Source: Laetmonice hystrix (Eukaryota). Taken from it: a stretch of DNA of 64,000 nt. This document shows positions 1-64,000 of this stretch, piece by piece; the stretch's first letter is position 1; every line of letters begins with the position of its first letter. The notes below the pieces were generated by a model. It had not been told where the DNA came from. It saw nothing but the letters and a program-made list of their open reading frames with translations, and ran no database searches. The stretch lies in contig OZ249438.1 of NCBI GenBank assembly GCA_965235115.1, positions 30,628,001 to 30,692,000 on the forward strand, read 5' to 3'. The translations under genes were made by a program, and so were the position numbers.

Positions 1-236
1 GGTTCTAAGTATTGGTGTTTGGATGTGAATGACAGGACATAATCAAGATGCATCAGAAGAACCATGGCTTGAGGACGGAAAGAACTGGGATATCCCATTA
101 TACAACATCTAAAAGACGACAAAAGGCGGGATGTAAGCACGAAAACAAAAGGAGAATTGTGTGTAAGGCAGACAGATTACCGAGCCCGATGGTCATGGTC
201 AGGACCACTCGACTTCAGTTCATTATAAACTTCCAA

Positions 237-339
237 TCAACTACTCCTGCTGCTTTCTAAACCACATGGGATACCAGCAGGCACATAGGTCAGATACGGC
301 GGCCCAATTTCTGTGCTACTATAAATGGACGGGATACAC
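237..339 (-). CDS. Delta: Candidate Delta exon 10 (RCIPSIYSSTEIGPPYLTYVPAGIPCGLESSRSS*)
   Basis: Phase-2-compatible acceptor TTATAG at 342-340 and 33 open codons, but weak pyrimidine tract and competing acceptors at 461 and 109; unverified. Confidence 0.25.
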
Positions 340-605
340 CTATAACTAGCACGTTGCAAGGGATTCCCGCCTTGCCACGACTCTACAGACTAGAGATGTT
401 CTCTAGATATACAAGTTCATCCTCGATTATGTACAAATTGGGTGAGACTCCAAACCAGCCCTAAAATATACAACTTCAGTTCGAAAGGGATTGAAGGAAC
501 CCCCCCCCCCCCAACACTTGGAGTACCTCTAGCACGCAAGTGTGCCACTGGATTACAACGTGCAACCTCTACCATTAAAGATGGATGATCTGTTGTGATA
601 TTTAC

Positions 606-1623
606 CTCATATCCACAGGGTCTATCTCTATTGATTTGTTGTTTGTGCTGTCTCTGACTCGGTTGCTTTTTTGCAAGTCTCTTTCGTCTAAGAGATCTTT
701 TGTATTTTGCACACTTAGTTGTGCATTATTCAAGTCTTTGATAAATGTCTTGTGGCTGGACTTGTCGATGGACAGGTCCATATTGCGCTGTGGGTTGGCT
801 TTACTAAAAGTTCTAGATGAGTCTTGTTCCTCGTTTGTAATTTTGAGGCTAACATTGTTCGGGGGTATTGTATTTATAATTGTAGTGTCCATGCACTTTG
901 TATGATTATTCATACTGTTTATTTCGTTCTGTTCGTTCTCCTTTCTAATGTTTGAGTTGTCTTCTTGGGTGCGTCGCTTGTTGCACAACAAGAAGACTAT
1001 AATAATGATAATAATCAGTATCGGTATTCCGACACCGAGGCATATAATGAGCAGCAGTTGCTGCATAGTGACTACGGACGGATCCTCTGAGTGAACCACT
1101 CCCTGTGCCGGGCCCGGAGTCTCCTCGGCCGGGCTCCGGGTCGACCCGCCGCTCGTCGGCGACAGCGGGTACGAAACGCCATCGGGCGGGGGTACTCCTG
1201 GCGGGAAATCACAGTTCTTGCCGGTAAATCCAGGGGGACAGCTGCACTCATAATCGTTCACCTGATCCGTGCATTGGCCGCCGTGTAAACATGGGTTGGC
1301 CTCACATTCGTTTATATTCACTCGGCAATCTTTGCTCTCGAATCCAGGAGCACAGTCGCACATGAAATCATTCACAAGATCGTGGCACGTGCCTCCGTTA
1401 GCACACGGCAGGTTGAGACAGTCGTCCACGTCATCTTGACAGAGAGCACCCACAAAACCTGGCACACATCGACACTGGTAGTCGTTCACTCGGTCGATGC
1501 ACGTTCCTCCATTGACGCAGGGTTGAATGGAGCAGTTGTTGTCATCCACCTCACAACGGGTGCCACTGTATCCGCTGGGACATGCGCAGCGGTAACCGGC
1601 GATTTCGTCGATACACCGGCCAT
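606..1623 (-). CDS. Delta: Delta exon 9 (EGF6-9, stalk, TM helix, intracellular domain)
   Basis: Acceptor TTTGACAG at 1626-1624; calcium-binding EGFs; TM LLLIICLGVGIPILIIIIIIVFLLC then NKRR; ends at donor AG|GTAAAT (605), or at TAA 604-602 if unspliced. Confidence 0.95.
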
Positions 1624-3299
1624 CTGTCAAATACACAACAAAGATGATATAAGTCCCAATGTCAACAATTATAAACAATCTACCATTTCTGTATGTCCAT
1701 CCCCATTCGGAACTCACACAGGTACGGCTACCCCCTCCCCCGCGTCACCCCCCCCCCCCCGCGTCACCCCTCAACCCCCCCCCCCCCCCCCGCGTCACAC
1801 CTCCCCCTCCCCACACGCAAAAATTCACTCCATTATATGCGATTTTCATTTTAATCACTGCAATATGACAAAATCTGATATATTCGTGTCTTTGGTTCAA
1901 CCTTGGTGAACGTTTCAAACACGGACATATATATATTTAAATCTACAAAGGTGTCATTGTGAGCCGGACCCAACAAAGTGTGTGACCTGCCCACCTTCGT
2001 GAGACCAGACAACTTTGTGAACGGCACAAAGTAGGCCGCCATTTGTGACGTTCAATTAGACCCAATTTTGGCGGGAGAAGGTAGTGGGCCTGGCCACGGC
2101 TGGCCCCTACATCTTGCCGTTTGGATTCCGGCTGATTGCTGATACAGAGACACACAATGTTGCTCGACACGTGCGTTGCGTGTGCCCACTATCGGAATTC
2201 TTGATGAGTTTAAATTGCCGCCCGATATCCCCTTAAATGATAGGTACCTGCAATTTCATTATATGTGCACTTCCGTATGATAGAAAGACATGGTGGCCAA
2301 CATTGCTTTAACCCACAAGAAAGGAACATGCAAGGATGTCGGAACGGGGGGGGGATACCCCCCTCCCCCTTAAACTTTCCCCCAAGAATTAAGATTGTGC
2401 CGCGATAGGCCGGATTTGAACATGATATGATAGGCTGAATCAGACATGGACTTCTGTCCCCAGCCTCTCGAACCATAGGTATTTTGACGTAAAATGACAC
2501 AGCCCTATAGAAAGGCTAGGGTCGGATTACAGCATCCCTTTAGGCTATCACTCGTTATATAATGGGTAAATTGGGCAACTAGGTCAAACGCTGCACATGG
2601 AGCAGGAGCCAATCAGAATGCGGGCCGGTTGCGTGGGGTCTTTGGCCCCTGGCGCCGAGATTTAAGCTTATTGACACGGTGGTTACAATAAGCAGTGTAA
2701 TGGATGCCCATCCTCATCTCCCGTCTACCGTCTAAAGAAGCATGATTTAGGCAGTCCAAACTATGCACACAGTCATAAGTATCAGTCGGTATCACGCTGA
2801 GTGGTAAAACATATGGAAACGAGGAAACGCATCCAAGTTTGATCAAACAATATTCGGCTTGTATTACGGCCCGACTGTGTTGAGTGGCAGCTATGTTAAT
2901 ATGACTAACCATTAGGACCAGCATCATAATTTGCTGAGGCAGCTCCCCATTTCAGTGGTCTCCATCGCCAGATTATCAACCAATCGATGTGCGTGCCCAC
3001 TTTGTGCCCCACTAGGCGGCAGTTGTCAATAGAACCACTTAAGTGGCGGTTAAACCACACTCTGGGAACACACGCACACAACGCACACAGGCACTCGGCC
3101 ATGCGCGTTTAAAAGATGCATTTCGGAAATCAATTCCTTTTTGAGGCTCAAACTGACAAACAACAAATCATGAGAAAGGTCTAGATTATCAAGTATTATG
3201 TGAGACCGAGTAAATGGTGTTCAGTTCTGCGTACAAAATGTATATCAGAAGAACGCAGTTTGTGTGACCAACAGAGAAAGCGATAGACGCGACACCTAC

Positions 3300-3513
3300 C
3301 GTTGAGGCACGGTTTGGAGGCGCACTCGTCGACCTCTCGCTCGCAGTTGGTACCGTCAAAGCCGACGGGACAGATACATTTGTAGCCGTTGAAGAAGGAC
3401 GTGCAGGATCCACCGTTACGGCAGGGGTTTTCCTCACAGGTCCTTGCTGACGAGTCACAGTGGCGACCGTGGAAACCTTGGGGACACTCACATCGGTAGT
3501 CTGTACCCATGTC
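3300..3513 (-). CDS. Delta: Delta exon 8 (end EGF4, EGF5, start EGF6)
   Basis: DMGTDYRCECPQGFHGRHCD...EVDECASKPCLN; acceptor CTCACAG, donor G|GTAGGT; 214 nt. Confidence 0.96.
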
Positions 3514-3854
3514 CTGTGAGGGGAATAAAATAAACACTATGGTAGTTTTCTATTCGCAACCCTTCAACGTTTCTGGTCAGGTACGAAGGGAATGGCGGGT
3601 GTGTACACATGACTGCGTGACGGGAGAGGGGATTTACTAGCACAGAGAATGCAGTAATAACAGTTTCTGCCATCGTTCACATTATACCTGACTGGGATTT
3701 TCTATGCAGTTTTATGAATGATCTTTTTCAAGAGAAGTGCATTCATCGATTTGATGGTTACGACATACAGTAAAAACCACGAACGGTTTTAGCCACAATA
3801 AAAGTTGAATGTAGTTGAGCTGTGACGATTCTTGTGATTGGCTGTGACACTTAC

Positions 3855-4024
3855 CCTGCACGTGCCTCCGTTGAGACACGGCTGATATTCGCAATCATCC
3901 ACTTCCATTTCGCAGTTGGTGCCTGTGGTTCCGGGTGGGCACGTGCATGTATATGACCCCTGACCCGTGTTCGTGCACGTGGCACCATTTTTACACGGCG
4001 AATGGTGCGTGCAGTAGTTGAGGT
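3855..4024 (-). CDS. Delta: Delta exon 7 (EGF3 and start of EGF4, [17 protein letters not shown]...CLNGGTCR)
   Basis: Conserved [22 protein letters not shown]; acceptor TTTGCAG, donor AGG|GTAAGT; 170 nt. Confidence 0.98.
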
Positions 4025-4677
4025 CTGCAAACATAAACCACAACATTTGCATGAGTTGTCGATCATTTTACGACTCCAAATACCCCGATGACAATGTTAG
4101 GCTGAACTCTTAATACACCTACGACAACAGCCCTAGTTAGTTATACTACAAACGTTTTCATGTGCCGGTCTTTCTCCTATTACTCTTTCTCTCATTTCCC
4201 TTTCTCCCTCTTTCATCCCCTTTCCTTGGCTGTACATGCACTATTATGTGTGAAAGGCCACTGGGCCACTAGGCCATGGCGGCGAACAGATGGTAGCTGG
4301 TAATTATATGTATTAGTGAAGATAATGTTGTGCTGCCACACGGATCAGAAATCAACCAAGGCCGTGTGAATGTTGTTCAGCATAGATTGCTGTACACGAT
4401 ATGACATGATACTCGACCACAGAATGAGGAATAGTCGGAGTTCATTACGCTCTCTCTCAACGTTCAAGTCATGTTGTAATATTGGCGTGGCTAACATAAC
4501 AACACGCAGCATGACGCAAGTTTATGATGACGCGTACATGACGACAGTTTGGATTGAACTTGGACAATACCTCTGACCCAAGTTTCCATCATTCTTCTTG
4601 TTACACATCGTGTCATTTGATTATAATTCACAACTAGACACACATTAATTACATCTATCTGATTATGATGAACTCAC

Positions 4678-4808
4678 CTTGGTTACAGAAGAGACCGCCC
4701 CAGCCTTCTTTACATTTGCACTCCCATGGCGTGGTGCAGGTTCCGTGCTGGCAACCCGGGTAGGGGATGCACTTGTCGCACAGTTTTCCATCCCAGCCCA
4801 GACGACAC
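4678..4808 (-). CDS. Delta: Delta exon 6 (rest of EGF1 plus EGF2, [43 protein letters not shown])
   Basis: Conserved [20 protein letters not shown] (DOS-type EGFs); acceptor GACAG, donor G|GTGAGT; 131 nt. Confidence 0.98.
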
Positions 4809-5354
4809 CTGTCAAGTAAAGATTTAAAGAACAAATGTACTTAAAGCGAGAACATCAGGGCAGCACTAAAACATTCATGTTCATCCATGTAGCAGTGCAG
4901 TGAACGAGCTAGAGGTGCATGGGCCTTTGTCATTCCTTTGGTAGCTAAGTTTGCAAGATATCTGTTAATTTGTTTCTGCATATACAGAGCACATGAGATG
5001 TTGTGGAACTATAGGTCTTGCTAGTTTTTACAGAGATTTCAAATTTCCACCACACTGGACCGTAGGCTTATACAACGTAATCGGCCGTACTGCAATCCAG
5101 GTCCCCAGCCCAATTTCCTAGGTTGTGTTGGAGGGCTAATATGTGGCATATTTACCCGATAAATATTGACATAGCCCAGATCGATCTACATCCATGACTA
5201 GGTCAATGAACCCTGTCGTTGTGTGGAGGAAAATACTAGGATCTAATCCCCGTGGGATTGGATGGCCCTTACGTGGGTCTGCGCCAGGCACAATGGCCAA
5301 GTCATTGGTGTATTGTGGACAGGGCGAATCTCAAAAATGACACACTCTACTTAC

Positions 5355-5415
5355 GTGCATTCGTTGGGGGCGTTGCACTGGCCGTTTTCAGGGTGGCACC
5401 CACGAAGACAAACCA
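5355..5415 (-). CDS. Delta: Delta exon 5 (first half of EGF1, VVCLRGCHPENGQCNAPNECT)
   Basis: Acceptor TCTTTCCAG, donor AC|GTAAGT; 61 nt, phase 1 to 2, exactly bridging exons 4 and 6. Confidence 0.95.
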
Positions 5416-7988
5416 CTGGAAAGAGATGAAAAAAAATGGTTGTTTTGTTATTTTAGGACTAAAATCAAACTGGACAGTGATGTGGGAAACAGAAAGAGTA
5501 GAACGCTTGTGGTGATTGTAGTCAGAATACCAGCCAGGGGAATTTAAACCAGTCCAGATAGAGAGAAAGGGAGAGGGAGGGAGAGAAAGCGTTGTGTATA
5601 CATGACAATGATAACTGTTAGTAGACCTTGGCCAGCGTCGTTTGGAGACACCCGGTTAGTATTGGTGAATAGTAAACAGTATGAAACCTGAGAGTTACCG
5701 TACGGAAGGTACTGTTAAAACTGTTGAAAACACAACCAATCCTCCCTGCACTAGCTTCATAACTGACACACCCTAAACACCGCCAAAAAAACACCGCCTG
5801 GTTTCGGCGTGGCTTGTGCTCTTTTTGTTGTTGCACATGAGTCGCCCCTATGGTAGGACAGGTGGAAGAGGATGGACAAACTTTCGCTGGTAAACTATCT
5901 GAGACAGAAGTCCAAATCTAGAGATGACTAGCCTGTCAACAGTAGTACGGCATTACACCCCCCCCCCCCCCCCCGCCGTTTCGTTCACACACAGCATTAC
6001 TAGATTTAAATGAGAGGTTTCAAGCTATATGGTAGACTGGGTATACAACAGGGAGAAGTTATTACTGTCAGTCTATGAGAGGAGGTCGGGGTGGCAGGGA
6101 CGGAGGTGTTATTTGTCCAGGTGTGTAGATGCGGGAGGGTACGACAACCAGTCGGTGGTCGGAGCGAGGCCGTGGGAACGGGTGACCGCACAGTCTGGGT
6201 GGACGGACGCTCGCGTCTCCCCACGACCGAGGGGCAGTAAGGTGCACAGTAAATCGGTCACAGTGGAGAATTTCCTCAGGCAGCTGGTGTTGGGCCCAAC
6301 ACCAGCCCAGCTGCTGTCTTTGTAGCGCCCCTCCCCCACCTCTCAGCCACCCCCCGCCCCTCAATGAGGGGTTTGTGGTCGCCCAGCTGTTCGTAAAATG
6401 ACTACGCTGGCTGGAAAGCAACAAAAGCGCAGGTCAGTGCATGGTCTCGCCTCGATGCACCCACGTGACCAAGTGCCAGGACGCTGCCCCAAACTGCGCG
6501 TGCGGCACGCGTCGGTATGCAAATGAGGCAAATTCCGCCACCTTAAGAATGCCCGTCAGCCCACATGGATCCTCCGGGAGATCGAACTCAATGAAATCAA
6601 CATCACTGGTGGTAGATCCGATCATACCGAGATTTTTTTTACATTGGTACAACTTGTCCACAAAATAAACAGTTGCTACCTCATTATTATGCTAATAGGG
6701 TAACAGGTGTATAACAAGAATAAATAATACATAGGTAATCATTGGTACATCATGAATGAATTATCCAAGTTTACGTATTGTTTGATGATTTACGTTTAGT
6801 TATCCCATCAATTTGCCCCCTCCCCCTCCCCCCAGACTGGAGGTCATCCTTTCTCTGACCTCACGCAGACACACTCGTATCGGGTTCCGTCGATTTTACT
6901 GGGAAGTACAGAACAAGTGAACCGTGTCTGGGGCATTGCCTACCTGTTGTGATCACCATGGAGACCACCCCGTTACCATCCACCCTGTCCTAGATGACTC
7001 TTACCCATTCCAGCCTCCTGGGTTGTGCACACAGAAAGAACAAGTGCCTTTGTCATTCAGATCTAGGCACGCGACCAACGTCTTTTATATCGAGAGTAGA
7101 GGTAATGTTTTCATGAAGGGTTATATGCATATGAATGGTGACCCGACAAAAGGGAAAGTGATGCTACCAAAGAGAGGGGCTGACAGTTACCACGACGGGT
7201 ATTTTCTCACGCCCTACTCAACGCTTCCGAGTATGTGGTGGTATTTAGTTTGGTGTACCCTTCAGTGGAACTCTCAGAATGAGTGGGTGACGCCTCCGTC
7301 AACCAGACCCTCCACGTGTACCGTTCGAGTCAATGTCTCTCTGTTATTACTAACTTCATTCTAGAGTGAAACGGAAATCCCATGATATGAAAACTATTTC
7401 ATCTCTGACTGTCGGACACACAATAGTCGTGGTGACTTTTTTAGTGTCTACATCCCAGTTATTCCCTATTCTGTACCTGTGTATGTGGACGTAAAATTGG
7501 TATCATTTATACCGTCATGCGGAATACCAGGAGAATAGCGGTCATTCCCAGTGGATGAAAAGTCTCCGATTCCCATACTGTTCGCATGGAGGGGGGGGGG
7601 GGGGGGGGGGGTCACCTGTTGACTGATGCCAGAGGCTGCGCCCAGGATGATGAAACAAATCCTGTCTCACCTCGGGCCAGGTGACAGTTTGTTAGAGGTG
7701 GTTTGACCAGGGAACGACGCACCGTTTACGACTGCCCCCTTGGCCTTGTGGAAGGCAGAGTGTGGCTTCGGAAGGTATAGCATAGGTATACCGTAGGCTT
7801 GAGGCATGGCTTCAGAAGAACAGCCAGAAGGAAGGAAAGCGATAGAAGGCGAAGACCTAGATAATTAAGACTATATCTGCTGTCCACAAACATATCAAAA
7901 TGTCATTTATCGGGTGCTGGTTCACTCCCGAGAAACATGTTTTGCTTTCCCTTCATTGCACTTTCGTGGAGTAAACTGAGAAACTTAC

Positions 7989-8246
7989 CTTTGTCACAGT
8001 ACTCGCCAGTCCAGCCAGACCGACACGTTTTGGTGCCGTTTTCCGAGCACGTGTAGTGGCCAAAGTTGTCGTCACGTGGACGACACACGTGGAGGCAGCT
8101 GGGACCATAGTAGTCCTCGTCACATATAACTCGAAATGAGTACTGGAGATCTTTGGTGGTTGTATCGTACTCAAAGCTACTCCATTCTTTCGTTATGGCG
8201 ACAGACCGTTGGGTGGCATGACGGGCAATTAAATCCCTTGGGCTCC
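7989..8246 (-). CDS. Delta: Delta exon 4 (end of MNNL plus DSL domain)
   Basis: LIARHATQR...YSFRVICDEDYYGPSCLHVCRPRDDNFGHYTCSENGTKTCRSGWTGEYCDK; acceptor TTTTGCAG, donor G|GTAAGT; 258 nt. Confidence 0.98.
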
Positions 8247-11200
8247 CTGCAAAACAAAAGAAGACAGAGATATTAGAATCACACAAAATGTCTCCACGAT
8301 AATTGCTGGCAGAAAAGGAAACATCCCTTTGTATGTAGTGTTGTACCAAACTGCTAAAATCTGTCTGCCAAGACCGCACCTAGTTCGTCCACAGCTATTT
8401 AACAGATAATCGTGCTGAAGACAATTGAGTGTTGATTGCTACAGCAGCCATCCCCAGTTAATGTTCCGGCCTTTGAAGAATCCTTTGAGACCATGAGAGC
8501 TAGGGTAGGTGTCTACTGGGGACCAAACGCTCAGTTACAGACGTACAGATTTGGCGCCATCAAAACCAGCTTTCACAGGACGTTGTGGCCGTTTTCAAGA
8601 CGCCATCTGTTCATGGCAAGTTTATGACACGGTGAATGAAAAGAGAAATTTAAGTAGGTATCACGTGTCCACAAGTTTCAGAAGTGAAGGAGCCCCTTTC
8701 TTAACGAAAAAAAGGAGGCAAACTGTCGGATCCCCGGGGGTTGGATGCAGATTGTAGAGCGGTCTTCGCAAAAACCGGAAACATGTGTGCTCGACCGTCC
8801 AATATAGGACATGAAAGGACACACACGAGCTCAGGGCGGCGAATTATACTGGGATAATGCTGAATTAAACTTGGATAACGCAGAGCTATTTTGAACAGTA
8901 ATTATTTGAAAGGAAGTGGAGAAGGGCCCTCACAATCCGCTTAGGTTCCATTGAAAGGCCTAGGGCCGAGAGACGTTACCATGGTCCCGTTGGAGGGTGC
9001 ACTTGTCAACGCCTGGCCGTATGAAGGGTTGATATCCGGTAAATGGCTTGGTAGTTGCCACCATTAAACTTCAGGTGGGTTGACAAGCAGTCAATTTGGC
9101 GGCAAACAGTGAAGGTTAATTAGGAAAAGTATGCAGGTGTTCGTCCGATGGGGGACCTATTAAACTTCAAACACTTTGGGTCCTGGTGTTCTTTTACTAT
9201 TTGTTACAATCTGTTAACTTGAAGGAAAGCAACAGTGAACTTCATGAATTGAACACGCTCGTCGTTTTGTAAATAACACTGGGGTCCAACATGAACTAAG
9301 TATCCATTCACGTCATCCTTACTACAATCTTACCATGATGTACAGTTACGTACGACTTGTAGTCGTAAACTAAGGTAACTAAGGATATGGGACGCATTAG
9401 GTCTTGACTGCAGTTAGCAGTTTTATAACATGCTACTTTGTGGTTTATTCGGCATTTGGTCACCATGGATGCGGTTAGCAACAGATGGAGTCAGTTCAAA
9501 ACACCAGACCTATATTATCATGCTGGTTCTGCGAATTTCATGTTGGGAAAGTTACAACTGCCTTGGGTGTAACCCCCTGCCCCCCCCCCCCCCCCACACT
9601 CACACAAACATCACCAGGTCCCTCGAACGAGGTGCACCTGGTCCATTAACATGGCCGATAGGCTGAGAGCAAGAAAACACCTGTGTGCCCACATGTCACC
9701 TGTTCTCATACTAAAGCCCCGCCGGTGGGTCAGCCAAACAGGGAATTAGAGAATCGGGTTGACAGGGTTGTCGTTTCCTGCAAATCTCCATATCTTTCCT
9801 TATCAGGGAAGCCAGTATCCTGACTGCAGTCTCTCTTTGTGATACGTTGGCATCCAACACAGGTTTAGTCAGTGCGACTCATTCAAACAAAAGTAGGCTT
9901 ACTTATAATTTATAACCAAGTAAAGATGTATACACATGCGTACGCAACATATGAATTTAAATTTGCCTGCCCGACAGCCAGATTTGGAAAGGTAAAAGAG
10001 GCCTTGGTTGGTAGCCTATATATCCGTACTGCCACCAAGTTTTACACATAGAGACACATTGAGGGAGAGCGGGTATGTTTTGTGGATGTCATTGTAAGCA
10101 AAGCGACTGACGGACGCTACGCTGGGTTTACATATCCCACAGTCGGGCGCCGTCGACCGTGACCGAGCTCGGCATATTTGAAATCCTCACGGGTTAGAAT
10201 TATACGAAGGTAAACAAGGCGATGAAGGAGGGCTAATCTAGAGCTCAAGTGTCATTTAGACGTATTAGTCTACCCAGCGAGAAACGGTCCATATTACTGC
10301 AGGGGTCCTACATACCTTGAGGTAGCTACATTATAGAAAGGGTCAGTTAACCTGGGACAAAGGTAGAACCTGCCACTGAACTAGGTCTGTGCCGAGGGAT
10401 GAGAGAACTGGGGAGCAGCACACGTGGGGTGGAAGCTGTCTGCAGACATAGCCGTCTGTGGGCGTCCCTGTGATGTCTTTACATCCAGACATATACAACC
10501 ATAAACATACTGCATTTAGGATTAGACATCATTGTATATGCAGGCCTGCGTACATTTTCATTCATACATTGCAAGCCATTATCCATCTTTTCCACATGGA
10601 CGTATTGGTTGTAGGCATACAACATATAGTATATGTGCATAGTACTCGTAGTACGATAATGTCGTACGATAATGTTGTCGGCCCTATTACCGGCGTTGTG
10701 GGGCATGTGTGGCAGGCTCGCGGGCGTACACAGAGGTGAGCGACAGCTGAGCACATGGCGGCAGGAAATAGGCCCAGTCCCAGGCCCGGCCCCAGCCCGG
10801 CCAAACCGCGTGTTTCACCACGACCATCTGCCGAGTCAACCGACCACGTGTGCATCATGTCAGATGTATGTTTGTGTGCCTTTAACCGACATGTCGGAAC
10901 AAATTGCACAAGTCGCGTCAGATCGTCGCTGACGATGGGCATAATGTGGTGGTAATGTTGATAGGCTAGGTTTGCCAGCTGTTACTGTGGGACCGAGGAG
11001 AACTTTCCAACTATCAGAGATAGAATTTTGATCTATTGGTAAACGGTATACGTTACAAATTTGTAGAAAGACTCCCATGGAATAGAAATCCAGTCTATTC
11101 TGACCACGACGTCCTTGTTCCCTTTTTGCAGAGTCTGGAGCAGCCACTAAATAATCAAGTCCAGATTGCACGTGGGACCAGAGCAGCTGTAGGCTACGTC

Positions 11201-11766
11201 TATGACCTACATTTGATTGGCCTGTGCCAATGCTCGCCTAGCTGGGCTATACAATATCCTAAAAGTATTTTTCACCTTTCTATGCACATCAAACAGATGA
11301 AAGAATCGGCACAGTCTTCAGACAAAGGTGTCTCTGGTTAACAAGCAAGTTTTCGTCGCCAGGGGGACGCACCGGTAGCGTCCCCGACGGCTCAAGTTGA
11401 GGATTTCAGCATCACAGGCCCACTGCCACCAGTGGAGTTAGTTCAAGCTTTCTCCACGAGGGGGCACCACTGCACAATTGGTAGCCCAGCATTGGCGCGC
11501 TCATCAAGATGCTGTGATGCTCTTTTGGCAGCGTATTTATGATAATTCCACATCAACATACATCAGTTTAAGTCGGCAAGGACCAGAGGGTCTATTATTA
11601 CGTTGAACTACCGTGAGCGAATAATTTAAATATCGACGCTTGCGGAAGGACATGTGCGTTACACCCTGAAATCCTTCGACCTTCGGCATGAACCGGATAC
11701 AACAATGTCGTCTGCTTCCACTTGAAGGACGTAACTAATGTAAGTGAAAGAATGCCGATAACCTAC

Positions 11767-11827
11767 CTTGTGAGGGGCCGTCCAACGTTTTGTCGTGCCA
11801 AGCTTCAATAATTAAAGAGAAGGTCCC
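11767..11827 (-). CDS. Delta: Delta exon 3 (GTFSLIIEAWHDKTLDGPSQ)
   Basis: Too short for the ORF track; found by the conserved GTFSLIIEAWH motif. Acceptor TTTTCAG, donor G|GTAGGT; 61 nt, phase 0 to 1. Confidence 0.97.
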
Positions 11828-13294
11828 CTGAAAACGACAATCAGAAGATAAAGCTCAGTTCATAATCTACATCCTTAGCAATAGCTCTAGCCATAGATCC
11901 GGTCGGCTTTATTAAGTCGTATGTCATTACAAAGTAAATGTGGCATATACTCTGGGGCATAAAAACCGGAATTTAGTAATGTCCTCTTGGACCATATCGT
12001 ATTTCAACGTCGCTTATGTAGCTTAACATCAGATAAGTAGATTTATGCTGAAGTAGACATATGGCGTTCACCCAGATAGCTTAATAAGGTATTTTTTCCA
12101 TGAACAGATGTCCAAACGTATATGGGTCATATTGAAAAGGTGGACTAAACCACTCCTTTCCTCAGTTACTCACACAAATGAACAACAATAATGCATCATA
12201 ATAGATACTACAGAAAAAGCTGTATATTAAAGATAAACATATGTCCTTGGACCATCGTAGTTAGTATGTGTATGAGTTTCTGTATTAGCCTGCACCATGA
12301 ATATGTCCTTCATGTAGTACATGAATAGGCCATGTGAATTTAACCGCATGGCGCCTCCACAATCGGTCGTACTACTGCTGGCTGAGGTAAACAGCATTAT
12401 GGGACATTGTGATGGACCGAAGCTTGCCATTGCCATGGTTTCAGGTTAGTCAACACTGGCCAAATCAATGACCTACTTACAAAATACACACTAAGCCATG
12501 GCAACAAATTTGATAATATCTATGAATCGTGATTAAACTGTAATGGCATTAGTTTTAGTTTATATTCTCACTCATTATCTAAATAAGGGGTGGGGTACGT
12601 AGGACTAGGTGACCTAGGAGAGGGGTATAAACAGAGGGAAGTAGCTCAAATGATTTATATATTGTTCGGAAAGGTTCATTGTTAATAATGGCACGTGAGA
12701 TCTGAACAGAACTTTCGTATACTCCCCTCTCCTGCTCCCCTACTTCTCCACCTCATTCTGACCTATCTACCACAACTGACGGCTAGGTCTCTTATAAACA
12801 CGGGACCCCACTGACAGACTGATCTCTCAACCCCTGACATCACTGAAGTACAAGAGCTTTGGTTGGTCTTTAAAAGCTAAAGTCGGGCTCCTCTACAGAA
12901 CACGTTGTCAACCAGTACAACTCAACTGTGACTGGCTGCTCCGCCCGCTCAAACAGTTTTGGGGTGCGTTGTGAAATCGTCCACCACTAGACGGGACGTT
13001 ACCCTCTGAGAGCGGGTACGACCCCACACCCCCTTGCCCCGTGGTCCCCATCCTGCGACACCCCGTGTACGGGACACGCTAAAAATAGTTCCAAACACAG
13101 GCGAGGCTGCGCGCCAGGAAGGTGGGCTGAGTGGAGGCGACACTGGGCCAGCCGAGGGGACGGAGGGAATGATGGTGATGGTGATGCTCACTGTACGAGA
13201 CGTGTAAGAAGGCGCTCTCTCTCTCTGACTCCAAGTTCTACACTTTGTCTCCAAGGTAACACCAAATCTATGAGGAGAAAAACTCGGTACTTAC

Positions 13295-13597
13295 CGGCCA
13301 GGCGAACTCGAACGGGAACCGGATGGGGTTAGTGAATCCATTCTCACTGCTCTTCCTCTCAGGGAAGTCAAACGAGTTGCCTCCAAGAACTCCAGAAGTG
13401 ATAGTTCCAAAGGTACATGGAGCATCCGGGGAAATTTTGGCCTGGTAATGTTTCAGGCACACGCGGAAGAATGTCCGACATTGTGATCTACATGATCCTT
13501 CAGTCCGTATTCCACGGCAACAGTTTTCGTCGAAGTTCAATCCTCTGTCATTTCTAAATGACTTGAGGTGCAGTTCAAATACTCCGGACGAAGATAC
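13295..13597 (-). CDS. Delta: Delta exon 2 (MNNL/C2 domain, VSSSGVFELHLKSF...CRTFFRVCLKHYQ...PIRFPFEFAWP)
   Basis: Acceptor CAG 13600-13598, donor CCG|GTAAGT at 13294; typical Notch-ligand motifs SGVFEL, CRTFFRVCLKHYQ, PCTFG, PF-F-WP; 303 nt. Confidence 0.97.
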
Positions 13598-13831
13598 CTG
13601 GTGACGAGGGGGAAAATAAACAATTGATATTAGTAACTTGAAACGTTATTTTTCATCCTTTAACTTATAACATGTAATCAATCTGATGAACTCCCGTCAT
13701 AACACAGTTTATAGAGTACTGTTTTATAAACTTTATAGTTCCACATCTTCTAGAAGCATGGATGTACCAGGCAGGTATACTATTCTACATGTACATCCTT
13801 TCTGAAAATAGTTAGGAAAAATGAATCTTAC

Positions 13832-13894
13832 CTCTAAAACAAATGACAATAATTGTAACGTCCAAATAACCCCTAGTGGTTTAGATATCCGCAT
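13832..13894 (-). CDS. Delta: Delta exon 1 (signal peptide MRISKPLGVIWTLQLLSFVLE)
   Basis: ATG at 13894-13892, hydrophobic core, donor GAG|GTAAGA at 13831; 63 nt, phase 0, in frame with exon 2. Confidence 0.88.
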
Positions 13895-14280
13895 CGTGCT
13901 TGTTTATTGTTCACCAGGCTGGCTCTCGCCGTCGGCAAAGCTCGGTAAACTCCTCCCACCGATGTGATTGGTAGCCACCACTACAACGATAACGACACCA
14001 GTTTTGAGCGCACAAGTCCTCGAGAGCTACAACTCCAAGTGCGTGGAAATCCTGTGAAGGCATGAGTAACAGTAATAATCCATTGGGCAAGTGATATTCC
14101 ACACGACAAAGAACATTCACAATCCTTGCGAGGGTGGCTGCTAAACCATGTCAGCGCACCCTAATACATACAGCATCATAGTCGGGCACATTGCACACAC
14201 GCTGCTACACTAGACGTAGTTGTCGTACTCCGCGCCATGTAGTGTGTCCGTGCTCCTACTCGCACGAGCCGCTGCACTGT

Positions 14281-14315
14281 ACTGGCCGCGCACGCGTGCA
14301 GCCAGCCTTTATATA
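14281..14315 (-). promoter_or_regulatory. Delta core promoter: TATATAAA box (14315-14308) plus Inr-like CCAGT (A at 14283)
   Basis: GGGTATATAAAGG on minus strand, with Inr-like element 32 nt downstream of the first T, about 390 nt upstream of the ATG, in a CpG-rich patch. Confidence 0.7.
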
Positions 14316-14546
14316 CCCTGGCGCGCAACGCTGCCGACCGTGAATGCCCATTCACCCACAGCCTGAGAGACACTTTAAGACGTTTTGGTGTCGAATTACT
14401 CAACCTCCAATCAGAGAAGGTTATTCATATAAGAATTTAGAAGATGATTATGTGGACTCTACAATATATCTTCACCTATTTCACTGGATTTGTGGGATAG
14501 CACTTGGAATGGATTGACTATATATCAGAATGGGCTGGCGATATGA

Positions 14547-14575
14547 CTACTACAACTACTACTACTACTACTACT
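14547..14575 (+). repeat. (ACT)n microsatellite
   Basis: ACTACTACAACTACTACTACTACTACTAC. Confidence 0.9.
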
Positions 14576-14934
14576 CTTATATTAATGTCAAATTATGTTG
14601 AAATGTTACACAATGTTTCAGATTATGATAATTATAATATGCATTCACATATTTCATCTTAGGAACTATAGATCATTCTTGCTCTCATGATACGTGATGC
14701 CCTCACTGTTTGGGATGGCACCCTGTATGTTCAATCACAAGCTGAACATATTGCATGTCAAGTAGGCCTGGATGTCTTAGACAATTTTTCTTACTGTTGA
14801 GACCAATGCTGCTATACGCAGTCCTACCGTCAACACTATGGGAGTTGGGATGTGTGTATAAAGTCCCCTTTTGTGTTTTCAGCTGTCTACTACCTTGCAC
14901 ACCTGCCGATATTTTAATATGTTAATGAGGATGC

Positions 14935-14944
14935 CCTTATATGG
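14935..14944. promoter_or_regulatory. CArG box (SRF site) CCTTATATGG
   Basis: Exact CC(A/T)6GG match about 650 bp upstream of the predicted TSS. Confidence 0.4.
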
Positions 14945-15589
14945 CAGAGGGTCGCGTGGCTGGGCGTGCGTACGGTTTCTGTGACCCCTGCACGGCCGCC
15001 CTGATATATAGCGGCAGCGCGGCTCGCTCACCCCCTCTGTCGTCAGTGTTGGGAAATAATGATTGCTATAGCTCCCACTGTCTCGGCCGATTCTGCCAAA
15101 CATTCCCTCCGATAGTCTGCGTCATATTCATAATGTTATTAATAAGAAGCCTACAACTTTATTGGACATGGTTTAGAAAAAGAAACCTTTTGAGTATATC
15201 CAAGCCTGTCAGGCTGTGGGGCCCATCAAAAATAAAAGAAACAATATAAAACGTACGTTCAGGAGTCTAGCCGTGACCCTAATTGTACAAGTTCGTGTTT
15301 GTAACCCAACAGTTCAAAAACTGACAAATGACACTAGGCTTCCCGCCATTTTCATGCTTCAAAGCACATGTTTCGTCCGCGTCCCGCTGTACTATCTCTC
15401 TCTCAGTGTACACAAGTGTCTGGGCAAGTAGGTCAGGGCGAATATGAGAACTGGTATATATTTGCGCTACACCGGCTGCACTTGAGTTGTCAAACGGCAA
15501 GATGTTGGACGTTCGGATGAACGGTGAGGCCTGGTCGCCTCCTGTTATCATCACCAGTTCCCGGGGCTGCTGACAATCAAGTAAACACT

Positions 15590-15770
15590 CGGCATGCGGC
15601 ACGCGTCCCGCTACAACGTCCTCTCTTATTGGCTGAGTGTACGAGCCGCTGGCCAATGAGGAGGCGAAGGCGAAGAATCGTTCGCGTGCCATAGGCTGCG
15701 CGGTGCGCGCGCGCCGGCCCGCCCCTCCCCTGTCAGAGCTACCCTAGCTGGGACTGTCCGTGGGCACACC
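15590..15770. promoter_or_regulatory. CpG-rich proximal element with two CCAAT boxes, GC box and Hes class-C site
   Basis: GGCACGCG 15598, ATTGG 15628, CCAAT 15653, CCCGCCCC 15718. Confidence 0.45.
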
Positions 15771-16899
15771 ACCGAGATGACGACTTTGATTGAAACCACT
15801 TCTCTGCATCACCTGACGCCAGTGAATTCATGCTAACACCTGCTGTTATTTGATGGACCGCCACCACTCAAAATGTAGCTGTTCTACTTCAATTGATCTT
15901 GATGATTACCTATAGAAATACAGACGGCCTCAAGCCGAAGTTGGCGGTCACATGTTGCCCGGCCTCCACCAGACACACCGGCACAGAGGATCCCACCATG
16001 TTTAATAGTTGGCCTGCTCGGCGCTTTCATGTCAATAGCTGAATTGTGTCCAATAAAAGTAACCACATTTAAAACAAAGCCGTCCTTTAAAATAGACATG
16101 ACCCTTCTGATTACTGGACCTTGATTCTCGGTCATCCAAAGATTATAATCCAGTATTGCAGGGTGTCTCAGTCAGGCGCCGATCCTCGCCCAATGACGCA
16201 CGTGCCTGGCACGTGGCCATGTCATTATGATTTTTCAGGCCTTTCGTTTATCATTCATACTCTATAGCTGGGACGTGAGTAGGACATCAATGCTTGAGTG
16301 AGGCAACATGAAGCAAACCTCTGATCCCGTTCTTGTCATTCGCAGGAAAACTGCAAGAGTGTTAAAATTGTGAGACAGAACGACAGGGAGCAGCATGATG
16401 TAACCAGCACCATGTATGGTACCGCTATTATTTATTTATATCAATCAGAATGCCACGGATGACCGAATCTATAGGGTTGCAATGTGTATGGACGAAGGCA
16501 GTTATAGATACCATAAAAATGTATCCTTGTATATGTATAGGTGCAAAATCGGAGCTTATACTACTCCGCCCCCCCCCCCCAAAAAAAGAATTAAAAAATA
16601 CCAGGAGCTGTTCTGGCCTGTGTATACCAAATTGCACAAAGAACGTTGCAATTTAAGTATAAATTTAATATTAATGTCATACCATCCTATGTGCAGACAG
16701 GTTGTTTTCGCCTGCACCTGCAATAGTTTTTTTTTATCTGTAGGCAATGTATTCTCTGTATAGGATGACACACTTGCAGTGTTGCATATGCTGGGTGTTA
16801 GGATATGTACAATACGGGGGGGGGGTAAACTTCATTGGGAGTTTTTGATGGAATGCGGCCAGGAATACTGGTAGATGAATTAAGGGGCGGGGCAAGGGT

Positions 16900-16985
16900 T
16901 TGAGTGGGGGGTTTAGAGGGGTGGGGTGGGGGGTTTAGAGGGGTGGGTGGGGTGGGGTGGGGGTTTAGAGGGGTGGGGTGGGGGC
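16900..16985 (+). repeat. G-rich low-complexity tract (GGGGT/GGGGGTTTAGAGGGG), G-quadruplex-capable
   Basis: More than ten G3+ runs with short loops; GGGGGTTTAGAGGGG occurs three times. Confidence 0.8.
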
Positions 16986-19351
16986 ATCCGACTGGACCAT
17001 CTGCACCTGCCGTTCAGCATGGTTGGAGCCGCTATAATAGGAGCTAGGTGGGAGCGAGGGGATAGCGTGCACCTTTTAGTGTCACAATGGCCATGCGGGC
17101 GGTGTGGCGCTATGTGGCGGCGACCTGCCACCCTCCCGCCCGCCTCCCGCCGTGTGGATCGGCCTGCCCATCACTGCCCGCCTCTACAGTCGACCTGCCA
17201 CTCCGGCACCACGGACAGCGTATCCTGTGTGGTCACTGAAGCGAACAACCACCCCCATCCCCACCCCTCCCACGGTAAGTGTCGTGGGGAGGAAGGCCCT
17301 AAAGACATCCCAGCCCCAACGCGTGCCAGCTGGAAACGTCTTCGGGATAGGCGCAGCTTGGCCTGCAAGTGCCACGTGTCTTGTATATATGTCAGGCCTA
17401 TGTATATGGGCCCTTAGGAACTCAAATCGATGTCTTGTTTGCCCTGGGCGTGAACATCTGTTGTGCAATATAGTCCATAAGTCAAATCTGTAGCAGCCCA
17501 TAGGCCATAGAGGGTACCAAAATCTATAATTTTGGGGACTTCACGATGTTTATAATGTAGTACCCCTGCATGACTTGTTTTCCCACTTCCCCAAAAAACT
17601 ACCTGGTTTGACTCGCAACTGTTATGCTAAACAATCAGTTACATAGTTACGGTGTCCAGTATACTTCACGATGCTAATTATGAAAGTATACACCAGCGAA
17701 GCATGAAGAGTGTTTCCTTATAGCGGATAGATCAGTTTGTATAGTGTCATGCAGTGCTCGCAATGGTACAAGGGGCTGGTCCAACCGTCCAGGTGGTCCG
17801 CTTCCCATATCATGTCGACCGGTGAAGGACCTGTAAATATTGACTATCAAAGGCCGCATCTCAACACACGCGCCCCCGGAGCCCAGGGACCAGATGTCCG
17901 GCGGTCTACGGGGCCGTTACGCCCCGGTCATCCCGGAATTAGGTCCCGGTCAGCCGCCATGCTCTCAGCCGGCGCCACGTGCTGCACGTTCACACTACAA
18001 CAGTATGTAGAGAACGTTCGGCAGGTCTAGGAGAATTTCAAACCGCAAGTGACAAAAGGTACGGACTGGCCACATGTTGCTGTTAATGGGAATATTCTTG
18101 GAGAAAGAATACACCAGTTTTTTTCTTAACTGTAGGCCTATTTTTGTTTGTATGGCATGATGAATGCATCTAGGCCTGTAGGTTGTATCCACATGTGTGT
18201 ATGCAATGCACCTCCGAGCCTCCATGTGTCTGTAATTAGACCTATCTAAAAGGAACATTTTACAAATGCCCAATTCCCAGCCTTTAATACTAAATAGCAA
18301 CATCCACAGGTCTACACATAACCTGAGATACACACATATGTAAATCGTTTCCAACTGTATAAGTAATGCCGTTGCTAGCTGCCGCCCCATGGGGCGATGA
18401 GGCATCAATGAACAGGTCATCAAAAGAACACAAGCTGATAATCACTAGTGACAATCGGTCGTTGATAAATTACTAATTAAAAGTTACTGACACACAATCC
18501 TGTCACCCGGCGTCGCCCCACTCCCGGGCTCTCGGCCGGGTGTGGTTTAAATCGGGGCCTCTGTGGGGGGACATCACGATCAGGGGACTCATTAGCATTC
18601 GGCACCTATTTGATGTCGTTTGTTGCTCGTGCCGCACATCGGACCACCCCCAGGCTTTCGGATCTTGATGTTTACGTCCAGTCCGTAAACATCTGTACTT
18701 GATTGAGTCGAGTCCCACTGAAACGGTCCGAAATTCTAGCAGCACATTTACTCTCTCGGCACGAGGCCACATGTATTCGTATGGGGTCTTATAAAAAAAG
18801 AAATATTCAAAATTAGCGGTCTGACATTTTATGTTAAGAGGTATATACCCCTTGGATTATAGCCATCTGTTTACAGACGGCGGTTCTAAGAGTAAGACTA
18901 AAAGTATATAGTCCATTCGGAGAGACATAAATGTCTTGAGACACCCAGTGAAGCAGACGGCACGCGACTGGCACGCGTGAGGAGCGGAGAATAGGAGCGA
19001 CGTCTAGCGTCGTAAAAATGTCTCCTATCTATAGGCTCCCGACCCTCTATACCCATCCAATTGGCTTCAGTCGGAATCTGTCAGTAAAACAACCACCACA
19101 GTTTCTCTGCAATTATCAGTCATGCATGACTGGGTCAGGGACTCTGCATAGGTATGTCCGCTTCTCCATTCACCCGGCGCTTAGCAAGTTAAATTCTTAA
19201 CAAAAACATCGGCGTCGGATGAAAGATAATTGAGGCCCATCTGTGCTGCCACCTGTCGCGGTATGTACTGAATTAACTGGTTAAGTAATTCAGGGCAGGT
19301 CCAAGACCTCATTCATCTCGTCCACAATAGTTGTTCAATCAGGCGTGAAGA

Positions 19352-19892
19352 ATTGGCTGACCGACCTCCTACAGGATGGTGGTCGTCTGAACAGGACCAA
19401 ACCCTGAACACAAGCCTGTAAACCCGTAACCTAACCAGTTATTGGCTGACCGACCTCCTACAGGATGGTGGTCGTCTGAACAGGACCAAACCCTGAACAC
19501 AAGCCTGTAAACCCGTAACCTAACCAGTTATTGGCTGACCGACCTCCTACAGGATGGTGGTCGTCTGAACAGGACCGACTCCTGAACACAAGCCTGTAAA
19601 CCCGTTATAACCTAACCAGTTATTGGCTGACCGACCTCCTACAGGATGATGGTCGTCTGAACAGGACCAAACCCTGAACACAAGCCTGTAAACCCGTAAC
19701 CTAACCAGTTATTGGCTGACCGACCTCCTACAGGATGGTGGTCGTCTGAACAGGACCAAACCCTGAACACAAGTCTGTAAACCGTAACCTAACCAGTTAT
19801 TGGCTGACCGACCTCCTACAGGATGGTGGTCGTCTGAACAGGACCAAACCCTGAACACAAGCCTGTAAACCCGTTATAACCTAACCAGTTAT
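19352..19892. repeat. Tandem repeat, 88-92 bp unit x6
   Basis: Units start at 19352, 19441, 19530, 19622, 19711, 19799 with ATTGGCTGACCGACCTCCTACAGGATGG... Confidence 0.97.
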
Positions 19893-21050
19893 CCATACTT
19901 AACCAGGTATGAAAACTCTACAAATATCATCCTCTGTCTATAGCCAGGCGGCGTCACTCTCTACCACCACATGGTGTCCACGTGTTCGATTTGCTAATTG
20001 CCCGTAATTAAAAACAGGACGAACAGTGATATGGACTCTTTGATCTTTTATCGATGCAAGTCGTGCAGTTTTTCAGTGCGTTATCAGTATTCTTAAGAGA
20101 CTATGCAGTTTTAGTACTCGATAAGATGGGTGGCGTTTAGGGATTATATGGTTTAAAGTGATCTCTATTCCAATGGTGGTGAATCGTCCTAATGTATCGA
20201 TGGATTAGTTACACTATGTGCGCTTCCAGATCACACATTATAATAGCATATCGAGTTGGGCGAGAACGATTTTTTTCTTACTCTCATCCAAAAAACCTGG
20301 GTGGATTTTCAGCCCTCAAGAAACGAGAAGGAAAAAAATCGTGAGACAAAGTTGAATGCACCTGCCTGGCGTCGCAAATCACAATTGTATATTAGAATTG
20401 GTCAACTATATCCCGACATGCAGTATGGAAACAACAGGCACCTTTATGGCTCTCATGTCAGCTCTGACAATGGACAGTTACGTTACATCGGTTACGCACG
20501 CGCAGGTTTTACACGTGTGGTCGATATAATAATGTCTGGAGGAACAGGTGCAATACTCGGACAGTCACGGCAGGTCACACAATTCCAAAGGCATGGTTCC
20601 ACTAGACGTTGGAACCGGTCGCCATGCACCACATGACTGTCAGTCATATGTAAGTATACTGGCGGTTCACAATGCGTTTGTGAAATTTTGCGTTTTCTGT
20701 GTTCATTCCAACTGACTAATATCCCACTTACAATGAGACACCATATTTATCTCAGGTTTCCCTGCAAGGCAACTATAAATTTGCATGTTCGTTTTCCTGT
20801 ATAAAAAGCTAATTTTGTAAATTGACGAAGACATCCAACTGAACCTTGACCAAGATGTTTGATAAAAGTCATTGGTCTTCTTGTCTGTGAGTCTGCTCGC
20901 ATGACGTTTGAAATGTTAACCGGCAGACAAACTCCATGCTCCGCCTGATCACACAAACACCAGAGACCTACCCATGAGCAGGGTAGGTTCTACCTTGGGT
21001 TCATCCCCGGTACGATTTGTACAGGTGCTAAATGAGGGCAGTCACAGGGT

Positions 21051-21298
21051 CTCCCTCAGTGTAAGACCTCCCTCCATGTAAGACCTGACCTCCCTCAGTG
21101 TAAGACCTGACCTCCCTCAGTGTAAGACCTGACCTCCCTCAGTGTAAGACCTGACCTCCCTCAGTGTAAGACCTGACCTTCCCTTAGTGTAAGACCTGAC
21201 CTCCCTCAGTGTAAGAGTAAGACCTGACCTCCCTCAGTGTAAGAGTAAGACCTGACCTCCCTCAGTGTAAGACCTGACCTCCCTCAGTGTAAGACCTC
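21051..21298. repeat. Minisatellite, 22-bp unit (CTCCCTCAGTGTAAGACCTGAC) about x11
   Basis: Direct reading; two units carry a GTAAGA duplication. Confidence 0.97.
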
Positions 21299-22049
21299 CT
21301 CCCCCAATCAACAGGTCGGACTACCAAACTCTTCCAGTATACGACGGTAATTCTCAGGGAAAATGTTTCTTTTCTTTATCCCTTTACTTTTGTTAAACTG
21401 TTTACTTACATTTAGCCCCAGTTTTGCCCTAAGGCTCGCATCTTAACGATGCATTTTACCTTATAGGCCAACATCTTTCCAGTTGCATTAGTTCTCGACG
21501 TTTCTTACACCGCCTTTGTGTGAAGCTATGAATCGCCGCTTTGTCATTTCCTTTTAAAACTATTTGTGTTGATGAGAGACTCGCTCTATGTTCTAGTTTC
21601 TGGTTTAAGGCTGGTCTTGAGTACTACTGTCACTATAATGTCACACATTCATACACAGGAGAATCGCCTTGCCCATCGCTTTATACCAACGTTACCCGTA
21701 TAGAGGTTAACTGTTTAAGAAATGTGTCAAGAATGATAAAGGGTGACGGAACATGATGGGTAAGTTCCCTGTCATCACTCCTCTCCCGGCCCGGGGTCGC
21801 TGCGCATTGAACCGTGACCACCAGGCACTGGGAACTAACACTGAATGACGGATACACGTGGTATAATATCGATCAGATATTGTAGACTTGTGGACACTGG
21901 GACAAACTGAATCCTCTCTGACCAGGAAATAAACTTACAGAGATTTAAAGTTGGGAGATGTTTGAACGCTGTAACACGGAGGTTTACGTGTCGCTGGGGA
22001 TATCGGCCCGCTATCAAAAATAATTCAGGTGTGAACCGCCAGGTGGAGA

Positions 22050-22240
22050 CATCTGCGGACATAGAGTCACAGTGGCATGGCCTCGTTCGATGTCATCTGC
22101 GGACATAGAGTCACAGTGGCGTGGCCTCGTTCGATGTCATCTGCGGACATAGAGTCACAGTGGCATGGCCTCGTTCGACATCTGCGGACATAGAGTCAGA
22201 GTGGCGTGGCCTCGTTCGACATCTGCGGACATAGAGTCAG
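22050..22240. repeat. Minisatellite, 41-44 bp unit x4.5
   Basis: CATCTGCGGACATAGAGTCA at 22050, 22094, 22138, 22179, 22220. Confidence 0.96.
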
Positions 22241-23685
22241 TTCTAGTTTGGACGTACAAGTATCAAGTAGATTATTCTGTGTTGTTTAGAAAGTGTTTTG
22301 CGCCCTCTGCCACTCCCCTCTACATGTGTGCGTGGGCCGCAGAGGTCAAGATGTCCACGCGAGTCTTATGAATTAATGGCAGATTTCTCGGATTATCGTG
22401 ATTAACACGTTTCCCTGGAAACCGTATGCCCCAATAAATACGACCCGATGACACCCGTACCACCCCCCACCTACACACCCCCACCCTTCCTATCGCCCCA
22501 CTCCTACACCGCCGGGTGTCGTTGTCGTCATACACGTGCGATATCGGAATGCACCGAGTGACCCCGCTGTCTCACACGCTTCACGTTCTCGCCCATCTCT
22601 CTCCACAAGGTTGTACCATGAAAACATCTCGATGTTTCATCCTTCCCAAACATTCCTCTCTCTCTCAGGGCGGTATCAGTAGTTCTCCTCGTATCCTGGT
22701 CCATGTACTTTCGTTACTTCAAGTACAAGGGCGTTGGCATCTCTTCCCTGTCCTCCCACCTTCCACCATCTACCAAAGGTTCCCTCTGTCCGTGTGGACC
22801 TTAACGACAAGAGATTCTCTCTCTCTGCTCGATTATACAGACCTGCCCATGCCAAAGATTTTGGTAACTCACTGGCAAAACACCGGAGGAAAGAACCCCT
22901 GGTGAAATAGACCTTACAAACAAGGTCCCGAGTCCTGTTCCTTGGTCTTGCTTTTAGTTGTCTTTTTCTTACGCAGTTGTCTTGTATTTCCTTGGTAAAG
23001 TCCACTTGTTTATGTGTCACTCGTGGGTGGTAAGACCCAGTGAACCATTTATTTGGATACAGTTGGAGTTCAAGGCCCAGGATGTTAGCATGTTTAATCT
23101 CACACCTCGCCCTATGGTTAGATGCCCCTGCCTAGCACGCGGCTCCTCTCCCTCACACAGAACGCAATCCCTGACCGGGGTAATGCAGCATGGCTAAAGA
23201 GGACGTAAATACCAGTGCTGCCCTCGGCCGCCGGCGCTTTGTTCTCATCGCCAGCCTTTGCCGTGCACATGTCGCGCGTTTTTATCCCAAGGGTAATAAC
23301 ATTACATGGACTTGTGGTTCGCCAGGCCTTTCGTCGCGATCGTTTTCATTTCGAATTATCGCCCGATGCCCTGAGTTTCCGACACATATGTGGGGTTCAT
23401 GGTCTGTTCGAGGACAATATGGATCGGTGCCAGCTAGAATAATGTGTAAACAAGATCACTACGTCCTGTACTCCAGACTCATCGTGATCCGCGAATTTTA
23501 ACGCAGGCTAATCTAAAGCCAGACCTGGAGACACATGGTATAAAAATGCGAGCACAATTTATGAGGGGGAATCCTTTCGATAAAGCAAGTCAGGTAAGCA
23601 GGAAGATAATCTGTTTGTTGGTTTCCATAGAAAGATTACTAGGAACGCCCAGGATAGCTACTGTGTGTCCTGCCGACGCCGTGTC

Positions 23686-24010
23686 CCGGAAGTGATTGGC
23701 GTCGGGACGCGCAGTGAGGTCAGACTTGTCAAGAAGTGTCGTCAGTGACGTGATTTGACAATCTGACCAGGACCGGCGAGCGACCGCCGCTAGTCTGCCA
23801 CTCATGCGTGTGTGTGAGTCGCGGCAAGACGACACTTGACGTAGGCGCGTTCCTCTGACCTTCCCGCGACCTGCGCCAAGGCTACCGGAAGTGATGCTGG
23901 GAGACGCTGCCATGGCATCTGTTGGTGCGCCGCATGTGATTTTGATTGACCCGACGGCCCGGAAATAAAACATTTAAGTGTGCTTTCCCTCTCTCTCCTC
24001 TACCGGAAGC
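23686..24010. promoter_or_regulatory. Homotypic Ets-site cluster in CpG-rich element
   Basis: CCGGAAGT 23686, ACCGGAAGTG 23884, CCGGAAAT 23959, ACCGGAAGC 24002, all same orientation. Confidence 0.55.
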
Positions 24011-24126
24011 AGCTATATCTAGAGTTATCTGTTCGGGCATGTCCTTTTGTTTTTAATAAGGCCCATCTAGTGCGCCAACTGTTATCTCTGGCATGAAACC
24101 AAAGCGTCAGGAATCTGACTGCCGAT

Positions 24127-24398
24127 AAGTCCACGTGCCATGTCGTGGATGACGTACCTAAAGTCCACGTGCCATGTCGTGGATGACGTACCTAAAGTCC
24201 ACGTGCCATGTCATGGATGACGTACCTAAAGTCCACGTGCCATGTCATGGATGACGTACCTGAAGTCCACGTGCCATGTCATGGATGACGTACCTGAAGT
24301 CCACGTGCCATGTCGTGGATGACGTACCTAAAGTCCACGTGCCATGTCGTGGATGACGTACCTGAAGTCCACGTGCCATGTCATGGATGACGTACCTG
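24127..24398. repeat. Minisatellite, 34-bp unit x8 (AAGTCCACGTGCCATGTCRTGGATGACGTACCTR)
   Basis: Exact 34-bp period, units at 24127+34n. Confidence 0.98.
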
Positions 24399-26540
24399 TG
24401 CACACACCCATACAGGGTACAAATTAATACACATGCTGGTCACTGTTTCGTTAATACATTCACCACGTGGTCAGCCACCGATACTAACGAGCGAACGCAT
24501 AGGTCTACTGCTTTTCATTCGGAAAACAAGCTAGCCTACCATCTTTCATTTAAAAGAATCATGTCACCTATTTCATATAGATTTTACAAATTGGCGAAAA
24601 TACTGCCTGTATATAGCCTGGTAATTATGTTCCATAGTACTGCCTACTTGCCTGATTGGATTTCGTGACTATGTTTTTTTTAATATTTAAAAACCAGCAA
24701 ATTTGGTCTTTTTCGAGACCTGCAGCCCACCTACGCGATAGAGTTTTAGCCGGGCGACTTTACACCCTTTTCATAGAACGCGAGACTATAGCCGCAATCA
24801 CGTGATCATCTCACCCGTTGCAACGCTATGCCTGCAGGTCAGACATTCCTGATGGCGGAAGGCAGCGTTGGTTTTGAGTGTTCTCGACAGGAAATGTGAA
24901 ATGTGAAGGTGACAGTGCATTTCGCTGCTGTCTGTTTACAATACATAATGTATATTAAACCTAGGAAGTATCCTCGGGACAGAAGGTGCATAGATTTGCC
25001 ATGATTCCTTTAAGTCTGCTAAGATACCGTAGTTTGTTTTTCACAATTTGTAACGTTCTATGTGAAAAACTGCTGGATTTAAATCTAACCTTTTTTGTGT
25101 ATAGCCTACCTGTCGTCAATGTGGATGGCATTGTTGATTAGTATCAGCATGCATACTGGATTATTGCCGCCATATATCGTGATGTCATCCTCCATTGTTT
25201 GTAACGGACCCGTATGTAGTAAACTATTGCATATTATACGTGTCGTGGTATAAGTAGTTCCCTAGCCAAGTACATTAATATACAAGTATATGCACACATA
25301 TTAATTAAGGTATGCATAATAGAGGTTATCTTTCAGCACTAAGCACGTGTCTATACTGTGGATCATACAGACCAACATCCGTTTCTAATTAGGCCTACGC
25401 TCCTGCGTGTATAGTCTGAGTATGCATACGTCTCTCAGCGTTCTTCTGTTCTAAGTTCAGTGGTCGTTAGGTTACAGAATACCGGTAGTGGCCTAGGTAT
25501 GTTCACGTTTGAAATCAAATCAAACGTTTATACCCCTGCACATCTGAACACTCCCCTTCCACCGCTGCTCCAATCGCAGTATATGTATACTCACGTGATT
25601 TGTGGTATTTAAGACGTAAGCCGCCGATACAGAAAGATTCCCGACAAAGGTGATCTAACCTTGGTCTGCATGGTCCCTCCCTAGCTGGCAGGCTGGCAGG
25701 CTGGCTGGCTGGCTGGCGGGGACTTGGCCCCCAGGACGACAGCCGGGCCACTGGTGGCTCATGAGAGGAAGGCGGGGGGGGGGGGGGGGGGGGAGACTGT
25801 CTCTCACCTGGAGGCTGAGGGACGTCAAGAGGCGGAGGGGGTGCGGTGAGTCTAGTACCCATGTGTCGCCATCACTGACACCAATATAGCCGCCAGTGTT
25901 CGCAGGATGCTGGCCTTGTCCCGAGACTGTCAGCAGTGATGTGCATCCCCCCTTTCACCCCAGGCATGTAACAGAAGATGGGGCCGAATTAGCGAGCCAT
26001 CAGCGGGTGCTTAGCGGCCCTTACTGTCAAGTGCTACCCCAGCCCAACGTATAGACTGTAGCTAACCTTATCATGGCATAAACAAAGAAACGTTCAGCGG
26101 AAACATTCGGATTGGTACTGTGAGATCCCGAGCACTGAACATAAACTCAGCATAACCAGTATATCTATTTTGTAGCTGAATTATAGCTAATGTCGTCTTC
26201 TCCCCCATCTCGGCCGGATGTATATTAAAGACGGGGGGTCATAATAATTTTAAGTTGTTTCCATTAAATATCATTGAAATAGAATAGTTTCGAGCCCAAT
26301 TCCTGAATATGAGTGCCGGTGTACAAAGAAAACATATTTTATAGGGACACTCTAAGTGGCATTCCTCACCCCTTTCCCAAACGGCCCGATCTAGGTCCAT
26401 CAACACTGCATATCATTATATGAGTCACAAACTTGTAATGGGATGACCCAGATCAACCCAAGCCATGCCACGCGCTATCAGCAACTATGATAGCGCAATG
26501 AAGACACCGGCTTACATGCCCACAAGATTGTCAAGAGAAA

Positions 26541-26701
26541 ATGGTGAAGCTAGTTGTCTGAAGTATTGTAGCCAGTCATGTCCAGATGGGGTGTCTCTTT
26601 TCTCTGTACCAAAAGAGGAAACCCTGAAGAGAAAGTGGATGAACTTATAACAGCTCAAGAAGGGGTGGTTCTAGGCTATGTGTGTAGCATTTGACCACTT
26701 C
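26541..26701 (+). pseudogene. Decayed THAP zinc-finger N-terminus of transposase
   Basis: CLKYCSQSCPDGVSLFSVPKEETLKRKWMNL*QLKKGWF*AMCVAFDHF matches THAP CxxxC...GVSLFxxPK...RxxW...W...C..HF; two in-frame stops. Confidence 0.8.
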
Positions 26702-26718
26702 GGAGATGCCCATCTCTG

Positions 26719-26862
26719 TGGCTCATACATCCACCCCAAAACCTCTTGTTCTGCTCCAACATCCTCCTCCTCATCTATCCCACTTCCAGAATCGTAGAAA
26801 TTTTCCATCTCATAACTGGATTCATCATTAGAAAAGGAGTTATCTGAATCTGAAGATGCCAT
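26719..26862 (-). pseudogene. 5' fragment of the element's second gene (KolX/P2X7-C-terminus-like accessory protein)
   Basis: ATG-initiated acidic MASSDSDNSFSNDESSYEMENFYDSGSGIDEEEDVGAEQEVLGWMYEP, convergent with THAP inside the TIRs. Family assignment is recalled from the acidic N-terminus plus YEP motif, not searched. Confidence 0.5.
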
Positions 26863-29439
26863 GACCCTATCTTATTGCTGCTCCAGGCTCTGTTTACAAT
26901 TTTGTGACGTCACCCACCACAGTGGAGCACTCAGTGGTGCCGAACAGAGCGTTTTCAGCACGGGGATGATGTTACCCACTCCCGTCACTCACAGCGGGGT
27001 TGGTAAGGGTGTGTATGTTGGGGGATCCGTAGAAGATGTTTTTTGTGAAATATATTCCAACTTACAAGTAAAGTGGCATGATTATGACCCCCCCTCTTTA
27101 AGATGTAATCCTCTATAGAGCTATGCAGATACATGTACTGACGTTGTATATCGTGACTGGAACCTATTGAAAAAAAGTGATTCTCTCACTCACCCTTACT
27201 CAAAGATGTACCGTAATCGCCTGATGTCCTGATCCATGAAGTTAATAACATCTGAGGTTTGTATGGCTTATACGTCTCCTGTATATGTCAGTTGAGAGGA
27301 GAAGACAGGGTATATATGCGCCCCCTGCCCACGTTAGATAGTGACACTGGTAGCGAACAGCGGGTGAACTCCCGCTCCATGTTCTAACACCAAACTGAGC
27401 TTTCGGTTTGGTGAAAATCAACTCGACGTGTATATACCAGCATCCGTTTAAGATGGAATCTACATCTGCCCCCTCCTGTTCCTGATTGACACGGCGACAA
27501 GCCGGAATCACTCGCGAGCTCTATTCTACTTTACCTCCCCGAGAGACGGAGGCTCGCGGCTGTGGTCTATTGTTTACTGGTCGTGTGTTGATTGACCAGA
27601 CATGCCGTGCATTAGTCACTAACCAAGACGAAGAATGAAACGGGGAAGTGGCTGAGGACTCGGGAAGAAGTAGGGTGGTACAGAGAAAACAGACGCTCTC
27701 TCATCGATTATAGTCTCTTGAGGGACGATTTGTTGATGGTTTAACGTTATGTTTGACCTTTTCATCCTTCGTAACAAATTGGTAAGTGAAGACCAAGTCC
27801 CTGAGGGCGTTCTTTATTTGTCTTCGTAATCTTATATGAAAAAAGAACATCTAATTTAAGGATTTCCGTTGGGTGAGCGGACATGTCGCACTAAGGAGGG
27901 ACGTGAGACAGCGTTCGCCACCGTAACATCGTTAAGATTCCAGCGACCTTACGAACGCCGGGGGTGAAATCGTACATTCCTAGAAATGAGCTTCTGTTAG
28001 TGTAGTGCGGAGGCTGGTACGGGGGACGGGGTGAGCTTCGTGGTCGTAGGACATGGGAAACCACCGAAAACCTGAATTATGGCCCCTCCTACACTGCACT
28101 TCAATATACCCCACCCCCGGACATGTCTGACCAGCGATTTTTAGTAAAGGATTATCATGTGGTTCTAAACCAGGAGTTAACAGGAAAGGATTTTCTTAAA
28201 CAACACGTGAGTAAGGATACGTCAAGAGGCCGGTTTGAAAACTCTGAAGGGGTCTAAAACGTACACTTGGAGGGGGCGGGGGGTCCCTGGGACTCCGAAA
28301 TCAGGGAGGGGGTCAAACTTTGATGCGTAGTTCTCTGCTGAGCGGTCAGGGGTGCGGAGAGTGAGACGAGGTGGCAGGGTTGGCGGGTAGTTCAGTATGA
28401 AGAGCACTTCCAAACGGGTGCACGTTCATGTCTACTCACTTCTCCCAGTCAGACGACCAACTAACAGCCGTGCGCGCTCCTCCTGGCTCGCCGGCTAAAC
28501 ACGGACCACCATACCCGTTATAACGCGGCAAAGGAAGGGTGAGACGAAGGTCCCCAACAGTTGTTGTGCGCCCGGACATATTACATATGGTCCTATAGCC
28601 AGAATACCTCAGCTACTGTCCATTCATCCATCCAGCCATCTCATTCCAGGCATGTGTAAGGGGATGGTCCAACTTCTGAGTTAGGGAAGCTGGGGTGGAT
28701 CTAAGGGCCCTCTGTTAATGCGAAGAGCCTAGACCGCTATATATTATAGGTATATATGAGCAAGTAGAGTGGCGGTAAAGGATCCACCTCTATACCTACC
28801 GACCCCCCCCCCCCCCTTGCCCCACCCACTCCAGCAGGGGGATTCCCACGGATTAGTTTGGGTGGTAGGTGTGGATCCTCTCGCTGGAGTCTGTCTGGGC
28901 GGCGGGCCGACAGCAGCCGGCGACTTCCCGACGTCACTCACTGACATCGTCCGCCGGCCACACCCAGGCTAGGCTCGCCTCACGTCGTCTACACTCCCTC
29001 ACGCTCCGCCAGATGGCACTCGTATCAACACGTGCATGCTTCTTTTTTTTACATGTTACATCAGAGAACACCATGGTGAGAAAACATAGAGACCTGTATT
29101 GACAACACAGTGCTGTATACTGTGTAGTTCTCATAATAATCAGGGTCGGATTATATGATATTATGTCGTAAAGGATTCTAGAGATATATAAATATACGGT
29201 ACGGGTATAATTTAACTACTGTATAGGAGGATGAATCTTTCGAAGGCTTGAGTATATTGGGCTATTTGTATAAACCAAACTATAGGTATGTTTTTATCAT
29301 AAAACATGATTTTTGTGTTGTTTTAATATTATGCAAGACAAACATGTCTTAATGTCATCGTGAACATTATCATAGATCGACACAGATGCAAGTGTAACCC
29401 ATGAATGTGGCGATGAATCAAATTATCACACACACCATC

Positions 29440-30409
29440 ATCTCACACGTCATGTATTAGAAAGAACAGTCCGTGGCTGCAGGCAGGTAGAGCCTAACAT
29501 GATGTGTTGATCATTCTCACACGTCAGTATTAGAAAGAGCAGTCCGTGGCTGCAGGCAGGTAGAGCCTAACATGATGTGTTGATCATTCTCACACGTCAG
29601 TATTAGAAAGAGCAGTCCGTGGCTGCAGGCAGGTAGAGCCTAACATGATGTGTTGATCATTCTCACACGTCAGTATTAGAAAGAGCAGTCCGTGGCTGCA
29701 GGCAGTTAGAGCCTAACATGATGTGTTGATCACTCTCACACGTCATGTATTAGAAAGAGCAGTCCGCGGCTGCAGGCAGGTAGAGCCTAACATGATGTGT
29801 TGATGATTCTCACACGTCATGTACATGTATTAGAAAGAGCAGTCCGTGGCTGGAGGCAGGTAGAGCCTAACATGATGTGTTGATCATTCTCACACATCAG
29901 TATTAGAAAGAGCAGTCCGTGGCTGCAGGCAGGTAGAGCCTAACATGATGTGTTGATCATTCTCACACGTCATGTATTAGAAAGAGCAGTCCGTGGCTGC
30001 AGGCAGGTAGAGCCTAACATGACGTGTTGATTATTCTCACACATCAGTATTAGAAAGAGCAGTCCGCGGCTGCAGGCAGGTAGAGCCTAACATGATGTGT
30101 TGATGATTCTCACACGTCATGTACATGTATTAGAAAGAGCAGTCCGTGGCTGGAGGCAGGTAGAGCCTAACATGATGTGTTGATCATTCTCACACATCAG
30201 TATTAGAAAGAGCAGTCCGTGGCTGCAGGCAGGTAGAGCCTAACATGATGTGTTGATCATTCTCACACGTCATGTATTAGAAAGAGCAGTCCGTGGCTGC
30301 AGGCAGGTAGAGCCTAACATGACGTGTTGATTATTCTCACACATCAGTATTAGAAAGAGCAGTCCGTGGCTGGAGGCAGGTAGAGCCTAACATGATGTGT
30401 TGATCATTC
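29440..30409. repeat. Tandem repeat, 73-80 bp unit x13, with exact 300-bp higher-order duplication
   Basis: Unit TTCTCACACGTCAGTATTAGAAAGAGCAGTCCGTGGCTGCAGGCAGGTAGAGCCTAACATGATGTGTTGATCA; 29761-30060 equals 30061-30360. Confidence 0.98.
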
Positions 30410-33089
30410 AAGGAGAAAGTAACTGTTGCAGCCGGCCATTGACAGGCGGAATGCTATCGGCGCGGACCGTAAACTATCGGTATTTGCCATTTCACCGGCC
30501 CCATAGAAAGCGGCGTTCATTAGACGGACGCTGGCCGGCGCGTGCTCTGCTCTGTATCTGTCATCAACGTCATTACGACGCCCTCCTCCCTATTGACCGA
30601 CCGCGCGCCTGGCTTACCGCTGAGACCCACCTCGGCCAATATCAAACTAATTGCGCCGAAATCAAAGACGTTTCACTGAACAGTTGTTTCTAATTGGGAA
30701 ATCCTGAGCATTTAGTGATTTGATACGGCCGAGTGGCACTGTCCTTTTGGCGAGAGGGGAGCGGCTTGTTTTCACCTTAAAAGAACACCGCGTATTGAGG
30801 ATCCCAACCTGGGCGGCAGCAGCAATCACCGCCCACTGACGCCCATTTTCACAGCAGTCTCCTCCTAAACCTGTTGCGTCCCACGGCTGAGATTACGCCA
30901 GTTGATTACCTGTTTGGTTTAGGTTCTTTGATCCCGCCGCAACACGGCAGGCCGTCCCATTTGATGTTTCTGGGAACGCTACGGCTGAGACGCGGCACCC
31001 CCTCCCCCCAGAAACTCCTTGAATGTCCTTTCCTGGATTTCACTATTCGCCGTTTACTAATACCAGTTGACCCCCAGGGACGCCAATGGTTTCCATGGCA
31101 ATATCGTAACTGAGACTGTTTTCTCCCACACACGTGTTGAACAGGTGAGCCGATGACCCCATTAGTTGCCATTGGCTGGCGCCTGCCCCTAGAAGAGCAC
31201 GAGGACTTCTGGGCAGTTTAATGGTCACATAGAGAATCAACGGGAAACTCGGACCAAGTTAACATTAGACCCCGGAGGAGGTGGTCACGGATGGATTGTC
31301 TCCGACCCCATGTCGGAGTTGGGCGAGGGAGTGGCGAAGTTCAAGATGTCCAGCCACCTGAAGCGGGGCGGTCCCTCTGATGTGCTGGTCTCACCGGCAC
31401 CCCGGCCGCACTATCTGACCCTTGCACATCTGTCTGCTTCGTAATATTTCTCCGACAACTCCAAGACCTATACTCGAATACAGCTGTATACAAATGTCCC
31501 ATTATTAATATGCATGAAGTAGAAACGCAGCCCCCAATAAAACATGTCACTTTGGATATTTCACAATTATCGTGTATCCGGTGGTGCGTATATTAGGGGC
31601 AATACAAATCGGTCTTTTTGTCCTTCGTAATTTTATTTACAAAATAACAGTCATGAAAATGAACACGAACAACGTACCCCTACGTATATATGTTCCTGGT
31701 AACAATTCCGCAACATATTAGACGCTGTACACAATATCCCTTCAATAAACCAGAACAAAACGTTTTCAAAAGGGTTGCAATGAACTGTAGGAGGTTAGCC
31801 ATTATAGGGATGCAAGCATAATGCCTTTATATACTCATATAATCCGAACTCTCCCCAAAACGGTAAGATGTTTGGAGCATTAATCTGATTACACAGCTAC
31901 CGAATGGAGATGCACCCTTGCATCATTTTGTTTTACTAGTTGTTTGAGAGCGCTGCGCCCCAGTGCCATGTCCTCCACAATATTGTGTACAGCGTATAGC
32001 CTTCTACACGACAGGGTGCCCTGATGTAGCCGGGTGTATACATGTACGTACACCGCCCGGCAGTAGGCATGACCAGCGCTTGTCGGCCTGTCGGAACGTG
32101 ATGGGCCATGGGGTGCGAAGGTAAATAGGAACAGCTGACGCCGCTTGTTCCTCGGTGCAGTCCCCCGAAGCCAGTCACAACAACAAATACAAACTGCCGA
32201 TGTGATGACCATGTGTTCACAAAGGGCTCTGCTTTCTCCCTTACAGCATGCTACAAGGAGCTTTCGTCCGAGTCCGTTTCTTGGGTTTCCTTGGGCCATC
32301 TGGGGCCCCGTACATTATACCATGGCTCGCGAGGCTAAGTACATCAGATTGGAGGAGGGCTCTAGCCGTTTTAATGCGAATAATAAATATTATAATTACA
32401 ATTCATCCGATAAATACATCACATCTGGAACTTATAAATGCGTTTTTGCCTTTATCCCTTTATACCACTTCAAGAAGAAAACAACAGAATTGTATAATTT
32501 CGAGAAATGAAAAAAAAGAAGATCCCTCCAAATATAACAGGCCTGGGGCTCAGATGAAAGTATATACTATTATGATGGATTGCTAGATATGTCCCTTTGA
32601 GCATGCTTGGGTTAATAGCACAGCAGGAAGCTGAAACAATGGGGTCAGGACGAAGACATCTGTGCCATTCACCTCGGAGCCATCTCGGCTCGGATCGGGG
32701 AATGCTTGCTGACCCTTGACGGAGGTCAGCGTTCGAGTGACAACAACCAGAGCGTGCCCAGCGTCCGGTGCGGGATGCTGGGGTGTGTGTGTGTGGGGGG
32801 GGGGGGGGGGCACGTGGGGAAGGGGAGGAGGTTGACAGTCCACGTGTGGGGTTTTTCATGGTAGGTGACAGTACAGAGTCTGACATGGACCACGTGCCTC
32901 CCGCCGCCAGAACCTGGCTGTAGTACGTTTACCCCGTCCATGCCCAGCCAACTGAGTCAGGTCTGATCGCCCGTCAAGGCGCACGGTGGGGGATGTGGTC
33001 AGGAAGGGGTATCGAGCCAAAGCCCTCACACCCCGTGACACCACTAACTAGGGTTCTGGACCCCAATCATTTACACCCGTATCTCCCCT

Positions 33090-33122
33090 ACCACCACCAC
33101 CACCACCACCACCACCACCACC
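33090..33122 (+). repeat. (CCA)n microsatellite
   Basis: About 10-11 perfect CCA units. Confidence 0.95.
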
Positions 33123-36100
33123 CTCACGTGTCTTGTCACGACTTGGGTTCGGTTCTAATTGGACTTCCACACGTGATCTGTGTTGACCCCTTTATTGTTT
33201 AACATCCTGACTATCCCGACCTAAGCCTAAAGAGTTCCTCGTATAGGTTTAGCATCATCATTTGACAGTTTCCTATCTCCTCCTGTCTACCCACCTTCTT
33301 CAGGTGAGCCGTTCACTGTGACTGTGAGTTGGGACTGGGTCAGCCACTGAGGCGTAACAACAGATGGCGCTCCTCTCACCGTCAAATCTTGCACACTGTT
33401 GCCCAACTGTCCCCTTTATCACATCAAACACGCCAATCGCGTCGTTCATATCACCCTCAAATATCGTGCCTGACTGTAATCTGGCGTTCAGTGAACGTGC
33501 CAGATACCATCTACAGGTTGGTGTTTCACCTAGCATCACAATCACGTCACTTGGAGCTGACAGCCTTTCGTCGGTAAACATCTACTATGGGCCAGCCTCG
33601 TGCTCTTGTCAACGTGGGATACATGGAGCTTATTGGCCACCTCCGCCCTGTTACGTTACTTTGACATGTTGACATGTTGCCAGTCTGGGCCGTTTGGGGG
33701 TTAACCACCTTTCCCAACCTATTAATTAAATGTGAACGTTCAGATAATCACTATGTTGTCATAATGGACATAACGTACGCGTACGAGTAGAACTGATATG
33801 TCGGGAATGTAAACAGTAGGACCTTGTAATCACAGTCCTGTAAGATTCATTGGTCCTCGACTTGCACGTCAGGCGAGTAAAGATGACGCCTTGGACTCAC
33901 ATTGAACTTGTATCAGGTCTTGGGACCTGTGTGAAACTTCTATATACCAATCATAGAAACGGTAAAATACATATTGAAATCTACTTTGACGTCATCAAGC
34001 TTTCCGCCGCAACTTTATGGCTTTCCACCAACTGACCGATTAGCAGGCTCTTGTCTCGAGATGTCGGACTTATAGGAAGGAGGATGACAAACACTACCTC
34101 CACCTTGTGTGAGGAGGAGGAACTAAAAAGCCACAACATGCCAGACCTATGAAAACTTTTCGTGGCAAGGCGTGTAAATACGGCCTATCAATGTCCTGAT
34201 AGTCTATATTTGTATAATATATGGCGACGCGTAAGATACTGTCAGAGAACAGATATATAATTCAATTTCTCGTTTGTCACTCAATAAACTTAGTGAAACT
34301 CCCGCCTCTTGTGGTCTGGAAATGTATATAACTCAGAGAACGTTGATGCAGTTGGCAGTTGCTCTATCAGGAATCTTTCTTTGTATTATTTAAAACTCCT
34401 TCTCATTTCTGTCAAAAGTCCCTGCGGAAAAGCAACACATATAACCGGCAAAGGGGCGACCTCTGTACCAGAGGTAGCTGTGTTATGGTCAGGTTTCACC
34501 TTGCCTACACATACAGTTTTACAACCTTATTGTTGGTCACTCCCATTAAGGGATTGCATATGTAAATGAGTTAGCGTAATTACCCCCACGGTTAAAAAAG
34601 AGTTATACCTTTATGGCCCTATAGACGCGCACCTACATGCCCGAGAGAAGGGCCTATATAGTAAGAGACGCAAGGGGGAATCGGAAGTATTGTAGAGAAC
34701 AGTGTCCAGAGTGGAGAGGAAATCCTCACCACAATAAAGTATATTGGAATCCCAACAACGAGTCTTCAAGTCTTCAACCGAACAGCTACCCCAACATAAC
34801 AGCTGTACTTGTGTGCCACCTGGCGACAACAAGGGGGAACTAGTTCGGTTCATGAGAAGTGGACATTTTCACTGTGGCATCAACGTCGAGGGAGCTTTGA
34901 GCCAAATGTGTGGGAGCGTGGACGTAGTGTGAGGGTGTTATGCTTGCATGAGGCCCTGTCATGTAATGTGTATGTCTGATTGCATGTTTTCCACACGTTA
35001 TTAGCTTTCGGCTGTGGCTACAGTAGCGGACGTCGGGCCAGTATTGGGTGTCACTCGTTAGCATGGTGCATGGAAACGGGATATCTATTCTAGCCGTCCT
35101 TTGAGCAGCACGTGCATTGTGGGGAGCATGAAGGGTGTCCCACGAGCAGACAAAGACATGTCGGTGCGTGCAGTGCACGTGGTCGGTTGACAGGACCCCC
35201 GGCCCAGGATCCGTCAACACTCCTCGATAAGGTCCTCCCGCCGCCATACCATGTGGTGACGATCAGCATCACTGCAGCGCCGATAACTGGCCGAGTCACA
35301 ACACACGGCAGCTCACACAAAGATACCATGGCCCCACCCACCGTCCAGTCCTTCCCTCTCCCAACTCTTTGGGATTAGTCTTGATTATAATAATATACCC
35401 GCGTCGCCTCAGCGTGGGCCATGCTGAGTGTCATAAACCAGGCTCCCAAGACAACAATGTGACGGTTAACAGCCTCCCCCCTTCCCTTCACTCAGGCCGC
35501 AGGATTTTCTTATCATTTGGCCATGCTGGTCTATACCTAATCGACATCCGTTATCAGGCAATCCGTAAACACTGCAGGCACCAGAAGACCAATGTTCTAA
35601 ACTCAGTGTGTATAGATCTATACTGAAGGCCGATATTATGACATAATACGTCAAAATCAACACCTTTGTTTTATGGTATTTAGCACATCACCCCCCTCTT
35701 CAGTGGGTATAATTGTGCCAAATCTTGATACCATACCCATATAAAGAAGCAGCATATTCTTATTGTATTCAACCCTTCTAAGGGCCTTTGGCCAAACATA
35801 TTAGGTCTATATTATTACGTGCCTGGTAGTACCCACAGCCTTTATTTAACATGCCCCAATTGGTTCTTATAATCAAATTAAACGAAACGAACAAAGAATG
35901 CGAGACTTTGGACCCAATTTGATGTACCTCTCCGCTTGCCAGCTTGTGACACGATTACTTTTGGCACCAAAACAATAACCAAGGGAATAGAGGCTTACAC
36001 TACGCGCGTCTTATTTAGGAGTTTTTGTAAGCGTGTCACACTTCTGGTGTAAATTGGCAACACGAGGAGCCAGCCTGGCTATATCCTAGAGATGTGTATG

Positions 36101-37155
36101 CGTGCCAGATAACTAACGTTCTGGCACGAACTCGTGCATACTTTCAACACTTTACATCCTTATGGTCCCATTTTGTCGTGTTGGAGGTTTCTCTAAGTAA
36201 AACCTCCGATTTTCAAGAGTTCTGCCGATCTCACATCAGTGGGAGTTCTATTGTCTCATATTAGATAATGTAAATATCATATAGATAACACAATGAATTA
36301 AATGTGTCACATAGGGCCTAGTAGTCAGTAATTATAGCCTGCTGCGATTGCGCCGGTATGATCAAGAATGTGGGCCTTAAAGTTTGTATAATACAATGAA
36401 CTGATAAACCTATATCTTGGACATCAAGAGCAGCGCGGAAGTTGAACACACTCATGCACGCCAATTTAGAAATTGTTGTGACGCCGTGTGATGACGTATA
36501 GTGACACCATATTTCATCCACACATAACGCCCAGAAGCTCAGCACGTCCGACACATGTCAACCCCCCTCGAGTGCCCCGCCGGTGCCTTACGGGTGCCAG
36601 ACGGGGGCAGTGCCTTTGTGTGGTGGCGACAGAACTGGGTCAGGGTTCCTAGAAGGTCTGCACTAAGTCGGTCACATCGCTCGCTCTCTTCCGTATTCTC
36701 ACCCAGACTTATGAATTCCCTTCCCCCACAACAAAGAAGGTATTTCAAGAGCGGCAGGAGTCAGGAAATGGGGGTATAGAGGTCATGTCGCACAGTCAAC
36801 GACGGCGAGACAAGTTTGTCCCCATATCAAAGTCCATAAAGTAACAGCCATTTCCCTCTCACCCGGCCCAAATACTCTCAAAGTACGTCCAAGTGACAAT
36901 CAGACATTGTTACTTTTCTTTTTCTCTGCCCATGTCAGAGTGACCGAGGAATGAGTGAGGAATAGAGAGAAAGTTAAGCCTCTCCTGCCATAGACTGATC
37001 ACACCAAGGCTAAGTCTGCCAGTGATTGGCATCTATATAAAATAAATAAGAAAGTGGCAGATGATAAGGCCTAATCTTTGAGTAATCTACTTGGCTGAAA
37101 ACGATGTAGGCACGAGGCTTCATGGGAAAGACCCCTCGCTGGGTGGACCTGACCA

Positions 37156-37616
37156 CTTCTGTCGCTGAAGTTCACAGTGCCAAGCGACGGTTCACGACTT
37201 CTGTCGCTGAAGTTCACAGTGCGAAGCGACGATTGACGATCAGGCTCTGATCTGTTAACGAAGTTCACAGTGTGAAGCGACGGTTCACGATCAGGCTCTG
37301 ATCTGTTAACGAAGTTCACATTGCGAAGCGACGGTTGACGATCAGGCTCTGATCTGTTAACGAAGTTCACAGTGTGAAGCGACGGTTGACGATCAGGCTC
37401 TGATCTGTTAACGAAGTTCACAGTGCGAAGCGACAGTTGACGATCAGGCTCTGATCTATTAACGAAGTTCACAGTGCGAGGCGACGGTTGACGATCAGGC
37501 TCTGATCTGTTAACGAAGTTCACAGTGCGAAGCGACGGTTGACGATCAGGCTCTGATCTGTTAACGAAGTTCACAGTGCGAAGCGACGGTTGACGATCAG
37601 GCTCTGATCTGTTAAC
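37156..37616. repeat. Tandem repeat, 51-bp unit x8 plus two truncated variant units
   Basis: GATCAGGCTCTGATCTGTTAACGAAGTTCACAGTG at 37238+51n. Confidence 0.97.
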
Positions 37617-40600
37617 CTGCTTAAAAAAGGATGTACGTCCACTCAACTTTAGACGGACCCCAAAATTTGATGACAACAGGGATCTACCCAGAAGTAAAAA
37701 GTATAATAAGGATATATATAAGACGGTTTGCAATTTATGCTGCTTTACACTGGTCAGCCGTTATCAGATTTTTCATTTTAAATTCCAGATTATTGGCATT
37801 TCACACTTCCTCCATACCATGCACTTAGTATGCAATTAAAAAAATATTGTGTGTACGTATATGGACGGAGAGGAGAAGGGCGCACATGTACGGTTCATAT
37901 GGTACAAGCGACGTGAAAAGGAAGCGCTGCTGGTTTTCCTGCATGTAGGGGCATTTCCCTTTGAGGGTTAGCGGTTGACCCCCTGGCGGTCGGTGTGGTG
38001 ACCCTTTCGACCCGACCTGACCAGCCTCAGATTCGACTGTCTCATAAATACATTGCGCCGACTGGCCCCCGTGGATGGAAGCTGATGTTTCCCGTTTACG
38101 TCGCCGGGCTGCGATCCATGCCGCTACCATAAAGTTCGTTCCCACGCTAGGGTCCCCAACCCAGTTCTAAGTGTCTCAGATTTCTCCAAACAGAACGTGA
38201 GCTACGTACGGCCTTTGTGCAACAGCAATATCTTCATCGGACAGCCTCCACATCGGCACAATAATAAACACAACGCTCTATCTCACTTTGGTTGATTGAA
38301 ATCATTACACCCATACTGGAATAATAAAGACAAGAGGCAACTGCAGCAATGGAATTTTCGAGTCACTAACATAACTGAACACAACAAATATATACAGATT
38401 GAGATAGGCCTACATTTATAACTCACGGTAGGCTGAATCTGACGACAAATTGACAACAAGTGAGGTATGGTTAAGACGTCTTACCTGGACGTATATACAG
38501 GCTGTCAGCCTAGCGGCGATGGTGAACACTCCCCTCCCTGACGTTGCCTGGAAACAGAGAGAATCCACCATGGATGAGCATGTAAATTCCCGGCAGACGA
38601 CAGACATGACGTTCACAGAAGGCGTATCAATGGTAGTCTCACATGTACGTTGACGTGAAGCGAAAACGTCATTCTTGGGACGGAATCGTGAGGGTGAGAA
38701 TCCCCCAAATGCACCACAGTGCCCCGATCTTGCAGAAACACGACCAGCAGTACTGTTGATGGTCACTCAGTATAGAACGAACCAGCGGTCGTGCGCGTGC
38801 GGCGGGATAAAAGCATCCGGGCCTCCGGGGATACTAATCTGCATATCGCTGACATGAGGTGAAGGATGCAGAGCACATCACACACTAGGACGCGCGTGCA
38901 CCACACATCACGCAGGCCACCATGCAGAGGACAGCTGTTTTTCCATTTCACGGTAGCCATGACCAAAATGGCTGGTAGCAATAACAAGACAAGTTTTAAG
39001 GGCGAAGAGAGGAAAAAAGACTTTTCATTCGTTCCTAAATGTTTCTTTGTAGGGCTGAATCTATTACTAGGCCCCTATATAGAAAGCTCTTAGCAGTCCT
39101 CCACTGATCAGGTCATATTGCAAATAACGCTGGTCGAAAAGACTAGCCCTAAGCCAAAAGCAAGACAGTGGCTGGCATTACCCAGATTCCATTGCTAAGT
39201 GAGCGAAATCGTTCCCACAGACGTGGGCCATAACAAAGTCATTGTGGCGCGCAGAGCTGTGTTCAGACATGCCTTGTGACATCAGCAGTATCTTGGGCAG
39301 CCTATCCACCCGACACCTCCGCGTGTCTACACTACAGAAACGCTACCCCTCATCTTCCCACGCCTGCTGAATGCTGTCGGGATCGGAAGGAAGGAATCAC
39401 ACAGCCAAGCTATAGGCCTAAGCTTATATTCTGCTGAGGAATTTAGTTTTACGGGACAAGAGGGGGTATTAAATTAGGGGTGCTGCAGTTTAGTTAACAA
39501 AAATCCTAATGTTCTGCATGGATTGAAGCAGATCATCGACCGTTTCTTTCGACATGTCATAAATATTTACACTGTGCTGTGGAGATCGACCTCCGTCTAT
39601 CTGAGGATTATAGGGCCAGCTGGTTGTCTTGGACGTCAGGACGTCATTAGTACCAATCAACAGCCAAACCTCCACTCAGATGTTTCTATGGTGATGATGT
39701 AGATATTAGGGTGAAGAGGCACAAACCCTGTATGTGGGCCACTGTCATTATGACTAATCATAAATGACCCAAAGAAAGGTTTTATGGGGTGCAGGCTTGT
39801 CACAGAGACAGGTATTGATGGAGGAGGATGTATCGACAGGCGAGAGTGACCTGAGCGTTGTCACAGTTCACATGCTCACCCCTCAAAGAAGGATAGCCTA
39901 AAATTATGGACCTCTATGTGTATAGGGTTGGGGTTGGAGGGGGGTTGGGGGTCAGAGCTGCCGGAGCCAGTTCAGGACCTTGGTAGAAGGATTATCCCCC
40001 CAAAATGCACTTTTTGGTTATGCATGCATTAGATGCATGATGGTATAAATGAAAATCACTGACTGCGGTTTTCACTGTAACATTTGACAAAGGCGAACAC
40101 GAATCCTATGATCAGTAAGTGTTTGTAGTTCACATGAATTTGAACATGTAACAGCGGCAAGTGGGAGGAGAGGGAGGAGGCACCAGATAATGATGATAAC
40201 CTTGTATTTGTGTTCACTCCCGCATAATGTAGCCTAGTAATCGATATGCAGATACCAAAAGTACAGCAGAATTAATCATATAATCTCTCTCTTGTTATCA
40301 TCATGATCGAGTCGTTTTACACTTGTGGTAGAGATGTGGCCAGCAGAGGATTGAAATTGGCTTGATGGAAATTGTAATTTTGTTTGAATTTCAGAAACAT
40401 GTTCACATCGACGGGTGGGATAATCGAATTTTTAAATTGACCTTATTATACGCCTAGCTCAGAAGATCAGCCAATCGTCGTCTTCACCTATCACGATCAC
40501 TGATTTGTTCCCTTGAACATCTTATACGCCTACCGATCTATTATGGGCCCATTTTTTTTTTTTTTTTTTTGGTGTGTGCCAAAGGCCATTTCGTCAAACT

Positions 40601-41226
40601 GCATGACGTAGGATAGGCCTCCCATTGCACAACATCCTGTAAAGAGGATTCGAAACGGTTTAATATCATGCTATGTGTGCATAACTGTATTGCGATCGAG
40701 ACATCTAAAGCAGGGCTACCGAGGCGTCCAGGGGTTGTCGTTGTAGACGTTGCGTTTAGCGATGATTCATTCGAGAGCGAGAGCGTTGCCATGCGGCATT
40801 TTCACGAATGTTTGGATATCGTGTCGCACAGAGCGGTAAATCCCGTCGGAGGAATGTGTTACCGCCGCGTGGGAAAGTGGAAGGACAGTTCGTCTTGTAT
40901 CGATGGTACCGCACTGGTAGCATGCGCGCACTCACTGGCCTACCTAACAGCCTATCCTGGGCCTGGTTTCGTACATCTTACCAGTATCTAATACTTTGTC
41001 ACTGGGAGCCCACGATGATACTTGAAAAAAACTTTGGCCACCACTCCGCTGTTATTAATGATTTTCAAGATCCTTTCCACCTTTAACCCCCCCCCCCCTT
41101 AGTGCGAAAGTGGGACTAGGAACGTAATGCTAACTCAAGCATCCAGCGTTCAGACAGGACAGGCGTGCCCCGAGGACACGTGAGGAGTCGAGGTTGGTTT
41201 AGGTTTACTCCTGTTGAGAATAACTA

Positions 41227-41343
41227 AGTATGATCTATGGACCGTCACAGGTTGATACTAATAATTGAGTATGATGTATGGACCGTCACAGGTTGATACT
41301 AATAACTGAGTATGATCTATGGACCGTCACAGGTTGATAGGAA
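41227..41343. repeat. Tandem repeat, 41-bp unit x2.8
   Basis: GATCTATGGACCGTCACAGGTTGATA at 41232, 41273, 41314. Confidence 0.93.
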
Positions 41344-43986
41344 TAACTGAATGAAGTCCCTTCGTTATACAGATCAGGATTTCGGAACCCTTTCCAGGGG
41401 CCCAGCCCGTCTGTACTAAACGCGGTAATCATGGTCCTTAAACTTTGTACCGCAAAAAGTGACGTAATAAGGTCCATAGTGACGCCTGGGTATGCGTTAC
41501 GGTATCAGTTTTATATCAACTAGAAAACGGATTCGGTCTTTCAAACGTAGCATTTCTCAGATAGGTGAGTTAGGCTGCTGTAAGTTTCGGTACCCGGAGG
41601 GCTACTGACAATACTGATACTCAATAATAGTGTTTACTTTGTCAAACCTAACGGTTGCATTCAGTCCACGCTCTGCCTGCAGCCGTAAAGCACGGGTATA
41701 AAGGCAGTTCTTAGGCCTGTATGTCGGACGATACAATCTTTTAACTACAAGTTGTGAACCCCCGAGTGATGGAGTCGGAAGGGTAGAGTATGTAGCCACT
41801 AGATTGTCGAGCTGGTATATAGCCTTGCTGGAGCCTCATTTGGTATGATCCCAGCCTTTTCCTCAGCCTTGTACGAGTTATATATCCATGGTGGAATTCT
41901 CATTGGCAGGCAAGATTTAATCTTTCCGGCGTCTTTTTCAGGTTTCCTGCAGAGTTCTCTCATCGAGTCTCAGTGACAGTGAGTATCCTAATGAAATTAT
42001 CTCAGTAGATCTACTGTAAGTTCTCCGTTGTATTCGTTCAGATTTGTTTGGGGTATCGTCTAGAACCTAGAAATTTTCTTTGTCTTTCAAAAGTCTTCTC
42101 TCTCCTCATCTGAACTCACCAGCCCCTAACCTCTGGATTATTTAGGACACAGGCAAACTGTAAATATAATTTGTACCTTCAAAGAGAAATACTGTAGCTA
42201 TAAACATCTCACCATGTACGATGTGAGATTTTATTTTAAAAATCTAACTCCTGGTCAAGGTTGAAGGAAATCATAAACCAAATGTTCACGAGACCATGAA
42301 CACGGAGACACGGGGCTTTTGACTAGGCCTATGTGGTTCTCCCCTCTCTAGATAAATTATGCTTGTCCTTATAAGGTGAGACATCCGCTACTTTACCAAA
42401 GGCTTTTTTCACTTGGTTTCACAAATACTTCAGGTTAAAACAAGAAATTAATATTACTACAATGTTTTCGATTAACTTTCCCACAGATGTTTTTTTAATA
42501 CACTATGACTTTCAGGCGCAAAAGGTCAGGCTGGTGATCCTTTCAATAACCAATCATGGAAAAGTCAACAAGGTGTTATCAGGATGATCAATAACATCAA
42601 GTCAACGACACATGTCACTTACAAAGACATAAACACCCCTTGAGCCACTCAGATTGTAAAATTCGCTCTTTTGACTTCTCTGTGTTTATCAATCATTAAT
42701 CTGTGTATATGATCCTGTGTACCTCAAGAGATCAGGCCCAGTTTTTGCACCCCGTCACTGCCTTGACAACCGTGGGAAGATGGTTGACATCTGTATGTTA
42801 GCATACACAGATATCTTCAATTCAGATTCGCTCTTCTACTTCTTACTGGGAGAACTTTGCCACTGATTATTTATACCCCACAAATGGTATTAGACGATTC
42901 TCACTACTCAAAAGCAAATATTGAATACTTTAAAACGGTGCAAAAATACTGAATTATTCACCACCAAAATCCTACACTACGTAGGCCTGTATCTTCTCTG
43001 GTACCACCCCTTACGAATTAGGTGGTAAGAAGACATCCACAAAATTATTCCTAAACTCACTCCTAACACTCCTAACTAAAATCCTCACTCACTCCGCTAG
43101 CGCCCCCCCCCCCCCACCTCCTCAGATTGTAGATTGAATCCTCAGTTAGAATCATAATGATGTCTTGGTCTGTCTCTATCTTCCTTTAGTATCACTCCAC
43201 AACTTTAATAAAACAGCATCAAACAGAAACATCAAACTCAGCTGCTGCAAACAGAAGTGAATTGACTTACACTTCATTGGCAGAATTTGACATGTGATTT
43301 CAGTTGGCAGAACTTGAAACGGACACTGCTGGTTTCCTGCCAGAACTCGGCACACTGATAGTTAATAAAGCAGTTTAAAGGTGACATGACATGAATGAGA
43401 TGTTGCTTTCACCACAGGTTTATATCACCATTTTCTAATCTTGTCTTAGAGGCCGACGGGTTCTGATCGTATACATTTGTATTTATACGGCTCATGTTGT
43501 CTGGGGAAACCAGTTGCACAAGCCATAGGCAGTCCCGTGGAGTCAGGAGGGGTAATTGCGTGTTTGTGGCCAACTTAATTACCTGACTTATCCACCCGCC
43601 TCCTTTCACAGGTATCTACACAGACACCATATCAACAACTCCTTTTCCCACGCTCTCTACCCAGCTATCCATGGTATCGTGTAGGTGAGATTGATAGGCA
43701 TGTCTTGCTCTGGCTGGCTGAGCAGCCACTCAGATATATGACCAAACCTTTTTCTCTGTGTCATTATACTGAAGTGGGTCAATGCCTGGTGTGTATTAAG
43801 TATTGGTTCTACCTGCCTGAATCCGGAGCACCTGGATGTTCTGAGGAAGTACTGGTATTGTTTTCAGTGCTCTTCCTGCTCTGATGAGGCATTCAAACCC
43901 CAGCACATTGAATGCGGTGCTACTCAGTGCACGTTGTTTCAGATTTAAAAATCTCCATGAGAAGAACGGTTTGATATCTCCATTAA

Positions 43987-44326
43987 AGGTGCTATTCGTC
44001 TCGCACAGAATGGCATTTCTCCTATCATACATTGTGCACATAGTACTAGAAAAAATTCCTACCGATACCATTGGCCTGATGAACCTTCTATTAGTTTGTG
44101 TGCAGCATTTGAAACCTATCTCGGTGCGCACCGAGATACAGCCATTTCCTATGGTGGGGCGTGTCAGGGTCTCCACAGGCCTTCTGAGAGAGCCCCATTT
44201 GTGCCGTTATCCATGAAAAATTTTGATTTCCTTTGTTGTGAATCTATTTCCATGATAGGTGGGATCACATAAACGTCAACAAAATTAAAAATAAAAAAAA
44301 TGAATTTTTGTTCACGAATAGCACCT
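43987..44326. mobile_element. Kolobok-type MITE (340 bp)
   Basis: TTAA TSDs (43983-43986, 44327-44330) and perfect 13-bp TIRs AGGTGCTATTCGT; no coding capacity. Confidence 0.85.
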
Positions 44327-47148
44327 TTAAAAGCTAGTGCTTTCATTGAGAAAAATCTTTAATCGTTTAAACCCATCGTGTAAACTATGTTTGGCTAAAT
44401 AAACTTGTGCCGTGTAAGCCTTCAACTACGTAATTGTAATACATACTGTAAAGTAATAGTTGCCATTGAATAGTGCTCTTTTATTTAGTCTCATCAAGTA
44501 GAGTTGACGGTATTTATCTCTTGTTGGATTCTGAATTAAGGCCCCATAAGTCTGAGACCATCTACTGTGGAGGGTCTCACAGAACAGGAGCTGTACTTAC
44601 TGTCTCCGTAAGATGTGATGTTACCCGCCCATATATAGGGTTCAAGCATTTTTCAAGTAGCTTTTTATCTACCCCAGATTAGTTAGTTATTTGCTTAGTG
44701 AAAAATGTTTCATGATCTAATTCTTGAATGCAAACTGGGTGTGGGTGTCCCAATGACAGTGACCTAAGACAGTCTTGATGTAGAGTGGGGGCTTTGTTGC
44801 CTATTGTGGAGTTAAAATAGATTTGACAGTTCTGCCTTGCAACACTAGCAGAGAAGTACCCAGATCCTCATCGCTCATAGTGGCTTCTACCCCATGCACC
44901 ATTGTGGGGATGGCCACTTCAATTCAATGTTACGAATAGAAAAAGGTGAATAATACCTTTCTTCAGTTTCTATCTAAGGTCAAGAACAAAATATCCGATG
45001 GGTTGGTCCTGACTCACCTGAACATGAAAAAAGATGTTCGTCCATCATTGCGAGGGTAAAATCCCGGCTTGGCTGAGGTGATGATAGTATCCACGGGTTG
45101 TGGTCAACTGATACTATCATACCACTGGTGATAGTTGAGGTATCGACCCCATGGGCCCACAGAGGTCAGTAGATGACATACCAGTGCTTTTAGATCATAC
45201 ATTCGATTAGTAAGCATCTCGTTCATTCTTTCCGTCCTGTGTTGTACATGTGTAAATCCATAGATATCTTCATGCAGATCCATAAAGCACAAGTCAGCTG
45301 GCACATGATGAGTGAGTAAAGGACAGGAGTGCACTGAGAGACACTCACAGAGAGAAAGAGCGGGTGTGTGGGCGTGTGTGATGTTAGTGGGGGTGAGTGC
45401 ATACTCTATGGTGTGTGTGTGTGTCGGGGTGTGCCTGTATCTGTGGGAGTCAGTGATAACTGGGGCAGTGCCAAGCAGGCACCCGTCTGCACGGAGTTGG
45501 CCCACCCCTGACTTATGGCAGGATTCACCTGACTTAGACTAGACCCGTGGGAAAATGGATCGGTGCTGCAGTTGAGCACCTGCAACTGTCAAGTGGCAGA
45601 GTTCACTGGTTCTTGTCATGGGCATTGTGTCAGATATTAGAGAAGCCTTAACGTGGTCCCAGGCTTGACGTCTGCTGACTTTGAACCGTGCTGAATCTGA
45701 TTCACATCGGTGCTCACATTTGGGCAGAGATAATGGTACGACCAAGCAGGTTTATGTCGTCGAAGGGTACATCAAGACCCTCGAGGTCAGTAGTTCAAAT
45801 GTAGAAACGGGTGGCCAGATCTGACAAAGTTTATACGTCTGGATTTTACCATTTAAAACTACACTTTCTGCTTACTAATATCCCTCCCCCCTAAAGGAAG
45901 TCTACCTTCCGAAATACAATTCTCATGAAAGCTTTACCCCTCCCTCCCCTTATACAAAAAAGAAGAAAGAAAACAACTTGCTAAAATAGGAAGCCTTAGG
46001 ACAAAGGCTGTTGGAATTAATTATAGCAAGAGCAACAATTACTGTGTGGGCTTGGATTTTTTTTCTGCGAACGTTTTACATTCAAACACGTTAGAAATAA
46101 GTACCAAGCCTAGGGGTAATTTTTTAAAGTGCCATTTCATTCAGGAGAGGAAATATAAAATTATGCAGAGAAAAAGTTCAAGCCTGAGGTTTGGGGACAT
46201 TTCTATGCCTTATTATGATGTGGATGTCACTATAGGCGACTGATTCTGTCAGATGTTATACTTCCAATATTTATGTTGTCGCCTTGTACCAAAGGCCTTT
46301 TCGGGACAGTGAAGAAAGATTGATGACTCTTACATAAAGAGTCTCAGGTCTGCCTTGAAATGATCTGATAGGTTGTAACTGTTCTAAGTAGGTGAGTCAG
46401 CAACCAATTAGGCTCTTTGCAAACCTATATAAGTCACTGTAAATCATTTTTAACTATCTGTGCTCCTTAATGTTTAAATTGCGTCTTGTCTTCTCCTGGA
46501 TAATTAAAGGATCCTAGTTTTTAGTGTTATATTTATATCACAATGTAGTTTACGTGGTAGGCAGGTACAGTGACGAAAAGAAGAATTCCGAAGCTGTTAA
46601 AGAGAATTCGAAACCTGTGTGATTACCAGGTGTTGGCCATCCGGCTTTAGGTATGGGGATCTCTTCCCAAGGCCTGCTTATCACAAACTGTCCGTTACAG
46701 ACATGCCTAAACACTGGGTATATCGATAGGCTATTACTGTGTCAAGTGCTCTGGATGCCTCCCCTTCTGACGCTTATCACCGCTCAACTAGAGTGGAGCC
46801 GTGGGAAAATTCTTCTGCCGGTTTTAGTTGTGGTTGGCTGCACTCAAACTGTTTTTTTATGAAGTCTGGGTAACCGCAATACACTTGCGCATACATTTGT
46901 CATTGAGGCAAGGCAAACTACCGGCAGGATTGAGTGTTAAAACTTTGTGGACCCATCCAGAGTGACAGTGACATTACAGAGGTTGTGGTATCTGGCCACA
47001 GGGTGATTTCGGAACCCACTGAGTGGATCCTTGCTTATCTTCCATGCAAATATTTGTGCTTGCCTTTCAATTATCAGCATGGCCGATTAGGGCTGTTCGT
47101 CCCACGGTTTGATCGGTTTGATGGTAGTAAGGAAGGAATACTAAACGA

Positions 47149-47296
47149 CAGCAGATACCAGTCACTACCAACTGAGGGAAACGTCAGCAGACACCAGTCA
47201 CTACTGCCAACTGAGGGAAACGTCAGCAGACACCAGTCACTACTGCCAACTGAGGGAAACGTCAGCAGACACCAGTCACTACTGCCAACTGAGGGG
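47149..47296. repeat. Tandem repeat, 39-bp unit x4
   Basis: CAGCAGACACCAGTCACTACTGCCAACTGAGGGAAACGT at 47149 (36-bp variant), 47185, 47224, 47263. Confidence 0.95.
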
Positions 47297-50200
47297 CACA
47301 GATGATATCAGTTTGTTTTCAGTTGACTCCTGAAATTGTAGTACAGTGTATACCCATCAAGGACTCAGTGATGACATCAGCTTTGTCTTCTCTGGGACAC
47401 TGACGGGGCCTTCTTTACGTTCCCACCCTTTCAGTGACCTCTGTGCGTCGCACTGACCCCTTGTACATTTCTTAGGGTTTATTTTACGATTTAACTGTCT
47501 TTCAGTTCTAAGGAATAGAGATGTATTTTATATGTACAGCTCTGTGCTTCAATTAAAATAAAGCCCTACAAATGTTTGTATAATAGTGTCTCATTCAAGC
47601 AGCAAGCTCATCTAGGGCATCAGAAGAATTTAAATAACTTTTTTGAGTGTTATTTATCTCAGTCGGAGATCAACAGGTACCCGTACTAGAAAGGGACATA
47701 AAGATTATGATCTGCCAGCCAAAGTCTGTTTTGTACAGAAGTAGTGACACAGTATCTATATCAAACACTTGGAGAGGAAGGTTTTTTTGTACCGTACTTA
47801 TGATGAGTGTCATGACTTAGTTCATTGAAAAACGTGTTTATCTTAGACTCTTTCATTTACAGCGGTAGGATGCAAACAGAACATTTAAAGGTAACTCTTC
47901 AAACGTTATAAGATACAGTTGTAGGTTTCCGCAAACTTTGAAACAAAAACAGCATATATATATGTACGCACCCTTCCCCTTCTATATATCATCGTTGACA
48001 CTGTTAAAGCTTTAAAGTCCTCAATTTCTAAAAGTCAATCAACTGTCAGAGTGGCACGATTACTTTCGACGCACATGGCTGCGGTCGGCCCAGAACAAAA
48101 CGTAAAATGTGACGCTCCATAAAACCGTCAGAAGACTTTCACTTTCCGTGGGGAATCCGTGCACCCTGAAAGGTGTTCACGTTGTAAAGTATCAGTCAGG
48201 TCAGATTAGGGTGTCTATTATTTTTGTATACTGTAATTTAACCATAAGTTCACAAGTAATCACAAGTTATGAAGAATTATCCTGCCATTTTCTTTTTAAA
48301 CTATTGGTGGAGACAAATAATCTTCTAGGTCTAAGTACAAGAATGACTAGAATAATTTTCTCTGAGATGATAGATCACGATACCAACATAAATGCTTCCT
48401 TGAAGGATGTTCAGGATCGTAACACTATTTATTGGCAATGTGAAAGACTAGAACAATTTTCTGGTAAACCTTGAGTAATCCTAACAAGACCACTCTGAAA
48501 ACTAGAAAAGAAAGACCAACAACAACAAAAAACCAACTTAAAACAACTTGGGAAATTATTTGATTGTGACACATCCCAGATGACATGAAATAAAAATGAC
48601 TTTTCTTTTTGTCAGTGCTGTCTGTATTGTTGTGGTGGTGATGTTCAACCCCAGAGGCTTGTTTATGTCCGTGTTACAAACTGAAGATTTTTTTCCTTGC
48701 CGGCTCAGACTCCGAGTAGTGGTCGTGATAAGATGGAAGGAGAGGTTTCCAAGGGTTAGCCTGCCTCAGGCCATGCACCCCTTCCAAGTATAGCCATTCT
48801 AAACATGGCATTCCTCAGTTATGATAGCCGTATACTGTTATGGGCCAATATGTTTGAAAACAGTTCAAGGGCACGAATGACCCCCAAAGTCTGCCTCCTG
48901 TCAGCTGGTTATCGCTGAGAAGGAAACTTCGGTCAATGCTGTGCTTTGGTTTGGCCTTGACATTTATATGTGATCCTGAAACACCTGAAGAACGGCCTTC
49001 ATTTGTGAAACCATTTCCCCAGAGTTATTTCACAGTTAGAATATACTTTATAATTTGCAAGTGTTTAATAAAGCACTGCAGAGAGCCAAATTATATATAT
49101 GGCAAATATCTGCACAAGGCACAAAGAAATCTATATCAGGAGACCCGTGCGAAAGCGTCCCTTTGTCAGGTTCAAGCACTATAGGTCCAGTTATGTTTAT
49201 GGTATCAGTCTGAAAGCGTCATTTTCACAGGTGTGTCACCTACCAAGGTTAATAGCATAGAGCCGTGCTCTTTCCCTGTGCCTAATGCAGGGGCCCAGGT
49301 TCGTTTAACATGGGGATGTTTCATGATATATGAGACTTTAGTGTTTGAGCTGGGAAAATAGAGGCCCAGAACATGTCAGCAGCTAGGTGCTATATGATCT
49401 TAAGGACCTGACCCTCTTCAACACAAACCATAAACCGCACGACTAGGCTTTATGCTTTAGTGCTCTGATGTAAATGTGTTCTTACCACAAAGCTTTTTAT
49501 TGTTGGTTGTTGGTTTGGCCATTTGGCAGCCGTAAAATTACAGACCACATTTCATGAACGAATCATGATCGTCATAAGTCGTTGAGTGTGCATTCATCGG
49601 TTGACACTGTCAAAAGACGACTGATAAAACAACCTATAACATTATCCTTATATTAAAATTCCATTACATGACGTTAACTAAATTAGTTAAATAACTAAAC
49701 TCTTCCCACCATTGTACGGAACGGATAAGGACAGTCTGTGGACAAACAATAGCAGAAGTACGCAGGAGTGGGTGGTGATATATGGCCATTGAAGTCGGTA
49801 GGCATAAGGAGGGGGTTAGAGAAACGGATAGCCGACACTCGGATCTGATAACAATAAAATCTGTTTGCGCAGAATACGGCCATTGTCTCAATCTTTGCCA
49901 CTCAGTAAGTACTGTTTGGACACTAAATAAAGCATGAGGTCCCTTTGGAGAAGACCTTACAAATGTTAGTTCGGGTTTGGACTATTCTTTACTTAATAAC
50001 ATCACATTAACATTAGGTTCTGAGAGCACTCTGTACCCCCAAAGCAATGATTATGAATCTTGGCACATTTTGATCCTTATTAGCTGACTTTATATATCAT
50101 CATAAATAGATTTTCTGGGAAGGACCATCCCATCCCTGAGAAAAAGCGACGCTTTGAGGTTTCTGTCTGTCTCATATCTGCAAGTGTACCTTGATTTAGG

Positions 50201-53200
50201 ATACTAATTGAAATGTATAAGCGCGAAGTAGAGAAATATGGTCATGAATGCAGGCAGACCACAGCAGCAGCAAGTCATTGGCAGTTTACTGAGGTCGCTA
50301 TCAGTACGTGGTTTGAGGAGCCACGAGGTGTTTGTGGAACATGGATCAGCAACATGGATCAGCACTACTGGGCCGGCCTAAGCACTGCCAGGTGGCAATC
50401 ATATATTCCATAAACAATCCCAATAGTAGACCACCCACAAACCTTGCACGGATAGGTCATAATTTTTTCCTCGGTGCCAGCCAATTTAGTGCTTCTTGCC
50501 GGGACCGGGACCAGTAGGTAATAGATGGGGCATCGGAATTGTTTGAATAAAAGTCGCCCTGTTTTAATATTTATGTGATTTCATCCAGTTGGTTCTGCTG
50601 GTATACTAGTTGCTAATCCTGGCGTCTCCGAAAGTGCAAAAAGGTTCTCTCTCTGTATGATGGTTCAGCTGAACAATGACTTGCCACAATGAAATGCTCA
50701 TGGGGAGAGAAAACTTATTTGAATGGAAAAGTGTATGTTGTTTTGTCAACATATAATACGTATATCTTTGTATGATTTTGTTGATCTGAGTGCCGTTAGA
50801 ATGCTCATAATCGAATGTGGTTTCATTAGTAAAATCGTAAATTTCAATTCATTAATTATCCCCAAAGTAATTTAAAAATCTTGATCGAAATTTGTCAGTT
50901 GTTCCGAGGGAGGCCTTATCGGAGGAGGGCGCGGGTAATGTCATGGATGAAAGGTTAGAGGAAATGAAACTTTTACTTCTTATATTGACACTCACTCCCT
51001 GGAAAGTAACGCCTTGCGAGCTGCTCCATGTCGAGCCCTCGGGGGGGGGGGGGGTATTGTTGGAGAGAGGACAATCAGGGAGGTGTTGTTCAAACATTAA
51101 TTGAATTTGATAACAGGTGAGGGGAACCCCATCACCCATTTACCGCGCCCTCCCCCATGCTCCTCGTCCTTCTCAAAAGGTTGCAGTGTTCTTCATCAAT
51201 GAAACTGCATGATGTAGACCTTTTCATTAGCTGGCCGCTGTACTTTCCTATTGACAGAAAAGCTGATTGACTGTTGGCCTCAGAGAAACAAACGTTCCTT
51301 ATGGTAACCCATGATTTCAGTTGGTCGGTGTTGTGTGAGTATTGCCACACGCAGGGCCCAGGTAAATAGAGACGTCTGCCTCCTTGGAACACCGACCCAT
51401 TCAGGTGTTCACGGAGTCAACGGACATCAGCGGCATGTAAACCTGGTCAATCTGGAGTTCGTCTGGTGTGCCTGCTTGTGTTGGATCATGTCTAATCTAA
51501 CATTTGCTGTGACCATACTTTCAGCGAGGGCTAGCATTGTAAAGATTGTGTTTAGATTGGCGCAATCATGTAATAGGAAACGCTATAGCTATTTTGCTCG
51601 AAACAACCACCTCACAAAATATACAGTGTACAAATACACATGTATATCGAAAACACTTAAGTTCCATTGTGTCCCGTTGCACGTGAAAACTTTGACAGGC
51701 CTATTATGTGGCATTGAGAGAATTTAATAGAGGGTTTCTTAACCATGCATACCATATCTAAACCCTATTTTCCGTTTTTCTTTCTTAACAAGCACGTTGG
51801 TCATAACCGATTAAAAAGTCCCACACATTAGAGGTCATGGAATATGTTCATTAGAAACGTCTAGGTCAGTGCTAATATTCATTGACCTCTTTACCTGTGA
51901 TTCTGGTCAGTTCTAGGACTTGGAGACGGTGATAGAACCAGTTGGTGCCAGAGGAGGAACATGGGGTGTAATGTCTATGAGAGATTCACCCTTTCCGGAG
52001 AGACGAAAGATCATAATTTTCTCCGTAGGGATCCACATAACATCTCTATATTTAGCATCCTAAATACCAGGTACTGCCGGGGGCTGCGGCCAGTCTGCCA
52101 TGATCTTCCACTGCCGTGAATCCAAGAGGTGGGCTGCTAGGTGGCTTCTGTAGGGTGTGGAGGCTGGCCTGCCGAGACGGACGGCATCACGTGGTTGTAT
52201 AGTAGGTGCCTAGTCTCAGACCGCTGGCCGTGATAGCCTCACTGATGGAGCATGTGTTACTGACAGTTGGTGGTGGTATAAATGGGCAGTAATGATCGAA
52301 CTGGAGTGAGTGGTAGGAACACATGCTGGGGGTGGTGCTGGTGCTGGTGGTACACCACCATTTAGCTGACCCCAGAACTAAGAGCAGCACCGCCCGGGCC
52401 GCACAGACTTCTGGAGGCAACTTTCGGGTGGTTCCTCAAACCCCCGCCTCTGACGCACTCCGTGTGGACCCCCAGATTTATCTTATCCGTGTTTATGGTC
52501 GCCCGGCCGTTAACACATGCTACAAACCTATTAGCTCGATTTTATTTCTAGGGATCAATTAATTTTAATATGTATCTTGCAGTATAATAACATATTTCTG
52601 TACCATTGCTTGGTCATTTCCCGGCAGGGTAGCCAGCAACTACAAAATTTAAGCTATTGTTTTTACTGGACTTGTCTGTAATTTAACCATGGAACTGGAC
52701 TGACCCGAGTTCTATGATTTAACCAACTGATTACTTGTTAGTTTGGCAAAACTGACCCAGAATTAGGTAAAGGTTTGTTATGGACTACGGTAGCGTCTAT
52801 GATGCGGTGTTGATCTGCTTGGATGGTTTGACTCATTCCCATAGGGGTGATGAAGACGGTGTTTACGGTACCAGGTCGGAAGGCGCAGACTGAGGGGAGA
52901 GGGTGGGGGTGTTTACCGTATATCAGGGTTCACGGCAATGATATGTGATGTGCCAGGTGTGAGCCATGACCAGCATGTGTAGTACACGCACCCACGCACA
53001 CCCCACACACGTGCTCGTGTTGTACGTTTCTGGTCCCCCAACAACTGCTTGACCAGCTGGCCCATCAGTCCCCCATTTACACGGCACGGGTCTAACATGG
53101 CCTGCACAGACCATTGCCACAACAGTAGATACCAGACCTCCCTCAAAACCCCCTAACATCCCTAACACCTGGGTTGGACACGTCTACTTTACGGTGATAG

Positions 53201-54021
53201 GATATTCCCCGCTGGTATAACCTTGGAACATTTATGAGAACCGCCCGGGCTGAGCATATTCCCCTTGCTGGAATTCCTACCTGTCTTATTCAATTACGTA
53301 TGTCGAGCGTAATTCATTTCCCAGGTCCTCGACACCTTAATAACTTTTGAATCTAATATTACAGACTCCCTTTCTGTCCATGTGTTCGACATGAAGACCT
53401 ATCCTGGTTGATCTAAAGTTCAGGTAGATGTGTCAGTGGACATTCAGGGGCTTTCACACACACTTTCCATGGGATTCAGAGTATCTTTTTGTTTCCCCTG
53501 TTTTGGCAACTCAGGTGTTATTCACAAAGATTCCGTAAAGAAAGTGAGTCGATGGAAATACTTTATAATCGTATAGAATTTGTATTCAGTGGGGATGTTG
53601 GAAGAAGTGCGTTCAAAACAGGTTGTTTGCGTTGAGGCGTTGCTGATATGGAAAACACCAGAAACGATGACCTTTGCAATAAGAAGCAGGGCCCATCCTT
53701 CAAATGGGATCATTAACCACTGGCTGATGGTGTGTGCACACGCGCACACCTGGGGTGGAGCATCCCAGGGTAGCAGAGTTCAGCGTATGTTTCACTCAAT
53801 GAAGAGGGCCCTACACATTGTACAACCGTAGTAGTGCACGTGCCGACCATGGCTGCACAAGGTTTGGGAATATATTCACTGCAAGTCGTGCTCATCACAA
53901 GGAAATACCTCTCGCCCCCTCCCAGTCCCATCTCCATGGCATGCGTAGCTGTTCATCCGGGTATAAATAGCCCACAGATGTGGTACAGGTAAACTAAACC
54001 TAAGTGTGTGTTCAGAGGCTG

Positions 54022-54058
54022 CTGAGAGTGTGAGAGAGTGAGAGAGTGAGTGAGAGAG
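54022..54058 (+). repeat. GA/GT-rich microsatellite
   Basis: GAGAGTGTGAGAGAGTGAGAGAGTGAGTGAGAGAG. Confidence 0.8.
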
Positions 54059-57000
54059 GTGGTGGGGGGGATTTTACTGATGAGGGTTCAAGTCATGAAG
54101 AAGTTAGAAGGTCCCGGTTCCAGTTGTAAGCCAGGCACGTGGAGAGCGGAACGCCCTGCAGTCACTACAACTTGAAGAGTTCACAGATGGCAGCACTAGT
54201 TTGAACGTTACGGAACTACTGGTCATCCCCTGCCGTGTACGCACCCTCGCCCCCATCCCCCTCAAGTTTGATCGACCCAGAAGTGGCTTCCTTATGGTTT
54301 CTGGTTGGAGTTGCTGAGTTAGAGCTTTGCAGAATATTAACCTTATGACCTATGGTGATTCTCCCGAAATGGTGCATAATACATAACTGTGAAAGCATAC
54401 AATCAGTACATACAGTATGGTCAAGGACCAGATTAGATGTTGGTGAGGGACGTTCTGTGATATCTAGCCTTACCACGGGTACCCAAGGACAGCGTGCTGG
54501 CGGTAGTAATAACTTGAAAAGGCTTGGCGGGATTACAAACTGACATCAGGGTCAACTATTAAGGTGCATGCCGTGGTAATCATTAACAGGCAAAGGTGGA
54601 CCTTAACGTGTTTGAAGTGTCTTTAATGGTGTTCTCATGGATCAGGTCCAAAATACATCAAGTTTGTGACCACATGAATGGGAGAGCTCCATTGTAATGG
54701 AGCGTTTGTAGAAGCTGCTCCAATGTCTGATTGGAAGGCTTTGCACTCTAACTTAGCAATAAAATTGTAGTTTGCGTACAGGCCAGTTTACATGATCTAA
54801 TTAAGAATAAATAGCCTAAGGGCCTTCAAAGTAAAGTACTTGTGTCATGTGTTTCTACCTTTCCCTTAGATCTCTCATCTTTGAAAGCAGTGGTGTGGCC
54901 TTTGTGTCCTAAAGACTCCATGAAACGAAAGCCTCAAATGATTTACTCATTTCCCGAAGAGCTAGTGACATTTATCGTTGATATGCTAAGGACATAGTTA
55001 AGTGACATGTGACAAACAAATGTCTGGTCCTGCCACCTTTAACTGATCAATGTCGATGATAGGCCATCATTTTCTCGTAGATTTTGGCATGTTCGACAAG
55101 TAGAAAGGTAAACAAGGACGTCCAGCAAATGGGGAATACTGACATTTACTGCAGAGCATGCATGCTGCCATCTGTTGGAGCAATTCGACGTTCGGAATTG
55201 CATTTCCTGACTTTAACTTTTACAGAGCAGCGAGTATGAAGCTTTCGACGGACAGGCAGGCATCAAGACACACACCAGACCTCAATGATGTGAACATTAA
55301 TGCTGACATTAATCAATTTTTGAGGCCCTGTGCAATGAATACTTCAGCTGGATACTGACTTTGCCTTTCTGCTTCACTCTCTGCAACTTGCCAAATTGCA
55401 GTGTTCTAGTGACGCACAGTTACGTCCTGTTCCCGTACGTCCTGTATATGTAGGGCTGAATTACAGAATGTTAAATAGAGTGGCCTTCCGAATGGCCTTG
55501 CTAACTTTCCGCATTACTTTATCCTGTTCTTATGGTAATGATAATATAAATACAAATAGTTGAAACAACAGGAGTGTCTTGAAACCTCAGCATCAGCAGG
55601 GCGTGAGGAATTTCGTTATTCCAAACAACTGGACTCCTCAGGGGCACGGCTAGTTCCTCACTGAGACCCGGATTCAGGGACAGCTAGACATAATTTACCC
55701 ACCAGCCCGGAGGACAGCCCGGATATGCTGCCACTGCTGGGGGCCCCCAAAGACTTGGCAAGTTTGTCAACAAGACACCGAAACCTGATTAAGTTACCAG
55801 TGACAAGAAGCGTACGAAATAACGCATCAGTCATATCCGCCATAGAAAATCTTTGACTTTGTGAGCGTTTTCGACAAATGTCTTGCTTGTTATGTTACAA
55901 GACAGGTGTCCAAGAGTTACATAAAGTAAGGACGCTATACTGCCGGGATGGGCAGTTCAGTAATACCATCTGTCAGGCATAAAGTATCCAGGACAGAATG
56001 TACAGTGGAAACCGAAGACTTTGCTTGATCCTGTGTCAAGATCCAGTGACATGTAAAGGGTATAAAATATACACACACAACATGACGCAGCTGTTGTCCA
56101 CCATTCCCCCGAGGAGTGTCTGCAAAATTGTATTCTTACTATCCAAATGAAAATAAAGTATGTCATTGACCAGGATATGGGTATTATCAGTCTTGAAGGT
56201 TTTTTTTGGCGATGCGCTCCTCTTTTGGTCATCAACTGTCATCAAACCGGATGTTTTCCGATGTCTTTGTAACAAAGAATTTTCGTCTTCTAGGTGCAAA
56301 CGTACTGTACAGTGCAGTAATTAAGAATGTTGAGATCGTCATCGAAATGTTCCTGTCCTCAGGTCAGGATGTATTCATATGATATTACTTGTTAATCTCA
56401 AGCAGCCTGTGAGGGACGGCAAATATCACAATCCAGCTTGAAATGAAGATAAGGAGCTGATGTGTTCGTTGATGTGTGAAGAATGTAGGAATTAGTGGAA
56501 GATGTGAAAGCGAGAGCCGAGCGTCAAGTGGCCGTATGTCTTATCGGAAAAACGATCCAATTAAAGAAAAAAGCTGCGTGCCACCAATGAGCCCGAGCCG
56601 ACTATCTGATTGATTTGAGCAGGGTCAGGCCGGGTCAGCTGTCATCTTTCTTGGATGTCTCCAACCCTGGAACCATCTCAGTGTACTCCGTACTGGCCGG
56701 TGGTCAGTAGTATGTGGAAGATGTCAATTAATGGTCAGTCAGGTGTGCCATCAGAAAAGCCGGCGGCCAGACGGTGTGGAGTTGGGGCATGGCGAACATG
56801 CAGGCAGGGAGGGGCTGGATGATTGAGAGGAGGCAGGGAACTGTTGGCAGCCTGGCTGGTAGTCTGGTTGGCACTCAACGATGACTGTCAGATAGGCTCA
56901 GTTAATACACACTGATATGTCGGGAATGCCCTCAGCATTATTTCAACTCGGCTGGCCGTCAGGTCTAATGAGTGCCATGTCTGTGAAGTCCAAGCGAGGT

Positions 57001-60000
57001 CCCCCGCCATCCAACAGGCTAGGCGCGCCAGCTTGAACACGTGCTACGGTTTGGATTGGTCTTCCTCATTCCTAAGTACCCCTGTGGTATGAGCCCCCCC
57101 CCCCCCCATCCCACTGTCCTAGGGCTGCAGTTGGAGCAGTCAATCACAGGCACTGAACAGTTTGGGTTGGGTATAAACCATGGAGTCAGCTAGTTACTTA
57201 TCTTCTTTGTCTATCGGTTCTTGTCTTATCTATGACTGTTGTTGGTCAAGGTGAGGGGGGCACATTAACGGGTGTCCTCCAGCAGCACCAGCAGGTGCTC
57301 CTTGTGTCCCCAGGCCATCCAGTCCCACGCCTCCAGGGGCGTCCCTTCCTGGTGATAACACCGAGTTGATGTGAATATTAACAAATCGTGGATCCACAGG
57401 GTGAGCTCCCCGGGGTTGGTGTCAAGTGGGACAGGTCATGTCTGGAGGCCACTCGGACCGGCCTGTCTGACTGGCTGTCAGGAGTACACCACCCTCCCCC
57501 CACGTGGTAACGGGTCACTGGAGGAGGGGGTGACATGAGCAAGAACTGAGCGGAGCCAGCCTGAGCCAGCCCGTGATGGATGGTGATGGACATGGACCTT
57601 GGCAGTACTCGCCTGCCTTGGAAGTGGTTCCTGTTTACCCAAGCTGTTTACAGTCGTGGTCAGTCGGATCACCCACATCGTCTTATTTGAATGACGATTA
57701 ATTATTTACCGAAATAAGGACGTAACCAAATACATTTGTGTCAAGCTTAGAAAATCCATGGCATTATTAATCAATAACATTGATATGTACTTATAATCAA
57801 AGATTGTACTAGAATCCTAGTACAATCTTTGTTATAATATGAAACATTAATATGAAACAATTTCTAGAATATTGTTGATGCAGACAGATTGCTTTTTAGA
57901 AGACCTTCTTTAAAAGAATTAGAGTTAAGACTATATGAACTATAAAGAACTATATGGTCAGGAGGCAGCCTCAGCATGCGGGTGGAAGCTGATTGGTATC
58001 CTGTATCTCTCTCTCCGAAATTAAATCTAGCAGATTTAAAAAATCATTTCCTGACTCAGCAGAATAAAACTTTGCTTTCCACATAAATCTGCTATAATCT
58101 TGATGTTTATCGACATATTGTATACATTGAACATGGTAAAGGTGGGATCATTTCCAGACACCATGCAATATCGGTGTATAATTGCAAGTGGGCTGATCTC
58201 AAGTTATTGATAAGAAAATCTCACCTTTGAGATGATGCATTATATTTCTGTCCATTACTCATATCCTAGATCCATTTCAGAGACTTACCTGAAAGGAGAA
58301 AGTGTGAGAAAGATAATAAGTTGAGGGTTTTTTTTACCAATCTTTCACAATTTCATGCATTTCAAACAGACGACTGCCGGAAAAGCGAGATCTTCTCTAC
58401 AACTCCAGCCATATATACGCGGTTGAGATATTTGAGGATGTGTCCGACAGTTAAATTCTTAAATGTGTAAATTTCCAGTTATGGTGAATAACATGATGTA
58501 AGAGCTCATAAGCCTTACAAACAGTTAGGGTTTTATGATTTCATAGCGAATAAGACATTAAATAGTCCTTGGCATGCACTCAGCCTTAAGAGATGATCAC
58601 GACTCAGACATTTCTACTCCCCATCCCCCATGCATTCAGTCACAGCAGATATAGTTAAACTAGTTATTAACATATCTGAGTAACACAGACCTAAGGCATA
58701 TTGTCTGTGCCTTTCACATATGTATATTAAAATACTTTCTATTGTTGGGCATTGATGCCTGCAAGGTTCCACCCCAGTGTTTCACAAGACCGAGAGGCAA
58801 TTTTCATAAAACTTCAGTACCTTAGTTTCTCCATGGGTCAGAAATCTTCTCACGCTGTCATTTAAACAAAACTAGTGTTACATCAGGAAGATCTGCCAGG
58901 CCAGCCATGTTGGTAATCCACAAGAAACTTAAGTCCGAAATGTTACTTTCCTCCTTGTGCTCCTAATTCATCAAAAATCTTTCTACGCCCACTCTTCCCG
59001 GACTTTGTGTACGTAGAGAGGAACTTCACAGTTGTATGAGGATTCCAGTGAGCCACGGAGTGGTGACTTTTCAGCTTGCATGGCTCAGTCCGGCCCTAGT
59101 GTTTATGAGCAGTATCAGAAAGAATGCTTGGAATAGTTCACACACTTTTATGGCCGTGTTGGTCCACTTTAATCCCTATCAAGGTCAGGTATGGTCTATG
59201 TTATAATTATAATGTGTGTTGCCAGTGGCTGTGTATGCTGATGACGAACATGGAGGCAGAGGGACACTGTCGTACGAGGATGATAGGTAATATCATCTAA
59301 ACCACCTCGGGCTCTGTACCTGTCCATACATGCACCTACACCGACAATATGCAGGTGCTTCCACCAGATAAAAAGCTTGATGAAATGTTCAAAACATATC
59401 GATGGCTATTATGTCGAATATCGGATACATATTGTGTCTATACATGACGAATTGTTTTTAAGGATGCCTCAAGCTCTTTTTTGAGGCATTCAAAGCAATT
59501 TAATCCCCAGATGACATGCTAATATCTTTCAAATATTACTATCGTGTTGGCAACAGAAGAAGCCCTCAGGCCCTTCGTTTCAGTCGAGTGTTATAGAGGT
59601 GAAAAAAAAATGCATTCTCATATGGCTCTAATGCTGTTTCATACATAGGTCGATTTGTTCTCAGGTAGTAAAATAATTTTTTGTTTTCGAAGAACCCTTC
59701 CCATCATTTTAAACAAAGAGAAATGCAATTAAACATGAACTGTCAAGTCATATGTTTCTATTTTGATACATTAACTGAAAACTCAAATATCTACTTTTAT
59801 TCACGCTTAATTTTACAATGAACATTTATTCAGGTTTCATTTATAATCTTTTGGAAAGAAGCAACAAGCATAACCGTAAAATTGCCTCTAAATGATTTAC
59901 TAGCAGGTGGCAATGCTAGGCTGCCAAACATTAACCATGCTCTGCCTATATGTCAATGCTTTAGGGCGTATAAATAAATTAAATCAAAGGCTCTATGTAA

Positions 60001-63000
60001 GAACATACATATACATGTATGTGGAGCCTTTATTATATCATCAGGCTGTAAGATGTCAATACGTTATCTTCGTACCAGTCACAAACCTTCAATAAACAGA
60101 TGGATTAACGCTAATACAGCTAACAGGCATAGACTACTATTCACGTCGCATTAAAATGCAGGGCTTAGATGGAGTATTACTACCGTAGTTCATCCCATTA
60201 ACATATCAAGTGATGGAATGAAGCGTGCAAGTCCTTAAACTGACTGGAGCCATCACAGCAGTGGTCATTGCTATCAGTAAGACATCCGATAGCATCATCA
60301 CCACTAGATGAGCCACAGGAGACGTTTTACCTGCTAGTTTTAATAAGCCTTATCTTTCTTGACATCTACACATTGGATAATTAACACATGGAGGTTTCAC
60401 TGATGGAGAGAATGAAACGACAATGAAACAGGAGTCACCATTGCAGTCTGTATTAACTGTCCAATCAATTCAGTAAACACACTGATTAATGGTCATCAGG
60501 TTGTCAGGGAGGACCAGTAGGGAGGACAGTGTCCATTAACCGATCAGTGCCATCACAGCATGATCCAGTCCAACCCCTGTGGTCAGGGTTCCGCCAATAC
60601 TTCATGACAGTCAACCCTGGTGGGCCGGGGGGGGGAGGTCTTTCCATTCTGCACTCACTGAACCAGCAGATTTATACAGGCTATAGGATCAGTAGTGTGT
60701 CCAGCTTAAAGAGTAGGCTAATCCTTGACTTCTAGGGGCCTACAACAACTGCTGTGCAGTTTAACGAGACTATAATGTGTCAGCAGTTACCAGGTTAAGA
60801 AAAAGTGGATTAGATAAGAAAGTGAATATGAGAGAGGGAGAGAGAGACAGGGAGAGACAGAGACGGGGGGAGGGGGGTACCAGCATGTGCCAGGATGACC
60901 AGCAGGTGCCCTGCTGCTCCGGTGGGGTTCAAGGTGGGAAGGTAAGAGGGGGTCGACAGCTGACTTATATTAACCTATGGTTGGGCACTTAAAAGGAGGC
61001 CAGTCTAGATTCAGACGGCCAGCCTTTTTTAAGCCGCAGATTTTGAGCTACTAGAAGAGTTTTGTATTCATAATACTCTGTTCGGGAGGCATTTTGAATA
61101 TACACGTGATTACAACAAAGGTAAAAGTGTGATAATCTAACCGGGTAGTGTTACAACGGGGCATAATAATTCCTGACGCAGTATTAACTATCCTGAATAG
61201 GTCACCGTATTCCGCGCTTTTGAGACCTCACTAAATCCAGCCTCATTTAAATCCATGCCTGAATATATATATCGAAATGGTACTCTTAACTTGACTTAAG
61301 TTATACCAGAAGCTATCCTGAGATTGGATACATGACTTATTGCATATATTCATATCATAGGTTTAGCCTGTCTTCAGGCATTATCCATGTATATGCATGT
61401 ATACAGTGGTGTACATAAAAGAGTAGGCCACAAATGAACACATATTACAGGCCATATTGGATTATGTATATGTATACATCAATTGGCCTCATAAACATCA
61501 GCTCAGAATATGTGAATGACAAGATGAAAGGTGCATGGAATTGATACAAGCCCTATATTAAACTGATTTATTGAAATACAGGAAGATGACGAAGATCACC
61601 ATATCATAAATACTTATTTCACTGTTTTATGTTTCCAGTACAAGTATTTCCTTTATTGAATATTATTGGTGAAAATGTGAAAATAAACCCGATGAATCTG
61701 AAGTAAAGAAGGAATAGGAATAATGCTTGGGGTGAGCATCATCTCAATTCGCACAAGTTGAAAAATGTGTTTTCTCACATAGTTATGTGGTAGTGGCAAA
61801 GAGTACTGTACGATCGTTCGGACATTGCTTCAAAAGAGGGATTCCCACGACCGGATGGACCCTACACATGCATTGGATCATTCGGTAACTGTTTATTTAC
61901 ATCAGACGTCACTAGAAATGCACTTTAATAAGTACAGCAGAATTTAAGATGCCCCCAGATAGGGGCACTAATGGTGCATTGATTGGCAGGACATGGTCAT
62001 AAGCTTACAGCGGCTGTCTTGGCTGGTCAGCAGTGTAAATGCGTTCAATGGCAGTTAAGCTTTACATTGGAGCGCAGAAAAGCTATATATCTGCCAAGGC
62101 AGTACGTCTGTTTGTTGATGGTGTTAAACACTTCTTACAATTGTAATGTTTGTGGACATCCTGCGGTGGGTGTGTTCTCACAGTGATCATCATATCTACC
62201 GGTAATAAGGCAGAGAGAGTGTACTAGAATGGAATGTTAGAGAACTGACCACCATTAATATTATCACACTGGTATAAACTACCAGGACTCCTCGAAAACT
62301 ATTGTTCGTTATCGTTTATGTGATCAAATGTGATGATATGGCCATTCTGAAGTCTGTCAGTGACCTCGACCAATAGGCGAGAGGGAAAATATACTAGGTA
62401 GGGGTTGATGTTAGTGGAAAAAGTACTATTGACCAGAACTGGCAGGGCCGCCTTCAGTGCCTCCCCCTGGCCACTCAACCCAAATCATCGGTGACGTCTC
62501 TCCCCAGTGACACCTGTCGGTCAACTCATGTAATATTCCACTTTTAATCATAATTCAAGCGCTTGAAGAATTGAACTGCAGTATGTTGTCTGCCATTGAA
62601 TGTAATTGTGTTTTCCCTTGGGTATCTATTCCTAGGTTGAACATACACTAACTTGCACCAGTTCTAAATAGGTCCCTTTGGAACTGTAGATTTCAAAACC
62701 TGTGACAAAGAAGACATGAATCTTACTTCTGTATAGCTCTCTCTCTTCCTGGCAGTAGTCCGGAAGATGTCAGCGAGAGACGTTATAACCCATCACCTGA
62801 TGGTTGTCTGGCGGGCTTGCTGCCTCTCTCTAGCCCCACCCATTCACACGGCCTACCCAGACATCCAGACGCCCAGATCCATACCACACTTTTTGTTGTT
62901 GTTGCTAACTATTAACCCATTTTGGAACCAGCGTGAAAATAAAACCCGCGAGGCTTGCCCATGCCAAGATCTTTGTGAACAAGTGGTCTGTTGTCGCAGG

Positions 63001-64000
63001 GATTTTATTTAGGTAAAACAAAATTGGTGGGTTTTTTTGGGTCAAAATCAAGAGTTATTGAAGACCCCAGACCTTGCATAATATTGTGTTTATGTCTGTC
63101 GCTATGTGGCCGTGCCTAGCTTTTATGTATCTACCGTATACACTATCTTATAAGAGTACATCCAAATGGTTTGAATTTTTTTTTTTGGGGGGGGGGGGGG
63201 GGTCTGCTCCCAGCAATATTTTAAAAATAATTTCAGAGTACTGCATGGGGGTTTTCTTGGTGTACATAGGAAGGGCTTGCATATATATATATAGAATTAG
63301 TGTTAACTGCCTGGAACATTGCCATAACGATAAGCCATCTGTTGTCACCACATCAGTCTAGTCCTTGCTGGCTGCGAACATAAATCTACACGTAGGCCTA
63401 CAGGACTAGTAGGAATTTCGCCTATTGCAGGACCGGACTAAGGAGAGGAAAAAGTAGTAGCTCGATAGGACAGGAGTTGACGAGTTTTCTTATCTTTGGT
63501 GCCAAGACTTTGATATCTTAGCGATGTTTGATTAGTCGCATCGCGACAACATGATAATGCTGGAAGCTCCAGAAAATTATGCAACATACTCCACCTGGCG
63601 GCTTTAAACGTTAAAGACCCAGTGCCCACATAGGCCCGTATAGGCATCAGGATGAAGTATACTTTCGTAGGAGGTTTGGAGCCTAAAACCATTCAACCTC
63701 CCTACTGTGTTGTGAAATGTTCGCGGGAATTACTTATACGCCTGATCACTGTAAAACCATAACTATTTTCAGCTCCTGACTCCAGTTTTGCTGAGAAAAA
63801 CGGGATTGCAAGGGCTGTATACATACATAGGCCTACCTATCCTCCGATCCCTATACGGAACCTTGCCATTCTTTTGGTACTGACTTTCTGCAAAAATTCC
63901 AATTGTTGTGAAAGTCTTTCAAACAAAAATGATCTCAAACGTCTGCACAGATAACACGTAATGAAAGTAGGGTAGTCTGAGACTTATGACAGATGTTTGG

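What the first reader, a model, noticed from the sequence alone, without database searches (positions are those of the whole stretch)
29440..30409. Natural multimerised CSL array: 11 perfect Su(H) sites in a 73-bp satellite upstream of Delta
Seen: TTCTCACA (TGTGAGAA on the Delta strand) at 29514, 29587, 29660, 29807, 29887, 29960, 30034, 30107, 30187, 30260 and 30334, with two more units one base off. The period of 73 bp is about 7 helical turns. Each unit also has GCAGGTAG, and an exact 300-bp duplication shows recent expansion. Known: YGTGRGAA is the high-affinity Su(H)/RBPJ site, and synthetic Notch reporters use about 12 tandem sites. Rough odds for one 73-bp unit to contain it are about 1%, or about 5% for any array here. 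Inference: a repeat-born Notch-response element (or CSL-corepressor sink) 15 kb upstream of the ligand gene.
Basis: partly seen in the sequence, partly recalled or inferred. Interest (0 to 1): 0.75.

Follow-up and report, generated by a model that had tools for sequence, protein, structure and literature searches.

The report
Young minisatellite carrying CSL sites near Delta
A real, recently expanded 73-bp tandem repeat upstream of the Delta gene copies one Notch-pathway (CSL) binding motif 11 times. In this repeat-rich genome that is close to what chance gives, and a separate cluster of nine best-type CSL sites further upstream is the stronger lead.

Summary
A 73-bp minisatellite of 13.1 copies lies at 29437-30409. 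It has 11 exact TTCTCACA (TGTGAGAA on the Delta strand) at the stated places and an exact 320-bp internal duplicate. It sits 15.5 kb upstream of the start codon of a Delta gene, whose identity was confirmed here.

The repeat unit and both flanks occur nowhere else in the 627-Mb genome, so this is neither a dispersed satellite nor a transposon.

The function is not shown:
- About 10% of a random genome sample is minisatellite.
- An estimated 240-640 other arrays carry periodic YGTGRGAA, including an unrelated 72-bp array with at least 12 TGTGAGAAT.
- The odds of one landing upstream of Delta are about 2-5%, or 11% at the local site density.
- The sites are head-to-tail monomers of the less preferred type (T at position 1, A at position 5), 73-80 bp apart.
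- There are no paired sites and no sign of constraint on the octamer.

Most likely this is a neutral variable-number repeat that copied one site passively.

Unexpectedly, nine YGTGGGAA sites (seven CGTGGGAA) lie in single-copy DNA at 38139-46807, where 0.53 are expected (P about 6e-9). That is the better candidate Notch-response region, and it modestly raises the chance that the array adds to CSL input.

The parts
29437..30409 (.). Locus-specific 73-bp minisatellite: 13 units of 73, 74 or 80 bp plus a 7-bp partial unit
   Evidence: TRF; unit dissection; unique in the genome by BLAST and by patterns with up to 3 mismatches; single-copy flanks; present in independent short-read contigs at 3-10 times the flank depth
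29514..30341 (-). Eleven head-to-tail CSL consensus octamers TGTGAGAA (extended CGTGTGAGAAT). Plus-strand TTCTCACA starts at 29514, 29587, 29660, 29807, 29887, 29960, 30034, 30107, 30187, 30260 and 30334
   Evidence: no head-to-head partner at 13-19 bp; helical phase flips at the 80-bp units
29747..30366 (.). Very recent higher-order duplication: 29747-30066 is identical to 30047-30366 (320 bp, offset 300 bp = 4 units)
   Evidence: TRF period-300 row, 96% matches
13832..13894 (-). Delta exon 1: ATG and signal peptide MRISKPLGVIWTLQLLSFVLE, followed by a GTAAGA donor
13295..13597 (-). Delta exon 2 (approximate 3' end): VSSSGVFELHLKSFRND..., N-terminal MNNL/C2 domain
   Evidence: Pfam PF07657, E=1e-29; acceptor context
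7903..8379 (-). Open frame that holds the Delta DSL-domain exon
   Evidence: Pfam PF01414, E=6e-19
602..1717 (-). Open frame that holds the last Delta exon: EGF repeats, transmembrane segment and cytoplasmic tail
   Evidence: Pfam EGF/hEGF, 4 repeats
38139..46807 (.). Context, not part of the array: nine dispersed YGTGGGAA sites (7 CGTGGGAA, 2 TGTGGGAA) in single-copy DNA, starting at 38139, 39212, 39355, 40868, 42478, 42771, 43645, 45546 and 46800
   Evidence: genome-wide density 0.061/kb gives 0.53 expected, P=5.7e-9; no shared repeats; single-copy

Best explanation
This is a young, locus-specific minisatellite, probably variable in copy number. It arose by local tandem duplication (slippage or unequal exchange) in single-copy intergenic DNA 15.5 kb upstream of Delta. 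Its founding 73-bp unit held one monomeric CSL-consensus site of moderate quality, TGTGAGAAT. Array growth, including a very recent 4-unit duplication, copied that site passively to 11 head-to-tail copies. No selection for CSL binding is needed to explain it, and most likely it has no selected function. Shown: the anatomy, the uniqueness, the recent growth and the base rates. Inferred: neutrality. If the chromatin is open, the array would be expected to bind CSL as independent monomers and to add weakly and additively to the CSL input of the Delta upstream region.
For: The array, its units and the exact 320-bp duplicate are real. The unit and both flanks are single-copy in the 627-Mb genome. 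The genome is very rich in minisatellites: 40 TRF arrays and 10.8% of bases in a 150-kb random sample, against 8 arrays and about 4.5% in this window. Three YGTGRGAA at 55-85 bp spacing match 2960 times genome-wide, against 1558 for the reversed control. There are 8 distinct arrays in the first 7.8 Mb of contig C1 alone, including an unrelated 72-bp array with at least 12 TGTGAGAAT at C1:3146236-3147106. That implies about 240-640 such arrays, or a 2-5% chance of one in Delta's 50-kb upstream desert. The chance rises to about 11% at the window's own CSL-site density of 0.29/kb. Octamer columns vary as much as the others: 2 of 104 cells against 21 of 845. The leftmost edge unit lacks the site. 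There are no paired sites. T at position 1 competes about 3.7-fold less well than C, and position 5 tolerates changes (PMC4176381).
Against: The same gene desert holds a highly non-random cluster of nine optimal CSL sites in single-copy DNA, so the locus is probably CSL-regulated. Eleven consensus sites within 900 bp would then be hard for CSL to ignore. CGTGAGAAT, which shares the core and 3' base, is a functional Su(H) site in a Drosophila Notch enhancer, and Drosophila Delta has a Su(H)-dependent enhancer (bioRxiv 10.1101/055707). Twelve head-to-tail monomer sites suffice for Notch-dependent reporter activity in flies (PMC8494340). CSL site number acts in a dose-dependent way in C. elegans sygl-1 (PMC9058496). 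The array is too young for the absence of constraint to mean much.
Confidence: 0.6

Rival explanations
1. The array is a working, repeat-born Notch-response module. Its 11 monomeric CSL sites recruit CSL/NICD/Mastermind additively. Together with the older CSL-site cluster at 38-47 kb, it feeds Notch activity back onto Delta transcription, and copy number sets the gain.
For: Eleven canonical YGTGRGAA sites lie in 830 bp. The genome encodes a CSL whose DNA-binding exon is about 93% identical to Drosophila Su(H). An independent cluster of nine optimal sites lies in the same desert, P about 6e-9. 12xCSL head-to-tail arrays respond to NICD in vivo (PMC8494340). GTGAGAAT-type sites are functional, and Delta is under Su(H) control in Drosophila (10.1101/055707). 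CSL sites act in a dose-dependent way (PMC9058496).
Against: The base rate of such arrays is high. The site is the weaker variant. Spacing is 73-80 bp rather than 15-17 bp, with no paired sites. There is no constraint signal. Flanking sequence strongly conditions whether monomer arrays work at all (PMC8494340). No RNA, accessibility or conservation data exist.
Confidence: 0.25
2. The array acts as a sink or silencer. It either titrates CSL with its co-repressor or promotes NICD turnover ('bind and discard'), damping Notch output or repressing Delta by default.
For: It holds many CSL sites in one place. [quoted passage not shown]
Against: In Drosophila only paired sites coupled to pioneer-factor sites deplete NICD, and 12xCSL monomer arrays gave no phenotype (PMC7213981). 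The array has no paired sites. Eleven sites are few against about 38,400 YGTGGGAA genome-wide.
Confidence: 0.06
3. The unit works through other factors. Candidate sites are the ACGTCA/TGACGT bZIP half-site next to the CSL site and the CAGGTA E-box or Snail/ZEB-type site. The CSL match would then be incidental.
For: ACGTCA is in 9 units, CAGGTA in 12 and TTAGAAAG in 13. Any 73-bp unit holds several short consensus matches.
Against: These matches are even less specific (6-mers). CpG-to-CpA changes destroy the ACGTCA in 4 units. There are no data on binding.
Confidence: 0.06
4. The array is an assembly artefact, such as a collapsed or inflated repeat.
For: Short-read contigs break inside the array, so its copy number could not be checked independently.
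Against: Unit variants form a coherent higher-order pattern. Contigs from three runs join both unique flanks to the array's first and last units, and array words sit at 3-10 times the flank depth. These runs are one sample and may be the one the assembly came from.
Confidence: 0.03

Closest known systems
Synthetic multimerised CSL reporters (12xCSL-type head-to-tail arrays; PMC8494340, PMC7213981)
   Same: Both have about a dozen CSL consensus sites, all in one orientation, acting as independent monomer sites.
   Different: The synthetic arrays use the optimal CGTGGGAA at 15-17 bp spacing directly next to a minimal promoter. Here the site is TGTGAGAA(T), spacing is 73-80 bp, and the array lies 15.5 kb from the start codon. 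The units also carry about 65 bp of other sequence. Activity is untested.
Homotypic CSL/LAG-1 site clusters of natural Notch targets (C. elegans sygl-1, PMC9058496; Drosophila Notch and Delta wing-margin enhancers, bioRxiv 10.1101/055707)
   Same: Both use canonical YGTGRGAA sites upstream of a Notch-pathway gene. In those systems site number matters, and a GTGAGAAT-type site works.
   Different: Natural clusters hold 1-4 sites in unique, conserved DNA. That description fits the 38-47 kb cluster in this window far better than the satellite, whose sites are copies of one event.
Su(H) paired sites (SPS) of E(spl)/Hes genes
   Same: They use the same factor and the same core motif.
   Different: An SPS is head-to-head with a 15-17 bp spacer and binds cooperatively. 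None was found in the array or in the dispersed cluster.
Variable-number repeats and tandem-repeat enhancers, and binding sites born by local duplication (a tandem-repeat enhancer near the interferon gene, PMC13373173; local duplication forming fly regulatory modules, PMC3188502; both known to me from abstracts only)
   Same: Tandem duplication multiplies a binding site near a gene and can create or tune an enhancer.
   Different: In those cases activity was measured. Here only the sequence is known, and the host genome makes such arrays by the hundred.

Membership tests
Locus-specific minisatellite / VNTR | Head-to-tail tandem copies of a 10-100 bp unit | tested here: met
   Period 73, 13.1 copies, 92% matches; units aligned
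Locus-specific minisatellite / VNTR | Confined to one locus, with unique flanks and no transposon hallmarks | tested here: met
   Unit found only here by BLAST and by patterns with up to 3 mismatches; both flanks single-copy
Locus-specific minisatellite / VNTR | Copy number varies between alleles or individuals | tested here: inconclusive
   The only runs are short-read contigs of one sample, and they break inside the array. The exact 320-bp duplicate shows recent change
Notch-response element (CSL-dependent enhancer) | Matches to the CSL consensus YGTGRGAA | tested here: met
   11 exact TGTGAGAA, of the less preferred variant: T at position 1 and A at position 5 (PMC4176381)
Notch-response element (CSL-dependent enhancer) | The genome encodes a CSL factor with a conserved DNA-binding domain | tested here: met
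   PF09271 exons at C11:3.64-3.66 Mb; 54 of 58 residues identical to Drosophila Su(H) chain 5e24_E
Notch-response element (CSL-dependent enhancer) | Sites under constraint (conserved across species, or less variable than their surroundings) | tested here: inconclusive
   Octamer 2/104 minor cells against 21/845 elsewhere, so no difference, but the array is too young to give power. No related genomes were reachable
Notch-response element (CSL-dependent enhancer) | CSL occupancy and NICD-dependent activation | not testable with these tools
   No RNA or chromatin data; no RNA run holds the stretch
Su(H) paired-site (SPS) element | Two sites head-to-head with a 15-17 bp spacer | tested here: not met
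   No inverted partner with up to 2 mismatches at 13-19 bp for any site in the array or the 38-47 kb cluster
Multimerised CSL reporter architecture (12xCSL-like) | About 12 optimal CGTGGGAA sites at 15-17 bp spacing next to a promoter | tested here: not met
   The number is similar (11) and the orientation is uniform. The core is TGTGAGAA, spacing is 73-80 bp, and the array is 15.5 kb from the ATG (design in PMC8494340)
Dispersed satellite or transposon-borne repeat | The same unit at many loci | tested here: not met
   0 hits outside the array

The most novel reading that the evidence does not exclude
Delta in this animal is under direct CSL control through an old, dispersed cluster of optimal sites 24-33 kb upstream. 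The satellite is a recent, copy-number-variable add-on that multiplies monomeric CSL input. Array length would then be a heritable dial on the strength of Notch-to-Delta feedback: a natural counterpart of a 12xCSL reporter built by repeat expansion.
Probability: 0.15. Interest if true: 0.7.

Novelty: new member of a known kind. Interest (0 to 1): 0.35.

Why it matters
If the array were active, it would be a natural case of a signalling-pathway response element created and tuned by minisatellite expansion next to the pathway's own ligand gene. That would bear directly on how feedback strength evolves. As it stands, the value is mostly cautionary. In a genome where about a tenth of the DNA is minisatellite, any 8-bp motif is multiplied at hundreds of loci, so 'N perfect sites' counts as one event. 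The more useful product is the cluster of nine optimal CSL sites in single-copy DNA at 38-47 kb. It is a concrete, testable candidate for direct Notch control of Delta in an invertebrate-like genome.

Tried and rejected
- **Dispersed satellite or transposon origin: rejected.** The unit and both flanks are unique in the genome.
- **Neighbouring Notch-target gene as the true owner of the CSL sites: not found.** No Hairy_orange match lies on contig C3. There are no Pfam hits in the 10 longest open frames of 30-52 kb and no Rfam hits in 14-64 kb. DNA beyond the window could not be fetched.
- **Paired sites: none**.
- **Constraint on the octamer within the array: no signal**.
- **Constant helical phasing: rejected.** The 80-bp units flip the phase.
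- **Ancient large-unit repeat or transposon copies behind the nine dispersed sites: rejected**. Only a 350-bp high-copy element at 43979-44334 is repeated, and it holds no site.
- **Allelic copy number and transcription: not resolvable.** Only three short-read contig sets of one sample exist, with no RNA.
- **CpG-island-like features beside the array: nothing distinctive**.
- **Taxon identification through the protein atlas: uninformative**.
- **Paper search by raw octamers: returned only primers**.
- **Assembly artefact: judged unlikely**.

Full report
**1. Observation**

The sequence is as described. Tandem Repeats Finder gives one array at 29437-30409 with period 73, 13.1 copies and 92% matches, also scored at periods 147 and 300. 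TTCTCACA, which reads TGTGAGAA on the minus strand, occurs at exactly the 11 coordinates listed. The whole window has 14 matches against 3.0 expected from shuffles.

Cutting the array into units gives 13 units of 73, 74 or 80 bp and a 7-bp partial unit. Two units are one base off (ATCTCACA and CTCTCACA). Stretch 29747-30066 is identical to 30047-30366, so a block of four units (300 bp) was duplicated very recently. GCAGGTAG is in 12 of 13 units.

The gene on the minus strand is a Delta. Its exons match MNNL (E=1e-29), DSL (6e-19) and EGF repeats, followed by a transmembrane segment and tail. I located exon 1 at 13894-13832: ATG, signal peptide and a GTAAGA donor. Exon 2 starts at 13597. The array is therefore 15.5-16.5 kb upstream of the start codon.

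Nothing in 14-64 kb matched Pfam (10 longest open frames of 30-52 kb) or Rfam. The array lies in a gene desert of at least 50 kb.

**2. What the repeat is**

A BLAST of two units against the window's own 627-Mb assembly hits only this array. Two unit patterns, one exact and one allowing up to 3 mismatches, also hit only here: 11 and 13 matches, with none on the other strand or elsewhere. The 637 bp to the left and the 691 bp to the right are single-copy.

So this is a locus-specific minisatellite born in unique DNA. It is not a dispersed satellite or part of a mobile element.

Short-read contigs from three runs of a single sample join both unique flanks to the array's first and last units. Array words sit at 3-10 times the flank depth. 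The contigs break inside the array, so copy number and allelic variation cannot be read. A haplotype with clustered indels abuts the left edge at 29353-29426. No RNA run holds the stretch.

**3. Is it more than chance?**

The 11 sites are copies of one event. The relevant odds are those of one unit holding YGTGRGAA on either strand.

The genome-wide picture agrees:
- In a 150-kb sample (15 stretches of 10 kb from 15 large contigs), TRF finds 40 arrays with period of at least 15 and at least 3 copies. They cover 10.8% of the bases.
- This window has 8 arrays covering about 4.5%, so the Delta upstream region is not unusually rich in such repeats.
- Three YGTGRGAA spaced 55-85 bp apart match 2960 times in the genome, against 1558 for the same pattern read backwards.
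- The first 100 matches fall into 8 separate arrays within 7.8 Mb of contig C1.
- These include an unrelated 72-bp minisatellite with at least 12 TGTGAGAAT (C1:3146236-3147106), and 45- and 46-bp arrays with some 50 copies of TGTGGGAAG or TGTGAGAAAG.

Scaling by matches or by megabases gives about 240-640 such arrays. That is a 2-5% chance of one lying in Delta's 50-kb upstream desert. At the window's own elevated site density of 0.29/kb, the chance that one of the eight repeat units captured a site rises to about 11%. The coincidence is mild, and the finding was picked out after the fact because the gene is Delta.

**4. Quality and architecture of the sites**

On the Delta strand each site reads CGTGTGAGAATGA. 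It fits YGTGRGAA and the 9-mer YGTGRGAAH used for Drosophila.

It carries T at position 1. In gel-shift competition with Drosophila CSL, that variant competed about 3.7-fold less well than C. It carries A at position 5, a position that tolerates change (PMC4176381). A site with the same core and 3' base, CGTGAGAAT, is needed for the activity of a Drosophila Notch enhancer (bioRxiv 10.1101/055707). So binding in vitro is likely.

All sites point the same way and lie 73-80 bp apart. No head-to-head partner at 13-19 bp exists, so cooperative paired-site binding is excluded. Within runs of 73- and 74-bp units the sites keep the same helical face. Each 80-bp unit then shifts the phase by about 140-155 degrees, nearly half a turn.

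Across the 13 units the octamer columns carry 2 minor cells of 104, against 21 of 845 elsewhere. There is no sign of constraint, though the power is low in so young an array.

The genome does encode a CSL. Exons of the LAG1 DNA-binding domain lie on contig C11, and one exon is 54/58 identical to Drosophila Su(H). The motif should therefore apply to this animal.

**5. An unexpected neighbour**

Outside the array the window holds 18 YGTGRGAA. About 7.7 are expected, the reversed control gives 7, and the random sample is at chance level, 0.127/kb.

Nine of the 18 lie between 38139 and 46807. All nine are of the strongest YGTGGGAA type: seven CGTGGGAA and two TGTGGGAA. Seven of the nine are followed by A or C.

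- CGTGGGAA is the commonest 8-mer of that 9-kb segment after homopolymers.
- The genome-wide density of YGTGGGAA is 38,401 per 627 Mb, or 0.061/kb. That gives 0.53 expected, P = 5.7e-9, and under 0.001 such clusters expected by chance in the whole genome under a Poisson model.
- The sites have dissimilar flanks and share no repeats.
- They lie in single-copy DNA. The only repeated piece, a 350-bp high-copy element at 43979-44334, holds no site.
- Four of the CGTGGGAA sit in a stretch depleted of CpG, with observed/expected about 0.4-0.5.

No Hes-type gene lies on this contig. Delta is therefore the obvious candidate target, though DNA beyond the window could not be examined. This cluster looks like what natural CSL targets look like. 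It is a better candidate Notch-response region than the satellite.

**6. Mechanism and rivals**

*Most likely reading (about 0.6).* The array is a neutral, fast-changing minisatellite whose founding unit held one CSL-type site, by chance or as one of the many sites of a CSL-rich landscape. The site was then multiplied passively.

*Main rival (about 0.25).* The array works as an additive set of monomer CSL sites. In support:
- In flies, 12 head-to-tail monomer sites respond to NICD. [quoted passage not shown]
- Site number acts in a dose-dependent way in C. elegans (PMC9058496).
- The neighbouring cluster suggests that CSL acts on this locus.

*Sink reading (about 0.06).* In flies only paired sites next to pioneer-factor sites deplete NICD, and 12 monomer sites do not (PMC7213981). 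Eleven sites are also few against tens of thousands genome-wide.

*Other readings.* Other motifs in the unit (ACGTCA, CAGGTA) are no more than chance-level matches. An assembly artefact is unlikely.

**7. Comparison, novelty and verdict**

The array resembles a 12xCSL reporter in site number and orientation only. The core, the spacing and the promoter context all differ. It is not a paired-site element.

It belongs to the known kind 'minisatellite that multiplies a transcription-factor site near a gene', for which active examples exist (abstracts only). I file it as a new member of that kind, with function unproven.

Two earlier notes of this scan bear on it. The idea that a battery of such repeats encodes Delta's regulatory logic is weakened, because repeat density here is below the genome sample. 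Notes on the CSL gene, which I did not test, fit the picture of a genome in which tandem repeats copy whatever they contain.

Interest is moderate to low for the array itself. The nine-site cluster deserves follow-up of its own.

Noticed in passing
window 38139-46807: Nine dispersed YGTGGGAA sites (7 CGTGGGAA, 2 TGTGGGAA) lie in single-copy, mutually dissimilar contexts 24-33 kb upstream of the Delta ATG. 0.53 are expected from the genome-wide density (P about 6e-9). CGTGGGAA is the top non-homopolymer 8-mer of the segment. This is a candidate direct Notch/CSL control region.
   Followed up: partly
window 43979-44334: A 350-bp dispersed element has over 1100 candidate copies in the genome, and all 40 scored are 97-100% identical. 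It looks like a very young SINE- or MITE-like family.
   Followed up: no
G000 C1:3146236-3147106: An unrelated 72-bp minisatellite has at least 12 perfect TGTGAGAAT sites, a chance twin of the array studied. Similar larger arrays lie at C1:4681898-4684257 (46 bp, TGTGAGAAAG) and C1:7315471-7317669 (45 bp, TGTGGGAAG).
   Followed up: no
loci L020-L034 (15 x 10 kb genome sample): 10.8% of the sampled bases lie in minisatellite arrays (40 arrays with period of at least 15). This is a very minisatellite-rich genome. L032 (C18 at 5.0 Mb) is a higher-order satellite of about 875 bp period with an 18-bp sub-array in each unit.
   Followed up: partly
window 29353-29426: In one run's contig, a haplotype with seven small deletions and a CA insertion lies directly at the left edge of the array. 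The boundary is polymorphic or unstable.
   Followed up: no
window 19352-19892, 21065-21297, 22048-22239, 24127-24397, 37209-37616, 41219-41350, 47143-47295: Seven further minisatellites (periods 89, 22, 44, 34, 51, 41 and 39 bp) lie in the Delta upstream desert. None holds a CSL octamer.
   Followed up: partly
G000 C30 (1.73-17.8 Mb): Ten of 13 Hairy_orange (Hes/Hey-type) matches lie on one contig, with groups at about 2.43-2.51 Mb and 8.17-8.19 Mb. These may be tandem Hes gene clusters.
   Followed up: no
G000 C1:1017261-1111899: Seventeen YGTGGGAA sites lie in about 95 kb, where about 5.8 are expected. This is another region of raised CSL-site density.
   Followed up: no
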